NCBI GenBank assembly: GCA_024137785.1
Contig: JAHRHZ010000250.1
Location: 580,943-644,942, forward strand
Direction: 5' to 3'
From: Ginglymostoma cirratum
Taxonomy: Eukaryota
Length of the DNA stretch: 64,000 nucleotides
In this document: positions 1 through 64,000 of the stretch, one piece after another
Layout of the letters: each line of letters begins with the position of its first letter
Numbering within the stretch: the stretch's first letter is position 1
Notes under the pieces: generated by a model
The model's database searches: none
What the model saw: the letters and a program-made list of their open reading frames with translations, nothing else
What the model was told of the DNA's origin: nothing
Position numbers and translations under genes: made by a program

Positions 1-221
1 TGATGCTGCTTGACCTGCTGTGTTCATCCAGCCCCATGCTTGTTACCTCAATATCCAAGCGTGAGCGGTATTCGTTGGTATGTGCGTGGAGGGGGGCAAA
101 GGTGAACCCTTTACTGAGGACTGACCGTTCGTCCTCAGTAAGGGGGAAGTCTGGGGGGATGGTGAAGACTCGGCAGGGCTCAGTGTTGCTGCCTCATCTG
201 GAGCTGCTGGCTGCGTGTGTC
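1..221. mobile_element. Penelope-like element remnant (terminal-repeat tail on +, ORF fragment on -) inserted in a Pcdh exon
   Basis: The minus strand of 50-190 translates as TEPCRVFTIPPDFPLTEDERSVLSKGFTFAPLHAHTNEYRSRLDI, resembling the N-terminal 'L..E..VLSKGL.F.P' motif of Penelope-like ORFs. Bases 1-49 match the reverse complement of 21716-21764 with one mismatch. Confidence 0.7.
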
Positions 222-1112
222 TCGATCAGTTCTAAATATGGGATCGTTTACCCCCTGCGTGCCTTTGATTATGAAAATCCGAAACATTTTCAGATCAGAG
301 TTCAAGCCCGGGATACTGGAACTCTCAAACAGAGCAGCACTGCATTTATAAATGTTGTTATCTTGGATCAAAACGACAATGCTCCTGTTATTGTTTCACC
401 TTTAACGTGGAACTGCTCAGCATCAGCAGAAATTCTACCGCAGTCAGTCTTACCGGGTTATTCTGTCACCAAATTAATCGCTACTGATGCCGATTCTGAT
501 CAAAATTCGCGGCTTTCCTATCACATGTTGGGGTTCAATTATCCAAGCCATTTTACCGTGGGGCTTCGCTCTGGGGAAGTCAGGGCAACGCAGCGTTTAA
601 GTGAGGAAGAAATCAGCGCAACAAAGCTGATAGTCACCGTGAAGGATTATGGAGAGCCAAGCCTGTCTACGACCGTTACGATCGCATTTAACATTTTATC
701 AAATCTTACAAATGATTCTACACAAAGAACTGACGATCATGGACAGTCCAAAAAATATTTTTTCAACCTTAATCGTTATTTAATTATTATATTAGGATCA
801 ACTTCCCTTTTGCTTTTTGTAACCATAATTCTTCTGGTCATTCTGAAGTTCAATCAAGGCACAAATATTGCTGAAGGCCACGGTTGTACAGTTTGTTGTT
901 ACTCAAATCAAAGTTTGAATGATACCTTTAATCATAGGCCAGCACCAAACGAATCATTTAATTACACCCAGTCTCCTCAAACTGAAATTTATCACTACAC
1001 TATAAGTTTTTCTCCAAAGTCATCAAAAAGTGATTATCTCTTCCTAAAGCCTTTTAATCCTACCTTGCGTTTCAATGACTTGGACACCCGGGACACAAGC
1101 ACCAGAAAATAA
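222..1112 (+). pseudogene. Clustered protocadherin, 3' part (end of EC5, EC6, TM, cytoplasmic tail), interrupted upstream by a TE
   Basis: FDYE, DQNDNAP, ATDAD, the TM segment YLIIILGSTSLLLFVTIILLVIL and the SKSDYLFLKP tail are homologous to the intact genes. Cadherin homology stops abruptly at about 222. Confidence 0.8.
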
Positions 1113-3174
1113 TTTAAAAGACGTTCCATTATTGGTAATAACAGTAAAGTCCCATGTTGTAAGTTTTGCATTAATGGGTAAACTTTATTTCAATATATGG
1201 ATGTATCCGCAAGATTAGTATCTGAAGATCTAGTTAAGCAATTTGTTCCCTGCTGTTCCTAATTTTCAATTGTGCAAATATAGCTACCCCGTTATCACAG
1301 TTCTGAAGCGTTCATGCGAGCATGGAATCAGATTTGGAATTGGTTATTGTTTTGGATTGTTGAAGTGGGTCATAATATGTCCTGTGACATTCCAACCCTC
1401 ACTGTTCTGCTGAGCAAGAATCACAAGTGGATTGAACTGGCCAAAATGTTAAGAATAATGTCTAAACCTAGGTTGCATTGACCTGTGTCTGTAACGTTTT
1501 TGACAACTATAAACGTTATTGCAGATAAAAAGTGGAATGAAAATTTTCGGGGCTATCATTATACGCATCCAGAATATCAACAGAGTTCAGTAAACTGTCT
1601 TTTGGAAATTTGTACCAATTTGAATTAAAACAACTATCCATAAATTGAACAGGATATATTAAGGATAAATTACTTTACATAGATTTGATATAAAGCAATT
1701 TTTTTTAGCGTTGTGGGGTGGGGGTGGGGAGGAAGGAGGGTGAAATTTAACTGTTAAGTTGTTTCACAATAAGTTGGTTAACACAACATATACCTTATCA
1801 GAGATTTTGCTTCCCATTCACATAAGTGATTAGTTTCCTTTTGAATGTTACTGCCGCATTTCTTTGCAGCATTCTTTTAGTTAATATCTTCTATTTTATA
1901 ACAACATTGCGTGAAACAGGTGTACTCCCCAATTTTCTCCTGAATCACCAGTTCATTTATTTTAAATTTGGTTAATCTACCTGTCAATGCAAGCTGAGTT
2001 TTGTTTTTTCTCGTATTTAAATTCTCTTAACTCTCTTCGCAACCTTTTCCACCCTTACGGCCCTTAATGCGAGATCACGATTCTAGGATTTTTTTACGCC
2101 GCTCCAAGAGATTGACAAAGATACTGAAAAGTTCATTTCAAGATTGGGCATATAAATCAAGAAGAATTGCATTGCAACTATCTAATAGATTTGGCTGCTG
2201 CGTGTCACGTTGCAAAACGTTATCAGCTTTAAAATGAAACTGATAAAAATTGAGCATCTGTCTAACATTCTTATTGACTCAGTTTAAGCTTACATTTCCT
2301 GACGAATGATCCGAGTTCTGTAATGCCAGCTGCAATTCTGAAAGAATTCCAGAAACCATTTTGAAATATCATAACAAATACATTTATACGACAGAAGTTA
2401 GTGACACCGGTGTGATTAGCTGTATGACACAAACACAAAGATGAGGGGGAAAAGTTTCAGTGTGATACAATTTCAAGATGCATCCATGAAATCCGTTACT
2501 GGAGTTATTTGTTTGAGTAGCTCCGATTAAGCTTTAGATTGATCTTCTACCGCTTTAAATAACTCAAATTACATTCTTTGTGACTGATCTCGGTGCCTTA
2601 CCCCTATGTGACCTCCATAACATTATTGGAACAGAGACTCTAATGTGATCTTTCGACATATTTCATCTCTCATACTCTGCATGAGCTTCACTGTGTTCAC
2701 ACACCGAGCACACACAATCGCTCAAATATCAGGCATATTTATTCAGTTATTTGCTCGCAGCATTGTCTGATTCACCGCCACTTTTTAAACTCTTCTTCTT
2801 CCTCCTTTCCCTTTCTTCGAGTTCCTTCTTGATATCTTCATCCTTCAAGTTTGGACGAATTTCAAATATAATATTATGGACAAATAAGGCACTGTAATGC
2901 TTACTGTCATTCAGTCCTAGCAACGCGTTCTCTCCCCATTTCTACGTTTCCCGAGGAATATTTTATTTTTCACGGCATGTAATTGCTTTTGTTTAATCAA
3001 AACAAATTCTTAACTCCTTGGGAGAAACTCAGTATCATTACAATTTTAAATAATTCCTTCCAAACCCATGGCACTCCTACCTAGAGGAAAAGGTCAGCCG
3101 ATACATGGGAACACCACCTCGCGCAAATTCCCCTGCAAGGCACTCGCCAACCAAACGTGGAATATATCACCTTC

Positions 3175-3310
3175 AGAAGTTCTGAGGAAGGGTCACCGGA
3201 CCCGAAACATTAACTCTACCTTTTTCCTTCGCAGATGCTGCCAGACCTGATGAGCTTTTCCAGCAAGTGGGTCTTTGTCCCTGATTTACAACATTTGCAG
3301 TTACTTTGGA
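3175..3310 (+). mobile_element. Penelope-type terminal repeat with minimal hammerhead ribozyme-like core (3175-3217)
   Basis: agtt-CTGAGGA-a-GGGTC-accg-GACCC-GAAAC-att-aact, followed by the gatgctgccagacctg...ttccagca tail shared with other copies. Confidence 0.6.
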
Positions 3311-4689
3311 TTTTTTTAAAGAAAAAAAAAGATGACCTTTGTTTTGATACAACTGTCTTCAGAACTGTAAGAGGTGGAATTGGACATTTTAAAAATGCTT
3401 TGTCAGATTATGTGGAGGAGCGAATGGAACAGAAAATCATGAATGTGCCCAGAGTAAAAGACAAAGGGAATTCTAATGAACATAAAGGAAAATTGATATG
3501 TACATTGCTAAATTGCAAATGGTAGGTGTGAACATGGGAAAATTAACCTGCTGCCCTGTGAGCAAAGCCAACAAACACAAACAAGACAGGCTTGTGGGTT
3601 GCTGTAGGGCATTCCAAACAGAATGGAAACCAGAGGTAATTCTGTAAAGTTATTGAACTCAATGTTGATTCCGAGGGCCTGTGAAGTAATTAGGCAGAGA
3701 ATGAGTAGGGCTTCTTTGAGCTTGTTGAAAAACTGCTCTGGAGCCACCGTTTTGCACACAGAAGCATGGGACAAAGAAGTGGCAGACAACTAGGAGTTTG
3801 GTCCTATTCTTACGGTCAGAGCATAGAGATTTCACAACGTGGACAAACAGCCTTCGTTTGGTCTCACTGATGTAAACAAAAACCGAATTCATTATCAGCA
3901 GCGAATACTATAAGTTAGATTGTAAGAATTAAAAGTAAAATCCTGCATCATCAGGGAGATGTATTTTGATACTTGGAAAGTAGGAAAGGAGGTGAAAGTT
4001 CAAATGTTCCAACTTTGGTAATTTTATACAAAATGGCCATGGTAACGTGGAGTAAATGGGAATGTGTTATGACTAATATTGTTGTGGGAGGAGTAGTCCC
4101 CCAAAGATTGCTGACAGTGAAAGTGAGGGAATGACCTCTTTGATGGCAGTATTCTGCTGGACATTTAAATACAGAGGCTAATATACTTTAACATTGTCTC
4201 TAGTTTCAGTTCAGCTAGTTTCCCCTCGCCTGCGGTGTGACGATCCTCAGGTCAAACCATTATCAATCGCGTCTCTCTGATGAGAAAGGAACCCCATTGT
4301 CCATTTGGACGAAAGTGATTTTACCTTTGGGTTAGTTCTTTTGGGTTAGTTGGACGCCCGATTTGTAATATGTGTGGTCACTTTCTGCAGCGACTGATAT
4401 TACCATGTAGGACTCTCCTTCTGAACTTCGTTCATCGCCTTAGGCATGGGGACCATCAGGTTAACCAACCAGCAGTCATCTCTCGCTAATGAGAACTGAT
4501 CATTAGGACTATGAGGCTTTTTGATCTAAATGCTTCTCTGAAACTTCATATACTATTGACCCTACCTCATTTCCGTTTCTTTTGAATAGTCTCTTCATTA
4601 AAAAAAAACTTTAAACTGGAATATTCCACTGGCAGAACTTCATGGTTCCATGGTCCATAAACTACAGTAATTTCAGTACTTTATAATGT

Positions 4690-4885
4690 ATGTTGCATTC
4701 TAATACTCATCTGGTTCACTGATGTCCTTTCGGGAAGGAAACTGCCATCCTCATATGGTCTGGCCTACATGTGACTCCAGATCCACAGCAACGTGGTTGA
4801 CTCTTCACAGCCCTCTGGGCAATTAAATATGGACAATAAATGCTGCCTAGCCAGCGACGCCGTCATCCGTGAATGAATAAAGAAA
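4690..4885 (+). mobile_element. SINE core and tail (family of 61477-61808)
   Basis: ggaaggaaactgccatcc...gtgactccagatccacagcaac...aataaatgctgcctagccagcgacgcc...gaatgaataaa matches the SINE at 61477 and the LINE ends at 7938 and 10900-11150. Confidence 0.65.
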
Positions 4886-7800
4886 AGAAAACCCAGAAGC
4901 GATCTGTAGTGATTCCTGATCTCCCGAAGTCTCAAGGTTGTATCTGTTTGTTTCATATTATAATATTATTGATTTCTCTAATAGCTGCAATATTTTTGTG
5001 AGAATAGCCTCCGAGTCCAGACAACGCACTCCTCGGACCTTTACCTTTATTCCAGTAGCCTTCTGTTACCATTAACACAGGCCATGGATTGTCATGCAGT
5101 CTACCATCTAGGTCAAACCCTGTGAAAATTATTTGTTAAATTTCTTCGTCACAGCTCCTCCACTACCTTATTCAAAACTTAACTTTTAGACCAAAACTTG
5201 GTCAGACCTTGTAAATATTTGTTTTTGGTCCAGCGAATATCCTTGTTCTGGTAATTCCAACGTGTCGCGTTTTAAATGGTTTACACATGTTTTTGCTCAT
5301 ATTATCTGTCTGCACTTACCTTCATGAACTATAAGTAGTAGAAAGTCACATTTTAATCTTCAAGACTTCTTCCTGTGATTTAGTACTACTCAAAGGTAGT
5401 TTAACTTGTGTTTACTTCACTGAAATAGGACGCTAGAAATCAAGACACATTTTTCCGGGAGTCATCATGAAATTTCATGATTTTGCAAAAGTACTGAGTT
5501 TCTCCAATTTACTTGCGTTTTCAGCTCAAGTTGAAATGAAGCATGGAAAAGATTTATGTCCTTAATAAGAACTAAATTTTGTTACAATTACATACATCAA
5601 AGCTACATGTAAGTAAATTGTACAGTCCATTTATAACTCTACTAGGTAAAATTGTAATACCATTTTATCGCCGTACAGACACATACAGGTAGTTACACAT
5701 ACTTGGGTATTATAGGCGGAAGGAAAGACTGAGAAGGGAGTTCAAGGGTCCACGCCCTCAAGGTTCACTGAGATGATCTTTTTGGCTTGTCAGGATTTGC
5801 TGCTCCTTGATCATTCTTTCTCACCCAGAAGCTGTTCAGCTGCCTGTCAGATATTCAATAGTTGTTGTCAGGCAGAAGACCTTCTTTATCGACAGCTAGC
5901 CACATTCATAGACCAATAAGTTACTTATTCTAGCTGAATCTTCCTCTTCTCATCCATCTGCTTCCAAATCCTCCCTAATACACAGGCACAATGATTGAGG
6001 AAACGGCACATAAACAGCAAATACTACGAATGATAGGTGACTTGCTTTTTTTAAAAGAAGTGCAGTAACGCTTTCCACAAGGCTCAGTTTTTAAAACAGC
6101 CTTTCCCCATTTCAGTCCATAATCAAAAAATGCGGAATAATAGAAAATGCAATCTGTAGATGCTTCACCATTGAAGGAAGAAACAAAAGTTCTAAAATGC
6201 GTCTCACCGCAAAATACGGGATAGACTGCAAAGCAGAAGACTTACATATTTTAATTCCATCTTCCCCCACCCCCACCTCCGCCACCTGGGTCTGATAGAA
6301 ACTTCCTATTCCTTACACCTTTAAATTATTCCAACTTTTTACATTTTGGACAATATATGGGCAGTTAATCTGTCTTTCCCAACGATGTGATTAATCATTA
6401 CATTAAGTGTTTGCAACAATCAACTCCACCTGAATGGTCTCACATTCCGTGTTGTGCACTTTTCATTGAAGGCAAGTCAATTGCGATAAATATAACATAT
6501 ATTTCCTGTTGTTATGCTGGACATAGTTTTAAAAGTATCAAAGAACCAACAACAATCTCCACACGAAACAATACTTCTTCTGGTACTTTTTTGAATGGAG
6601 ATGTAGCCCACTGGATTCTTCATTTCAGACTCAATCAGTCTGCAACAAGGCTGCAACTACCCAAAACGCACAAGCATCAATCGGCAGCTTGAAAGGTTTG
6701 TAAACAAAAACAGACTTGACCAATTTATTAGGAATACATTCAGCTTCTCAAAGAACACGCTGCTTACCATACTTGTTTCTTGTTACTTGTCAGCTTGTTT
6801 CTTTAAGAAACTCATGAAGGGTTCTCATATCTAATGGAAATTGAGCACTGTTCCCAATAAAATCCGCATATTTCGATTCGTCTCATGAATTCTTGTTTAC
6901 TTTTGGGAATAGGAAATTGCATTAGAGCCTTCCCCTTCTTATCCTTGGTAACGTTTGTCCTTATCTTACGTCATGTTTTAGTAAAGTTATCCTAGCTTTA
7001 CAAATACACTTTGGCTAATTTATTACTAATACAGGCAATAACAATTGCTTAATTATTTCACCTACTTGTATCACACATTCTTTGCAGTCTTACTGTAAAC
7101 CACAACATTATCTAAGTACACTGGATAGCTACAAATCTCTTGGACAACCAGATCCTTAAGCCTCTGGGGTGTAGTTGGGCCATTCTTTGACCTAGATGGA
7201 ATCATTTGACGTTGTTATAAATCATTTATTGTATGACAAACGGATATTTCATCAGCCATTGGTGATAATCGCACTTGACAGTAATCCGTCAATAGATCAA
7301 TTGAGTCAATGCCAACCGCATCAACTCAAACTTCTAAAAGTGGCTTTGGGAATGAATTTGTTTTTGTGACTCTTTCGTTATCTGCAGAGTCTGTTTGGTC
7401 CATGTAGTTTAGGAACCAATCCTATTAGCCAAATCCACTTTCTGTCATTAGGTTATATTGAATATTTTTCCAGCATTTATGGAATGGTTGATTCCACCTG
7501 AGTTTATTTTTCTCGGTTCAACCGATAAGGATGTTGTTTTATCAGTCTTGACTGTCCCCGAATTCATCATCAGGTCTACTTAATGTACTACATTCAGATG
7601 TATCTCAACAGACTACTTTTTGCTTCCTCGGTTGTCTTTCACAATCCTTCCGTTATCTTTTCTCTAAAAATGATAATGAGTCTAACTCTCCCAATAATAT
7701 TGTGTTAGCTAGTCAAATTCAAAGACGTGTAACTTGATAACTGCCAACTGCTCTTTCACGTCATTCTTATTGACTCTGTTGTCTTCTACTAATCCTGTCA

Positions 7801-7937
7801 ACTGATGCAACTGTGTTTCCTTTTGGTTTACGTATGATGAAATATTTTCAAACTATTTACGTGATCAAATCAATTCTTCTCCCCACAATCAGGAACAATT
7901 GTCAGATATGCCACTTTACTGAACCCTAAGTACGTTC

Positions 7938-10900
7938 TTTTTTTATATTCATTTGTGGGACGTGGACGCCACTGGCTGGCTGCGTTTGTTGTACTTGTCA
8001 AGTTGTTCTTCAGAAGGTGGCAGTGAACTGCCTTCTTGAACTGCTGCAGTCCACCTGCTGTGGGTTGACACACAATGCCATTAGGGATACATTCCAGGAT
8101 TTTGACCTAGCAGCAGTGAGGGAAAGGTGATATAATTCCAAATCAGGATGGAGAGTGTCTTGAGGAGAACTTGATGTGGTGCTGTTTCCATATATCTGCT
8201 GCCCTTGCCTTCCTGGATGGAAGTGGTCGTGAGTTTGGAAGGTGCTCACTGAGGATCTTTGGTGAATTTCTAAGTGCGTCTTGTAGATAGTACACATTGT
8301 GCTACTGAGCATCAGTGGTGGAGGGAGTGGATGCTTGTGGATGCAGTGCCGATCAAGCGAGCTGCTTTGTCATGGATGGTGTCAAGCTTCTTGAGTGTTG
8401 TTGGTGCTGCACTCATCCAAGCAAATGGGAAGTATTCCACCACATTCCTGACTTGTACCTTGTAGATGGTGGGCAGGCTTTTAGGAGTCAGGAGGTGAGT
8501 TACTCGCCATAGTGTTCCAAGCTTCTGACCAGCTCTTTTAGCCGCTGTGTTAATGTGGTGAGTCCAGTTGAGTTTCTGATCAATGGTAACCTTCGGAATG
8601 TTGATAATGGCGAATACAGTGATGTTAACACTGTTGAATGACAAGGTGTGGTGATATGAAGTATCTTATTCGTGATGGTTAAAGCCTGGTGTTTGCCTGG
8701 TGCGAATATTACTTGCCACTTTTCAGCCCAAGCCTGGATATTGTCCAGATGTTGGTGCATTTGGAATTGGACTGCTTCAGTATCTGAGGAGTCCCGAATG
8801 GTGTTGAATATTGTGCAATCATCGATGAACATCCCCACTTCTGATCTTATGATGAAAGAAAGGCCATTGATGAAGCAGTTGAAGATGATTAGGCTGAGGA
8901 CATTACCCCGAGGAACTCCTGCAGCAATGTCCTGGAGCTGAGATGATTGATCTCCAACAAGCACGACAATCTTCTGACGTGTCAGGTATGACTCAAACTA
9001 CTGAAGAGTTTGCCCCCTGATACCCAGTGATTCCAGGTTTGCTTGGGCTCCTTGATGCCACACTCATTTGAATGCAGCCTTGATATCAAGCACTGTCACT
9101 CTCACCTCACGTCTTGAATTTAGCTCTTTTGTCCATGTTTGGACGAAAGTTGTAATGAGGTCAGGAGCTGAGTGACCCAGAAGGAACCCAAACTGGGCAT
9201 CACTGAGCTGGTTATTACTGAGCAGGTGCTGCTTGATAGCACTGTTAGTGACATCTTCCACCACTTTACTGATGATCGAGAGTCAACTGATGGGGTGGTA
9301 ATTGGCTGGGTTGGATTTGTTCTGTTTCTTATGTACATGACATACTTTGCCAATTTTTCACATTGTCGGGTAGGTACCAGAATTTTAGTGTACTGGAACA
9401 GCTAGGCGAGGTGAATGACAGTTTCTGAAGTGCAAGTCTTCATAACTATTGCTGGAATGTTGACTGGGCCCGTAGCCTTTGCAGTATCCAGTGTCTCCAC
9501 GTGGAGTGAATAGAAATGGCTGAAGACTGCTATCTCTAATGCTGGGGACCACTGGAAGACGCCGAGATGGATCATCCACGTGGCACTTCTGGCTGAAGAT
9601 TGCTGGAAAAGTTTCAGCCTTATCTTTTGCACTGATGTGCTGGGCTCTCCATCATTAAGGATGGGGATATTTATGGACCCTCCTCCTCCAGTGAGTTGTT
9701 TAATTATCCACTACAATTCACGAATGGATATGGTAGGACTGGAGAGATTAGATCTGATCCAATAGTTGTGGGATCGCTTAGCTCTGTCTATCACTTGCTG
9801 CTTGTGTTGTTTGCCATGCAAGTTGTCCTGTTTGGTGGCCTCACCAGGTTGATACCTCATCTTCAGGTATGCCTGATGTTGCTCCTGTAATAGCCTCCTG
9901 CACACTCCATTGAACCAGGTTGGCCCCCTGCCTTGATGGCAATGGTTGAATGGGGAATATACAGGGCCATGAGTATGCAGTTTTGTGCTGGCATACAATT
10001 CTGCTGCTTTTGATGGCCCACAGCACCTCAGAGATTAAGTTGTAAGATCTGTGAGAAGTCTATCCCATTTATCATGGTGATAAAGCCACACAACACAAGG
10101 GAAGTTATTCTCAACGTGAAGGCCAGACTTTGATTCCACAAGGACTGTGCAGAAATCACTTAATCAATGTTAACATGGATAAATACACTTGCAGCTTGCA
10201 GATTGGTACGGATGAGATCAAGTAAGTTTTCTCCTCTTGTTGGTTCCCTCACCACCTGCCACAGCCTTAGTCTAGCAGCTATGTCCTTTGGGACCTAACC
10301 AGCAGTATCAGTAGTACTGCAGCCAAGCCACCCTTAGCGGTTAACATTGAAATCCCCCACCCAGAGTATATTTTGTGCCCATGCCATCCTCTGTGCTTCC
10401 TCCAAGTGTCGTTCAACATGGAGGAGTACAGATTCATCAGCTGAGGGAGGATGGTATGTGATAACCAGCAGGAGGTTTCGTTGCCCATGTTTAACCTGAA
10501 GCCATGAGACGTTATCAGGTCTGCAGTCAATGTTGAGAACGCCCAGAATAATTCTCTCTAGCCTGCATACAACTGTGCCACCATCTCTGCTGGGTCTGTC
10601 TTGCTGGTGAGACAGGACGTATCCAGGGATGGTGACTATGGTGTCTGGGATATTGTCTATAAAGTATGATTACATGGGTATTATTATGTCAGGGTGTTGC
10701 CTAATTAGTCTGTGAGATAGCTCTCCCAATTTTGGCACTAGTGTCCAGATGTTGGTGACCGGGACTTTACAGGGTCGACAGAACTCTTTCTGCCATTGTC
10801 TTTTCTGGTGTCAAGACCAATGCCAGGTGATCCGTCTGGTATCATTTATTTGAGCCTCTGTAACCTTTCGTACAATTGAATGTCTTGCTTGGCCGTTTCA

Positions 10901-11152
10901 TAAGACAACTGAGAGTCAACCACATTGTTGTGGGTCTGGAGTCACATGTTGGCCTGAACTGGTGAAGATGGCAGATTGCCTTCTCTGAAAGACATAAGTA
11001 CACCAGTTGGGTTTTCCCTGACAATTGGCAATGATTTCATAGTGATCAGTAGATTCACAATTCCAGCAGAATTTGAAACCAGGTCCCCACACTATTAGTT
11101 GATTTTCTGGATTAATAGCCTAGTGATAATACCACTGGGCTATCGCCTACCC
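7938..11152 (-). mobile_element. Near full-length decayed CR1/L2-group LINE (APE + RT) with a tRNA-like 5' head
   Basis: APE start TNIW.LVPKLGELSHRL (about 10757); RT motifs QFGF, VLDIKAAF, GVPRGNVL, MFIDDCT and TIDQKLNWTHHIN; A-rich 3' tail at 7938; A/B-box-like head at 11069-11152. Confidence 0.85.
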
Positions 11153-11914
11153 TATGGACCACTTAACTTTAGTTTCAGATCTTCTTGTGGCAAAGGCATA
11201 CACTTCATTTCCTGATTTCAACGTTCAAATTATTGAAAGTTTACCTGTCCATTTGTTCATTCGAGCTTGTGAATTTTAAACACTCTTCTGCTACCTATCA
11301 TGTTATTGTCACTCTCTCTCCACAAACATGGACATATTGTCGTCTTGTTCTGTCGAATAACTTGTCCTTAAGCAACTTCAATTAACTTCTAACTTTATGA
11401 TAATAAATAAATCCAAATGAACGGAAAACAATAGGTTCATTTGGGGAATATCTGCTAGTAAACGTACGAAATCGATCCCTTTTGTTCCAAGCCAGTGGGT
11501 ATTTGCCACTGTACTGTTTAAACAAGGTTTTTAGTAGCTCTCCAAAGTTAACAGTGTTTTCACTGACGCACAATTGAATTCAACTGTTTTCTACCCAAAC
11601 TGCTAAATACTTCCTGCAGTATTTTAAACATTATGTTAGAATCGTGATGAATCGATAGCCAGCAATGAGTAAAAATAATCTAAGTTAACCTTTCTCCAGG
11701 CTGCAATTATCTTTGAAGGAACAGCTTTTAGGAATTGAGCTCTCATATACATGATTGTAACGATACACTGATATCTTATTTTGCTTTTAGTAATGTTCTT
11801 CCATAAACAAGAGTAGTTCGTATGATTCTTCAAAAACGGTTATGGGCATCAAAGGTGCTAGTTTGATTACTTGTCGATGACTTCCTACCACCTCACAGGG
11901 ACATGTTCTATGAT

Positions 11915-12072
11915 ATGGAGATGCTGGTGTTGGACTGGAAGGGACAAAGTGAGAAGTCACACGACACCAGTTTATAGTTAAACAGGCTTTTTTTTTTAAA
12001 AGAAAGAAAGAAACATAAGCTTTTTCAGCACTGCGACAACCTCCTGGATTATAACCTGGTGTCGTGTGACTT
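11915..12072. mobile_element. Short inverted-repeat insertion (probable Penelope-type terminal-repeat pair) inside the Gypsy integrase
   Basis: aagtcacacgacaccagtttata (11954-) and tataacctggtgtcgtgtgactt (-12072) are inverted copies. The insertion splits the integrase zinc-finger CxxC region. Confidence 0.5.
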
Positions 12073-13539
12073 TTGACACTTTTTATGGAACTGAACGGCA
12101 TGTTTATTAAGTCTCGGCCATGTAAAATATGACTTTATCAATGTCTGTGTTTTCCGTGTTGCTATGTACTCTGCCACAGGAAATTCATGCGTCACCCACA
12201 ATATTTTTTTCATGATATTTGGATTGTATCTCTGTTTGATGAGCAACCATCAATTACTGGTCTTCAACTCTGTGAGTCCCTGTTCCTCGAGGGTATTCTA
12301 TTTTCAATATATTAACACATTGGAACCCTTCATCCTTAGCTTTTGTGTGATATGTCTGCGGAATCGTATTTAATGTTGGATCTGCTTCTTGAGCCTCGAT
12401 TAATGGGGACATGTTAAACACATCTTTAAATTATTCTTTACCTGAAACAGGGTTTCAGCAGCCATAACATTTGTTCACAGTATTACAGCGGCCTCTGGAA
12501 ATGGACATTTTCGGCCATTTATCTGCTCACTGTACACGATGAAAATCACCTGGAACCTGTTTTTGCACCCGTTCCATGTCTCTACCGTGAACTCAATTTC
12601 CACGACTGTAAGCAAAGCTGCGACTTTCAATCTTGTTAAATAATTCTACGGGAGTAGATAAACTTTGTATACAAGTAATTGCATAACTACCTCGATTACC
12701 ACCAATCCACACTGCAAACCACAATCCACCTGGACGTTGAATCATGGAACCTGGATAAACTCTCCACATAATCCATTTGCTAACACTTTCACTTTCATTC
12801 AACTCTCCTTTAGGAAAATTAAATCTTTGGCGTGCAAGAGATTTTGATCGGTGTCTTGTGACAGCCTTGCTTTAAAGAGAAAGATAATTATCTCTCCTTT
12901 AGTCAAAAATACATCTTGTGCCTCCTCTACCTTATTAACGCTTTTTACAGTCACAGCAGTGTTTACTTCCGTTCTATTAATTGCAATTTAACTACAATTT
13001 ATTCTGTAGCCTTTTCCACTTGTTTTCTTTTCGGAATCATTCTTACAAACTCCAGCCGTTTCCATGTATTTTCCTCGCCATTGTCGCCGTTTTCATTGAA
13101 AGTGTCTTAATGTTTTACAATGGAATCATCTTGGGTTCCGGTATTCACCTTTATTCTTATTACTTTTCCTCCTGGTCTGAGGAAGAGACCATGGGGCATT
13201 GCCAACTGTTCATTCTTTACCCTGGAATGTCGATTTCCTTCCACTTTCCCAACGTCTATCGAACTTATCAGTAGGGCAGAAAATTGTTAAATTTTATGGC
13301 TTCTTTCGTAATTGTAGTCATTACTGCTGCCTGCCTAGCAGATGTAGATCTTTGGTCCTCAACATGGCTCCTTATTTGAGAAGGTCGTGCGCTTTTTAAT
13401 CCATCTAAGAGAATGAGCTTGGTTTTAACGTCCAATTTTCGTATCCACAAGTAGTAATTACTTTGCTTAACTATTACAAACTCACTATTAGTGCACTCAG
13501 GATTTTTACTTAAATTCCTGGCCCTTTGCTTAAATGCCT

Positions 13540-13667
13540 NNNNNNNNNNNNNNNNNNNNNNNNNNNNNNNNNNNNNNNNNNNNNNNNNNNNNNNNNNNNN
13601 NNNNNNNNNNNNNNNNNNNNNNNNNNNNNNNNNNNNNNNNNNNNNNNNNNNNNNNNNNNNNNNNNNN
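13540..13667. other. Assembly gap (N run)
   Basis: Run of n characters. Confidence 1.
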
Positions 13668-16600
13668 CCCACCCACCCGATCCTTTCTTCTCCAGACCAT
13701 AAGGATGCATGCAAACACCAAGCCTATGATAGCTACTAATTAGCTAGCTCTTTTCTCACTGCAACACTTGGACCATTCAGATTTTACCTGCCTTTTACAA
13801 ATTTTAAATGAAATCTTGCCGAAAATAAGATTGAACAAAATGCCTGCGTGTTTTCAGTAATGCTCAAATTTCTTTTTGTTCGCAGCAATCCAGTAAGTGC
13901 ACCGGAATATTACATTTGCCGATACTTTCAGACGAAAAAAAAGTTTAAGTAAATTTGCTTACCTTAGACAAAACGGGGCTTATCAAAGTGAACTTCAAAT
14001 TTAACATTTTAAATTATATTCAGGACTCCTTGGAAACTGCAACAGATTGGACACACGTGTTCTGAGCATCCTTTGGAGCATGCAAGACTTTTTTTTCAGC
14101 AATTCTTCTTATTACTTTGACATGTTAGACTAAATTTGAAATTTGTAATTAAATGCTCTTAATATCTCTATTCATTATTAATAAACAAACTCGGTATCAC
14201 CTTTTTATTCAGGCTTATTTTGGGCATTGGTCTTAGTGATCAGACCATGTAATCATGAAAGAATAATTGATTAAACTCTTTACTACAGGGGATGACAGCT
14301 GCAACAAGAAACCTTGATCTTGTATTTTTGGAGGTAAAGTGCAAACCCGATAATATCACTTGGCATAGCCTATTCATAGGGTGCATTCGAATCCTTATGA
14401 GTTTATTTTTATTGATGCTACATTATATTCTAATTACAACTCAGTTTGATTTGATGATATTTATCACAACACCACGTCATGTTTTGACACGCATATGTTG
14501 CAACAAAGCATGTGCAGAATTACCCCAAAGGCAGGATATACTGCTTGTCTTCTTGAACAATGGATTTATGACAAAGAGAATGGAGAAATTTCAATTTCAC
14601 CTCTTCAGAAAGCCACAGAGTTCAAATATTGTAAAGTATGGTGGTATAGCACATAGAACATTTAGAACAGAAGATAACTGGTAAATAAAAACATGAACTG
14701 CGAATGTGGAGATAACCCTGCAATTAGAGACTATTAAAATTCTAACTGCCATTGTGCGCTGGCCTCAGTTTGATGATCCTCAATTATCATTGGAAGGAAA
14801 AGCAAACTTGGTGGAACATGCGGCACCGAATTCTCTTCAACCATTTTGACTAAGTCCAGAGGCAAATTCTTTTCCAAAGTTCCTCATAATTTACCTAAAC
14901 ATGCACACAATTCTTGTGTAGTTATATATGATATATTATAACGTATAAATTACAATATATCATTATTTTGTATTGAAAACGTGGATAGTATTTACAACAA
15001 TTTGGAGTATTCAGTAAAGATGTCTCTGAGTATTGATTATAATGGTCGTGTACTCTGTGCCATTGCAATTGACACTGGATCTTTGAACGGGTCTCAAATT
15101 AAGACGTGATCTGAACAATCCGTTTGAAATGATACAAGGTATCTAAATTTGGTAGCAAATTCGTAATTAAAGGAAGCATACTAACCTGTGAAAACAATAT
15201 CTTCAAGATGATCGTGCTGGCATGGTAAAGAATGTTAGCAGTCCTCAGCCCATATTTTCGAACCCGGCTGCAAATTTTTCTCTCTTTCTCTCTCTCTATC
15301 TCTTCTTTCAATCTTTTCTTTCTCTTTCCTCTCGTCTTCTAATGTCTTGGGAGCAGTGTTGGATGACTATCTGTGGCGCTGGTGGTGGTGCTCAGATTGA
15401 GGACTGCTGGCTTTGTACACCTTGAATCTGGACTTTGAAACTTGGAGGCACATTGAATACGGTTGCGCGTAATGCCCAGAGCAGCTCATCGTCTGGGGCA
15501 GATCTTAGTGCCCAGAGTGGCTTTGCATCCGTGTGAAGTACATGCTTGAGTTCTGTATGGACTGGAGGCGAGGACCCAGTGCAGGCTGGAGGATGCAAAT
15601 TGGAGGCAAAGTCCTGGCAGGATCTGGAAGTGGGGCCCGGAGCAATCAGGAGGTCAGGCCCAGGCTCGGCATGATCTGCTTGAAGGACTGTAATGCTGAA
15701 CTTGTTGTTTCTTTATTTTACTAATTTATTTCTACGATTCTGTACTTAATACGGCACTGTAAGTGGCGACTTTGTGAAATTTTCACTGCATTCATGAGAG
15801 TACATGTGACTATAAACCTAAATGTAAACCGAAAAGTACAAGCAACCTTGGCGTGTAATGTTACCATAGATAGATTTCTGAACTGTTGTATTGGAAAATA
15901 CTTTCAAATATAATTCTATTTTGAATATAAATAGGATCATATTTGGTCAATGTTTGCATTCATGTATATCATTTGGGGCACTTTTTAATAATTAGTCAAA
16001 GTTCACAAATGACCAAAGGCATATCTTCCGCATTGTAAATAACACTTGGACAAATAAACTTTGAAGGGCATCAGTCAGCAAGTGTTTGCACGGGCAGAAA
16101 CAGCAAATCAGGTTTTACCATCGAGAATAGTCAATACATTGTATAAATTTTAATCAGAGAGGATATCATTATATCCGTAAAATATACTTCAGAGTGTTTT
16201 TTAAAAAGCTTATTTTAAAATAAATCCTATAATTATTTGCTGCAGATTTTATCAGGTGAAATATATGTTAATTAGAAACATAGACAGGAAGAGCGGGAGT
16301 GGTCGCTTAGGCCCTTAGAAACTGTTGTGCCATTCATCATGATCATGGTTGACCAGCTGACTCAATAGTTTGTTCTTGCTTCCGCACCCTGCATTCCCCA
16401 TCCCATATCGTTTGATGCTTATAAACACAAGAGCTATTTTCAATCCCTTTTTGAAGTCACACAGTCTTTTGTCTTAAGCTGCTTTCTCAGATGGGAATTC
16501 AACAGGCTTTCCACTCTATGGATGAAGAAGTTTCTCCTCATCTCATTCCTAAATGCTTTAACACACATCCATAGACGATGAGGCCTGATTCTGGATTCAC

Positions 16601-16922
16601 ATGTCGTCGTTCCAAACAGCTTGTATCATGACAAGGACTAAGCTATCCAACGTCACTGAAGGTCTCAAAGCAACTCTAAACTCCTTAAGGAAGCTTTCTA
16701 AAAGTGGAGCAGCCGCTCTAACTTAGTGAAGTTAAATTGGAGGATGTCATTGTAATTTGAAATGAACAATGTAATTGTCAAAAGTTACAGGGTCTGCTGC
16801 ACCACATTTTTGTGTAAATCTGTGCACAACGTGTAATTTCTAAAAGTGCAACCGAAATACAACGGTTGGCACCTTACAAAAGACTTCCCAGTAGCCTAAC
16901 TTTATGCAATGTTTCTGCGGCT

Positions 16923-16960
16923 ATTGGTTGAGACTCTCTGTTCAGCTGTTTACCAATAAG
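16923..16960 (+). promoter_or_regulatory. Degenerate Pcdh CSE-like promoter motif (CGCT mutated to AGCT)
   Basis: attggttgagactctctgttcagctgtttaccaataag aligns with attggttgggacactttgtgtcgctgtctaccaataag at 24249. It lies about 260 bp upstream of the pseudogene ATG. Confidence 0.7.
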
Positions 16961-17205
16961 CGTCAGAAACGCTGATAGAGATCGACTGCCCCCTCCGCCA
17001 GAGAAACAGCAGAATTCGAGAGGCGAACAGTGTGTGCGCTAACAGTTGGTGGAAATGTTCTGTCAAGCTCCCCAGGTTATATCTCTATATTTCTCGTTTA
17101 GATAACAGTATATGGATATGCTGTTGACTAATATTTGAAATATATGAAACAAGTCAAGATATTGTAAGACATTTCAATATTTTGCGACAAATCCAGTTGA
17201 GAGCA

Positions 17206-18577
17206 ATGGTGGAAGCAGTGATAAGACAGCCGCTTTTCATGTTCTTAGTTCTGTGCATCGGACTTAGTGCAGGAGCAGCTTCTCTACTCGATCCGCGAGG
17301 AACAAGCGAGCGGGTACTTCGTTGGAATGTTGTTGAAGACTTAAGAATAAAGATTTGGGATTTAACGACTGGCAAGTTCCGGCTGGTTTCTGATGACCCG
17401 AAAGAATACATGGTTTTTAATGTGGAAAATGGATTTTAATGTGTTAATGAAAGAATTGACGGAGAACAACTTTGTAGCAAAACCGCTGCTTGTTCCCTTT
17501 CTTTGCAAATTGCTCTCGACCATCCTTCGGAAATGTTCTGAGTGGCAGTGGACATACTCGATGTATACGATAATTCACCTTTTTCTGTCGAACAAGGAAT
17601 ACTATTTGGAAACCAGCGAGTTCAATCCGGCCGGCACTCCCTTCTCTTTCGAGAGCGCGTGTTCCGGATGTGGGTACAAGAACAATCAACACGTACCAGA
17701 CCAGTCCAAAGGAGCATTTGGTATTACGGTGCAGACAAGAAGAGATGGGAATGAAAGTGCCAAGTTGGAGTTAAAGACGTCTTTGGACCGTGTGCAACAG
17801 TCATTCTTTACTCTGGCATTGACGGCCATTGACGGTGGGATTCCGCACAGATCTGGTACAGCTCGGATCAATAATAGTGTCATGACGCAAATGATAACGC
17901 ATCCGTATTCGATCGTGAAACCTACATGACCGCTTTGTTGGAAAGGCTTTTGATTCAGTAGGGCATAGATTACTTGCGAAGACATTAGAAAGGTTATCTC
18001 TGCCAAAACATTTTATTCAATTAACTTATACAAATAATACGGCAGTAGTAGAGGGAAATAATTTTAAAACATCTCCTATAATGATTAGACGCGGTGTGAA
18101 ACAAGGAGATCCTCTATCTCCTAAGCTTTTTATTATCTCCATGGACCCCCTGATTAGTACTTTGGGCTCTTAGGCTCTTTGGCACTGAAAGCTTCATGCT
18201 ACTGATATCGATGAGGTAACGTATTATTTCAACAATTACGTTTCCCAAAATGTTCGCGAGTTATTCAAATTGGACCCGGTGACTGGAGAGATGAGAGTTG
18301 AAGACATTTTGGATTTTGACGAAACATCTGCTTATGAACTTGATATACAAGCCGTGAACACCGCTCCACCTGAATTGTCAGCTCGTGTAATTGTTGCGGT
18401 CGAGGTCATTGACACTAACGATAATTTTCCTGAACTGCAAATAACAATTCTGTCCAGTAACGTGCGGGAAGACGCTCCTTTATGGACGGCAATAGCTCTA
18501 AACAGCGTAACTGTCGCGATTATGGTGAATATGGGAAGATTATATGACAGAATCCTTAGAATATTCCATTCAAGATC
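17206..18577 (+). pseudogene. Clustered protocadherin pseudogene (type A; signal peptide to start of EC4), frameshifted and 3'-truncated
   Basis: Start context gagcaATGG. Fragments KFRLVSDD, LDRVQQ..LTAIDGGIPHRSGTARI and LDFDETSAYELDIQAVN..DTNDNFPELQIT lie in different frames and are closest to the 43542 gene. Confidence 0.9.
17943..18172 (+). mobile_element. Internal RT fragment of an R2/RLE-like non-LTR retrotransposon inserted in the pseudogene
   Basis: Open frame KAFDSVGHRLLAKTLERLSLPKHFIQLTYTNNTAVVEGNNFKTSPIMIRRGVKQGDPLSPKLFIISMDPLISTL. Confidence 0.75.
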
Positions 18578-18579
18578 GA

Positions 18580-20250
18580 ATGTCCGTTCACTGAAAGACT
18601 TGGACAAGATCAAGACTTGCGCTGATAAGAAGCAAGCAGGATTGCATAACACAAGCTCTAGGCAGCAACCATTTCCCACAGGAGAGTATAAAACCAAACA
18701 ACTTTGAATGGCATTCCATCGCTGAACAACTCCACAATCAACAACCTGGATCTCAGTATTAAGTAGAAAATGAAGTGATCAAACCATAACCCGACTGGTT
18801 TCAAGAGCAGTTCACGGTCTGGGCATACTGCAGCAAATAATTCATTCCACATTCTCCCTGGAGCCCGTCCAACATCCACAATGCAAAAGTAAGAACACGG
18901 TGAAATACTCTCAACTAGGCTGGATGATTGATGCTCCAAGAACATTCCTAAAACTTTACACTCCATCACAGGGAGAATAAAAAAAACACAATTTATTAAC
19001 ATTTTAACTTACACCTCCAACGTTCACTCCCCGTAGGGAATATGGTGCTAGCAGGTTATTAATTTTTTGACGCGCCACGGGCATCACTGGAAGGTAATCT
19101 TTTATTGCTTCTATCTAATTACCCTCCTGAACTACGTTTGTCAATTGCTGAAGTCATTATGATGTAGGTAGCCCCGCAATGAATTGTAGAGGAACCTCTA
19201 TGATTTGAACCCCTTGTCACTGAAGTTACAATGATGCATTTCCAAGTCTGGAAGTTGACCGACTTGCAGGCGAACTTGCAGGTTCTGGTGTTCCCATGCA
19301 AAAATTGCCATTATCCTTAAAAATGCAAATGGCCTGAGGTTTAAAAGGAGCTGTCTGAGGAACCTCGGTGAATTTCTGCACTGCATCTATTCGACAGTAT
19401 ACCCGGCTGCCACTGAGCATCAGTGATATATAAAGTGAATGCCTCCGAATGTAAAGAAATAAAACGAGCTGCTTTGTCCTTGATGGCGTCAAGCTTCTTT
19501 GGTGATGTTAGAACTGTACCACGCAGGCAAGTGGGGAACATTACAATGCATTTCTGACATGTGTCTTGCAGATAGTAGACAGGCTTCGGGGCGTCTGGAG
19601 GCGAGTTACTCACTTCAAGATCCCTACCCTTTGATCTGTTCTTGTCGCCAACATATTTACATGGTTGGCCTTGTTTAAATTCTGGTCAATGGTAACCCCA
19701 GTACATTGACAGTGAGGGATTCATAGACGGTAATTCCAGGGTACATGAAAGGGTGATAACTGGATTTTCTGTTGGTGGTCAAGAAAAGATTGGATTTGAC
19801 AATGCAGTTTAAAGATCAGAGATATTGGGGGAAAAGCAGGAACACGATATTGAGTTGGATAATCACCCACGATCACAATGAAGGGCACAGTAGGCTAAAA
19901 TTTTTGAATAGCCTATTCATGCTCCTGTTTTCTACGTTTCTGTTGCCATTATCTGGTACTTTTATAGCATCAGCCCACTTGTTCACACTAGCCTGGAAAT
20001 TGTCCACGTCTTTTTGCCTTTGGGCATGGATTACTTCACTGTCTGAAGCACTGCAAAGGCTTTGATCATTTTACAGTCATCAGTGAGCATTGACACTTCT
20101 GACCTTGTGATGGATGGAATGTCATTGATGAAGAAGCTGAAGGTCGTCGTTTCTAGCGCAACGTAATGAACAGTTATTGCAGTGATGTGCTAGAGGTGAG
20201 CTACCTCAAACGTCCAACAGCCACAACGATATTTATTTGTCCCAAGAACC
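18580..20250. mobile_element. Old decayed LINE fragments (+ then -) shared by both duplicates
   Basis: Similar to the RT 3' region of the 7938 LINE (e.g. KKLDAIKDKAARFI on the minus strand). The paralogous copy is at 50115-51900. Confidence 0.65.
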
Positions 20251-21715
20251 AGTCAAACGATACGCAGTACGTTCAGAAATTCTCCACAATCACACACTTG
20301 GAAACCTTAGAGGGGAAGTTAGAAAGTTGTAGATTTAAATTGCATTCCATAAACCTGAGCATAAAATCTAGGCTGGCACCACAGTACTGTGCAGAAAGAA
20401 TGCCTCCCTGTTTGGAGGTGCAGTTTTAGGAACCATATTTTAAACTAAATTCCTTGTCTATCCTGCCAGGTAGTCCAAAATGTTCCCACGGCATTCTTTC
20501 AAAGAATAGGGAATCTCCTTGTTGACGTTCATCCCTCAATCTGTGCAATGAAAACAACATAGATTAACTTGGTCTTTTTCCTTCTGCTTCTGGGAACTAT
20601 CTTGATTACCACATTTCATCAAATTATATACTGGCTTGATTTTAATGATACGTTTCTCACCTAAATGCTGGTTAATGGACCGTGAGGCCATGAAGTACGC
20701 TGCAGAATTCTAATTCTTCTTTTGTGATAATGAATGCCGCTCTATAACCCCAGGTTAACCTTTTTAAGAAACACTTTACTCCCAATTTTTGCCATTATTA
20801 TATTATACTGGCGTTTGCTATTGACGTAATGAAGTGTTTCATGCCTAAATGCCAAGGAATTTAATTTCATAAAGTTAGCAGCCAGCACCACTGACTTATC
20901 AATCATTTTTGAGGGAGGCTAAAGTTTTCCGATAGTCTCTTTCACGGGCATCTGAGGTATAATTCTTCAAACTTCCAGGATGCTTCCATTTGCATTTTAG
21001 TAAGAAAAGGAATGAAACCTGCCATACACATCTGGTCTGGTCTGGTCTGCCCTCCATGTGATTCTATCTTAACGGTCTGCTGGGAAATGCGGAAAGAGCA
21101 ACAAACGATGAACTAACTCGTGGTAGTGACATCTTGTGAATGAATGAAGGAATGAATCAATAATAATAATAAACTTGTAACAAAACAGATGAGTTGACAA
21201 TGCAACTGGAAATAAGTATGTGTGATTAGAGAGACGGAGCTGCAAGATGGAAAAATTAGGACCTGGATATTCAAAAGTGTAATACATTTTACAAGTACAG
21301 AAGCAAGGTAAGGAATGAAGTGCATTTCTGTTATTTCGAATGATATCCGTACACTAAAACGTAATTATCTCAGTACTAGATATCAAAATGAAGAATTAGT
21401 TTGTCTAGATGTGAGAAAAAAAAACGGAAGTTAAACGTCAGTTTTGTTCCTGGTTTATAGGCTCCCTGGTATTAACCATCCTGTGACCGAGAGTATACAA
21501 TAAAATGTAATTGGGACGTGCCAATAAAGAACGCCAACAATCATGAAATATTTTTGTTTACCTACAGGTTGGAGTAACCACCTTGGCAACAGTAGCCTTG
21601 GTGATCAGTTAGTACAATTCTCCAGGCACCTTTGGAAGAAAAGCGCTTTCTAGACCGAAACAGACAGCAGGCAATATTCCAGGTATTGTTATGAACCTGT
21701 CAGATATTAGCACAA

Positions 21716-21819
21716 GAGATAACAAGCATGGGGCTGGATGAACACAGCAGGTCAAGCAGCATCATAGGAGCAGGAAAACTTGACGTTTCGGGCCTAAACC
21801 CTTCATCAGAAACACCAGA
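21716..21819 (-). mobile_element. Young Penelope-type terminal repeat with intact minimal hammerhead core (21781-21809)
   Basis: Minus strand reads ttt-CTGATGA-a-GGG-tttagg-CCC-GAAAC-GTC-aag. The element is absent at the paralogous site (about 55540). Confidence 0.7.
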
Positions 21820-23204
21820 CGTTTGAAGACCAAACTAAAGCTCTATATCAAAGGTGCCACCAACTAGAAAGGCTATATTTTCAGGGCTGAACCAAAGTTT
21901 TAAAGGTACAGGAGCCATCGTATTATTTGGTATCATCGTACAAGTTAGAAAGGATGAACATTTTATTTTTGTTTTTATTAAAAAAAAAACTAGTGATATA
22001 GCAGCTTATTCACAAGTCTTATCCGATAACACAAGCGCTTGTTTCATTTTCAGCAATTCTTATTTTGGCTAGGAAGTTCAATGGATTTCTGGTAATGCAT
22101 CTGTCCTGATAACAAAAATCATTAAAATGAAGGTCTTAAAATGTTATTTTTGTCTAAGATGCAAATTACCCTTATTGAGAACATTTATTTTGGAAGGAAG
22201 ATATTGTCAGAAAATGGTTTTACTGACAAGTCGGTATGTAGATTGTTAAATTAAGTAAGAATTAAAACCCACATTTTTATAACCAGTCGATGGTGGCAGG
22301 TATTGAATCGACGATGTATTTTGTCAGAATCATAGCTCTTTCACCAATTCAAATTATGTTAAACATGCTTTTTTAAAGGAAGCATTATGTGAAACCCTCT
22401 TTGTATTAATGAGACAAGAGAATTTACTGACAAACATAGAAAGTGCTGAAAATGCACAGTCTCTGTGCAAGTAGAATCGCAGCGAAAGTTTGAGGGAGGC
22501 AAGCTTTCACCAGAAATCATTAAAGACATCTTAGTGTGATGAATTGGAACAAAACTGAAAAATGTACTAATTGTATCAGTTTGTATGGCAGTTGCATAAA
22601 TGTTGTGGAATTAATCAATACGCAATTGAATTCAAGGTTCAGCTGAATTTGATGCAATAAGACATTCTAAAGAACTATTGTGTTGGGCCGTCTTGTGGTG
22701 CATTGGTAGTGTCCCGACACCTGAACCAAGAAACCCGGCTTCAAGTACCTGCTCTAGAGGTCTGTAATAATATGTCTGAACAGGTTCATGGGAAAAATTG
22801 GATAATTTCTCTGTTTAAAAAGAGAAAGGACTACTACGTGTAGTAGTACTGCTACTACTCTTTGGATGCAAGAAGAGTGTCCCTATCGCTGGACCGGGAT
22901 GGCGGGGTCAAGCCTAACCTGTGCGAGAGGGGTGTACTAACATCTGTAAAAAGGTTGATTCGTAAAATAGGTTAAATAATTTAAGAGGAAATACCGTAAA
23001 CTTCTCAAACTAAATACAAAATTACGAAACAAACTCGCTAAAGATAAGGAAATTTAGAAGTTAATTGAAGAAGCCGAACATGCAATTTGATGATTCCACA
23101 TATTTTTTACATTAACCAAACTTGTTTTCAAAGTTTATTCACAATTGAATATGCAAGCTATTTTGTAAAGTATTATTTTTGCACGATCGGCGTTTAATAA
23201 AAGT

Positions 23205-23950
23205 TACGTGACATTCGCGCCACACAAATGCCGGGCGATGACCATCATCAATAAGAGACAATCTATTCACCACCCCTTGACATTCAATGAATACCATCAT
23301 TGAATCCCCCACTATCAACATTCTGGGGGCTACCATTGACGTGAAACTCAACTGGACTCACCACATTAACAGAGTGGTTACAAGAGCAGACCCGAAGCTG
23401 GGAATACTGCGGCGAGTAACTCACCACCTGACTCCTCAAAGTCTGCCCACCATCTACAAGGCACAAGTCAGGAATGTTATGGAATACTCCCCACTTGCCT
23501 GGATGAGTGCAGGCCCAGCAACAATCAAGAAGCTTGACACCATCGAGGTAAAAGCAGCCGGCTTGATTGACAGTACATCTACAAGCATTCACTCGATTCA
23601 CCATCGACACTCAGTAGCAGCAGAAAGTACTATCTACAGCACCTTCCAAAACCACGTCGACTTCCATCTCGCAGGACAAGGGTAGCAGATATATGGGAAT
23701 ACCACCACCTCCAAGTTCCCCTCCAAGTCACTCACCATCGTGACTTGGAAATATATCGTCGATTGTTCACTGTCGCTGGTTGAAAAACCTGGAATTCCGT
23801 TCCTACTAGCATTATGGGTCAAGCCACAGCAGGAGGACTCAGCGGTTCAAAAAGGCAGCTCACCACCACCTTCTCAAGAGCAACTAGGGATGGGCAAGGA
23901 ATGTTGGCCAGCCAGCGACGCCCACAACCCACAAATGAATAAATAAAAAA
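23205..23950 (+). mobile_element. 5'-truncated LINE (same family as 7938-11152)
   Basis: ORF INILGATIDVKLNWTHHIN...IYKAQVRNVMEYSPLAW and an A-rich tail. Absent at the paralogous site (about 57430). Confidence 0.85.
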
Positions 23951-24248
23951 TAAAATACTTTGCACATAAATGTCTTCAGTTTGGAAGAAAAATAAAAATG
24001 CCAGATAATCTAAATTTAACACTGTTCACACGAAAGTGCATGCAATGTAAAATTGACAATTAATGACATCATAAATATATTCCACGAATTATAATATTCT
24101 TTTAATGTATGTCATATCATAAGTTAGCCGAACGTGTGGTTACACCGTAAATACAACTAACTATGTTTCCTTGTCTGAAGATTTTGATTGCACACATTTA
24201 AATAAATATTTTTGAAGCAGTGCAGCTTTAAGATCAGTTGTTGCAGTT

Positions 24249-24286
24249 ATTGGTTGGGACACTTTGTGTCGCTGTCTACCAATAAG
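24249..24286 (+). promoter_or_regulatory. Pcdh CSE-like promoter motif (CGCT core between ATTGG and CCAAT)
   Basis: attgg...gtgtcgctgtctaccaataag about 240 bp upstream of the ATG. The motif recurs before every Pcdh 5' end present in the window. Confidence 0.8.
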
Positions 24287-24507
24287 GAGCTGAAACACTG
24301 GTCGAGATCTACCCACCTCCTCTCGCAGGGCTTGAAGGCGAAGATTAACAATAAAGGAGGCAGACTGTAGCCGCATTCATGATGAAAGGACGTGTTCCGA
24401 AGAGAATTCCTAGCTCTCGCGTCAGTATTAGAAATTAGATGTGAGGATGCCCATTTTATCCGAGGCGACAAGGTAACTAATAATTATTGAAAAATCAACA
24501 AAGAGCA

Positions 24508-26913
24508 ATGGCAAACATATTCGGCAGCAGGGCGTCTTTCATTTTTCTGCACAGTGTATTGGACCTCGTTTTGGGGCAAATTCACTACTCGATTCCCGAG
24601 GAGTTGGAGTATGGGGCCTTCGTAGGGCATATCGCTGAGGATTTGAGTCTGAACGTTCGGGAATTGTCGGGCCGCAAATTTCGACTCGTCTCTGACAGCA
24701 GAAAGCAATACATGGAGGTAAATCAAAACAGTGGAATATTATTTGTCAATGCAAGAATCGACAGAGAACAGCTTTGCAGTAAAAGCTCTGCCTGCTTCCT
24801 TTCTTTTCAAATAATGCTCGAAAACCCTGTGGAAATGCATCGCGTTTCAGTGGAAATCCTGGACATAAATGATAATACACCGAGTTTTCCAAAGGACGAG
24901 TATGCTTTACGGATCAGTGAAGCCATTGCACCAGGAACGCGTTTGCCTCTTGAGAGCGCCCACGATTCGGACGTAGGCACGAATGCGATTAGCGGTTACC
25001 AGATTAGTATAAACGAACATTTTGGCCTAAAATTTCAGACCAGAAATGATGCGAGTACAAGTGCCGAACTGTTATTAGAAAAGCCCTTGGATCGTGAACA
25101 ACAATCAACTTTTGACCTTGTGCTTACTGCCGTTGACGGTGGGACTCCTCACAGATCCGGCACTGCTCGGATTCGAATTTATATTATGGACGTAAATGAT
25201 AACGCGCCGGTGTTTGATCATGAAACATACAGGACCAATGTTGAAGAAAACACCCCGAAAGGTACTCTAGTAATAAAAGTCAATGCTGTTGATGCAGATG
25301 AAGGCACAAATGCTGAGCTAACATATTCTTTCACGAGTCACGCTTCGCAAAAGGCTCGTGAGGTTTTCAAATTAGACCCAACAACCGGAGAAATCAGAGT
25401 TGAAGGAGCACTAGATTTTGAAGAATTGGCTATGTATGAGCTTGATGTAGAAGCTGTGGATAAAGGTCCCTATCCAATGGTAGGACATGCGAAAGTTATC
25501 GTCGGATTAATCGATACGAACGACAATGCCCCTGAGATTGAGGTGACGTCATTATCCAGTACAGTACCGGAAGATGCTGTGCCTGGGACCAGGATAGCTA
25601 CGATCAGTGTAAAGGATGCTGACTCCAATGAAAACGGACAAACTCAGTGTGATGTTGAAATGGATGTGCCATTTCAATTACAGACGACTGTAAGGAGCAG
25701 CTATAATTTGGTCACTAGCAGCGTTTTGGATCGGGAAACAACCCCAACATACAATATATCAATTTCGGCTCGTGACAAAGGATCTCCGCCTCTAGCCACA
25801 AGGAAGGTTCTAATTGTGTCAGTTTCTGATGTAAACGACAATGCGCCAAGATTTACACAATCCATGTACAACGTGTTTGTAATGGAAAACAATAGCCCTG
25901 GCGCTTCTTTGTTTGCTGTCACTGCTTCGGATCTAGATTTGAATCAGAATGGAGAAGTGTCCTATATCATCTTGGAAAAGCAAATAAAACATGGATCTGC
26001 CTCTCCTTATATTACGATTGACTCGAAGAGTGGAAATATTAATGCTATACTTCCATTCGACTATGAAAAGCTGAAGAGCTTTCAGTTCAAAGTTCAAGCT
26101 CGGGATGGTGGAACTCCCTCCTTGAGCAGTACTGCCATTGTGGAAGTTATTATTCTGGATCAAAATGACAATGCTCCACTTATTATTTCGCCTTCAGCGT
26201 GGAATGTTTCGTCAGCTGTGAAGATTCTGGGTCAATCGCTATACCCGGGGAATTTGGTCACCAGGGTAATCGCAACCGATGCGGATTCAGGGCAGAACAT
26301 GCGGCTTTCCTTCAAAATTCTTGAAGCCACTGATCCCAGTCTCCTCAGTGTCGGCCTTCTCACTGGAGAAATAAAAGCAGTCCGACGTTTTCAGAACTAC
26401 GACTCCACAGTACAAAGAGTAGTTATCTTGGCGCAGGATAATGGACAACCCAGTCTCTCCAGCACGTCTACAATCTACTTTTCAATCATACCCAATGACA
26501 CAGAAAAGGTCTCTGTGCATAGTCACCAAACCAGAAATTCAGAACATTTTTCGGATCTGAATGTTTATTTAATCATCTTGTTTGGTTCCACATCTTTTAT
26601 ATTTCTTGTAATCATAATTTTCCTGGTGGCGCTGAGGTGCAAACAAGCCAGGAATTCAAATTATTATGAGTCCACAAATTATTGTTGCTGTAGGCGGAGG
26701 GTGTCGAATGCTGCTTTTAGTCGGAGAGCTGTCCCGAAAGAATTGCTTAGTTACCCTGCTGGACTTCAGACGCTCCCCATTTCTGAAGGGAATCAGTACA
26801 CTGTCTGTTTATCTCCAGAATCTTCCAAAAGTGATTTCTTATTCTTGAAGCGTTGCGAAGTAACTTTCCCTCTTAATAATTTGAATGTTCATGGCAGCAG
26901 TGTCGGAAAATAA
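24508..26913 (+). CDS. Clustered protocadherin, type B copy 1 (801 aa; SP, 6 EC repeats, TM, short tail)
   Basis: YSIPEE, RIDREQLC, repeated DxNDN/LDRE/DxD motifs, TM segment and SKSDFLFLK tail. The first ATG is 24508 (the ORF track starts at an upstream TTG). Confidence 0.95.
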   Translation: MANIFGSRASFIFLHSVLDLVLGQIHYSIPEELEYGAFVGHIAEDLSLNVRELSGRKFRLVSDSRKQYMEVNQNSGILFVNARIDREQLCSKSSACFLSFQIMLENPVEMHRVSVEILDINDNTPSFPKDEYALRISEAIAPGTRLPLESAHDSDVGTNAISGYQISINEHFGLKFQTRNDASTSAELLLEKPLDREQQSTFDLVLTAVDGGTPHRSGTARIRIYIMDVNDNAPVFDHETYRTNVEENTPKGTLVIKVNAVDADEGTNAELTYSFTSHASQKAREVFKLDPTTGEIRVEGALDFEELAMYELDVEAVDKGPYPMVGHAKVIVGLIDTNDNAPEIEVTSLSSTVPEDAVPGTRIATISVKDADSNENGQTQCDVEMDVPFQLQTTVRSSYNLVTSSVLDRETTPTYNISISARDKGSPPLATRKVLIVSVSDVNDNAPRFTQSMYNVFVMENNSPGASLFAVTASDLDLNQNGEVSYIILEKQIKHGSASPYITIDSKSGNINAILPFDYEKLKSFQFKVQARDGGTPSLSSTAIVEVIILDQNDNAPLIISPSAWNVSSAVKILGQSLYPGNLVTRVIATDADSGQNMRLSFKILEATDPSLLSVGLLTGEIKAVRRFQNYDSTVQRVVILAQDNGQPSLSSTSTIYFSIIPNDTEKVSVHSHQTRNSEHFSDLNVYLIILFGSTSFIFLVIIIFLVALRCKQARNSNYYESTNYCCCRRRVSNAAFSRRAVPKELLSYPAGLQTLPISEGNQYTVCLSPESSKSDFLFLKRCEVTFPLNNLNVHGSSVGK

Positions 26914-27795
26914 TAATTTTCAACTGAAAATATTTCGTAACGATTTATTGGTGACTGGAGTTTACCTATCGTTCATGACATTTAATGCACGTATCCACGT
27001 TACCATGGCTCTAACTTGTACGGTTATTAATCATGATGCCTGTTTGGTTGATATGAATGTTGTGAATGTCTTCAGAAGAGCATGTTGTAATGACGCTAGA
27101 GTACAAAGCTCACTACTGTAACTACTGATTGTCATTATTTTGTCAAATCTAAATATTTGAAGTCGATATTCCCGTGTTCACTTGAAATGTAGCCGATAAC
27201 GTCTCTAAAATCTTTCTCTTCATTATTTTCCCTGAAAATTAGATTTTAGTTAAGAATTTCTGCAGCAGTTAGACATTTTAAAATAAGCAGCTCTTGCATA
27301 ATATCGTCAGATTTTATTCCCTGAAGTAGCTTTACCTCTTAATGATTTGAATGTTCATGGCAGCGGTGGAGCAAAGTAATAATTTTCAACTGGAAATAAT
27401 TGTTCGCGATTTATTGCTGAGTGGAGTTTATCCATTGCTCAAAATAATTAAAATGCACCTGTACTCATACACACTGCACAGATATGTGCAAATATTAATC
27501 GTCATACCTGTTTGGTTGATGCGAATATTTTGAATGGCTTCAGTCGAGCATGTTGTATTCACACTAGTGTGAAGAGCTCACTCCCTAGTTGTTGTAATTT
27601 CCCTGTTGTCAAAGGTCCGAAATATTTGAAACCAACATTCCGCTTGTAATCAGACATGTAGCTGATGACGACCCTACAACATTTCTGGTCACTCTGTTCC
27701 GTTAAAACTATAGATTTTAATTAAAAATATGTGAAGCAGTTAGACATTTTAAAACTCATATCTCTTGCGTGATATTCTTAGATTTTATTCCTTGA
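26857..27795 (+). repeat. Tandem duplication (about 470 bp) of the Pcdh C-terminus and 3' flank
   Basis: Unit 1 (26857-27324) encodes EVTFPLNNLNVHGSSVGK*. Unit 2 (27323-27795) encodes EVALPLNDLNVHGSGGAK*. Both end in gattttattcc.tga. Confidence 0.9.
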
Positions 27796-29329
27796 TCGCG
27801 TAGATTGATGTTAAAGGGGATAAATTGAGCTAAAAGCAAAGATCAAATGCACGTAATTTTGTCATTTCTGCCAGTACTGAATGATGTGGTCATCTCGTTA
27901 AATTATTTTTAAAATAAGTTTTTTTTCAGATGAGGGCAAAATGAAACAAGAGTTTGTCTTTAATTTATAAAGTTTTTTTTTTAGTAATTCAATACTTCGT
28001 TGGAGCTTAAGATTTTTCATGAAGACATTGTGAAGGAAAGTATTTAAAAACATTTCTGAAGCATATCAGGTTAAGAATAAACTGCCGTGAACTTGACGAC
28101 GTTGGATCAGCAGGTTTTAATCAATCTTAAACGTTAATGTAGAAAATATATTCGTGAACAGTAATAGGCTAGAAATTAATACAGCAGAAGCTAATTCAGA
28201 ACGAATCACTTCCATTAGTAAACATAGCCGAAGCAATCTGATTCGTCGCAGTCTCCAACTTGATTCTCTAACGCTCCCGAACATTACTAATCCAACAGAC
28301 AAATTTGGAAGTGCTTTCCTGTTTGCAGTCAAAATTACTCTTATTTAGATCGTTGTGCCTTGGCATTTTGGAGATGTAACTGTTCAATGGTTTATTTTGC
28401 AATTTTGTCCCATTCGTCAATAAATCTGACTCTTAGCATGAATTATGTTCATACTGTTAACTTAGATAGAAAAGAAGCAGTGGAAGCATGGAAAAGAATG
28501 TTTTACTGTGGGGGACAAAATTTTCTAACATACAGAGCTTAAGGTAGAAATGTGGATGCCATGGATTAGAGGCAAACTGTAAAATTTTAAAGTTATAACT
28601 CATAAGAAGACATAGCAAGTGATGAATAATAGAGGAAAGCCCACGTGCATTACAGGCATGTTGAGATGTAAATGTTATCTTCAGGCGAGCAAAATAAAAA
28701 TATGCTGCAACTAACCAAATATATTACTCTTTCCAAACGTTTAAACTGTCTAATAACATACTAATAGCTGAATGGTCGTACAATCCTTTAAATTCTGTTG
28801 ATTTTAACTTTACTAGACAGAGATTCAACATTGGCGAGAAGAGCAGATTGTGTGAGGATACTGAGATAGATAATTATCATCACCTTCATAGGCAACTGAG
28901 GTGAGGATCCTGCGATAGACAGCTTCACCTAGTTTAGTAAGTATGTGAGGAACACGAGATAAGTTGGCACCACCTTCAGGAGCATTCAAATTGAACAGCT
29001 AGCAACTGTATACAGGTATCACCAAGAAGAGTGGGCGAGGAGAGAACGTGCGACTGGTCGTCAGCCACACCCTGAGGAACCGGCAATTTGAGCGGCCTGA
29101 GACATTTAGATAGAGACAGATGCATGGTAACTGATAGGAATTGATCTTGGTCTGCTGCAAAGACAGTAGCTAGTTGTTTGCTGAGACTCTTGTAATTGAT
29201 TACAAAATTTCTATTCCTAGGTTTAATCCTAGTATAACAGTTGGTGGTGAAGATAAAGGTAGTAAAATGTGGAAAGTAACATAAACTCGTGAAAACGTAC
29301 ACAATCATTCAAAAAATATTAATTATGGG

Positions 29330-32300
29330 AGTGACGTTGATGTGCCACAGAATCTCAGAATGTGGGAATTTCAGTTTGCTCCAAAATTACAGTGTTTGAT
29401 TCCAGCTGTTGTGTTCCAGCCTTTTGCGACCGTTTGAGACGTCTGCTCATTGCTTGAAAAGAACTTTCAGTGGCAAAATTTCCAGTTCTGTGGAAATGTG
29501 GGATTTGTACTCACCTGTACTTTACCTCTACTGTGCATAACCCAGTCTTTTCGTTGTCCACATAGCTAGGAAAATAGACGGGATTTTAAATTAAACATTG
29601 AATTAAATGGGGACCAATGATCAAATATGTGATGACGCTGTAAAGTAAAGACAAGGTCAAGGTCAAATAGAAAGACAGGAAGACAGGCGGTCAGAAACAC
29701 GCTGCGACAGCCAGGAAGAGAGCGAGAGCGTGAATGCACGATTCAATCAACAAATAAAACTCGAATTTGCAAAGAGAGCAAACTGACCTAACTAAATTCT
29801 TGATTTCTGATTGAATGTAACATTTAAAACAATAAAATAACCTGAGAAATAAACTAAAAATGTAAGTAGCATCAGGTGATAAGGCTCAAGACCCGAGTCG
29901 TTTCGGTGCAGGCCATTTAAGAATGTCTGGAAAATGTGAGGCGGTGACTTTTCAGTGAAAGATTGTATCAGCATAAGAAACAGCGGTGAAGTAAGTCCAG
30001 TAAACCGAGATTGGAAACAGTTTGCATGGAAACAAGAAGTGATAGAGTCAAAGTCATTTTGGAAGAGGCATACAGACGTCTAAAAGTAACCATACTGCTC
30101 GGTTGCGAAAAGGGAACAAAAAGTGAGAGATTGTTAGAAAGGAACGGCACAAATCAATGGATACTTTACTTTTCATATTGAATGGAAAAGCCAACTGGGA
30201 AAAGATAACCTCGGTGAGGGGATCCTAGAATGTATTCGGGACACGTTTTTAGTATATTCTGAAGCTGAGAGAACACCAGTCCAAACTAGATCTAGGTTTT
30301 GTTAATAAAATAGAATTAATTCATAGTCTTCACGAGAAGAAGCCCGAGATAGTAGCAAACATAGAAAGACTGAAATTACATATCTGTTGAAGGGAGCGAG
30401 GAATCGGTTGGTGACGACTTCTAAAACTTAATTTTGGACATTAAGGTGCTCATGATAGCAGAGCTGGCCAATGTGAATTTGCAAGTTAAGTTTAAAGGAT
30501 AGGTGAATAGCGATACTGCAGGCATTTAGTGTACTATTTCAAGCCTCTTACAATAGATACATTCAAAATAGTATGACAAAATTATAGATTGGTTAAGTAG
30601 AAAAAAGATAATACCAGGCTAAAAAAGAAACAGCACACAGTTGTGCAAACTCTGGAAACATGTTAAAATGCTGGATGTAATTTATTACAGCTATTAACGG
30701 CCAAAAGCCTAATATAGATGGAAATGATAGCGTGTGAAAGACAACCGTGCAGAAATAGTAAAGCTTTCTGTCAATAGTTTAAAATACTTTGCAAAGTGAG
30801 CGTTGGTCCTGTATAAAGTGAGACTGTAGGATTAATAAACGGAAGTTAAGAAACGATACACAGATTCACCAGGTACTTTGCGTTAGTTTTCTAAATAGAG
30901 GGCACAGGTAACATTCCATGAATGGTCGTAATCAGAAAATGAAAGGCAAGGAGGAATTCAGGAGAATCACTATCACCAGAAAAATTGAGCCCTGGACAGA
31001 AACGTATTCCGCCCTGAAGAACATTATTCTACGTTGTTAACACAAGTTGATGCATTTTCCAAAACTAATTTCACAAATTTGATTTCATTTTTGTACAAAA
31101 TTCTCTTGATTCTCTGGTCTCCTTAGATCTTAAGACAGGGAATATGACTTCTTCATTAAAAAGAGAAGGTGACAGAAAGGCAATATCTACAAGACGTACG
31201 TATCCAAAATGTTACAAGTAATGATTAAAGAAGGTATTGCTCAGTAATTGTAAAAGTCCAAATTAACCTGGTGGAGACAGCATGTTTTAGTTAAATGGGA
31301 AATTATAGTTCAACAATCAATTGTAGTTCTTTGAGGAGTTAACATGTTCTGTGGATGAAGGGAACCCAGTAAGTATGCAGAACTTAGATTTCCAGTTGGC
31401 ATTTGAATAGGTGAAATATCAAAGGTTATTGAAGAAAATAGTAATTCATTCTGTAGACCGTATCATGCTGACATGAAGGGAAGATTAGAAGCATAAAGGG
31501 AAATAGAAAATAGGAAGAATACATTTTATTCCGATTGGATTGACGAAACAAATACTGATTCACAGGTATAAGTGCTGAGCCTCAGTTGTTTAAAACTTAC
31601 TTCAATTGCATGAATTAAGAGAGAGAAATTATAGTTGACAAGTTTACCAAGGACACAAGGATAATTAGGAAGGTAAATAGTGGAAGAAATTATCGTGGAA
31701 TGGTGGGGGTTGAACACCAACGTTGGGAAGTTATAATTCAATCGTACAGCGTTGTAGGACTCTGTCTTGCACGGTACTGGTCACTTTATATAAGGAAGAA
31801 GATCAATACTTTGTAAGAGGTTGATAAAAATGACTAAATTAAAGGACTTAATGGGTGTGGGGTACCTTATGAGGAAGGCATGGACCGGCTAGAATTGCGC
31901 CGTCTGCATCTGGAAAAGTGAGAGGTGATTTACTTCAAACATTTCACATCCTGGGGGATCTTGGTAACGTAGACATGGAGAGCATGTTTCATGTAATGGG
32001 AGACTCTACACCAAGGGCTCACAGTTTTAAAATCAGGGATTGCTGATTTGAAACAGAGATGAAGCAAAATATTTTACTTCAAATGTTGCAAGTTTTTGAA
32101 TTCTCTTCCTGAAGAGGTAGTGGATGCAGAATCCTTGAACATGTTTCAGGAAGAGATACGTCGATTATTGTTAAGCAAGGAGCTGAAAGTTTAACAAGGT
32201 TAAGCCGAAACCTGGATTTAAGATAACATGCAGATTAACTATGACTGATGAAGAATCAGATGAGAATCGAAATGTTGATTCTGATTCACTCTCTATAAAT

Positions 32301-32460
32301 GCTACCGGGCTTTAAGAGCTCCTCCAGTACTTTATATTCTTATTTCTGAATTCCAGCATCTGCAGTATTTTGTTTTTACCTGAATGTCTTACCTGAATGT
32401 TTTACCTGAATACCTGGAATGCTTGAGTGACCTACTCCACCTTCTAACTCGTGCATATGT
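29330..32460 (+). mobile_element. Heavily decayed CR1-like LINE
   Basis: Remnants of NARS (29733), of DFQ.AF (31385) and of a CR1-like 3' end, comparable with the reverse complement of 46947-50105. No intact ORF. Confidence 0.6.
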
Positions 32461-33469
32461 ATATATTCTAAAAATGTTATCATATCATGTTGAACCTGTT
32501 TTCAGAGCTCAATTGTAAATCGGAACGCATGACAACAGGGAGACAAAGCTAGTGTCTGCTCCTTTCAACAACTACTCTCCAGCTTTCATGTTAATACATA
32601 CCATGGCCCACCACATTTCTATCATAACCAATGTCATGGAATCTTGGTGAAGCAGGTCACCAGATCACTATATTGAGAGGATTTGTAATGAAGCAATTAA
32701 CGAAATTTATCAGATTCATTTCGGAAGTTGTTAGTGATCATAGTGCACCTTTACATTGCTCTTAGACTGTTCAATTATTCCAAAATTGAATGTCTCAGCT
32801 TGTCTTGTAAGTCACACAGTTTTTTGGTAATCATTTAATAAATTAGCATTTAAACAATGAACACAAAGATGCATTAAAGACATGCTTTCTGAATATGGAG
32901 GATAGCAGAAGTTCTTCAAGTCTGTTGTTTTTCTGTGAAACTTTGCTTGTTATTGGCCAACAACAATGTAAAGTGCCTCAAACAGCACCTGCAGCAACTA
33001 GTCTTATAGCTAGACCCATTTGAAGTAGTTTTAATGCAGACATTTCTAGGAATCAAGGATTTATGATTTTGATGCACAAGAAGTGGGCAACTTGGTTTGA
33101 CAAGACGTGCAAAACATATCACAAAACGATGGATTGTCCCTGTTGTCAAAGCTGAACACCAGCTGTGTTTCTGAATTAGATATGCATAACATCGCACTGT
33201 GCTTCATACAACTCTTATATTCGGTGGTTAAGAACAGGCCAAGATTTTTTTTTTACTCATCTTTGGTGTTATCTCTTTAGATTCTGATCAACAGATGCAG
33301 GGGAACTTGGGCCTCCAAATGTAATAGTTACGTGTAGTGATGAGAACATTTCCAGATGAGTTCCTTTGAACATGAGCAACTATAACATTTCAAGATCAAT
33401 ATTGAAGCCCAGGGTGTTGTATCTCCACGATAAGCAGCCCTCCAGTGGCAGTCTTTCAAATTCATTCAA

Positions 33470-35230
33470 GAGATGTGAACTCCACAAGTTGGCTGGCATT
33501 TATTGTACATTCCTAGTTGTTCTTGAGAAGGTGGTAGCGAGCTGCTTGCTTAAATTCCGCCGTCATTTGTCTTTTGTACACTTACAATGCATTTAGGGAG
33601 GAAGTTCTAAAATTTTGAGGCAGATGCAGTAAACATGCACTGATACAATCTCAAATAAGGACGATGCATATCTTGGAGGGGAACTTGCAAGTACTGGTGT
33701 GCTGATATATCTGCTGGATTTTCTTTCTTTCCCGTTGTAATTGTCGCATGTTTGGAAGGCGCTGCTAAAGGTGCTTTAATGAATTTCCACAATGGGCCTA
33801 ATAAATGGTACAAACTGCTGCTGTGGATCATCTGTGTAGAGGGAGTGAACGTTTCTGAATGTGATACCAATCACACGGGCTTTTTTGATCTGGATATTAT
33901 CAAATTCCTGGTGTTTTGTTGGAGCTTCATTCATCCAGGTAAGAGAGAGTCCTAACTTGTGCCTCGTTGATAGTAATCTGAGTGTGGGAAAACAAGGGAT
34001 GAATTACTCAATGCAAGATTCATAATCATTGAACTGCTGTTATAGGCACATTATTTAAATGGATGATTCAGGGTGGAAGTTCGAGTGGAATCCCGACCGT
34101 GTAGAAGCAAGCCATTTGGCCTATTCAATCGACACTGACCTGCAGAACAGGATCCCATCCAGACCCAACCCGCTAGCCTATCCATGTAACCTTGCATTTC
34201 CCATGACTAATGCACCTAGCCTGCACATTTGTGGACTGTGGTAAGAAACCAGAGCACCCAAAAGGACCCTGCGGTGAGAATGTGCAAATTGCACACCAAC
34301 AGTCAGCCGAGGCTGGAATTGAACTCAGGTCCCTGATGCTGTGAGGTAGCGATGCTTATCATCTTCCTACTGTGCCAACCTATTCAATTGCTAGTTAATG
34401 GTAATCTCTGGGATGTTGATTGTGAAGCATTCAATGATGGTAATGCATTTCAATATGAACATCTTGACTATCTGACAAGTTGTGGTACTGTACAGTTTTC
34501 AATCCTCAACGAAAATTTCTGAATGCATGATCGATCCAAGATCAACAATGGAACAGTTGAAAGCTAGGACACCAGCAAGGATTCCGTTGTGCTGAGCTGA
34601 TTAATTTCCAACAAGCATGGTCGTCAACGTGTTTGCTCAGAATGACTCCAACTTGTGATGGGTTTTCTCCTTGATTTCCATTGATTTTAGCACTTCTAAG
34701 GCTCCTTGGTACAAGAATCGGTCAAGTGTGGCTTGATGACAAGGTCAGTCACTATCAATTCACCTCGGGAAAGTTTTCTTTCATTTTTGGTGCAAGGCTT
34801 TATTGAGGCCAAGAGCTGAGTGGCTCTGGCAAGACTTAATTTGCGCGACCTGAGCTGGTTATTCTGGAGAAAGTGGTTTTTGATAGTTCTGTTGCTGCCA
34901 GCTTTCATCACTTTCCCGATGATTGTGAGTAGACTGATTTAGCAATGATTGCAAAATCCGTACAGGACACACTCAGGTAATTATTCACATTGTCCTGTAA
35001 TTGCCACAGTTGCAACTGTCCTGGAACAGCCTAGGTAAGCAGTGGCAGATTCTGGAGCACAGTTCATCAGTGTTATTGCTGGAACGTTGTGAGGGTCCAA
35101 TGACTTTGCAATGTTCAGTGTCTCCAACTGTTTCTGATATCACGTGACCTGAATGGAAATATCTTTAGCCTGGCACCTGTGATAGTTGGGTTATCTGCAG
35201 TTGGCTGTTCTGAATCATACACTCGGCACT
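33470..35230 (-). mobile_element. Decayed LINE fragments of the 7938 family
   Basis: Colinear similarity to 7950-8640 and 8900-9580. Confidence 0.6.
34080..34378 (-). mobile_element. HE1-like tRNA-derived SINE
   Basis: gaaaccagagcaccc...gagaatgtgcaaa...gaggctggaattgaactcaggtccctgatgctgtgagg resembles shark HE1/V-SINEs. B-box-like motif on the minus strand. Confidence 0.65.
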
Positions 35231-35289
35231 TGGAGTCAGAGTGCCATTGATATGTACAGACTGGGAATGGACACTCATCCATGCTGACC

Positions 35290-35870
35290 CGATATCCCAA
35301 ATAAGTCTCTTCCCATTTGCCAGCATTAGGTCAATATCTCTCTCGACTCCTCCTATTAATATTGCTATCTAGATGCAGTTTAAATGTTGTAACTGTAACA
35401 GCCTACACCACTTCATCGGATAGTTCATCCCATATATGCACCACGTTTTGATTGAGAAAGTTGTCCCTTAATTTCTTTTTAATTCTTTCCCCTCTGATCA
35501 TACATCTCTGCCCTCTAGTTTTGGCCTCCCTTGCCCTGGGTAGAAAAAAATGTTCTTGATTATTCATGTCCCTCGTGGTTTTCTAAACTTTTGTAAGGTC
35601 GCCCCTCAGCTTTCGATGCCCCAGAGAAAATGGCCCAGCCTATTCAGTCTCTCTCTGTAGCTGAAACCCTCCAACTCTAGCAACAACCTTCTGAATCTTT
35701 ACTTAACCCTTTCAAGTTTCACAACATCTTTCCTATCGGAGGGAGACCAGAATTGCATGCAGTATTCCAATAGTGGCCTGTCCAATGCCCTGCACACCCA
35801 CAACATGACCTCTCAACTCCTATAATCAATGAACAAAGGCAAGTGTATCAAAGGCCCACTTCATTACTCT
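35290..35870 (-). mobile_element. CR1 3' fragment
   Basis: Similar to 46980-47600 (cagtattccaatagtggcct, ccctctagtttt). Confidence 0.65.
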
Positions 35871-36165
35871 GTTTACATTGACTAGCATTTTGATTGACAG
35901 TATAACCTATCAAATTAGGATTTAACTTGGCTCATTGCCTGACTTTTAGATTCAATAATATTTTAGTAATATCAGGGGCTTTCAGACAAGACAGTGAGTG
36001 TCCAGAAGTTGAAAGTATTCCTCTTAGACATGGCTGAACAGGTATATAATAGTCAGAGAAATTAAAAAAAACCTAATATATCTTCATTGTTCTAAAATGG
36101 ATGTTGACTCCCCCAACCCCCACCCCATGAACTAAAACAGAAATAGCAAAAGAGGAGCACCTCGT

Positions 36166-36940
36166 GTTATAATCTGTAATATGATCAGGAATATGAAAAG
36201 TGGAGTAACCTGCTTCTCAGCAACTCCCAGTGGTTGAATAAAATACATCTTTGACATTAATTTTAATATCAACAAGCAACAATTTATTTGTTTAACCCTA
36301 ACAGTAAACAAATTAATTAAACTATTAACAAACCGAATAAACCACTTCTAAATACTAACTTTCCTGAAAAAAAAACAAGATTCTAATGGTATATTGTACC
36401 AATAAATACAAGTCTTACTGTATGAATTTTTTAAAAAAATGTATTGTCTCAAAATTACATCCAGGTTATGTGTCTTCTGGAATGTCCCGTGCCTTCTCCA
36501 TCGAATCTTCTGTTAGGAACACCTTTTCTGTTGATTCCTCTGTGAGGAATATTAATTAGTTGTGACTTAGGTAACTTTGCTCTTTTAGATGGTGCTTTCT
36601 CTAAAACTTAGAGAAGACTGCAAGAGCCAAGGATTCTTTCTTGAGAGCCGAGAGCTGCTAACTCTGGCCGATGGCAGTTCACTCTCCTGTATGTATCCGT
36701 CTGCCCTCTTCTTTTATACTCTTGATGACGTATCAATTTCTTACAATAGCGTTGGCCTGATGTTATCAAAACCATCAGGTATAAATTTAATTGTTCTTTG
36801 GTATCTAAGTGTCTGGTTCAAATTGATTGGCTAAATTCAAAAATTTGTTGCCTGTGTAACAAAACAAAACTGCTTTGCCATTTAATTTTACTGCTATTTG
36901 CTGCAAATGTTTCAAATCCGGCGCTCTCCGTGTGCTGTCA
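36166..36940. mobile_element. Possible LTR remnant
   Basis: Begins tgtt, ends tgtca, and has LTR-like AT-rich composition with promoter and polyA-like motifs on the minus strand. No partner LTR identified. Confidence 0.3.
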
Positions 36941-37682
36941 AAGCTTCAAATTGATCACAGACATTCTTTTTAAATCTCTAAACATAGAAAAAGCACATAA
37001 TCTTTTAAAGGGACAACGCAATGCTTCCACCCCTTGCATTTGACAAACACTAAGTTCAAACTTCATGCCTCCCAAATCTACAAGTATTCCACCCAACTTC
37101 ATAGCATCTTCTTTGAGCATTTCCTTGTGAAATATTTTATCCACCCCAGAAATATCTATATTTTGCCTCGTTGAATTCGAGTTTTGCTCTTGTAGAATTT
37201 ACAAGAGTAATTCAAAGGTTTGTTAAGGTTTCTTTAACGAAATCTTCCAAAACAGTGCCCTATATGAACTAGAAAAATAAGGGCAGCATATAAATTATTA
37301 AACCTTCGTCTGCAATTTCCCCACCAAGCCACATGCAATCTTGATTTGGAATTGGATTGACATTCCTTCACAGATACTTTGTTAACGTCCTGAAACTCCA
37401 TTCTTAAAAGCACTGCTTATCTAGTAAAAGTGAAGGACTGCAAAGTATCAGGAAGACAACTTACCACTAGCTTCTTAAGAGTAAGAAAAGTGAGCAGAAG
37501 TGTTGTCCTTACCTGAGATGCCAACATCTCACGAAAGAGTGCTAGTCAATGCTTTTATCCTCCTTTCTGGAGAATTCCATTTCATGCATTCCTGGCAATG
37601 TCCCACATCTCATTTTCGATATGCGTATGGTCATGGAAGCCTCAAATGTGCATCGAAATTCGTTTACTCATCATCCCCATGC

Positions 37683-37911
37683 TACTGATTTTAGAAAGAA
37701 TATTACAAAATAATGTATTACTTGTGTTTTTAAAGGAGTTTTAAATTGCGCAAGTAACATCCTTTCATTTTTTGCTGTTGGAATCAGTGTTAAAACAGTC
37801 CAACCTTAAAGACAGTTGGTGCAGTTATTGTTTGAGGCGGTACGTATGGCTGTCCACCAATAAGAAGCTGAAACCCTGCCTTGGATCTAAAATGCTCCAC
37901 TGTCCAGCCAA
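37683..37911 (+). promoter_or_regulatory. Orphan duplicate of a Pcdh promoter (CGCT mutated to GGCT), no exon downstream
   Basis: Aligns with 39130-39360, including gacagttggtgcagttattgtttga and gctgtc.accaataagaagctgaaac. Confidence 0.8.
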
Positions 37912-38864
37912 AGGTGGAACTCGATGGAGCAGTACATCGATTTAAAAATACTCCATGCTCTTACAAACGCCTCCATAGCCCTGTGCTGCGAACATTTCCA
38001 GGTCTACACCCTTTTGAGGTATTTGCACTGCTCCAATTCTGGTGATTTATTCATCCTGGATTTTAATTGCTCCGTTAGTGGGTGCTTTGCCACACCTGCC
38101 TAAGACCTCGACTGATCAATATTTCAGAATCATTTCGGGTAAATCTTAAAACCTGTTTCTGTTTTTGCAAGCTGTTGGCAATTTCATATATTACGTCCTG
38201 ACGTGATGATTACTCCAGCATTATTCTTTCCCCGCTTGCTTTTGATAATTATCACTGTGACTAACATGTCATGTTTCGCGATCTTATCCAGAAAGAAATA
38301 AAAATTTCTAAATTTGTAAAATTGCATGTTAAGTTTGGGTAATGTGGTGCTCACCTGTGCTTATTGGATTGAAGAATTCTCTGCAGTCAGTTTCATCAGC
38401 ACGCCAGTGAGGAGTGCAATTAGGAAGAGAATGTACTGGACTCGCTCGGAAGGAATGGCAGCATTTGAAACCAGAGTAACAGAGTTAATGTTTTAAAATG
38501 TGTTCCTCAACTCCCCTTGCCCGCAGTTTTTGACTGTGACATTATGTGCTTCCGTCATTTTCTGTTTTATTTCAGATCTGAAGCTTCAGATCTCTAATTA
38601 TATGGTTGACTCAGTTATATGGCATGGATCTGGGAGTATTCAGGAAGTAAAATTGGTGCTAAAATGATCGACTTAGTGTCTACACTCAGGTGGATGCTCA
38701 TGCAAGGTCCTGAAATAGGCATGACCTTCAGCGTGATCTGCACTTTGTACCAGAGAACAACAAGTGAAACTAAGTTACAGTATTCTAAATGTTACTGGTA
38801 AGTCTGTAATGATTACAGTAGACATTTGAGAGCTGGGCGACCACTGACTAATTGGAAAAAGAAA

Positions 38865-39065
38865 GAAAATGTTGGCGAAACTCAGCAGGCATGGTAGCAT
38901 CTGTGCAGAAAAAAAAGTCAACGTTGCTCTGAAAAAAATGTGTCACCGCACTCGAAGAATTTATTATTTCCTCTCCACGGATGCTACCAGATCTGCTAAC
39001 CTTCTCTAGGAATTTCTGTTATCTTTTTGTTTCAAATCTCCAGCATCCTCAGTTCTTTGTTTTGT
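38865..39065. mobile_element. Decayed inverted pair of Penelope-type terminal repeats
   Basis: ctcagcagg..tggtagcatctgtg on the left and ggatgctaccagatctgct on the right, same family as 3175-3310. The hammerhead core is decayed. Confidence 0.5.
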
Positions 39066-39291
39066 GTTGGTGATTAATTGAAAATGTTATTGCCAGGGGA
39101 ATGAGTATTTCTGCAGCAAAAGTAGGTTGTACCGATTTTAGGAAGGAAATCTACAAAATGTACTATTACTTATGCTTGTTAAAGTTCTTTAAGTTGCACT
39201 CGCACCATCCTTTCATTTCACGCTATTGGAATCAGTGCTAAAACAGTCCAACGTTAAAGACAGTTGGTGCAGTTATTGTTTGAAGCTGTAC

Positions 39292-39312
39292 GTGTCGCTG
39301 TCTACCAATAAG
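39292..39312 (+). promoter_or_regulatory. Intact CSE-like motif before a relic exon
   Basis: gtgtcgctgtctaccaataag, identical to the motifs at 24266 and 43323. Confidence 0.8.
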
Positions 39313-39555
39313 AAGCTGAAACGCGGCCTTGGATCGACAGTGCCCCCCCTCTCCAGCCAACGAATCACAGCGCAGGAGCGGAAAGACCAACGGAGCCTGC
39401 CTGCATGCCGTGCAGCCATTGTCAGCAGAGGTCCTCAGGTCTGCTTTTCTCTGTCTTCCTCTCTTCCGTATTAGTGCATTGATATATACCTGTAAGAGAC
39501 AAGATAAGGTAACCGATTTACCGATCCGTTTTACGGCAACATCCGACTGAGAGCA

Positions 39556-39805
39556 ATAGCAATAATGAGGAGGTGATTTTTATTTACCGGCTTTATGCGT
39601 CGGACCTGTTTACGGGACAAACATTCTGTTCGTTTCCCGAGGAGCAGGAACACAAGGCCTTTGTTAGAATATCGATGAGTATTTGATCGTTAAGTACATG
39701 GGAATTATTCACGCGGAAAACTCGGCTAGTCATTGACGTAAGAATATAATACATTGGGTTTAATTTGGAAATTCGACTTGTATCTGTTAATAAACCGCTG
39801 AGAGT
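39556..39805 (+). pseudogene. Relic 5' fragment of a Pcdh exon (SP + part of EC1)
   Basis: gagcaATAgc replaces gagcaATGgc. ttcccgaggagcaggaacacaaggcctttgttag aligns with ttcccgaggagttggagtatggggccttcgtagg (24593). The fragment ends at a SINE-like head (about 39815). Confidence 0.75.
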
Positions 39806-42800
39806 CAAGGTAAGGAGACACTTGTGTCGTGGTCATGTCATTGGCCTAGCAGATGCAAAATCAATGTCGTGTCGACGTGGGTTCGAATCACACGGCGAGT
39901 GGTGAGATTTGAATTCAAACTTAAATACAATGTGGAGTCGAGAGCTGACTGTTTGATGTGCAAATCTATTCTCTTCAGGAGAGGCAAACTCTTGGTCACA
40001 GCTGCTACATGTGACTTCATACCTACAGCAATGTGATTAGCGAAATATCGGGATGGGCCACAAATGCTGACCAAGCCAATGGCGTCCTCATGCAGCAAAG
40101 CAGGGGGAAAGAAAACTGAATGACAGTGTAATGGTTTCCTAGAGTTGTTGCAGCAGGAAGGAAGCTCATTGTGTCTGTGTCGAGCATCAGAAATACAAAT
40201 TCGCCAGCATTTAGCCCGCAGCCATGCATGTAATGATGTTTTATGGGTTCGTTCAAATAGTTGCGTCTTGAGGTTTCCTGCCTTTACCACACTTTGAGGC
40301 AATGAATTTCCCGGAAATCCACAACTCTCTGGGTGAAGGAGAAAAAAAAGGCCTCAAATCCATTCTAAATCTCCTGCTTCTAACTTTAATTTTGGGCGCT
40401 GCCTGACTTTTGACCCGTCCATTCAGGGGAAAAGTTTCTCTATAACTCCCCTGTAGTTGGCCCCTAGAACTCTGTGCACCTTCATCTCAATGTCCCTCAT
40501 CCTTCTCTGCTTTAAGGAAAACAATCTCACCTGATCATTTCTTTTCGTAGTTGAATCTCTTTAGCAGAGGCAATACTCCGGTGAGTCTCTTCTTCAGTCT
40601 CTCTTGTGCAATCACATCTTTCCTACGTTGTGGCGACCAGAACTGCATATAACTCTCCTGTTGTGACCTCCCTCATGTTACATGCACCTCAGGTATACTG
40701 CCCTGTTCTTTAAATCATGCAGAGCAACCAGAGTACCACAGTTAGGTAGACTTGTATCCCTTCTCTTTCTTTGTTAATATTCATGGGTAATTATTTGAAA
40801 ATACACCTTGCTGCATTGGGAATACTACATGTAAACAATTTCTAAACAGGGAATTCCAGCTGCAGATCAGTCATCTAGTTTCGCTGATGCACATTTCCTT
40901 GTTGACAGGGTTTATGATCATGTGCCAGTCCCAACATAATCAACGGTTCATAGATCATTCCTGGAGATGGGTTAGAGTTCCATTGTGACTGTTGACGATA
41001 TTCAAATTGGATAAAAATCTGGTCTCGATAAATAGGTGAATGGGGATGTAATGTGTGGATGTCATGTGGGGATGTAATGGGGACGTTTGTGATATTATTT
41101 CTTAAATGGCAAGAAGTTGCAAAGTGTAGATGTATAAAGAGATCTGGTTATCCTCATCAAAGTAAAGTCTAAAGTGCAGGTGCAAGAAGCTTCTAGAAAG
41201 GCTAATGGAATACTAATCTTTAGTTCAATAGGTTCTGATATAATTGACATGGAGGGAGTACAAGAAAGGTTCACCAGACTGTTCCTGAGTTGGTGTACCA
41301 GTCCTGTGAAAAACATTGGGCAGATTGGGCCTGTATGGTCTACAGTTTCAAGGTAGTGATCTCATTGAAACGTACAGTTTTATGAAAGGGATATACAGAA
41401 TAGATTAAAACTTTTGATTTAGTCTTTATGGTCATATCTACTCAAGTACAAAAGTGCAGGGGTACAGTGAAAAGTTTCCAATGTCGCCACAAACAATGGC
41501 GCCATCTTACGTACAAGTACATGGGTGAAATAACTTAATAACAAGGTAGAAAGAAATAAGGATAAAAGTTAGAAGTTAATCATTACAGTCAATACATCAT
41601 AGATGCATTAGAGATGATTACCCTGGATAGGGAGCCTGGTACCATCAGGGACAATTAAAAAAAAGGAAAACCCACGTGGAACAAATCTGAGAAGTCTTTA
41701 TCAAATCATTGTGCAACTTCATAATTCTCTGCACAGAGGGCGGTGGATGCTCAATCATTAAGCACGCTTTAGCTTTGTGTAAAATATATTTTAATAGTTT
41801 TCTAGTTACTGGTGGGGTGAAGGTGTATGGGGATCGATGAATGAAAGACATTAAAGTTTCAGATCAGTAATGATCCTGTCAAATAACATGACAGGTTTGG
41901 CTCCCTGAATGGCCTACTTCTGTTCCTATGTTTCCAAGTTTTGATAACTGAAAATGCACCATTCTGATTATTACGCATTCTATAAACTGTGTTTTGCTTT
42001 GAGGAACGTCCTATTGTCATCTGCTACCAGTGGCCGCATTATTGCCGTTCATATTGTCCACCATCAAGGCCGAATATTGTGATTTTTCTTCCATATATCG
42101 ATCTACTTCTGTTCCTCCGAATTCTTGGAGAAAATCTAACATTTACTCCATTCATGGTTCATTACTCATTTTAACATGATTTGGTTTTCGTTTCTACAGC
42201 ATTTTTTCCCTACGAGCGTTTTTATGATGACGGCACGAACGTCTCACGTCCTAACTCTTTGCACATGTTTTTCTTCAACTCACCCGTTCATCCTTAACTT
42301 TACGAATGAAAATAGCGCCGAGGCCGCACTTGAACATCTATGCCATTTCTTTGATTCTCTTCATGAGGATGATTCATAACCCACGTTTACTTCTGCGATG
42401 TGAAAATATGATTTTCCTTAATCAAGTGAATTCGTCATAAAAGCAGATTGAAGTGCACAACATTCGAGTTCAGCGACGGTTCAGTCTTGGGGATATTCAG
42501 TTTAGTGTCGGTCTAGGTATTGGGGACATAACCATTGTGTTCAATGATTGTTTGGCCCATTGTGAGATGCTTGAAAACGTAGCTCGCTGACAAGGTTGCA
42601 AACATCGACGATTTTGGTAGGTGTGATGATGTTCAACGCGCAGTAATCATCGAAACTGTCTATCTCATTCCTTACATTTGACCACAGGAATTCATTAGTG
42701 TCTCTGGTTTTAACAGAATACCAGCAGAAATATCGAACGTTAGGAGCAGCACACATATGTATTGGGTATACACATATTTGGAGATGATCGGGATGCGGCA

Positions 42801-43322
42801 GTTTGCTCCTTGGCGAGGGGTGTTAGGTTCATCGGAAATGTGTTCCAATAACATTCAAAAAGAAGTTGTGTGCGTTAAAAAATAAACTGACTTTTGAGTC
42901 CCACCGCGAGTAAAAAAAAATCTGTTACTAATATAGACATAAATGTCATCACCACTGAAAGACTAAAATGACAGAATCAGCATTTTGGAAATGTTGTTGG
43001 CTTTTTCAAGTGCTACAGTATCTAAATTCTTTTAGAATCACCAAATCATGTTAAAGGCCTAACAATTTTGTCAAGTTGATAACCTACCACTGATAAAAAT
43101 ATATGGTGGAATGACATAATAGCGACTAAACATGGCCAAGCAGTAACGCCGAGATTGATAAAACAATGAAACGGCTCATGATTCCAATACACCACATTGA
43201 AAATAAAACCGAAATATAAAATTCTATCTGTCCGGATATTTTTAATTGTACACCTGTATTTTGACAAGCTCTCCAAACAGTTTAGCTTTAAGAATGGTTG
43301 CAGTTTTTGGGTGAAACTCGTC

Positions 43323-43343
43323 GTGTCGCTGTCTACCAATAAG
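43323..43343 (+). promoter_or_regulatory. Pcdh CSE-like promoter motif
   Basis: gtgtcgctgtctaccaataag about 220 bp upstream of the ATG. Confidence 0.8.
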
Positions 43344-43541
43344 AATTCGAGACGTTTTGAGAGATCGACCGCCTCCTCCGTTTGACAAACACAACCAAAA
43401 GGGGCAGTCGGTGTCTGCATTTATGTTGTGCAGTCACGATCAGAAAAGCTCCCGGGCGATATCCTTAATGTTGCGAGCTTCATGAACAGGATGTTATTAT
43501 GCAGCTAGCTGTTTTTGTTTTGTCAGACTTGACACATCAAT

Positions 43542-45938
43542 ATGACAATGGCGATTATGGTGATGAGCCGGATGCCCATCATTTTTTTGCTCTCTATCTC
43601 GAACCTGGTTTCCGAACAACTTCGCTACTCGATTCCCGAGGAAATGGAACGTGGAGCCTTTGTTGGCAACGTCGCTGAAGATCTAGGATTAAAGGTTTGG
43701 GAATTACCGACTCGCAAAATTCTGCTGCTTTCTGATTACTCGAAGCTATACATGAAGGTAAATGTGGAAAATGGCTTCTTGCTTGTGAATGAAAGAATCG
43801 ACAGAGAACAGCTTTGCCCCAAATCCGCTGCATGTTCTCTATCTTTCCAAATCACGTTCGATGATTCAATGGAAATGTATGCCGTTGAAGTAGAGATACG
43901 AGACGTAAATGATAATTCACCTGTCTTTTCGAAGAAGGAATTTTATTTGCAAATCAATGAGTTAAATGCGCCGGGAGCAAGCTTCCTTCTCGAGAGCGCG
44001 CGTGATCTGGATGTGGGCACCAACACAATCAACACATATCAGATCAGTCCGAATGAGCATTTCGGTATTAAAGTGCAGACAAGAACAGTGGGGAGTAAAA
44101 GTGCCGAGCTGGTATTAAAGAAGAATTTAGACCGTGAGCAACATTCAATATTTACTCTTGTATTGACGGCCATCGACGGTGGGATTCCGCACAGATCTGG
44201 CACAGCGCGGATCATCATTAATGTCATGGATGCAAATGATAACGCACCCGTATTCGATCATGAAACCTACAGGGCGACTGCGCTAGAAAACATCGCGAAT
44301 GGTTCCTTGGTGCTAAGAGTTCATGCTACTGACATAGACGAAGGGACAAACGCTGAGGTAACATATTCCTTCACCCATCACGTTACCCAAAATATTCGAG
44401 AGTTGTTCACATTGGACCCTGTGACTGGAGACATCGGAGTTCGAGGAGTACTGGATTTTGAAGAAACAAATGTTTATGAATTTGACGTCCAAGCGGTGAA
44501 TTCCGCTCCATCTGAATTGTCAGCCCATGCAAATGTTGTCATCGATGTAGTTGACACGAACGATAATAGCCCTGAGTTGCAAATAACAATGCTATCTAGT
44601 ACCGTACGGGAAGATGCTTCTTCGGGAATTGGTATAGCTCTCATCAGAGTAACGGATCGCGATTCTGGTGAATATGGTGAAGTTCAGTGTCAGATTCCAG
44701 AGAGCATTCCGTTCAAGATCCAAAAATATCTGAAGGGCAACTACAAGTTGGTAACTAATGGCATTCTGGATCATGAAATATCTCCACAATACAACATCTC
44801 CGTTTCCGCCTGGGATGGTGGATTTCCTCCTCTTTCAGTAAGCAAAATCATTGTGGTTTCAGTAATTGATGTCAATGATAATGCACCAAAATTTACACAA
44901 TCGTCATATAACGTGTATCTGACGGAGAACAATACACCCGGTGTTTCTATATTTGCTGTGAGTGCAATGGACGCTGATTTGAATCAGAATGCGGAAGTCT
45001 CTTATTCTATTATTGATAATCAACAGCAAGAAATGCCTTCTTCCGCGTACATCACGATTAACTCCAAAAATGGTAACATTTACGCGCTGCACTCCTTCGA
45101 CTATGAGCAACAGAAACATTTCCAGGTGAAAGTTCAAGCTCAGGATGCTGGATCGCCTCCACTGAGCAGCACTGCTTTTGTAAACGTCATTATCTTAGAT
45201 CAAAATGACAATGCCCCCATGATTATTTCACCTTTAACATTGAACACATCAGCAACAGTAGAGATTCTGCCGAAGTCAACATATCCAGGGTACCTTGTCT
45301 CCAAAATACTTGCCTCTGACGAGGATTCTGGCCAGAACGCAAAGCTTTCATACCAGCTCTTGGATGCCACTGACCCTGGCCTTTTTACTGTCGGATATCT
45401 CACTGGAGAAATCAGGACAACGCGAACAGTTAGCGATCAAGATACCAAAACGGAAAGATTAATCATCTGTGTGAAGGATAATGGAGAGCCAAGTCTTTCC
45501 ACGACAGTTACAATCTCCTTTCCCACAATTATCAATGTTACTGAGAAATCGTTTGAACAAACGGATAAACCAAGTCGCTGGGACTATTTTTCAGATATAA
45601 ATAGTTATTTAATCATTACTTTAGGATGCATTTCCTTTTTATTTCTCATACTCATCATTTGTTTACTCACCCTGAGATATAGGCAAGAAAGCAATATTGC
45701 TGCAAACTATATCTCCACAGTTTGTTGTTTTAGTTGTAGGAATTCGGATGGTGGCTTGAATCGAAGACCAACAGGACGTGATCCTTCGAGTTATAGCGGG
45801 GCCGTTCAGACTGAAAGTTATCATTATAGTGTGTGTTTGTCACCAGAATCATCGAAGAGTGACTTTCTCTTTTTGAAACCCTGTCATCCTACGTTGCCTT
45901 TCAATGAAATGGGTGATCATGACAACGCAAGGAACTAA
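43542..45938 (+). CDS. Clustered protocadherin, type A (798 aa; start may be ATG 43548)
   Basis: LRYSIPEE, RIDREQLC, six cadherin repeats, TM YLIITLGCISFLFLILIICLLTL and SKSDFLFLKP tail. Confidence 0.95.
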   Translation: MTMAIMVMSRMPIIFLLSISNLVSEQLRYSIPEEMERGAFVGNVAEDLGLKVWELPTRKILLLSDYSKLYMKVNVENGFLLVNERIDREQLCPKSAACSLSFQITFDDSMEMYAVEVEIRDVNDNSPVFSKKEFYLQINELNAPGASFLLESARDLDVGTNTINTYQISPNEHFGIKVQTRTVGSKSAELVLKKNLDREQHSIFTLVLTAIDGGIPHRSGTARIIINVMDANDNAPVFDHETYRATALENIANGSLVLRVHATDIDEGTNAEVTYSFTHHVTQNIRELFTLDPVTGDIGVRGVLDFEETNVYEFDVQAVNSAPSELSAHANVVIDVVDTNDNSPELQITMLSSTVREDASSGIGIALIRVTDRDSGEYGEVQCQIPESIPFKIQKYLKGNYKLVTNGILDHEISPQYNISVSAWDGGFPPLSVSKIIVVSVIDVNDNAPKFTQSSYNVYLTENNTPGVSIFAVSAMDADLNQNAEVSYSIIDNQQQEMPSSAYITINSKNGNIYALHSFDYEQQKHFQVKVQAQDAGSPPLSSTAFVNVIILDQNDNAPMIISPLTLNTSATVEILPKSTYPGYLVSKILASDEDSGQNAKLSYQLLDATDPGLFTVGYLTGEIRTTRTVSDQDTKTERLIICVKDNGEPSLSTTVTISFPTIINVTEKSFEQTDKPSRWDYFSDINSYLIITLGCISFLFLILIICLLTLRYRQESNIAANYISTVCCFSCRNSDGGLNRRPTGRDPSSYSGAVQTESYHYSVCLSPESSKSDFLFLKPCHPTLPFNEMGDHDNARN

Positions 45939-46946
45939 TATTGGCAGATAAATTGATTCTCTGCATGGCAGGTAACGCTTGTTCGCGAAAAAAAAACCAA
46001 TTTACTGTGCCTTCATTTCTAGGTTAAACTTGTTGCTCAAACAATGATTAACTGGTAGTGGAAAGGTTAATGCGCCCAAATTACCTGTACTCTTTGCCCT
46101 GTCCAGACGTGTTCAATTGCAGTTCGTTTCCTTACGAAAACAACTGTTTAGAACCATATTCTCAACTTGAACGTTAACGTACGATTTGGAATTTAATATT
46201 TCAGTATTTATGTTTTTGGATCAAAGAAAATCTGTACATTCACTCGCATTCAGTTAAATATGCTAATGCAATCAAGTAGTTATGAGGTACTCTGAATTCC
46301 CACCCTGGACTCTTTTAGAACAGTTTAAACCCATTTATTTTGAGCAATCTTTATTTCTCCGGAAAAAAAATGAAATTTCACATTAGACGATTGATATCCA
46401 GGTTTTGTGTGGAAGCCTGCGTTCCAGTCTATGAAACATTAATGATTATTGGTTGAGAATATTATTTTCTCAATTCATGCAGTTTGCGTTAAATTGTTAG
46501 CTATTGTGCATTTTGCTATCTTCTCGCCCGTTCGTTCTTCGAACGTCTGCATGATGTGCCCAGCCGCAAATGGTTGAGACATCAGACATGTCGTCCAATG
46601 GCTAGAATAACATTAACCTTTAGCTGGCAGCATGGAACATTACTCCATTATATCATTAACATGCGAGGAAGGAAAAGTCCAACTAGACAAATTAACACCG
46701 ACCCAGTCTTTGCTGCATCGTCACGGGTCGTCAGCAATGCTTTTATGACCTACTTGCAGACGTAGAATCCAATAATTAATCGTTTCGATGATTTGAGGCC
46801 TAGGCAATCACGACGGAGATTCCTCAAATAATGTCATCGGCTAGGACATCTTCATTCGCTTGATTCATCTACCTCTCTCCTTCATAAGTTCTGAAATGGG
46901 CACGTTTGCTAGTGTTTGTACAAATTTCAGCACAATTCAGAAATAT

Positions 46947-49900
46947 ATAGAACATAGAACATTACAGCACAGTAAAGGTCGTTCTGCCCACGATGTTGTG
47001 CCGATCTATTATCCTACTCAGATGAAACTACCCGGCATAACCTACATTATATTATCATCCATGTGCCTATCCAAGAGTCGCTTAAAAGTCTCTAAACTTT
47101 CTGAACCCACAATCAACGCCGACAGCGTATTCCACACCCCCACCACTCTCTCTGTAAATAACCGACTTCTGATATCTCCCCGATTCGTTCCTCCAATCAC
47201 CTTAAAATTATGCCCCCTCCTAATAGTCATTTCCACACTGGGAAAAAGTCTCTGACTATCCACTCTATCTATGCCTCTCATCATGTTGCACCTCTATCAA
47301 GTCACCACTCATTCTTCTTCGCTCCAATGAAAAAAGCCCAAACTCCCTCAACCTTTCCTCATAATACCTGCCCTCCAGTTCAGGCAGCATCCTGATAAAT
47401 GTCTTCTGCACTCCGTCTAAACTTCCAAATCCTTCCTATAATGAGGTGCCCAGAACTGAACACAATATTCCAAGTGTGGTCTAACCAGGGTTTTACAGAG
47501 CTTTAGCGTAACCTCGCGGCTCTTAAACTCAATTCCCTTGGCAACACACCATACGCCTTCTTTATAACCCTATCAACTTGGGTGGCAACTTTGAGGGATC
47601 TATAGACGTGGACTCCAAGATCCCTCTATTCCTCCACACCGCCAAGAATCTTGTCATTAACCTTGTATTCTGCATTCAAATTCGACCTTCCAAAATGAAT
47701 CACTTCACACTTTTCTGGGTTTAATTCCATCTACCACTTCTTAGTCCAGCTCTACGTCTTGTCAATGTCCCGTTGTAACCTACAACAGCCCTCCATGCTA
47801 TCCTCAACTCCACCAACCTTCGTGTCATCGGCAAACATACTAACCCACCCTTCCACTTCCTCATTCAAGTCATATATAAAGACCACAAAGAGCAGAGGTC
47901 CCAGAACAGATCCCAATGGAACACCACTGGTCACCGAGCTCCAGGCTGAACACTTTCCATCTACAGCCACCCTCTGCCTTCTATAGGGCAACCAGTTTGG
48001 TATCCATACAGGCAAATTTCCCTGACTGCCATGCCTCCTTACTTTCTGAATGAGTCTACAATGGAGAACTTTATCAAATGCCTTGCTAAAATCCATATAC
48101 ACCACGTCCACTGCTCTGCCTTGATCAAAGTGTTTTGTCACATTCTCAAATAATTCAATAAGGCTTGTGAGGCATGACCTGCCCCTCACAAAACCACGCT
48201 GACTATTTCTTATCAAACTGTGATTTTCCAAATAATCATAAAGGCTATCTCTCAGAATACTCTCCAATGATTTGCCCACCACAGAGGTAAAACTGACTGG
48301 TCTGTAATTCCAGGGGTTATCCCTATTCCCTTTCTTGAACAAGGGAATGACATTTTCCACCCTCCAATCATCTGGTACTACTCCATTGGAGAATAAGAAC
48401 TCAAAGATCATGGCCAAAGGTGCCCTAATCTCTTCCCTCGCTTCCCATACCAACCTTGGCTGTATCCCGTCTGGCCCAGGGGACTTATCTATCCTCATGT
48501 TTTTCAAAATTTCTAGAACATCCTCTTCCCTAACATCAACCTGTTCGAGCATAACTTATTGTTTCACGCTATCCTCACAAACGCCAAATTCCTTCTCACT
48601 GGTGAATACTGAAGCAAAATATTAGTTAAGGACCTCCTATACCTCTTCTGACTCCGTGCACAAGCTCCCTCCATTATCCCTGATTAGCCCTACCCTCACT
48701 CTGGCCATCCTCTTGTCCTTTACATAAGTACAGGACACCTTGGGGTTTTCCTTGATCTCACACGCCCAGGCTTTTTCCTACCCCCTTCCAGCTCTCCTGA
48801 GTCCATTCCTCAGTTCCTTCCTGGGTACCTTGTAGACCTTTAGAGCCCTGTCCGATCCTTGCTTCCTCAACCTTACATAAGCTTCCTTCTTCCTCATGAC
48901 TAGATGTTCCACATGTCTTGTCATCCAAGGTTCCTTCACCTTACCATCCCTTCCTTGCCTCAATTGGTCAAACCTGTCCAGAACTCATAGCAACTGCTCC
49001 ATAAACAACCTCCACATTTCTGTCCGGCATTTCCCTGAGAAGATCTGATCCCAATTTATGCTCCACAGTTTTTGCCTAATCGCATTGTAATTTCCCCTCC
49101 CCTAATTAAATACTTTTCCATACCGACTGCTCCTATCACTCTCCTTGACTATAGTAATGGTGAGAGAGTTGTGATCACCATCACCGAAATGCTCTACCAC
49201 CGAGAGATCTGACACCTGGCCTGGTTGGTTGCCAAGCACCAAATCCAATATGGCCTCCACTCGAGTCAGCCTATCTCCATGTTGAGTCAAAAATCCTTCC
49301 TGGGCACCCGTCGCAAAATCGGCTCCATTCAAACTATTTGCACTTCGGAGTTTCGAGTCGACATTAGGGAAGTTGAAGTCACCCACGCCAACAACCCTAT
49401 TACTTTTGCTCCTTTCCACAATCAGTCTCCCAAACTGTCCCTCAGTGTCTCTGATGCTCTTGGGGGGTCTATAGAAAACTCCCAATACATTGACTGCTCC
49501 TTTCCTGCTTGTGCCTTTTCCCCTTCCTGACTCAGTAGATCAAGCCTCCTTCACGACCTCCCTTTCTGCAGCTGTGAGACCATCTCCTGATTAGCAATTC
49601 CACTCCCCCACCTCTTTTACCTCCCGCCCTATTTCGTTTGATACATCTATACCCCGGAACATCCAGTAACCGTTCCTGTCCCTGTGTAAGCCAAATCTCC
49701 GTAATGGCCACAACATCGTCGGTCCAAGTACTGATCCACGCTCTTAAGTTCGTCACCCTTATTCCTGACACCTCTTGCATTAAAATAGACACGCTTCAAC
49801 CCGTCGCACTGACTACAACATTGCCCTGCCAACTGCTTATCCTTCCTCCCAGATTCTCTGCAGGCTATATCTGCCTCTACACCGGCCCTGCCATCCTCTG

Positions 49901-50105
49901 ATCTGTAGCTCCGGTTCCCATTGCCCTGCCAAACTCGTTTTAACTTTACCGAAGAGCTCTAGCAAACCTTCCGCCCAGGTGCCCCTCCAGTTCAAGTGCA
50001 ACCCGTTCTTCCTGTCCAGGTCACACCTTCCCCAGAAGGTTCGCCAATGATCCACAAGCCCTCCCTTCGACACGAGCTCTGTAGTCACGTGTTCAACTTG
50101 CATTG
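46947..50105 (-). mobile_element. Relatively young CR1 LINE (end of ORF1, APE, RT, microsatellite tail)
   Basis: GLHLNWRGT (ORF1 esterase-like end); YFNAR, GDFNFP and DH (APE); KSPGPDG, YMDFSKAFDKV, GVPLGSVLGP and FADD (RT); (atagaac)2 tail at 46947. Frameshifted. Confidence 0.92.
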
Positions 50106-53100
50106 AAGTAGCCGACGTCCATACGCATACCTGTACAAAATCAAGACTTGCGCTGATAAGAAGCAAACAGGATTACACAATACAAACACCAGACAACATC
50201 CATTTCCTAAGAAAGACTATCTAATCAGATCACCTTTATTGGCATTCCAACACCTAACAATTTCATAATTAACGATTTGTATCATAGTATTGACTAGCAA
50301 CTGACTTGATCAAACTGTAAGGAGAATCAAGAGCAGACCAGGACCTAGGAATGCTGCAGCAATCAATTCACTCCACATTTTCCCTACAGCCCATCAAACA
50401 TCCACAGCGCACAAGTCAGCAACACAGTGAAATAGTGTCAACTTGGCTGGATGAGTGCTGCTGCAAAAAAGCTCCTAAAACTTTACGTTCCATCATAGAA
50501 AAAAAAAACAGCACACTTGATTAACGTCTTATTTTGCACTGCAGCGTTCAATCTCCTTAGGGAAGATAGTGCGAGGAGTTTTTTTTAATCCACTTTTTTT
50601 TTGCAATATGGACATCAGTGGAAGGTCAACATTTATTGCTCATCTCAATTACGCTTGAGAAGGATGTTCTGAGCTACGTTTGTGAATTGCTGAAATTATT
50701 TCGATGTGGGTAGCCCTGAGGTGACTTGAAGACGTGTGTCTGTGATTTGAACACCTTGTCACTGAAATTGAAATGATGCATTTCCAATCCTGGATTTTGA
50801 TCGTCTTGGAGGCGAACTTGCAGATTCTGGTATTCCCACGTAACTGTCGCCATTATCTGTAAAGATGAGAGTGGTCTCGGGTTTAGAAGAAGCTGTCTAA
50901 GGAGCCTTGGAAATTTCTGTAGTGCATCTTCTCGATGGTACACTCTGATGCCACTAAGCATGAGTGATAAATGAAATAAATGTCTATGAATATAAAGTCA
51001 ATAAAACCGCCTGCTTTGCCCAGGATGTCTTCAATCTTCTTTAGTCCTATTGGAGCTGTACTCACACAGGCAAGTGGGAAATGTTACATTGCACTTCTGA
51101 CATGCGTCCTTTGGATGGTAGACAGTCTGTGGGATGTCTGGAGTTGAGTTACTCACTTCAAGATCCCTGTCCTGCGACGTATTCTTATAGTCATCGTATT
51201 TATATGGTTGACCCCAGTCAATGGTTCCCCCGGTACTTTGACAGTGGGGGATACATAGACGGTAAAGCCTGTGAACATGAACGACAAATGACTAGATTGT
51301 CTTTTGGTGAAGCTCGCAAAGAGCGATTTGGATATAACATTTCGGGCTTAAAGGGCAAACGATATTGGGGGAAAAACAAGAACAGGATATTGAGTTGGAT
51401 GATCAGCAATGATTGTAATGAATGGCAGAGATCACTAAAATTGATGAAAACTTATTCATGCTTATCTTTTCTATATTTCTGTTGTCATTGTCTGGTTCTT
51501 GTATAGAGTTAGCCCGCTTGTGAGACCAAGCCCGCAAATTATCCATGTCTAATTGTATTTGGGCATGGACTATTTCACTATCTGTGACGTTCTGAAGGCG
51601 CTCAGGATAGTGTAACCATCAGTGCACATTTACACTTCTGAGCCTATGATGGAGGGGAAATCCTTAATGAAGAAGCTAAAGTTGGTTGGTTCTAGGACGA
51701 CACACTGAAGAGTTACTGCAGTGAAGTGCTAGAGGTGAGCTGTCACAAATATCCAACAGCCGCAACAATCTTTATTCGTTCCAGGGATGACTGAAACCAG
51801 CGGGCAGTTTCTCATTGCTTCCATCTGGTTGTACTTCTGCTCGCACTCCTTGATGTCACAATTGTTCAAGTGTGGCCTGGATGTCAACTGTTGTCACTCT
51901 CACCTCATCTCTGAATATCAGTATTTACCATTTACAAGATGTATTACACTGACTAAATATGACTTCTTCTACAAAAATTTTCAACTCATCACCTCTACGA
52001 CCAATAAATGCAAGGAAAGCAGATGTTTGAGACAAGCACCCCCTAAAGGATCCACTCGTAGCCAGGTAACTTCCTGACTAGTACCTTTATGTCCATTCCT
52101 TCACTTCCACTGTGTCGCAATGGCTGGAACTCCCTTATTCACAGCACAGTAGGTGTACATTTCCAAAGGCGGCAAAGTAGCAGGAGCCTGGATCTCGTCT
52201 GCTCTGTAAATTTTTTGTTTAATGATTCCACTTATAACAGGACCTTTACTTTTAATCACGTTGGTGGAAGACGTTTTCTGCTGGCACAGGACCATTGATT
52301 GATTTGGCTTCCAGCAGCCTGAAATGTCAGGATAGGCTTGGCACCTGGCAGAGCAGTCTACTTGTTTGGCGATCGCCAGGTGTGGCGGTGTTATCACACG
52401 AGCGGTGTCTTGGCCTTGCGTTGTCATTTTGTCCCAGCATTGAGGTCTTCCTCTGTGGTTTCCAGGTATTTCAGCAGCTAGGCATGAAGTCTCAGCACAG
52501 AGGTCTCATTTTAGTGAGGAGGTCTAGTCCTGGCATGGAACCCTCTTCTCAGCATGGCAGGGTGGCATTGGCCTGGCGTGGAGGTCTCAACTCGGTCCCG
52601 CGTGGCAGTTTTGGCCCAGCCTTGCAGCATACCCTGAATCCAAGAGCCATTAATTGAACTGTGGTGAACTTTACCTTTTTAAATTCTCATTTATGACTTC
52701 TGTCATTAGTTTAGGTCCCTCCACCAAATGCAAAAGTTCAAGGAGGCAGCTCACCATCGCTTTCTCAAGTATTTGTATGGGGCAATAAATGATAGCCTAA
52801 TCATTAACACCCACATCCAGTGAATGAATTCATGGAGTAAAAATGTTGTCGATGCAGTGGAGTTTGATGGCGCTGTGCTCCGTATGCAGTAATTTCAGAA
52901 ATTCTTCGTCACTCAGCACTTTGATCCCTTAGCGGGATAGTTAGAAAATTTTAGATACAAATTGCATTCCATAAACTGAACATAACATCTCGGCTGGTAC
53001 GACAGTTGAGTGTGGAAAGAATACTGTATTGTTGGAAATGTAGTTTTAGGAACAATGTTTTAAACTAAATTCTTGCATTTCCTTTCAGGTGGTCAAAATG

Positions 53101-54280
53101 TTCCCTCGGCGCTCTTTCAAAGAATAGGGGATATCCCAGTTAACGTTCACCCTTCAGCCTAGATAATTAAAACAACACAGATTAACTTTGTCTTATCTTC
53201 CTTCTGTTTCTGGAACTACCTTGATTGCCTCATTTCGTCAAATTATATTAGTAGCTTGATTTCAAATACTCGCCTAAAAGTTTATGCACCGCAGGGCTAA
53301 GAAATAGGCTGTAGAATTCGGACTCTTTTGTGATAGCGGCTGTCTCCCTGAAACCCTAGGTAAATGTCTTTTTTAAAGAAATACGTTCCTCCTTTAATTG
53401 TCATTATTATATTACATTGGGGTTTACTCTTGACGGAATGAAGTGCTTCATGCCAAAGGATTTCATTCCATAAAGGTGGCAGCCTTCGCCACTGACTTAT
53501 TGATCATTTTGGGAGAGGCTATATGTTTCCTTTAGTTTCTTTCATAGGGATTTGAGTTTTTTTGAAAACATTTAGCAGTCTGCCATTCACAGATCAGTAA
53601 GAACAGGACAGAATAGAAAGAAAAGAACTGTTATGTTTCTTGAAAACAAATGGATAAACATAGTCATTGGTTATGATAAATCTGAATGAGAGAAACCAGT
53701 ACAACTTTTGTTCAACTGAAACGCCTTTGGGAGGCTATATGAACAGATAATTATTAAATAAATAAATAAGTGCCAAAGAAACTATATCCGTCTGGTTACC
53801 TGAACTACAGCAAAGTGAGATCAGGTAAAAATGACCCAAAATCTGACGAAAAATGGCTCAAGTATTTGTGTTGGTGAAATGCGTTTTGAACATGGATCAC
53901 TGACTCAGTACTGAGGAAAGTGAGTTCCGTATCTTCGGGCTAAAGTTCATCTGAACAGTGCTGGGGTTAGTTTTCTAGTGAGTTGCATAGCTAAGACAGG
54001 TAAGAGCTTCAGGTGTGCGAACATTTCGTACACTAAGTCAATAAGATACGGCAAAAGAACAAGGTAACAATGAGAGTAATGGTGATCAGTATGGGTGATA
54101 GGGTGGGAACGAAAACTAAGCGTGCAGTAGCTGATCGCTCTAGAGATTAAAAAGTCGTGAAAAAAGGAGCAAAGTTTCTGTATCTGAATGCAGTTGTCAT
54201 GATCCTGGAGATGTGGAGGCTCAGTAGTAATATCACTGGACTCAAGTAACACAAGTCCATTCTACCATTTTTGGAACCAC

Positions 54281-54665
54281 TGCTGCAGAAAGTCAGCTGG
54301 TCTTGCAGCATCTGTGAGGAGAAAGAAAAGTTAGCATTTCTGGTCCACTGACCCTTCTTCAGAACGTTCTCACTCTGGATAAACTAATTCTGCATCCTGA
54401 TTTCTAATACTGAGGTCATCGTACCATCACATACTGATGTCACACGAAGTAACAGAAATACACTTTTTTTTGCCTAGCTTTCCGAGCTTTTTCAATACAT
54501 TGTTCTTGAATATCCAGGTCCAAATGTTGCCATCATGAAGGAGGGTAACTAGATCCGAAATTTTAAGTCTAATTTTTCTTAACAGATGCTGCCAGAGCTG
54601 CTGAGTTTCTGCAATATTTCCTGTTTTTGTGCAGGATTTACAGCATTTGCAGTTCGTTGTTTTAT
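54281..54665. mobile_element. Two decayed Penelope-type terminal repeats (54281-54365 on -, 54535-54665 on +)
   Basis: The minus strand of 54329-54365 reads gtt-CTGAAGA-a-GGGTC-agtg-GACCa-GAAAt-gct-aac. The second copy has the gatgctgccagagctgctgagtttc tail. Confidence 0.55.
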
Positions 54666-57600
54666 TCCACTATTTTGGATGTGGGTTCGAAATCCACCAG
54701 ATGTGGAAATCTGAATTCAATACGAGTACACATGTCGGATACCTAGCTGTTATAATGGTGATTGTTTCACCACTCTTGATTGTTTTAAAACTCTTTTGGT
54801 TCATTTATGCATTTCATGAAAGGAAACCTGCCATACCCATCTCACCTGTTCTGGCCTCCACGTGACTCCAGGCTCTTAACTGTCTGGTAGGAAATTAAAA
54901 AAAAAAATAATAAATGATGAGCGACCTCGTGACAGTGATACCTTGTGAATGAATAAATGAATCAATAATAATAATAATAATAACAACAACAACAAACTTT
55001 TAACAAAGCAGATGAATTGACAGTGCAGACCTGAATGGTCCGAGAACCATCACTGAGGGGGCGTTGCAAGATAGAAAATTTAGGACATGGACGTTCAAAA
55101 GTACAATATGTTTAAGAAGTACAGAAAGCTGGGTGAGGAATGAAATGTATTTCCGTTAATTAGAATGACATTAGTATACTAAGACGTGATTATGCCTATA
55201 CTTAAGATCAAGTTGTAGAATTTGTTTGTGTAGAAGTGAGAAATAACAAAGATTAAAAGTAACTTTTTACTGGTTTATAAACCTTCTAGCTTAACGACTC
55301 TGTAACCCAGAGGTATAAGAGAACACATAATATGGATTTGCAGGTGAAGCACGCCAATAATCATGGAAGATTTTTGTTTACCTGCAGGGTTCGATTAATC
55401 AGCTTTGCAACAGTAGCTTTGGTGATCAGTTAGTAGAGTTCTTCAGGTACCTTTCGAAGAGAAGCACTTCATACACCCAAGCAGACAACAGGCAATATTT
55501 CGGGTCTTGGTATGAATTTGTCAGCAATTAGCGTAAGAGACGTTTGAAGACCAAATTAAAGCTCAATATTACAGATCCCAAAATCTGGACAAGCTCAAAC
55601 ATCAGGCCTGATATAAAGGTTTCAAGGAGCAGGAGACATCATATTATTTGATATTATCATGCAAGTGAGAACGGATGAACATTATTTATTTTTAGTTTGG
55701 AAAAACTAAGAAGATAACAGCTCATACACATCTCTTTTCCAGTAACACGTGGTTATTTCATTTTGAACAATTCTTATTCTGGCAAGGAAGTTCAATGGAT
55801 TTCCGCGAATGCATTTGCCCTAAAAATCAAAAACTGTTACAATGAAAGTCTTAAAAAATTTATTTTGTCCAAGCTGCAAATTACCCCAATTGAGAAAACT
55901 CAGTTTGGCAGAAAACTATTGTCAGAAGATGTGTTTATTGATATTTGGTGTATGCACTTCAATTAAGTAAGATACGTCATCAGTCCAGTGTTTAGCCAAA
56001 ATGATGACTAAGTTGCGCAGCATAAATATCTGAAGTTAACGAGAGGCATTGGGAAAACACAACTCAATTCACATTACTAAATTATGACAAATAGACAGTA
56101 AGAGCTTTGAAGTCTTGGGGGTGTTGTTTTCCACCGGAAATCCTTTGTCATCCATGCAAAAGTAGATTTTCATGGCTTTGAAATGAACTACTCTTGTTCG
56201 CAAATACTGTACAAGATACTTAGGGGTATTAATGCGTGCATGCTACAGCGTTACTCTGTAAACTGTCGACGAATTAGCAGTGTTGTGTTGCTTTGGATGT
56301 TTTCTCTCCAAATAAATGGTAACTCAATAGTTAAAGTGTTACCTTAGTATTCTGGAATCATTTTGTTGTTACCTTGGCAATGAATCAACCTGGTGTCTCA
56401 GGCACTCCAAAATTTGTGATATGTAGGTTGTTAAAGTCGATAAGATTTACAATCCACGTTTTTGTAACAAGTCGATGGTGTTAGAGCATCTACAACGTAT
56501 TTTGTCAGAATCATTGCTCTTCCACCAATTCAGATTAAGTCAAGTATTCTTTTGTTTAGGAAGCATAATGGGAAGCCTTCTTTGTATTGTTGAGAAAAGG
56601 CAATTTAATAATAAACACAGAAAATGCTGAAAATGCTCAGTATCTGTGGAAATAGAGTCGTAGCGAATGTTTCAGGTCGACTAGCTGTCACTGAAAATGA
56701 TTCAAGACACGTTTCAGTGATGAGCTGAAACAAAACTGGACAATGTTCGAAATGCACCAGTTTGTAAGGCAATTGCTTATATGTTGTGGAATTAATTGAT
56801 ATGCAATTTAAGTCAAGGATGAGCTGAATTTGATTCAATCAGATATTCTAAAGAACTACTGTGTTGAGCTCGCTTGTGGCTCATTGGTAGTGTCCCTACA
56901 CCAGGGCCAAGAGGCCCACCCTTAAGTCCCACGTGCTCCAGAGGTCTACAAAAACATGTCGAACAGTCTGGTTGGAAAAGCAGGTTAATTTTTTTAAAAA
57001 AAATTTTCCCTACAGCGTGGGATTCGCTATTAACACAGTGGTAGCGTCTTCACCCCTGGACCGGGTCAACCCGCGTTCAAGCCCAACCTATGCCATAGAT
57101 GAGTGCGAACATTTATGAACGGGTTGATTACAAAGATATGTTAAATAATTAAAAACAATTTATAAAGAACGACCGTGATGGCCTCAACCTAAATACAAAT
57201 TAACGTGCACACTCGCTAAAGGTCATCAAAGTCAAAAATTAATGAACGAATCCTTACATGCAATTTGATGACCGAAAGTTCAGTGAATTGGCGGTGGGAA
57301 AAATCTAATCTCCATATGTTTATTTCACGTTAACCGAAAACAATACCATTTGTTTTCAAAGGTTGTTTACATTTGAAAATGTAAACCATTTTGCAAACTT
57401 ACTTTTGAACAATGAACATTTAATAAACTGTTTATTCAATATTAATTGCGCAAAAAATAATGCTGCATAAACTGATTTGATTTAAAAATAAAATAAAAAT
57501 GACTGAACACAAATTTTAACACTGTGCACATGAATTTGTGGCAACGTAAAATTGACCATTCGTGACACCACAAATGTATTTCTGGAAACGTATTTTTTTT

Positions 57601-57748
57601 TACCGTAAGTCATATATTAGCTTAATCTGAAGAATGATCGCACAGTAAACCCAAATTTGCACATTTGCTTGCCTCAAGATTTTGATTGTACACTTTTAAT
57701 TATACAGATGTTTGACATAGTGCAGCTTTAAGATCAGTTGTTGCAGTT

Positions 57749-57786
57749 ATTGGTTGGGACACTTTGTGTCGCTGTCTGCCAATAAG
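57749..57786 (+). promoter_or_regulatory. Pcdh CSE-like promoter motif
   Basis: attggttgggacactttgtgtcgctgtctgccaataag, one mismatch to 24249-24286. Confidence 0.8.
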
Positions 57787-58008
57787 GAGCTGAAACACTG
57801 GTCGAGATCTACCCACCTCCTCTCGCAGGGATTGAAGGAGAGGATTGCCAATGTCAGGGACAGACTGTCGCCGCGTTAATGCTGAAAGGACGTGTTCCGA
57901 AGAAAATTCCCGTCTCTCGCGTCAGTATTAGAAACTAAATGTGAGTTTGCGCATTTTATCCGAGGCGACAGAGGTAACTAAGAGTTTTTTAAAAATCAAC
58001 AAAGAGCA

Positions 58009-60414
58009 ATGGCGAACATATTCGGTAGCGGGGCGTCTTTCATTTTTCTGCACAGTGTATTGGTCCTCGTTTTGGGGCAAATTCGCTATTCGATTCGCGA
58101 AGAGTTAGAGTATGGGGCCTTTGTTGGGAATATCGCGGAGGATTTGAGGCTAAACGTTCGGGAATTGTCGGGCCGCAAATTTCGACTCGTCTTTGACAGC
58201 AGAAAGCAATACATGGAGGTAAATTTGAAAAATGGATTTTTATTTGTTAATGCAAGAATCGACAGAGAACAGCTTTGCAGTAAAAGCTCTGCCTGCTTCC
58301 TTTCGTTTCAAATAATGCTCGAAAACCCTGTGGAAATGCATCGCGTTTCAGTGGAAATCCTGGACATAAATGATAACGCACCTAGTTTTTCAAAGGACGA
58401 ATATGATTTATGGATTATTGAGGCCACAGCACCAGGAACGCGATTTCCTCTTGAGAGCGCCCACGATTCGGACGTAGGCACGAATGCGATTAGCGGTTAC
58501 CAGGTTAGTGTAAACGAACATTTTGGCTTAAAATTTCAGACCAGAAATGATGCGAGTACAAGTGCCGAACTGTTATTAGAAAAGCCTTTAGACCGTGAAC
58601 AACAGTCAACTTTTGACCTTGTGCTTACTGCCGTTGACGGTGGGATTCCTCACAGATCCGGCACTGCTCGGATTCGAATTTATATCATGGACGTGAATGA
58701 CAACGCGCCGGTGTTTGATCATGAAATATACAGGGCCAAAGTTGAAGAAAACACCCCGAAAGGTACTCTAGTAATAAAAGTCAATGCTGTTGATGCGGAT
58801 GAAGGCACAAATGCTGAGCTAACATATTCTTTCACGAGTCACGCTTCGCAAAAGACTCGTGAGGTTTTCAAATTAGACCCAACAACCGGAGAAATCAGAG
58901 TTGAAGGAGCACTAGATTTTGAAGAATTGGCTATGTATGAGCTTGATGTAGAAGCTGCGGATAAAGGCCCCTATTCAATGGTAGGACGTGCTAAAGTTAT
59001 CGTCGGATTAATCGATACGAATGACAATGCCCCTGAGATTGAGGTGACGTCATTATCTAGTACAGTACCGGAAGATGCTGTGCCTGGGACCAGGATAGCT
59101 ACGATCAGTGTAAAGGATGCTGACTCCAATGAAAACGGACAAACACAGTGTGATGTTGAAATGGATGTGCCATTTCAATTACAGACGACTGTAAGGAGCA
59201 GCTATAATTTGGTCACGAGCAGCGTTTTGGATCGGGAAACAACCCCAACATACAATATATCAATTTCAGCTCGTGACAAAGGATCTCCGCCTCTAGCCAC
59301 AAGGAAGGTTCTAATTGTGTCAGTTTCTGATGTAAACGACAATGCGCCAAGATTTACACAATCCACGTACAACGTGTTTGTAATGGAAAACAATAGCCCT
59401 GGCGCTTCTTTGTTTGCTGTCACTGCTTCGGATCTAGATTTGAATCAGAATGGAGAAGTGTCCTATATCATCTTGGAAAAGCAAATAAAACATGGATCTG
59501 CCTCTCCTTATATTACGATTGACTCGAAGAGTGGAAATATTAATGCTATACTTCCATTCGACTATGAAAAGCTGAAGAGCTTTCAGTTCAAAGTTCAAGC
59601 TCGGGATGGTGGAACTCCCTCCTTGAGCAGTACTGCCATTGTGGAAGTTATTATTCTGGATCAAAATGACAATGCTCCACTTATTATTTCGCCTTCAGCG
59701 TGGAATGTTTCGTCAGCTGTGAAGATTCTGGGTCAATCGCTATACCCGGGGAATTTGGTCACCAGGGTAATCGCAACCGATGCGGATTCAGGGCAGAACA
59801 TGCGGCTTTCCTTCAAAATTCTTGAAGCCACTGATCCCAGTCTCCTCAGTGTCGGCCTTCTCACTGGAGAAATAAAAGCAGTCCGACGTTTTCAGAACTA
59901 CGACTCCACAGTACAAAGAGTAGTTATCTTGGCGCAGGATAATGGACAGCCCATTCTCTCCAGCACGTCTACAATCTACTTTTCAATCATACCCAATGAC
60001 ACAGAAAAGGTCTCTGTGCATAGTCACCAAACCAGAAATTCAGAACATTTTTCGGATCTGAATGTTTATTTAATCATCTTGTTTGGTTCCACATCTTTTA
60101 TATTTCTTGTAATCATAATTTTCCTGGTGGCGCTGAGGTGCAAACAAGCCAGGAATTCAAATTATTATGAGTCCACAAATTATTGTTGCTGTAGGCGGAG
60201 GGAGTCGAATGCTGCTTTTAGTCGGAGAGCTGTCCCGAAAGAATTGCTTAGTTACCCTGCTGGACTTCAGACGCTCCCCATTTCTGAAGGGAATCAGTAC
60301 ACTGTCTGTTTATCTCCAGAATCTTCCAAAAGTGATTTCTTATTCTTGAAGCGTTGCGAAGTAACTTTCCCTCTTAATAATTTGAATGTTCATGGCAGCA
60401 GTGTCGGAAAATAA
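58009..60414 (+). CDS. Clustered protocadherin, type B copy 2 (801 aa)
   Basis: Same architecture as 24508-26913, with about 31 amino-acid differences counted by eye. Confidence 0.95.
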   Translation: MANIFGSGASFIFLHSVLVLVLGQIRYSIREELEYGAFVGNIAEDLRLNVRELSGRKFRLVFDSRKQYMEVNLKNGFLFVNARIDREQLCSKSSACFLSFQIMLENPVEMHRVSVEILDINDNAPSFSKDEYDLWIIEATAPGTRFPLESAHDSDVGTNAISGYQVSVNEHFGLKFQTRNDASTSAELLLEKPLDREQQSTFDLVLTAVDGGIPHRSGTARIRIYIMDVNDNAPVFDHEIYRAKVEENTPKGTLVIKVNAVDADEGTNAELTYSFTSHASQKTREVFKLDPTTGEIRVEGALDFEELAMYELDVEAADKGPYSMVGRAKVIVGLIDTNDNAPEIEVTSLSSTVPEDAVPGTRIATISVKDADSNENGQTQCDVEMDVPFQLQTTVRSSYNLVTSSVLDRETTPTYNISISARDKGSPPLATRKVLIVSVSDVNDNAPRFTQSTYNVFVMENNSPGASLFAVTASDLDLNQNGEVSYIILEKQIKHGSASPYITIDSKSGNINAILPFDYEKLKSFQFKVQARDGGTPSLSSTAIVEVIILDQNDNAPLIISPSAWNVSSAVKILGQSLYPGNLVTRVIATDADSGQNMRLSFKILEATDPSLLSVGLLTGEIKAVRRFQNYDSTVQRVVILAQDNGQPILSSTSTIYFSIIPNDTEKVSVHSHQTRNSEHFSDLNVYLIILFGSTSFIFLVIIIFLVALRCKQARNSNYYESTNYCCCRRRESNAAFSRRAVPKELLSYPAGLQTLPISEGNQYTVCLSPESSKSDFLFLKRCEVTFPLNNLNVHGSSVGK

Positions 60415-61476
60415 TAATTTTCAACTGAAAATATTTCGTAACGATTTATTGGTGACTGGAGTTTACCTATCGTTCATGACATTTAATGCACGTATCCACA
60501 TTACCATGGCTCAAATTTGTACAGATATTAATCATGATGCCTATTTGGTTGATATGAATGTTGTGAATGGCTTCTGAAGAGCATGTTGTATTGACGCTAG
60601 AGTACAAAGCTCACGACTGTAACTACTGATTGTCATTATTTTGTCAAATCTAAATATTTGGAGTCGATATTCCCGTGTTCACTTGAAATGTAGCCGATGA
60701 CGTCTCTAAAATCTTTCTCTTCATTATTTCCCCTGAAAATTAGATTTTAGTTAAGAATTTCTGCAGCAGTTAGACATTTTAAAATAAGCAGCTCTTGCAT
60801 AATATCGTCAGATTTTATTCCCTGATAAGGTTCATTGATATTAAAAGGAATAAATTTAGCTGGAAACAGAGATCAGATGAATGTTCTTTTGCTTATCATT
60901 TCGACTATACCATAAAGTTCTGGTCATTTTGGCAAGTCAATTTTTAAACAAGGCATTTTCAGATCAGGTCATCATGGAATATCAGAATTTTTTTCATCTA
61001 CAAAGATTGTCTTTTCATTCAAAATTTCGTTAAGCATAACATTCTTTATATGGTCATTGTGAAGGAAGATATTTTAAAATATTCCAATGGTACTTCAGTT
61101 TAGGAAAGAACTGCAGTGTCCTTGGCAATACTGGATCAGCAGGTTTTAATCAATTGTAAACATGAGTGTAGAAACTCTATTCGTGAACAGTAATAGATTA
61201 GAAATTAATGCTGTAAAATCTAATTCAAAACCGTACATTTCCAATTGTAAACCTGGCCAAAGAAGTCTGTTTAATCATAGTCTCCAACTTGAGACTAACT
61301 ATCCTGAACAATTACAATCCAACTGTAAAATTTGTGAATGCTCGTTCTTTCTGACAATCAAATTTATTGTCATTTAGGTCGTTGTACCTTGGCATTTTGG
61401 AGATGCAGCTGTTCAAAGGAGTGTTTTGGAATTTTGTCCCATTATCAATAAATCTGACTTGTAGCATGAATTATGC

Positions 61477-61808
61477 TTTTTTTTTATTCATTCACGGGAT
61501 GAGGGTGCTGCTGACTAGGCAATATTTATTACCCAGGGTCAATTAGATTACTGTGGGGCTGGAGTCACGTTTAAGCCAGATCAAGTAAGGATGGCAGTTC
61601 CTTTCCCTGAAGGATATTGGTGAACCAGTTGGGTTTTTCCTGACAAACTGCAATGGATTCATGGTTACCATCTGATTCTTAACTCCAAATATTTATTGAA
61701 TTCCAGTTCTACCATGCACCATGGCAGGATTCGAACCCGGGTCCCAGAACATTATCTGCGTTTCTGGATTAACAATCCAGCGGTAATACACCGAGGCCGT
61801 CGCTCCCC
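61477..61808 (-). mobile_element. Complete tRNA-derived SINE
   Basis: Minus strand: A-box-like head, B box gggttcgaatcc (61727-61738), core and A-tail. Absent at the paralogous site (about 28448). Confidence 0.85.
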
Positions 61809-62719
61809 AACCCTCCAGCGCTCAAGCTGCTAATTTAGATAGAAAAGAAGCAATGGAATCAGGGAAAAGAACGTTTCATTGTGGCCTTGAAATTTTTCGA
61901 ACGCTCATACACCGCCAAAAATAGGAATTTGGAAGCCATGATGGGCAAGCAAATTGTATTATTTTAGAATTATAACTGAAAAGAAGACATAGTAACTGAC
62001 GAACGTTTGAATAATGAAGGCAAGCTCGCATACGTGAAACTTATGTTGAGGCATAAATGTTATCTTAAGGTGATCAAGATAAAAATACCTCAGAACTTAA
62101 CAAATAAAATACTCTTCCATATATTTTGAATTGCCTAATAATCTCCTAATAGCCCAAATGGTCATGCGATCCTTTTAGATTGTGTTGATTTTAACTTTTC
62201 TTGACAGAGGTTCAACTTTGGCGAGAGAAGCAGATTTAATGAGGACACTCTAATAGGTAATTGTCATCACCTTCGTGAACAACTGAGGTGAGGATCTGCG
62301 ATTGGCAGACAGCCCCACCTTGTGTAGTAAGCATGTAAGGAACACGAGATAGGAAGTTAGCATCACCTCGAAGAACGTTCAAGGTGAGCACCTAGCAATT
62401 GGCTGTAGGTATCACCAAGAGGAGTGGGCGAGGAGAGTGCCTGTGACAGACTGTCGGCAACACCTGCAGGAATTGGCAGGTTGGGCAGCCTGAGATGTTT
62501 AGGTCGAAATCGATTCACTGTAGCTAACTGTTCTTGGTCTTCTGCAAATAGAGCATCTAGCTGTTTGTTGAGTCTCTGTGAGTCGTCACATTATTTCTAT
62601 CCCTAACGTTTATCCTAGTATAAAAGTTGCTGGTGAAGATAATGTTAATAACATACCTAAAGCAACATCAGCTAGTGATTAATTATATAATTAATTGAAA
62701 GTGTTAATGATGGAAGGGA

Positions 62720-64000
62720 AATCGATGTGTCACAGAATCGCAGAATGTGGGAATTCCTGCCAATGTGTTGCCAGTGGAATGCCACCGTTTGAGACGTCTG
62801 CTGTTGCTGGAGAGGAATGTTAATTGGAAAGAGCAGGTTTCAATTGTCCCGGTCTGTAGGTACAACTATATGGAAGGGAGGTTTGCGCAGTCGTTGTGAG
62901 GAACAAAGCTTCAAAACAAGAAGCAGACCCTCAAAAATCATAACCTCTGCATTATTTTCCGGCGCCACGTGCAAATTGACATAGGGCAAATGAGACCACA
63001 GAGAAGATTGCGAGGCCAAAGAGTTGTGCGAGAGATGTGGGTTTATGCGTGGGTGAGCGTGACTAATGCTGTGAAAACTGGAATCTGTACTCAGCTGTAC
63101 TTCACCCGTACTGTCCACAGGCCAGTCTTTTTGTTGACTACATAACGAGGGAAGTAGAAGAGATTTTAAGTTAAGCATTGAATTAAATGGGGACAAAGAA
63201 TCAAATAGGAAACGATGCTGTAAATGAAACACAGATCAAGTTCAAATAGAAAGACAGCAGGACGGGAAGTCAGAAACAGACCACGACAGGCGGGGAGAGA
63301 GCAATTACATGATAATAAGAATCAACCAACAGATAAGACTTGAATTTATAAAGAGAGTAAAAGGGTATAACAAATTTCTTGATATCTGAAAGCATGAAAT
63401 GCTTGAAGCAATACAAATAACCCGAGAATGCAGGTAGAAATGAAGAAATACGACCCACTATGGATCAAAGAGACATTTCAGCAGCTGATAAGGCTTTGGA
63501 GCTGAGTATTTTCGGTACAGGACATTTAAGAATGGCAGGAAAATGTGAAGGGGTGACTTTGTTAGTTAAAGATTGTATCAGCATAAGAGACAAAGGTACC
63601 TAAGTCCAGAAAAGTGAGATGTGGAACCAGTTTGTATGGAAGCTAGAAATGATAAAGTCAAAGTCGTTTTGGAGTAGAAGTCAGACCTTGAAGCAATTAT
63701 GCAGTTCAGTAGAGCAAAAAGGCAGAAGGAGTGCGAGCTTGTCGGAAAGGAATGGCACAAAACAATGGAAGCTTCAATGTTCATATAGGCAGAGACAGCC
63801 TTGATGAGGGGATCATAGAATGTATTTCGGACACTTTTTAAAAACCATTTATTCTGGAGCCTAGTGGACACCAGACCATACCAGATCTAGCTTTAATTTT
63901 AATAAGGTAGAACTAATTAATGATGTCACTGTAATGACGCCCTCGATAGCAGCTACCATAACATGATTGAAATCAGCATTCAGTTTGAGGGAGCGGAATG
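62720..64000 (+). mobile_element. Decayed CR1-like LINE, paralog of 29330-30410
   Basis: Colinear with 29330-30410. Confidence 0.55.

What the first reader, a model, noticed from the sequence alone, without database searches (positions are those of the whole stretch)
26857..27795. Fossil original 3' end left behind a gene-conversion tract reveals donor and recipient
Seen: after type-B copy 1, the segment 26857-27324 is almost identical to copy 2 (60358-60825). It is followed immediately by a diverged second version of the same segment (27323-27795, encoding EVALPLNDLNVHGSGGAK*). That version then runs colinearly with copy 2's flank at the ordinary diverged level (27796 vs 60826). Copy 2 has only one unit, and the junction shares only a GA microhomology. 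Inference: copy 1 was overwritten by a copy-2-like donor, the 3' end of the tract was rejoined non-homologously, and the recipient's old C-terminus was preserved. Such a directional scar of Pcdh concerted evolution is rarely visible.
Basis: partly seen in the sequence, partly recalled or inferred. Interest (0 to 1): 0.72.

Follow-up and report, generated by a model that had tools for sequence, protein, structure and literature searches.

The report
Repair scar in shark protocadherin gene
A shark brain cell-adhesion gene carries two back-to-back versions of its tail end, one nearly identical to a sister gene 33 kb away and one as diverged as the surrounding DNA, likely because a DNA break was repaired by copying from the sister gene and left the old tail behind, a known kind of repair accident seen unusually clearly.

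Summary
Unit 1 (26857-27324) matches copy 2 at 455 of 468 bases. Unit 2 differs from copy 2 at 96 of 403 non-coding sites, the level of the duplicated block's flanks (1625 of 6930; p=0.86). Contigs of two other samples, one from another study, bridge the junction, so mis-assembly is unlikely. Best reading (about 0.62): a break in copy 1 was repaired by copying about 466 bases from copy 2 and rejoined by microhomology, leaving the old tail as unit 2. An imperfect 16-base homology also lies 10 bases before the GA join. Direction is inferred from divergence only: no orthologous DNA was examined and protein tails of relatives do not polarise it. An in-place tandem duplication followed by conversion stays possible. 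The mechanism class is known (repair-mediated duplication, non-canonical end of long-tract conversion). It is a clear new instance, in a fish group reported to have little protocadherin conversion, with no shown functional effect.

The parts
24213..24300 (+). Conserved promoter element of copy 1 (CGCT-type motif; the name CSE/CTCF site is recalled)
   Evidence: matches upstream of most paralogs at 71-85% and copy 2
24508..26913 (+). Copy 1 protocadherin reading frame, 801 aa, intact, one exon to its stop; inferred recipient
   Evidence: Pfam Cadherin_2, 5 Cadherin stretches, Cadherin_C_2
24508..25203 (+). Signal peptide, EC1-EC2: not recently converted
   Evidence: dS 0.216 and 0.219 against copy 2; 4-fold sites 11 of 83, like the unconverted A1/A2 pair at 13 of 82
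25204..25842 (+). EC3-EC4: older conversion layer (left shoulder)
   Evidence: 8 of 149 synonymous sites differ
25866..26998 (+). Most recent conversion core, EC5 to just past the stop; direction unknown
   Evidence: 3 mismatches in 1133 bases
26833..26848 (+). Imperfect homology to the end of the copied tract, followed by two GAAG words 10 bases apart
   Evidence: rank 1 of 2665 positions, score 7.5 for the copy-2 end and 9.5 for the unit-2 end; post hoc; read from the converted copy
26857..27324 (+). Unit 1: last 18 codons, stop and 411 non-coding bases, copy-2-like; inferred copied insert
   Evidence: 13 mismatches to 60358-60825; non-coding K2P 0.032
27323..27324 (+). Join, GA shared by both sides
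   Evidence: bridged in runs X5 and X2
27323..27795 (+). Unit 2: inferred original 3' end of copy 1; dead 18-codon tail and stop at 27323-27379
   Evidence: 96 of 403 non-coding sites differ from copy 2, 99 of 403 from unit 1
27796..30398 (+). Copy-1 flank, colinear with the copy-2 flank at block-duplication divergence
   Evidence: 75.1-76.8% identity in three segments
58009..60414 (+). Copy 2 protocadherin reading frame, 801 aa, intact; inferred donor
60358..60825 (+). The single unit of copy 2, running straight into its own flank
18598..45992 (+). Block 1 of the ancient duplication (B gene, remnant, A gene); block 2 starts at 50129 and runs past the window's end

Best explanation
Copy 1 of a duplicated shark protocadherin gene carries a copy-2-like 3' end followed by a second, diverged 3' end, likely because a break in copy 1 was repaired by copying from copy 2, 33.5 kb away, and the new strand was joined back by microhomology, leaving the old end in place as unit 2. 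Shown: the two units, their identities, the GA join, the layered identity along the gene. Inferred steps: (1) a break at or before 26857 in copy 1; (2) the left end paired with copy 2 through coding homology and copied to 60825, about 410 bases past the stop, into DNA by then about 24% diverged where ordinary re-annealing would be poor; (3) the displaced strand joined the right end at GA, possibly after first pairing with the imperfect 16-base match 10 bases upstream and losing the 10 bases between two GAAG words; (4) at least one later conversion of unknown direction renewed 25866-26998. The join would date from about 0.03-0.055 substitutions per site, roughly a tenth to a fifth of the block's age, or earlier if unit 1 was refreshed since. 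The effect on the protein is a swap of an 18-residue tail differing at 6 positions and a longer 3' region; no function is shown.
For: Unit 2 vs copy 2 equals the flank level without any free parameter (96 of 403 vs 1625 of 6930, p=0.86; 14 flank windows of 400 columns range 0.19-0.28). Unit 1 is copy-2-like up to the join: the last 95 bases are identical and unit 2 differs from them 4 and 17-20 bases before the equivalent point. The left shoulder (8 of 149 synonymous sites) and right shoulder (13 of 326) have the same age (p=0.48) and both differ from the core (p=0.0002) and from EC1-2 (p=2e-7), as one older tract with a younger one inside would give. No third donor: 3 places in the genome. 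The arrangement is unique in the cluster sample: tail-versus-downstream score 136 for copy 1 against 16-24 for the other 16 frames scored (2 of them N artefacts), and no other pair among the 15 best printed has non-coding 3' identity above 74%; the A1/A2 pair of the same duplication is not homogenised (30 of 116 four-fold sites in EC5-end), so continuous homogenisation is not the local habit. Unit 1/copy 2 show no GC gain over unit 2 (34 vs 42 sites, p=0.42), as long-running biased conversion might give (expectation recalled; weak test). The repair route is demonstrated in cells: PMC5104497 (abstract, sections 7 and 10).
Against: No orthologous DNA was examined, so the empty site is not seen. 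Tails of bamboo/epaulette shark orthologs differ from unit 1 at 3-4 and from unit 2 at 5-6 of 18 residues but share no derived residue with either. The unit-2 end fits the upstream imperfect homology better than the copy-2 end does (9.5 vs 7.5), which suits an in-place tandem duplication. The last 95 identical bases are slightly too clean for an even scatter (p=0.015, post hoc), so conversion may reach the join after the fact, which weakens 'copy-2-like up to the join'. The 3-break nested model only ties the 1-break model (BIC 926.0 vs 926.1). A 2-base microhomology is within chance. The donor is 33.5 kb away, beyond the 5 kb that defines confident repair-mediated duplications (PMC2671141).
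Confidence: 0.62

Rival explanations
1. Early tandem duplication, direction undefined or reversed: the 466-base unit doubled in copy 1 about when the block duplicated (or just before, with copy 2 losing one unit); the join then acted as a wall, and conversion in either direction kept unit 1 and copy 2 alike up to it. Unit 2 is an old relic but says nothing about donor and recipient.
For: Gives the same pairwise distances. Unit-2 end fits the upstream imperfect homology best. The clean last 95 bases suggest conversion reaches the wall. Six of 7 amino-acid differences in EC3 have copy 1 matching the outgroups, which is compatible with copy 2 changing more.
Against: Needs the tandem to be as old as the block within about 15% (99 of 403 vs 23.4%), a coincidence. 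No other pair sampled keeps non-coding 3' DNA homogenised. No GC gain in unit 1/copy 2.
Confidence: 0.2
2. Two steps, same direction: copy 1's own 3' end was first doubled in place by slippage at the imperfect repeat, and the upstream copy was later overwritten from copy 2 up to the join. Unit 2 is still the old end and copy 2 the donor, but the join is not the end of a conversion tract.
For: Explains unit 2's divergence with no coincidence and the better fit of the unit-2 end to the upstream homology (9.5 vs 7.5).
Against: Requires ordinary conversion through about 410 bases at 24% divergence that stops within 4-17 bases of the join and leaves no unit-2-like patch in unit 1: at the 13 sites where unit 1 and copy 2 differ, unit 2 sides with unit 1 at 5 and with copy 2 at 8.
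Confidence: 0.13
3. Assembly artefact: collapsed or mis-joined paralogs produced a false tandem.
For: The coding cores are nearly identical, and X2's bridging contig carries copy-2 alleles at 11 of 13 diagnostic sites before entering unit 2, showing short-read graphs do mix the copies.
Against: Unit 1 has 13 private differences from copy 2; X1 and X2 hold both allele paths; X5, from another study, crosses the join with copy-1 alleles; no joint skipping unit 1 was listed.
Confidence: 0.02

Closest known systems
Repair-mediated duplication (Pace et al. 2009, PMC2671141; abstract, first third of Results, section on other vertebrates read)
   Same: Germline insertion of a few hundred bases (their proximal set: up to 619 bp) copied from one donor on the same chromosome, with microhomology and no poly(A) tail or target-site duplication; donor and acceptor can be told apart; found in zebrafish and chicken too.
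   Different: Donor is 33.5 kb away (their confident class is under 5 kb); donor and acceptor are paralogs, so one end is homologous and the insert lands in register in front of its own older counterpart; no empty orthologous site was seen here.
[quoted passage not shown] 2016, PMC5104497; abstract, sections 7 and 10 read)
   Same: [quoted passage not shown]
   Different: Shown in mouse ES-cell reporters with the sister chromatid as donor; here a fixed germline product between diverged paralogs, inferred from sequence.
Concerted evolution of clustered protocadherins (Noonan et al. 2004, not held, seen only as cited in passages of PMC2764143 and PMC4978886)
   Same: Lowest dS in EC5-EC6, highest in the N-terminal domains.
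   Different: Those passages describe elephant shark as having limited conversion (dS ratio 1.8-2.3); this pair goes from 0.22 to 0-0.006, and the tract runs 410 bases into non-coding DNA and ends at a tandem. It is one pair of 6 for which four-fold sites were counted.
Microhomeology at template-switch joins (PLP1 rearrangements, PMC6902434; passages read)
   Same: Short imperfect match of 70-90% beside a join.
   Different: Here the match lies 10 bases off the join and needs a further small deletion.

Membership tests
Clustered protocadherin, epsilon-like of cartilaginous fish | One large exon encoding six cadherin domains, membrane segment and short tail | tested here: met
   801-aa open frames; Cadherin_2, 5 Cadherin stretches, Cadherin_C_2
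Clustered protocadherin, epsilon-like of cartilaginous fish | Tandem same-strand array with a conserved promoter element per gene | tested here: met
   31 of 32 matches on one contig, + strand; promoter matches
Clustered protocadherin, epsilon-like of cartilaginous fish | Groups with Callorhinchus epsilon genes | tested here: inconclusive
   5 of 100 hits are named epsilon, none mu or nu, at 43-50%; no tree with them was built
Clustered protocadherin, epsilon-like of cartilaginous fish | Stop in the variable exon is the real end (no splicing to constant exons) | not tested
   Named epsilon proteins of 801-827 aa suggest it; the one raw RNA run laid no reads
Protocadherin concerted evolution | dS far lower in EC5-EC6 than in EC1-EC3 | tested here: met
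   0-0.006 vs 0.216, 0.219, 0.056
Repair-mediated duplication (Pace 2009) | Insert of 50 bp or more with a single donor on the same chromosome | tested here: met
   466 bases; 3 places in the genome
Repair-mediated duplication (Pace 2009) | Donor within 5 kb | tested here: not met
   33,501 bases apart; it works like one but is not filed as a member
Repair-mediated duplication (Pace 2009) | Microhomology, filler or deletion at the join; no poly(A), no target-site duplication | tested here: met
   GA shared, no filler, no A tract; 2 bases is within chance
Repair-mediated duplication (Pace 2009) | Empty orthologous site in a related species | not tested
   No orthologous DNA was examined; proteins show no copy-1 ortholog
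[quoted passage not shown] | Homologous at one end, microhomology at the other, second end retained | tested here: inconclusive
   Geometry fits but an in-place tandem plus conversion gives the same geometry
[quoted passage not shown] | Starts from a double-strand break, needs alternative end joining | not testable with these tools
   Ancient fixed event

The most novel reading that the evidence does not exclude
This is a fixed germline record of one paralog-templated break repair in a protocadherin cluster: it names donor and recipient, keeps the overwritten C-terminus, shows imperfect-homology priming at the join, and sets the wall within which this shark pair has since been homogenised in the mammal/teleost pattern (EC5-tail erased, EC1-2 kept), in a group reported to have little such conversion.
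Probability: 0.5. Interest if true: 0.5.

Novelty: new member of a known kind. Interest (0 to 1): 0.36.

Why it matters
Conversion between paralogs normally erases the recipient, so direction needs outgroups; here the erased end likely survives beside its replacement, giving direction, layers and a join sequence from one genome. It also shows strong C-terminal homogenisation in a shark protocadherin pair although cartilaginous fish are described as having little (PMC2764143 passages). It does not reveal a new mechanism or a function: the tail swap is 6 of 18 residues and unit 2 is non-coding. Useful as a worked case for how concerted evolution starts and where it stops.

Tried and rejected
Third donor or further copies: 3 places only; none of 13 fetched cluster stretches matched unit 1 or unit 2 at E 1e-3. 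Polarising with protein tails: no shared derived residue. Polarising with EC1-2: 3 derived sites shared by copy 2 and bamboo-shark orthologs against 0 for copy 1, but the tree leaves the fork open; domain-wise distances have no power. Copy-1 ortholog with a unit-2-like tail: none among 100, 9 and 1 proteins in near, longer and shorter searches (tails of the 9 long proteins were not printed); no type-B protein of whale or zebra shark was listed either, so this blank is weak. GC-bias test null. Expression: no RNA holder listed; X21 laid 0 reads, no test; X1 depths (50.5 shared, 38.7 and 17 on the two allele paths, 20.3 beyond the join) were not used because the library type is not on record. X2's mosaic contig was read as graph collapse, not as a further-converted allele; unresolved. 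Literature: 8 searches listed no description of this locus or of such a scar in a protocadherin cluster; 'conversion-duplication' (term recalled from fly gap-repair work) gave 0 papers; Yu 2008 and Noonan 2004 are not held, so their gene-level details and supplements may bear on novelty. Earlier findings of this scan: nothing.

Full report
Setting. The window lies in a clustered protocadherin array of a shark: 31 of 32 matches to the C-terminal 140 residues are on one contig, same strand. The best protein hits are from bamboo, cat, horn and sevengill sharks, and the Callorhinchus hits that carry a subcluster name are epsilon. Own-genome paralogs pair with whale and zebra shark proteins at 93-96%, so the animal is a carpet shark by inference. 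Copy 1 (24508-26913) and copy 2 (58009-60414) are intact 801-residue frames.

Observation. Confirmed at the stated coordinates. Unit 1 differs from copy 2 at 13 of 466 bases, all within 26999-27229. Unit 2 follows at once, shares GA with unit 1's end, encodes an 18-codon tail and stop, and runs on into copy 1's flank, which aligns with copy 2's flank. A genome-wide DNA search finds only these three places. X1 and X2 may include the sample the window came from; X5 is the independent one. An artefact is unlikely.

The duplicated block. A1 (43542) groups with bamboo/epaulette shark proteins (98/97) and A2 with whale shark and other bamboo shark proteins (100/99), so the duplication predates that split (26 rows, chosen by me from about 130 proteins at hand). 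In Chiloscyllium plagiosum one fused annotation has A1 followed by B, which is the position of copy 2. One B-type protein per species was listed for those sharks. Nine flank segments differ at 1625 of 6930 aligned sites, K2P 0.25-0.35.

Age of unit 2. Its non-coding part differs from copy 2 at 96 of 403 sites and from unit 1 at 99 of 403, neither distinguishable from the flanks (p=0.86 and 0.63). This is the main evidence: an original copy-1 end must show this value, whereas an in-place tandem could show any younger value.

Layers of conversion. dS between the copies is 0.216, 0.219, 0.056, 0.055, 0 and 0.006 for EC1 to EC6-tail. EC1-2 is not distinguishable from the flanks (p=0.17) and resembles the unconverted A pair at four-fold sites (11 of 83 vs 13 of 82), so copy 1 was not overwritten whole. 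EC3-4 and the far part of unit 1 have the same divergence (8 of 149 vs 13 of 326, p=0.48) and flank a core with 3 differences in 1133 bases. A change-point fit finds this nesting (9.9%, 3.2%, 0.3%, 4.0%) but it only ties a single-break model by BIC. Among 6 pairs counted, only this one has its lowest divergence in EC5-end; the other five have 0.21-0.27 there. Copy 1 alone has a tandem tail among 17 frames scored, 2 of which were N artefacts (these cover 13 stretches around the 16 best of 32 matches).

The join. Exact microhomology is 2 bases, which chance gives often. A 3'-anchored gapped scan of the tract end against 2665 positions of copy 1 ranks position 26848 first, 10 bases before the join, with two GAAG words bracketing the 10 bases; an unanchored version had 2 of 76 windows at the top score. 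This is post hoc, in AT-rich DNA, and read from the converted copy. It suggests priming on imperfect homology, as described for PLP1 joins (PMC6902434, passages). It cuts both ways: the unit-2 end scores higher than the copy-2 end (9.5 vs 7.5).

Mechanism. Most likely a break in copy 1, homology-primed copying from copy 2 past the stop into diverged DNA, and microhomology joining to the retained right end. That route is shown in mouse cells (PMC5104497; abstract and sections 7, 10), and germline templated insertions of this size are common in vertebrates (PMC2671141; abstract, first third of Results, section 12), although their confident class has donors within 5 kb. Whether the same event converted EC3-4 or only inserted unit 1 cannot be told. 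Rivals: early tandem with two-way homogenisation (0.20), in-place tandem then overwriting from copy 2 (0.13), artefact (0.02). Copy 2 as donor of unit 1 thus has about 0.75.

What is not shown. No orthologous DNA was examined, so the empty site and the tree of units remain open. Protein tails of seven outgroup sequences give only private changes: 4 in unit 2, 2 in unit 1/copy 2. No relative with a unit-2-like tail was listed. Expression and splicing are untested. No selection on the swap is evident; 7 of the 8 base differences between the two coding tails fall in codons that change a residue (read's alignment).

Known and new. C-terminal homogenisation of protocadherin paralogs is well known, and elephant shark is described as having little of it (PMC2764143 and PMC4978886, passages; PMC7811963 passages). 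The original shark and conversion papers were not available, and no supplements were seen. Eight searches listed no report of this locus or of such a scar. Verdict: real, probably read correctly as to direction, overstated as to extent, and a new instance of a known repair outcome. Interest 0.36.

Noticed in passing
window 37683-37911 (donor-like copy 39130-39360): A second templated insertion in block 1: about 230 bases, 81% like a protocadherin promoter 1.45 kb downstream, absent at the matching site of block 2 (L010 near 4870-4897), its CGCT core decayed. It fits a proximal repair-mediated duplication with an empty paralogous site; loss from block 2 is not excluded.
   Followed up: partly
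window 17250-18580: Broken, truncated type-A protocadherin copy, 77% like both A1 (43542) and A2 (L011), with frameshifts and a 280-base interruption.
   Followed up: partly
window 39240-39770 and L010 6200-6900: Promoter plus decayed 5' remnant of a further protocadherin in both blocks; stops in all three frames read.
   Followed up: partly
window 58726-58990 (EC3 of copy 2): Seven amino-acid differences from copy 1 in EC3 with dN 0.028 against dS 0.056; at 6 of 7 copy 1 matches the outgroups, so copy 2's EC3 changed after homogenisation; possible re-diversification of binding specificity.
   Followed up: no
window 26969-27965, run X2 record 7: A contig with copy-2 alleles at 11 of 13 diagnostic sites that then enters unit 2: graph collapse, or an allele of copy 1 converted again.
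   Followed up: no
L012-L015 (G000:C250 729-805 kb): Four paralogs where some pairs are closest in EC1-2 (four-fold 0.10) and far in EC5-end (0.25-0.27), the reverse of the usual pattern; possible older N-terminal conversion.
   Followed up: no
window 47752-48555 and 8500-8997, - strand: Reverse-transcriptase-like open frames, probably LINE fragments (recalled resemblance).
   Followed up: no
window 28419 and 61447: An AATAAA word at the aligned position in both flanks, about 1 kb past the unit end; candidate shared poly(A) signal.
   Followed up: no
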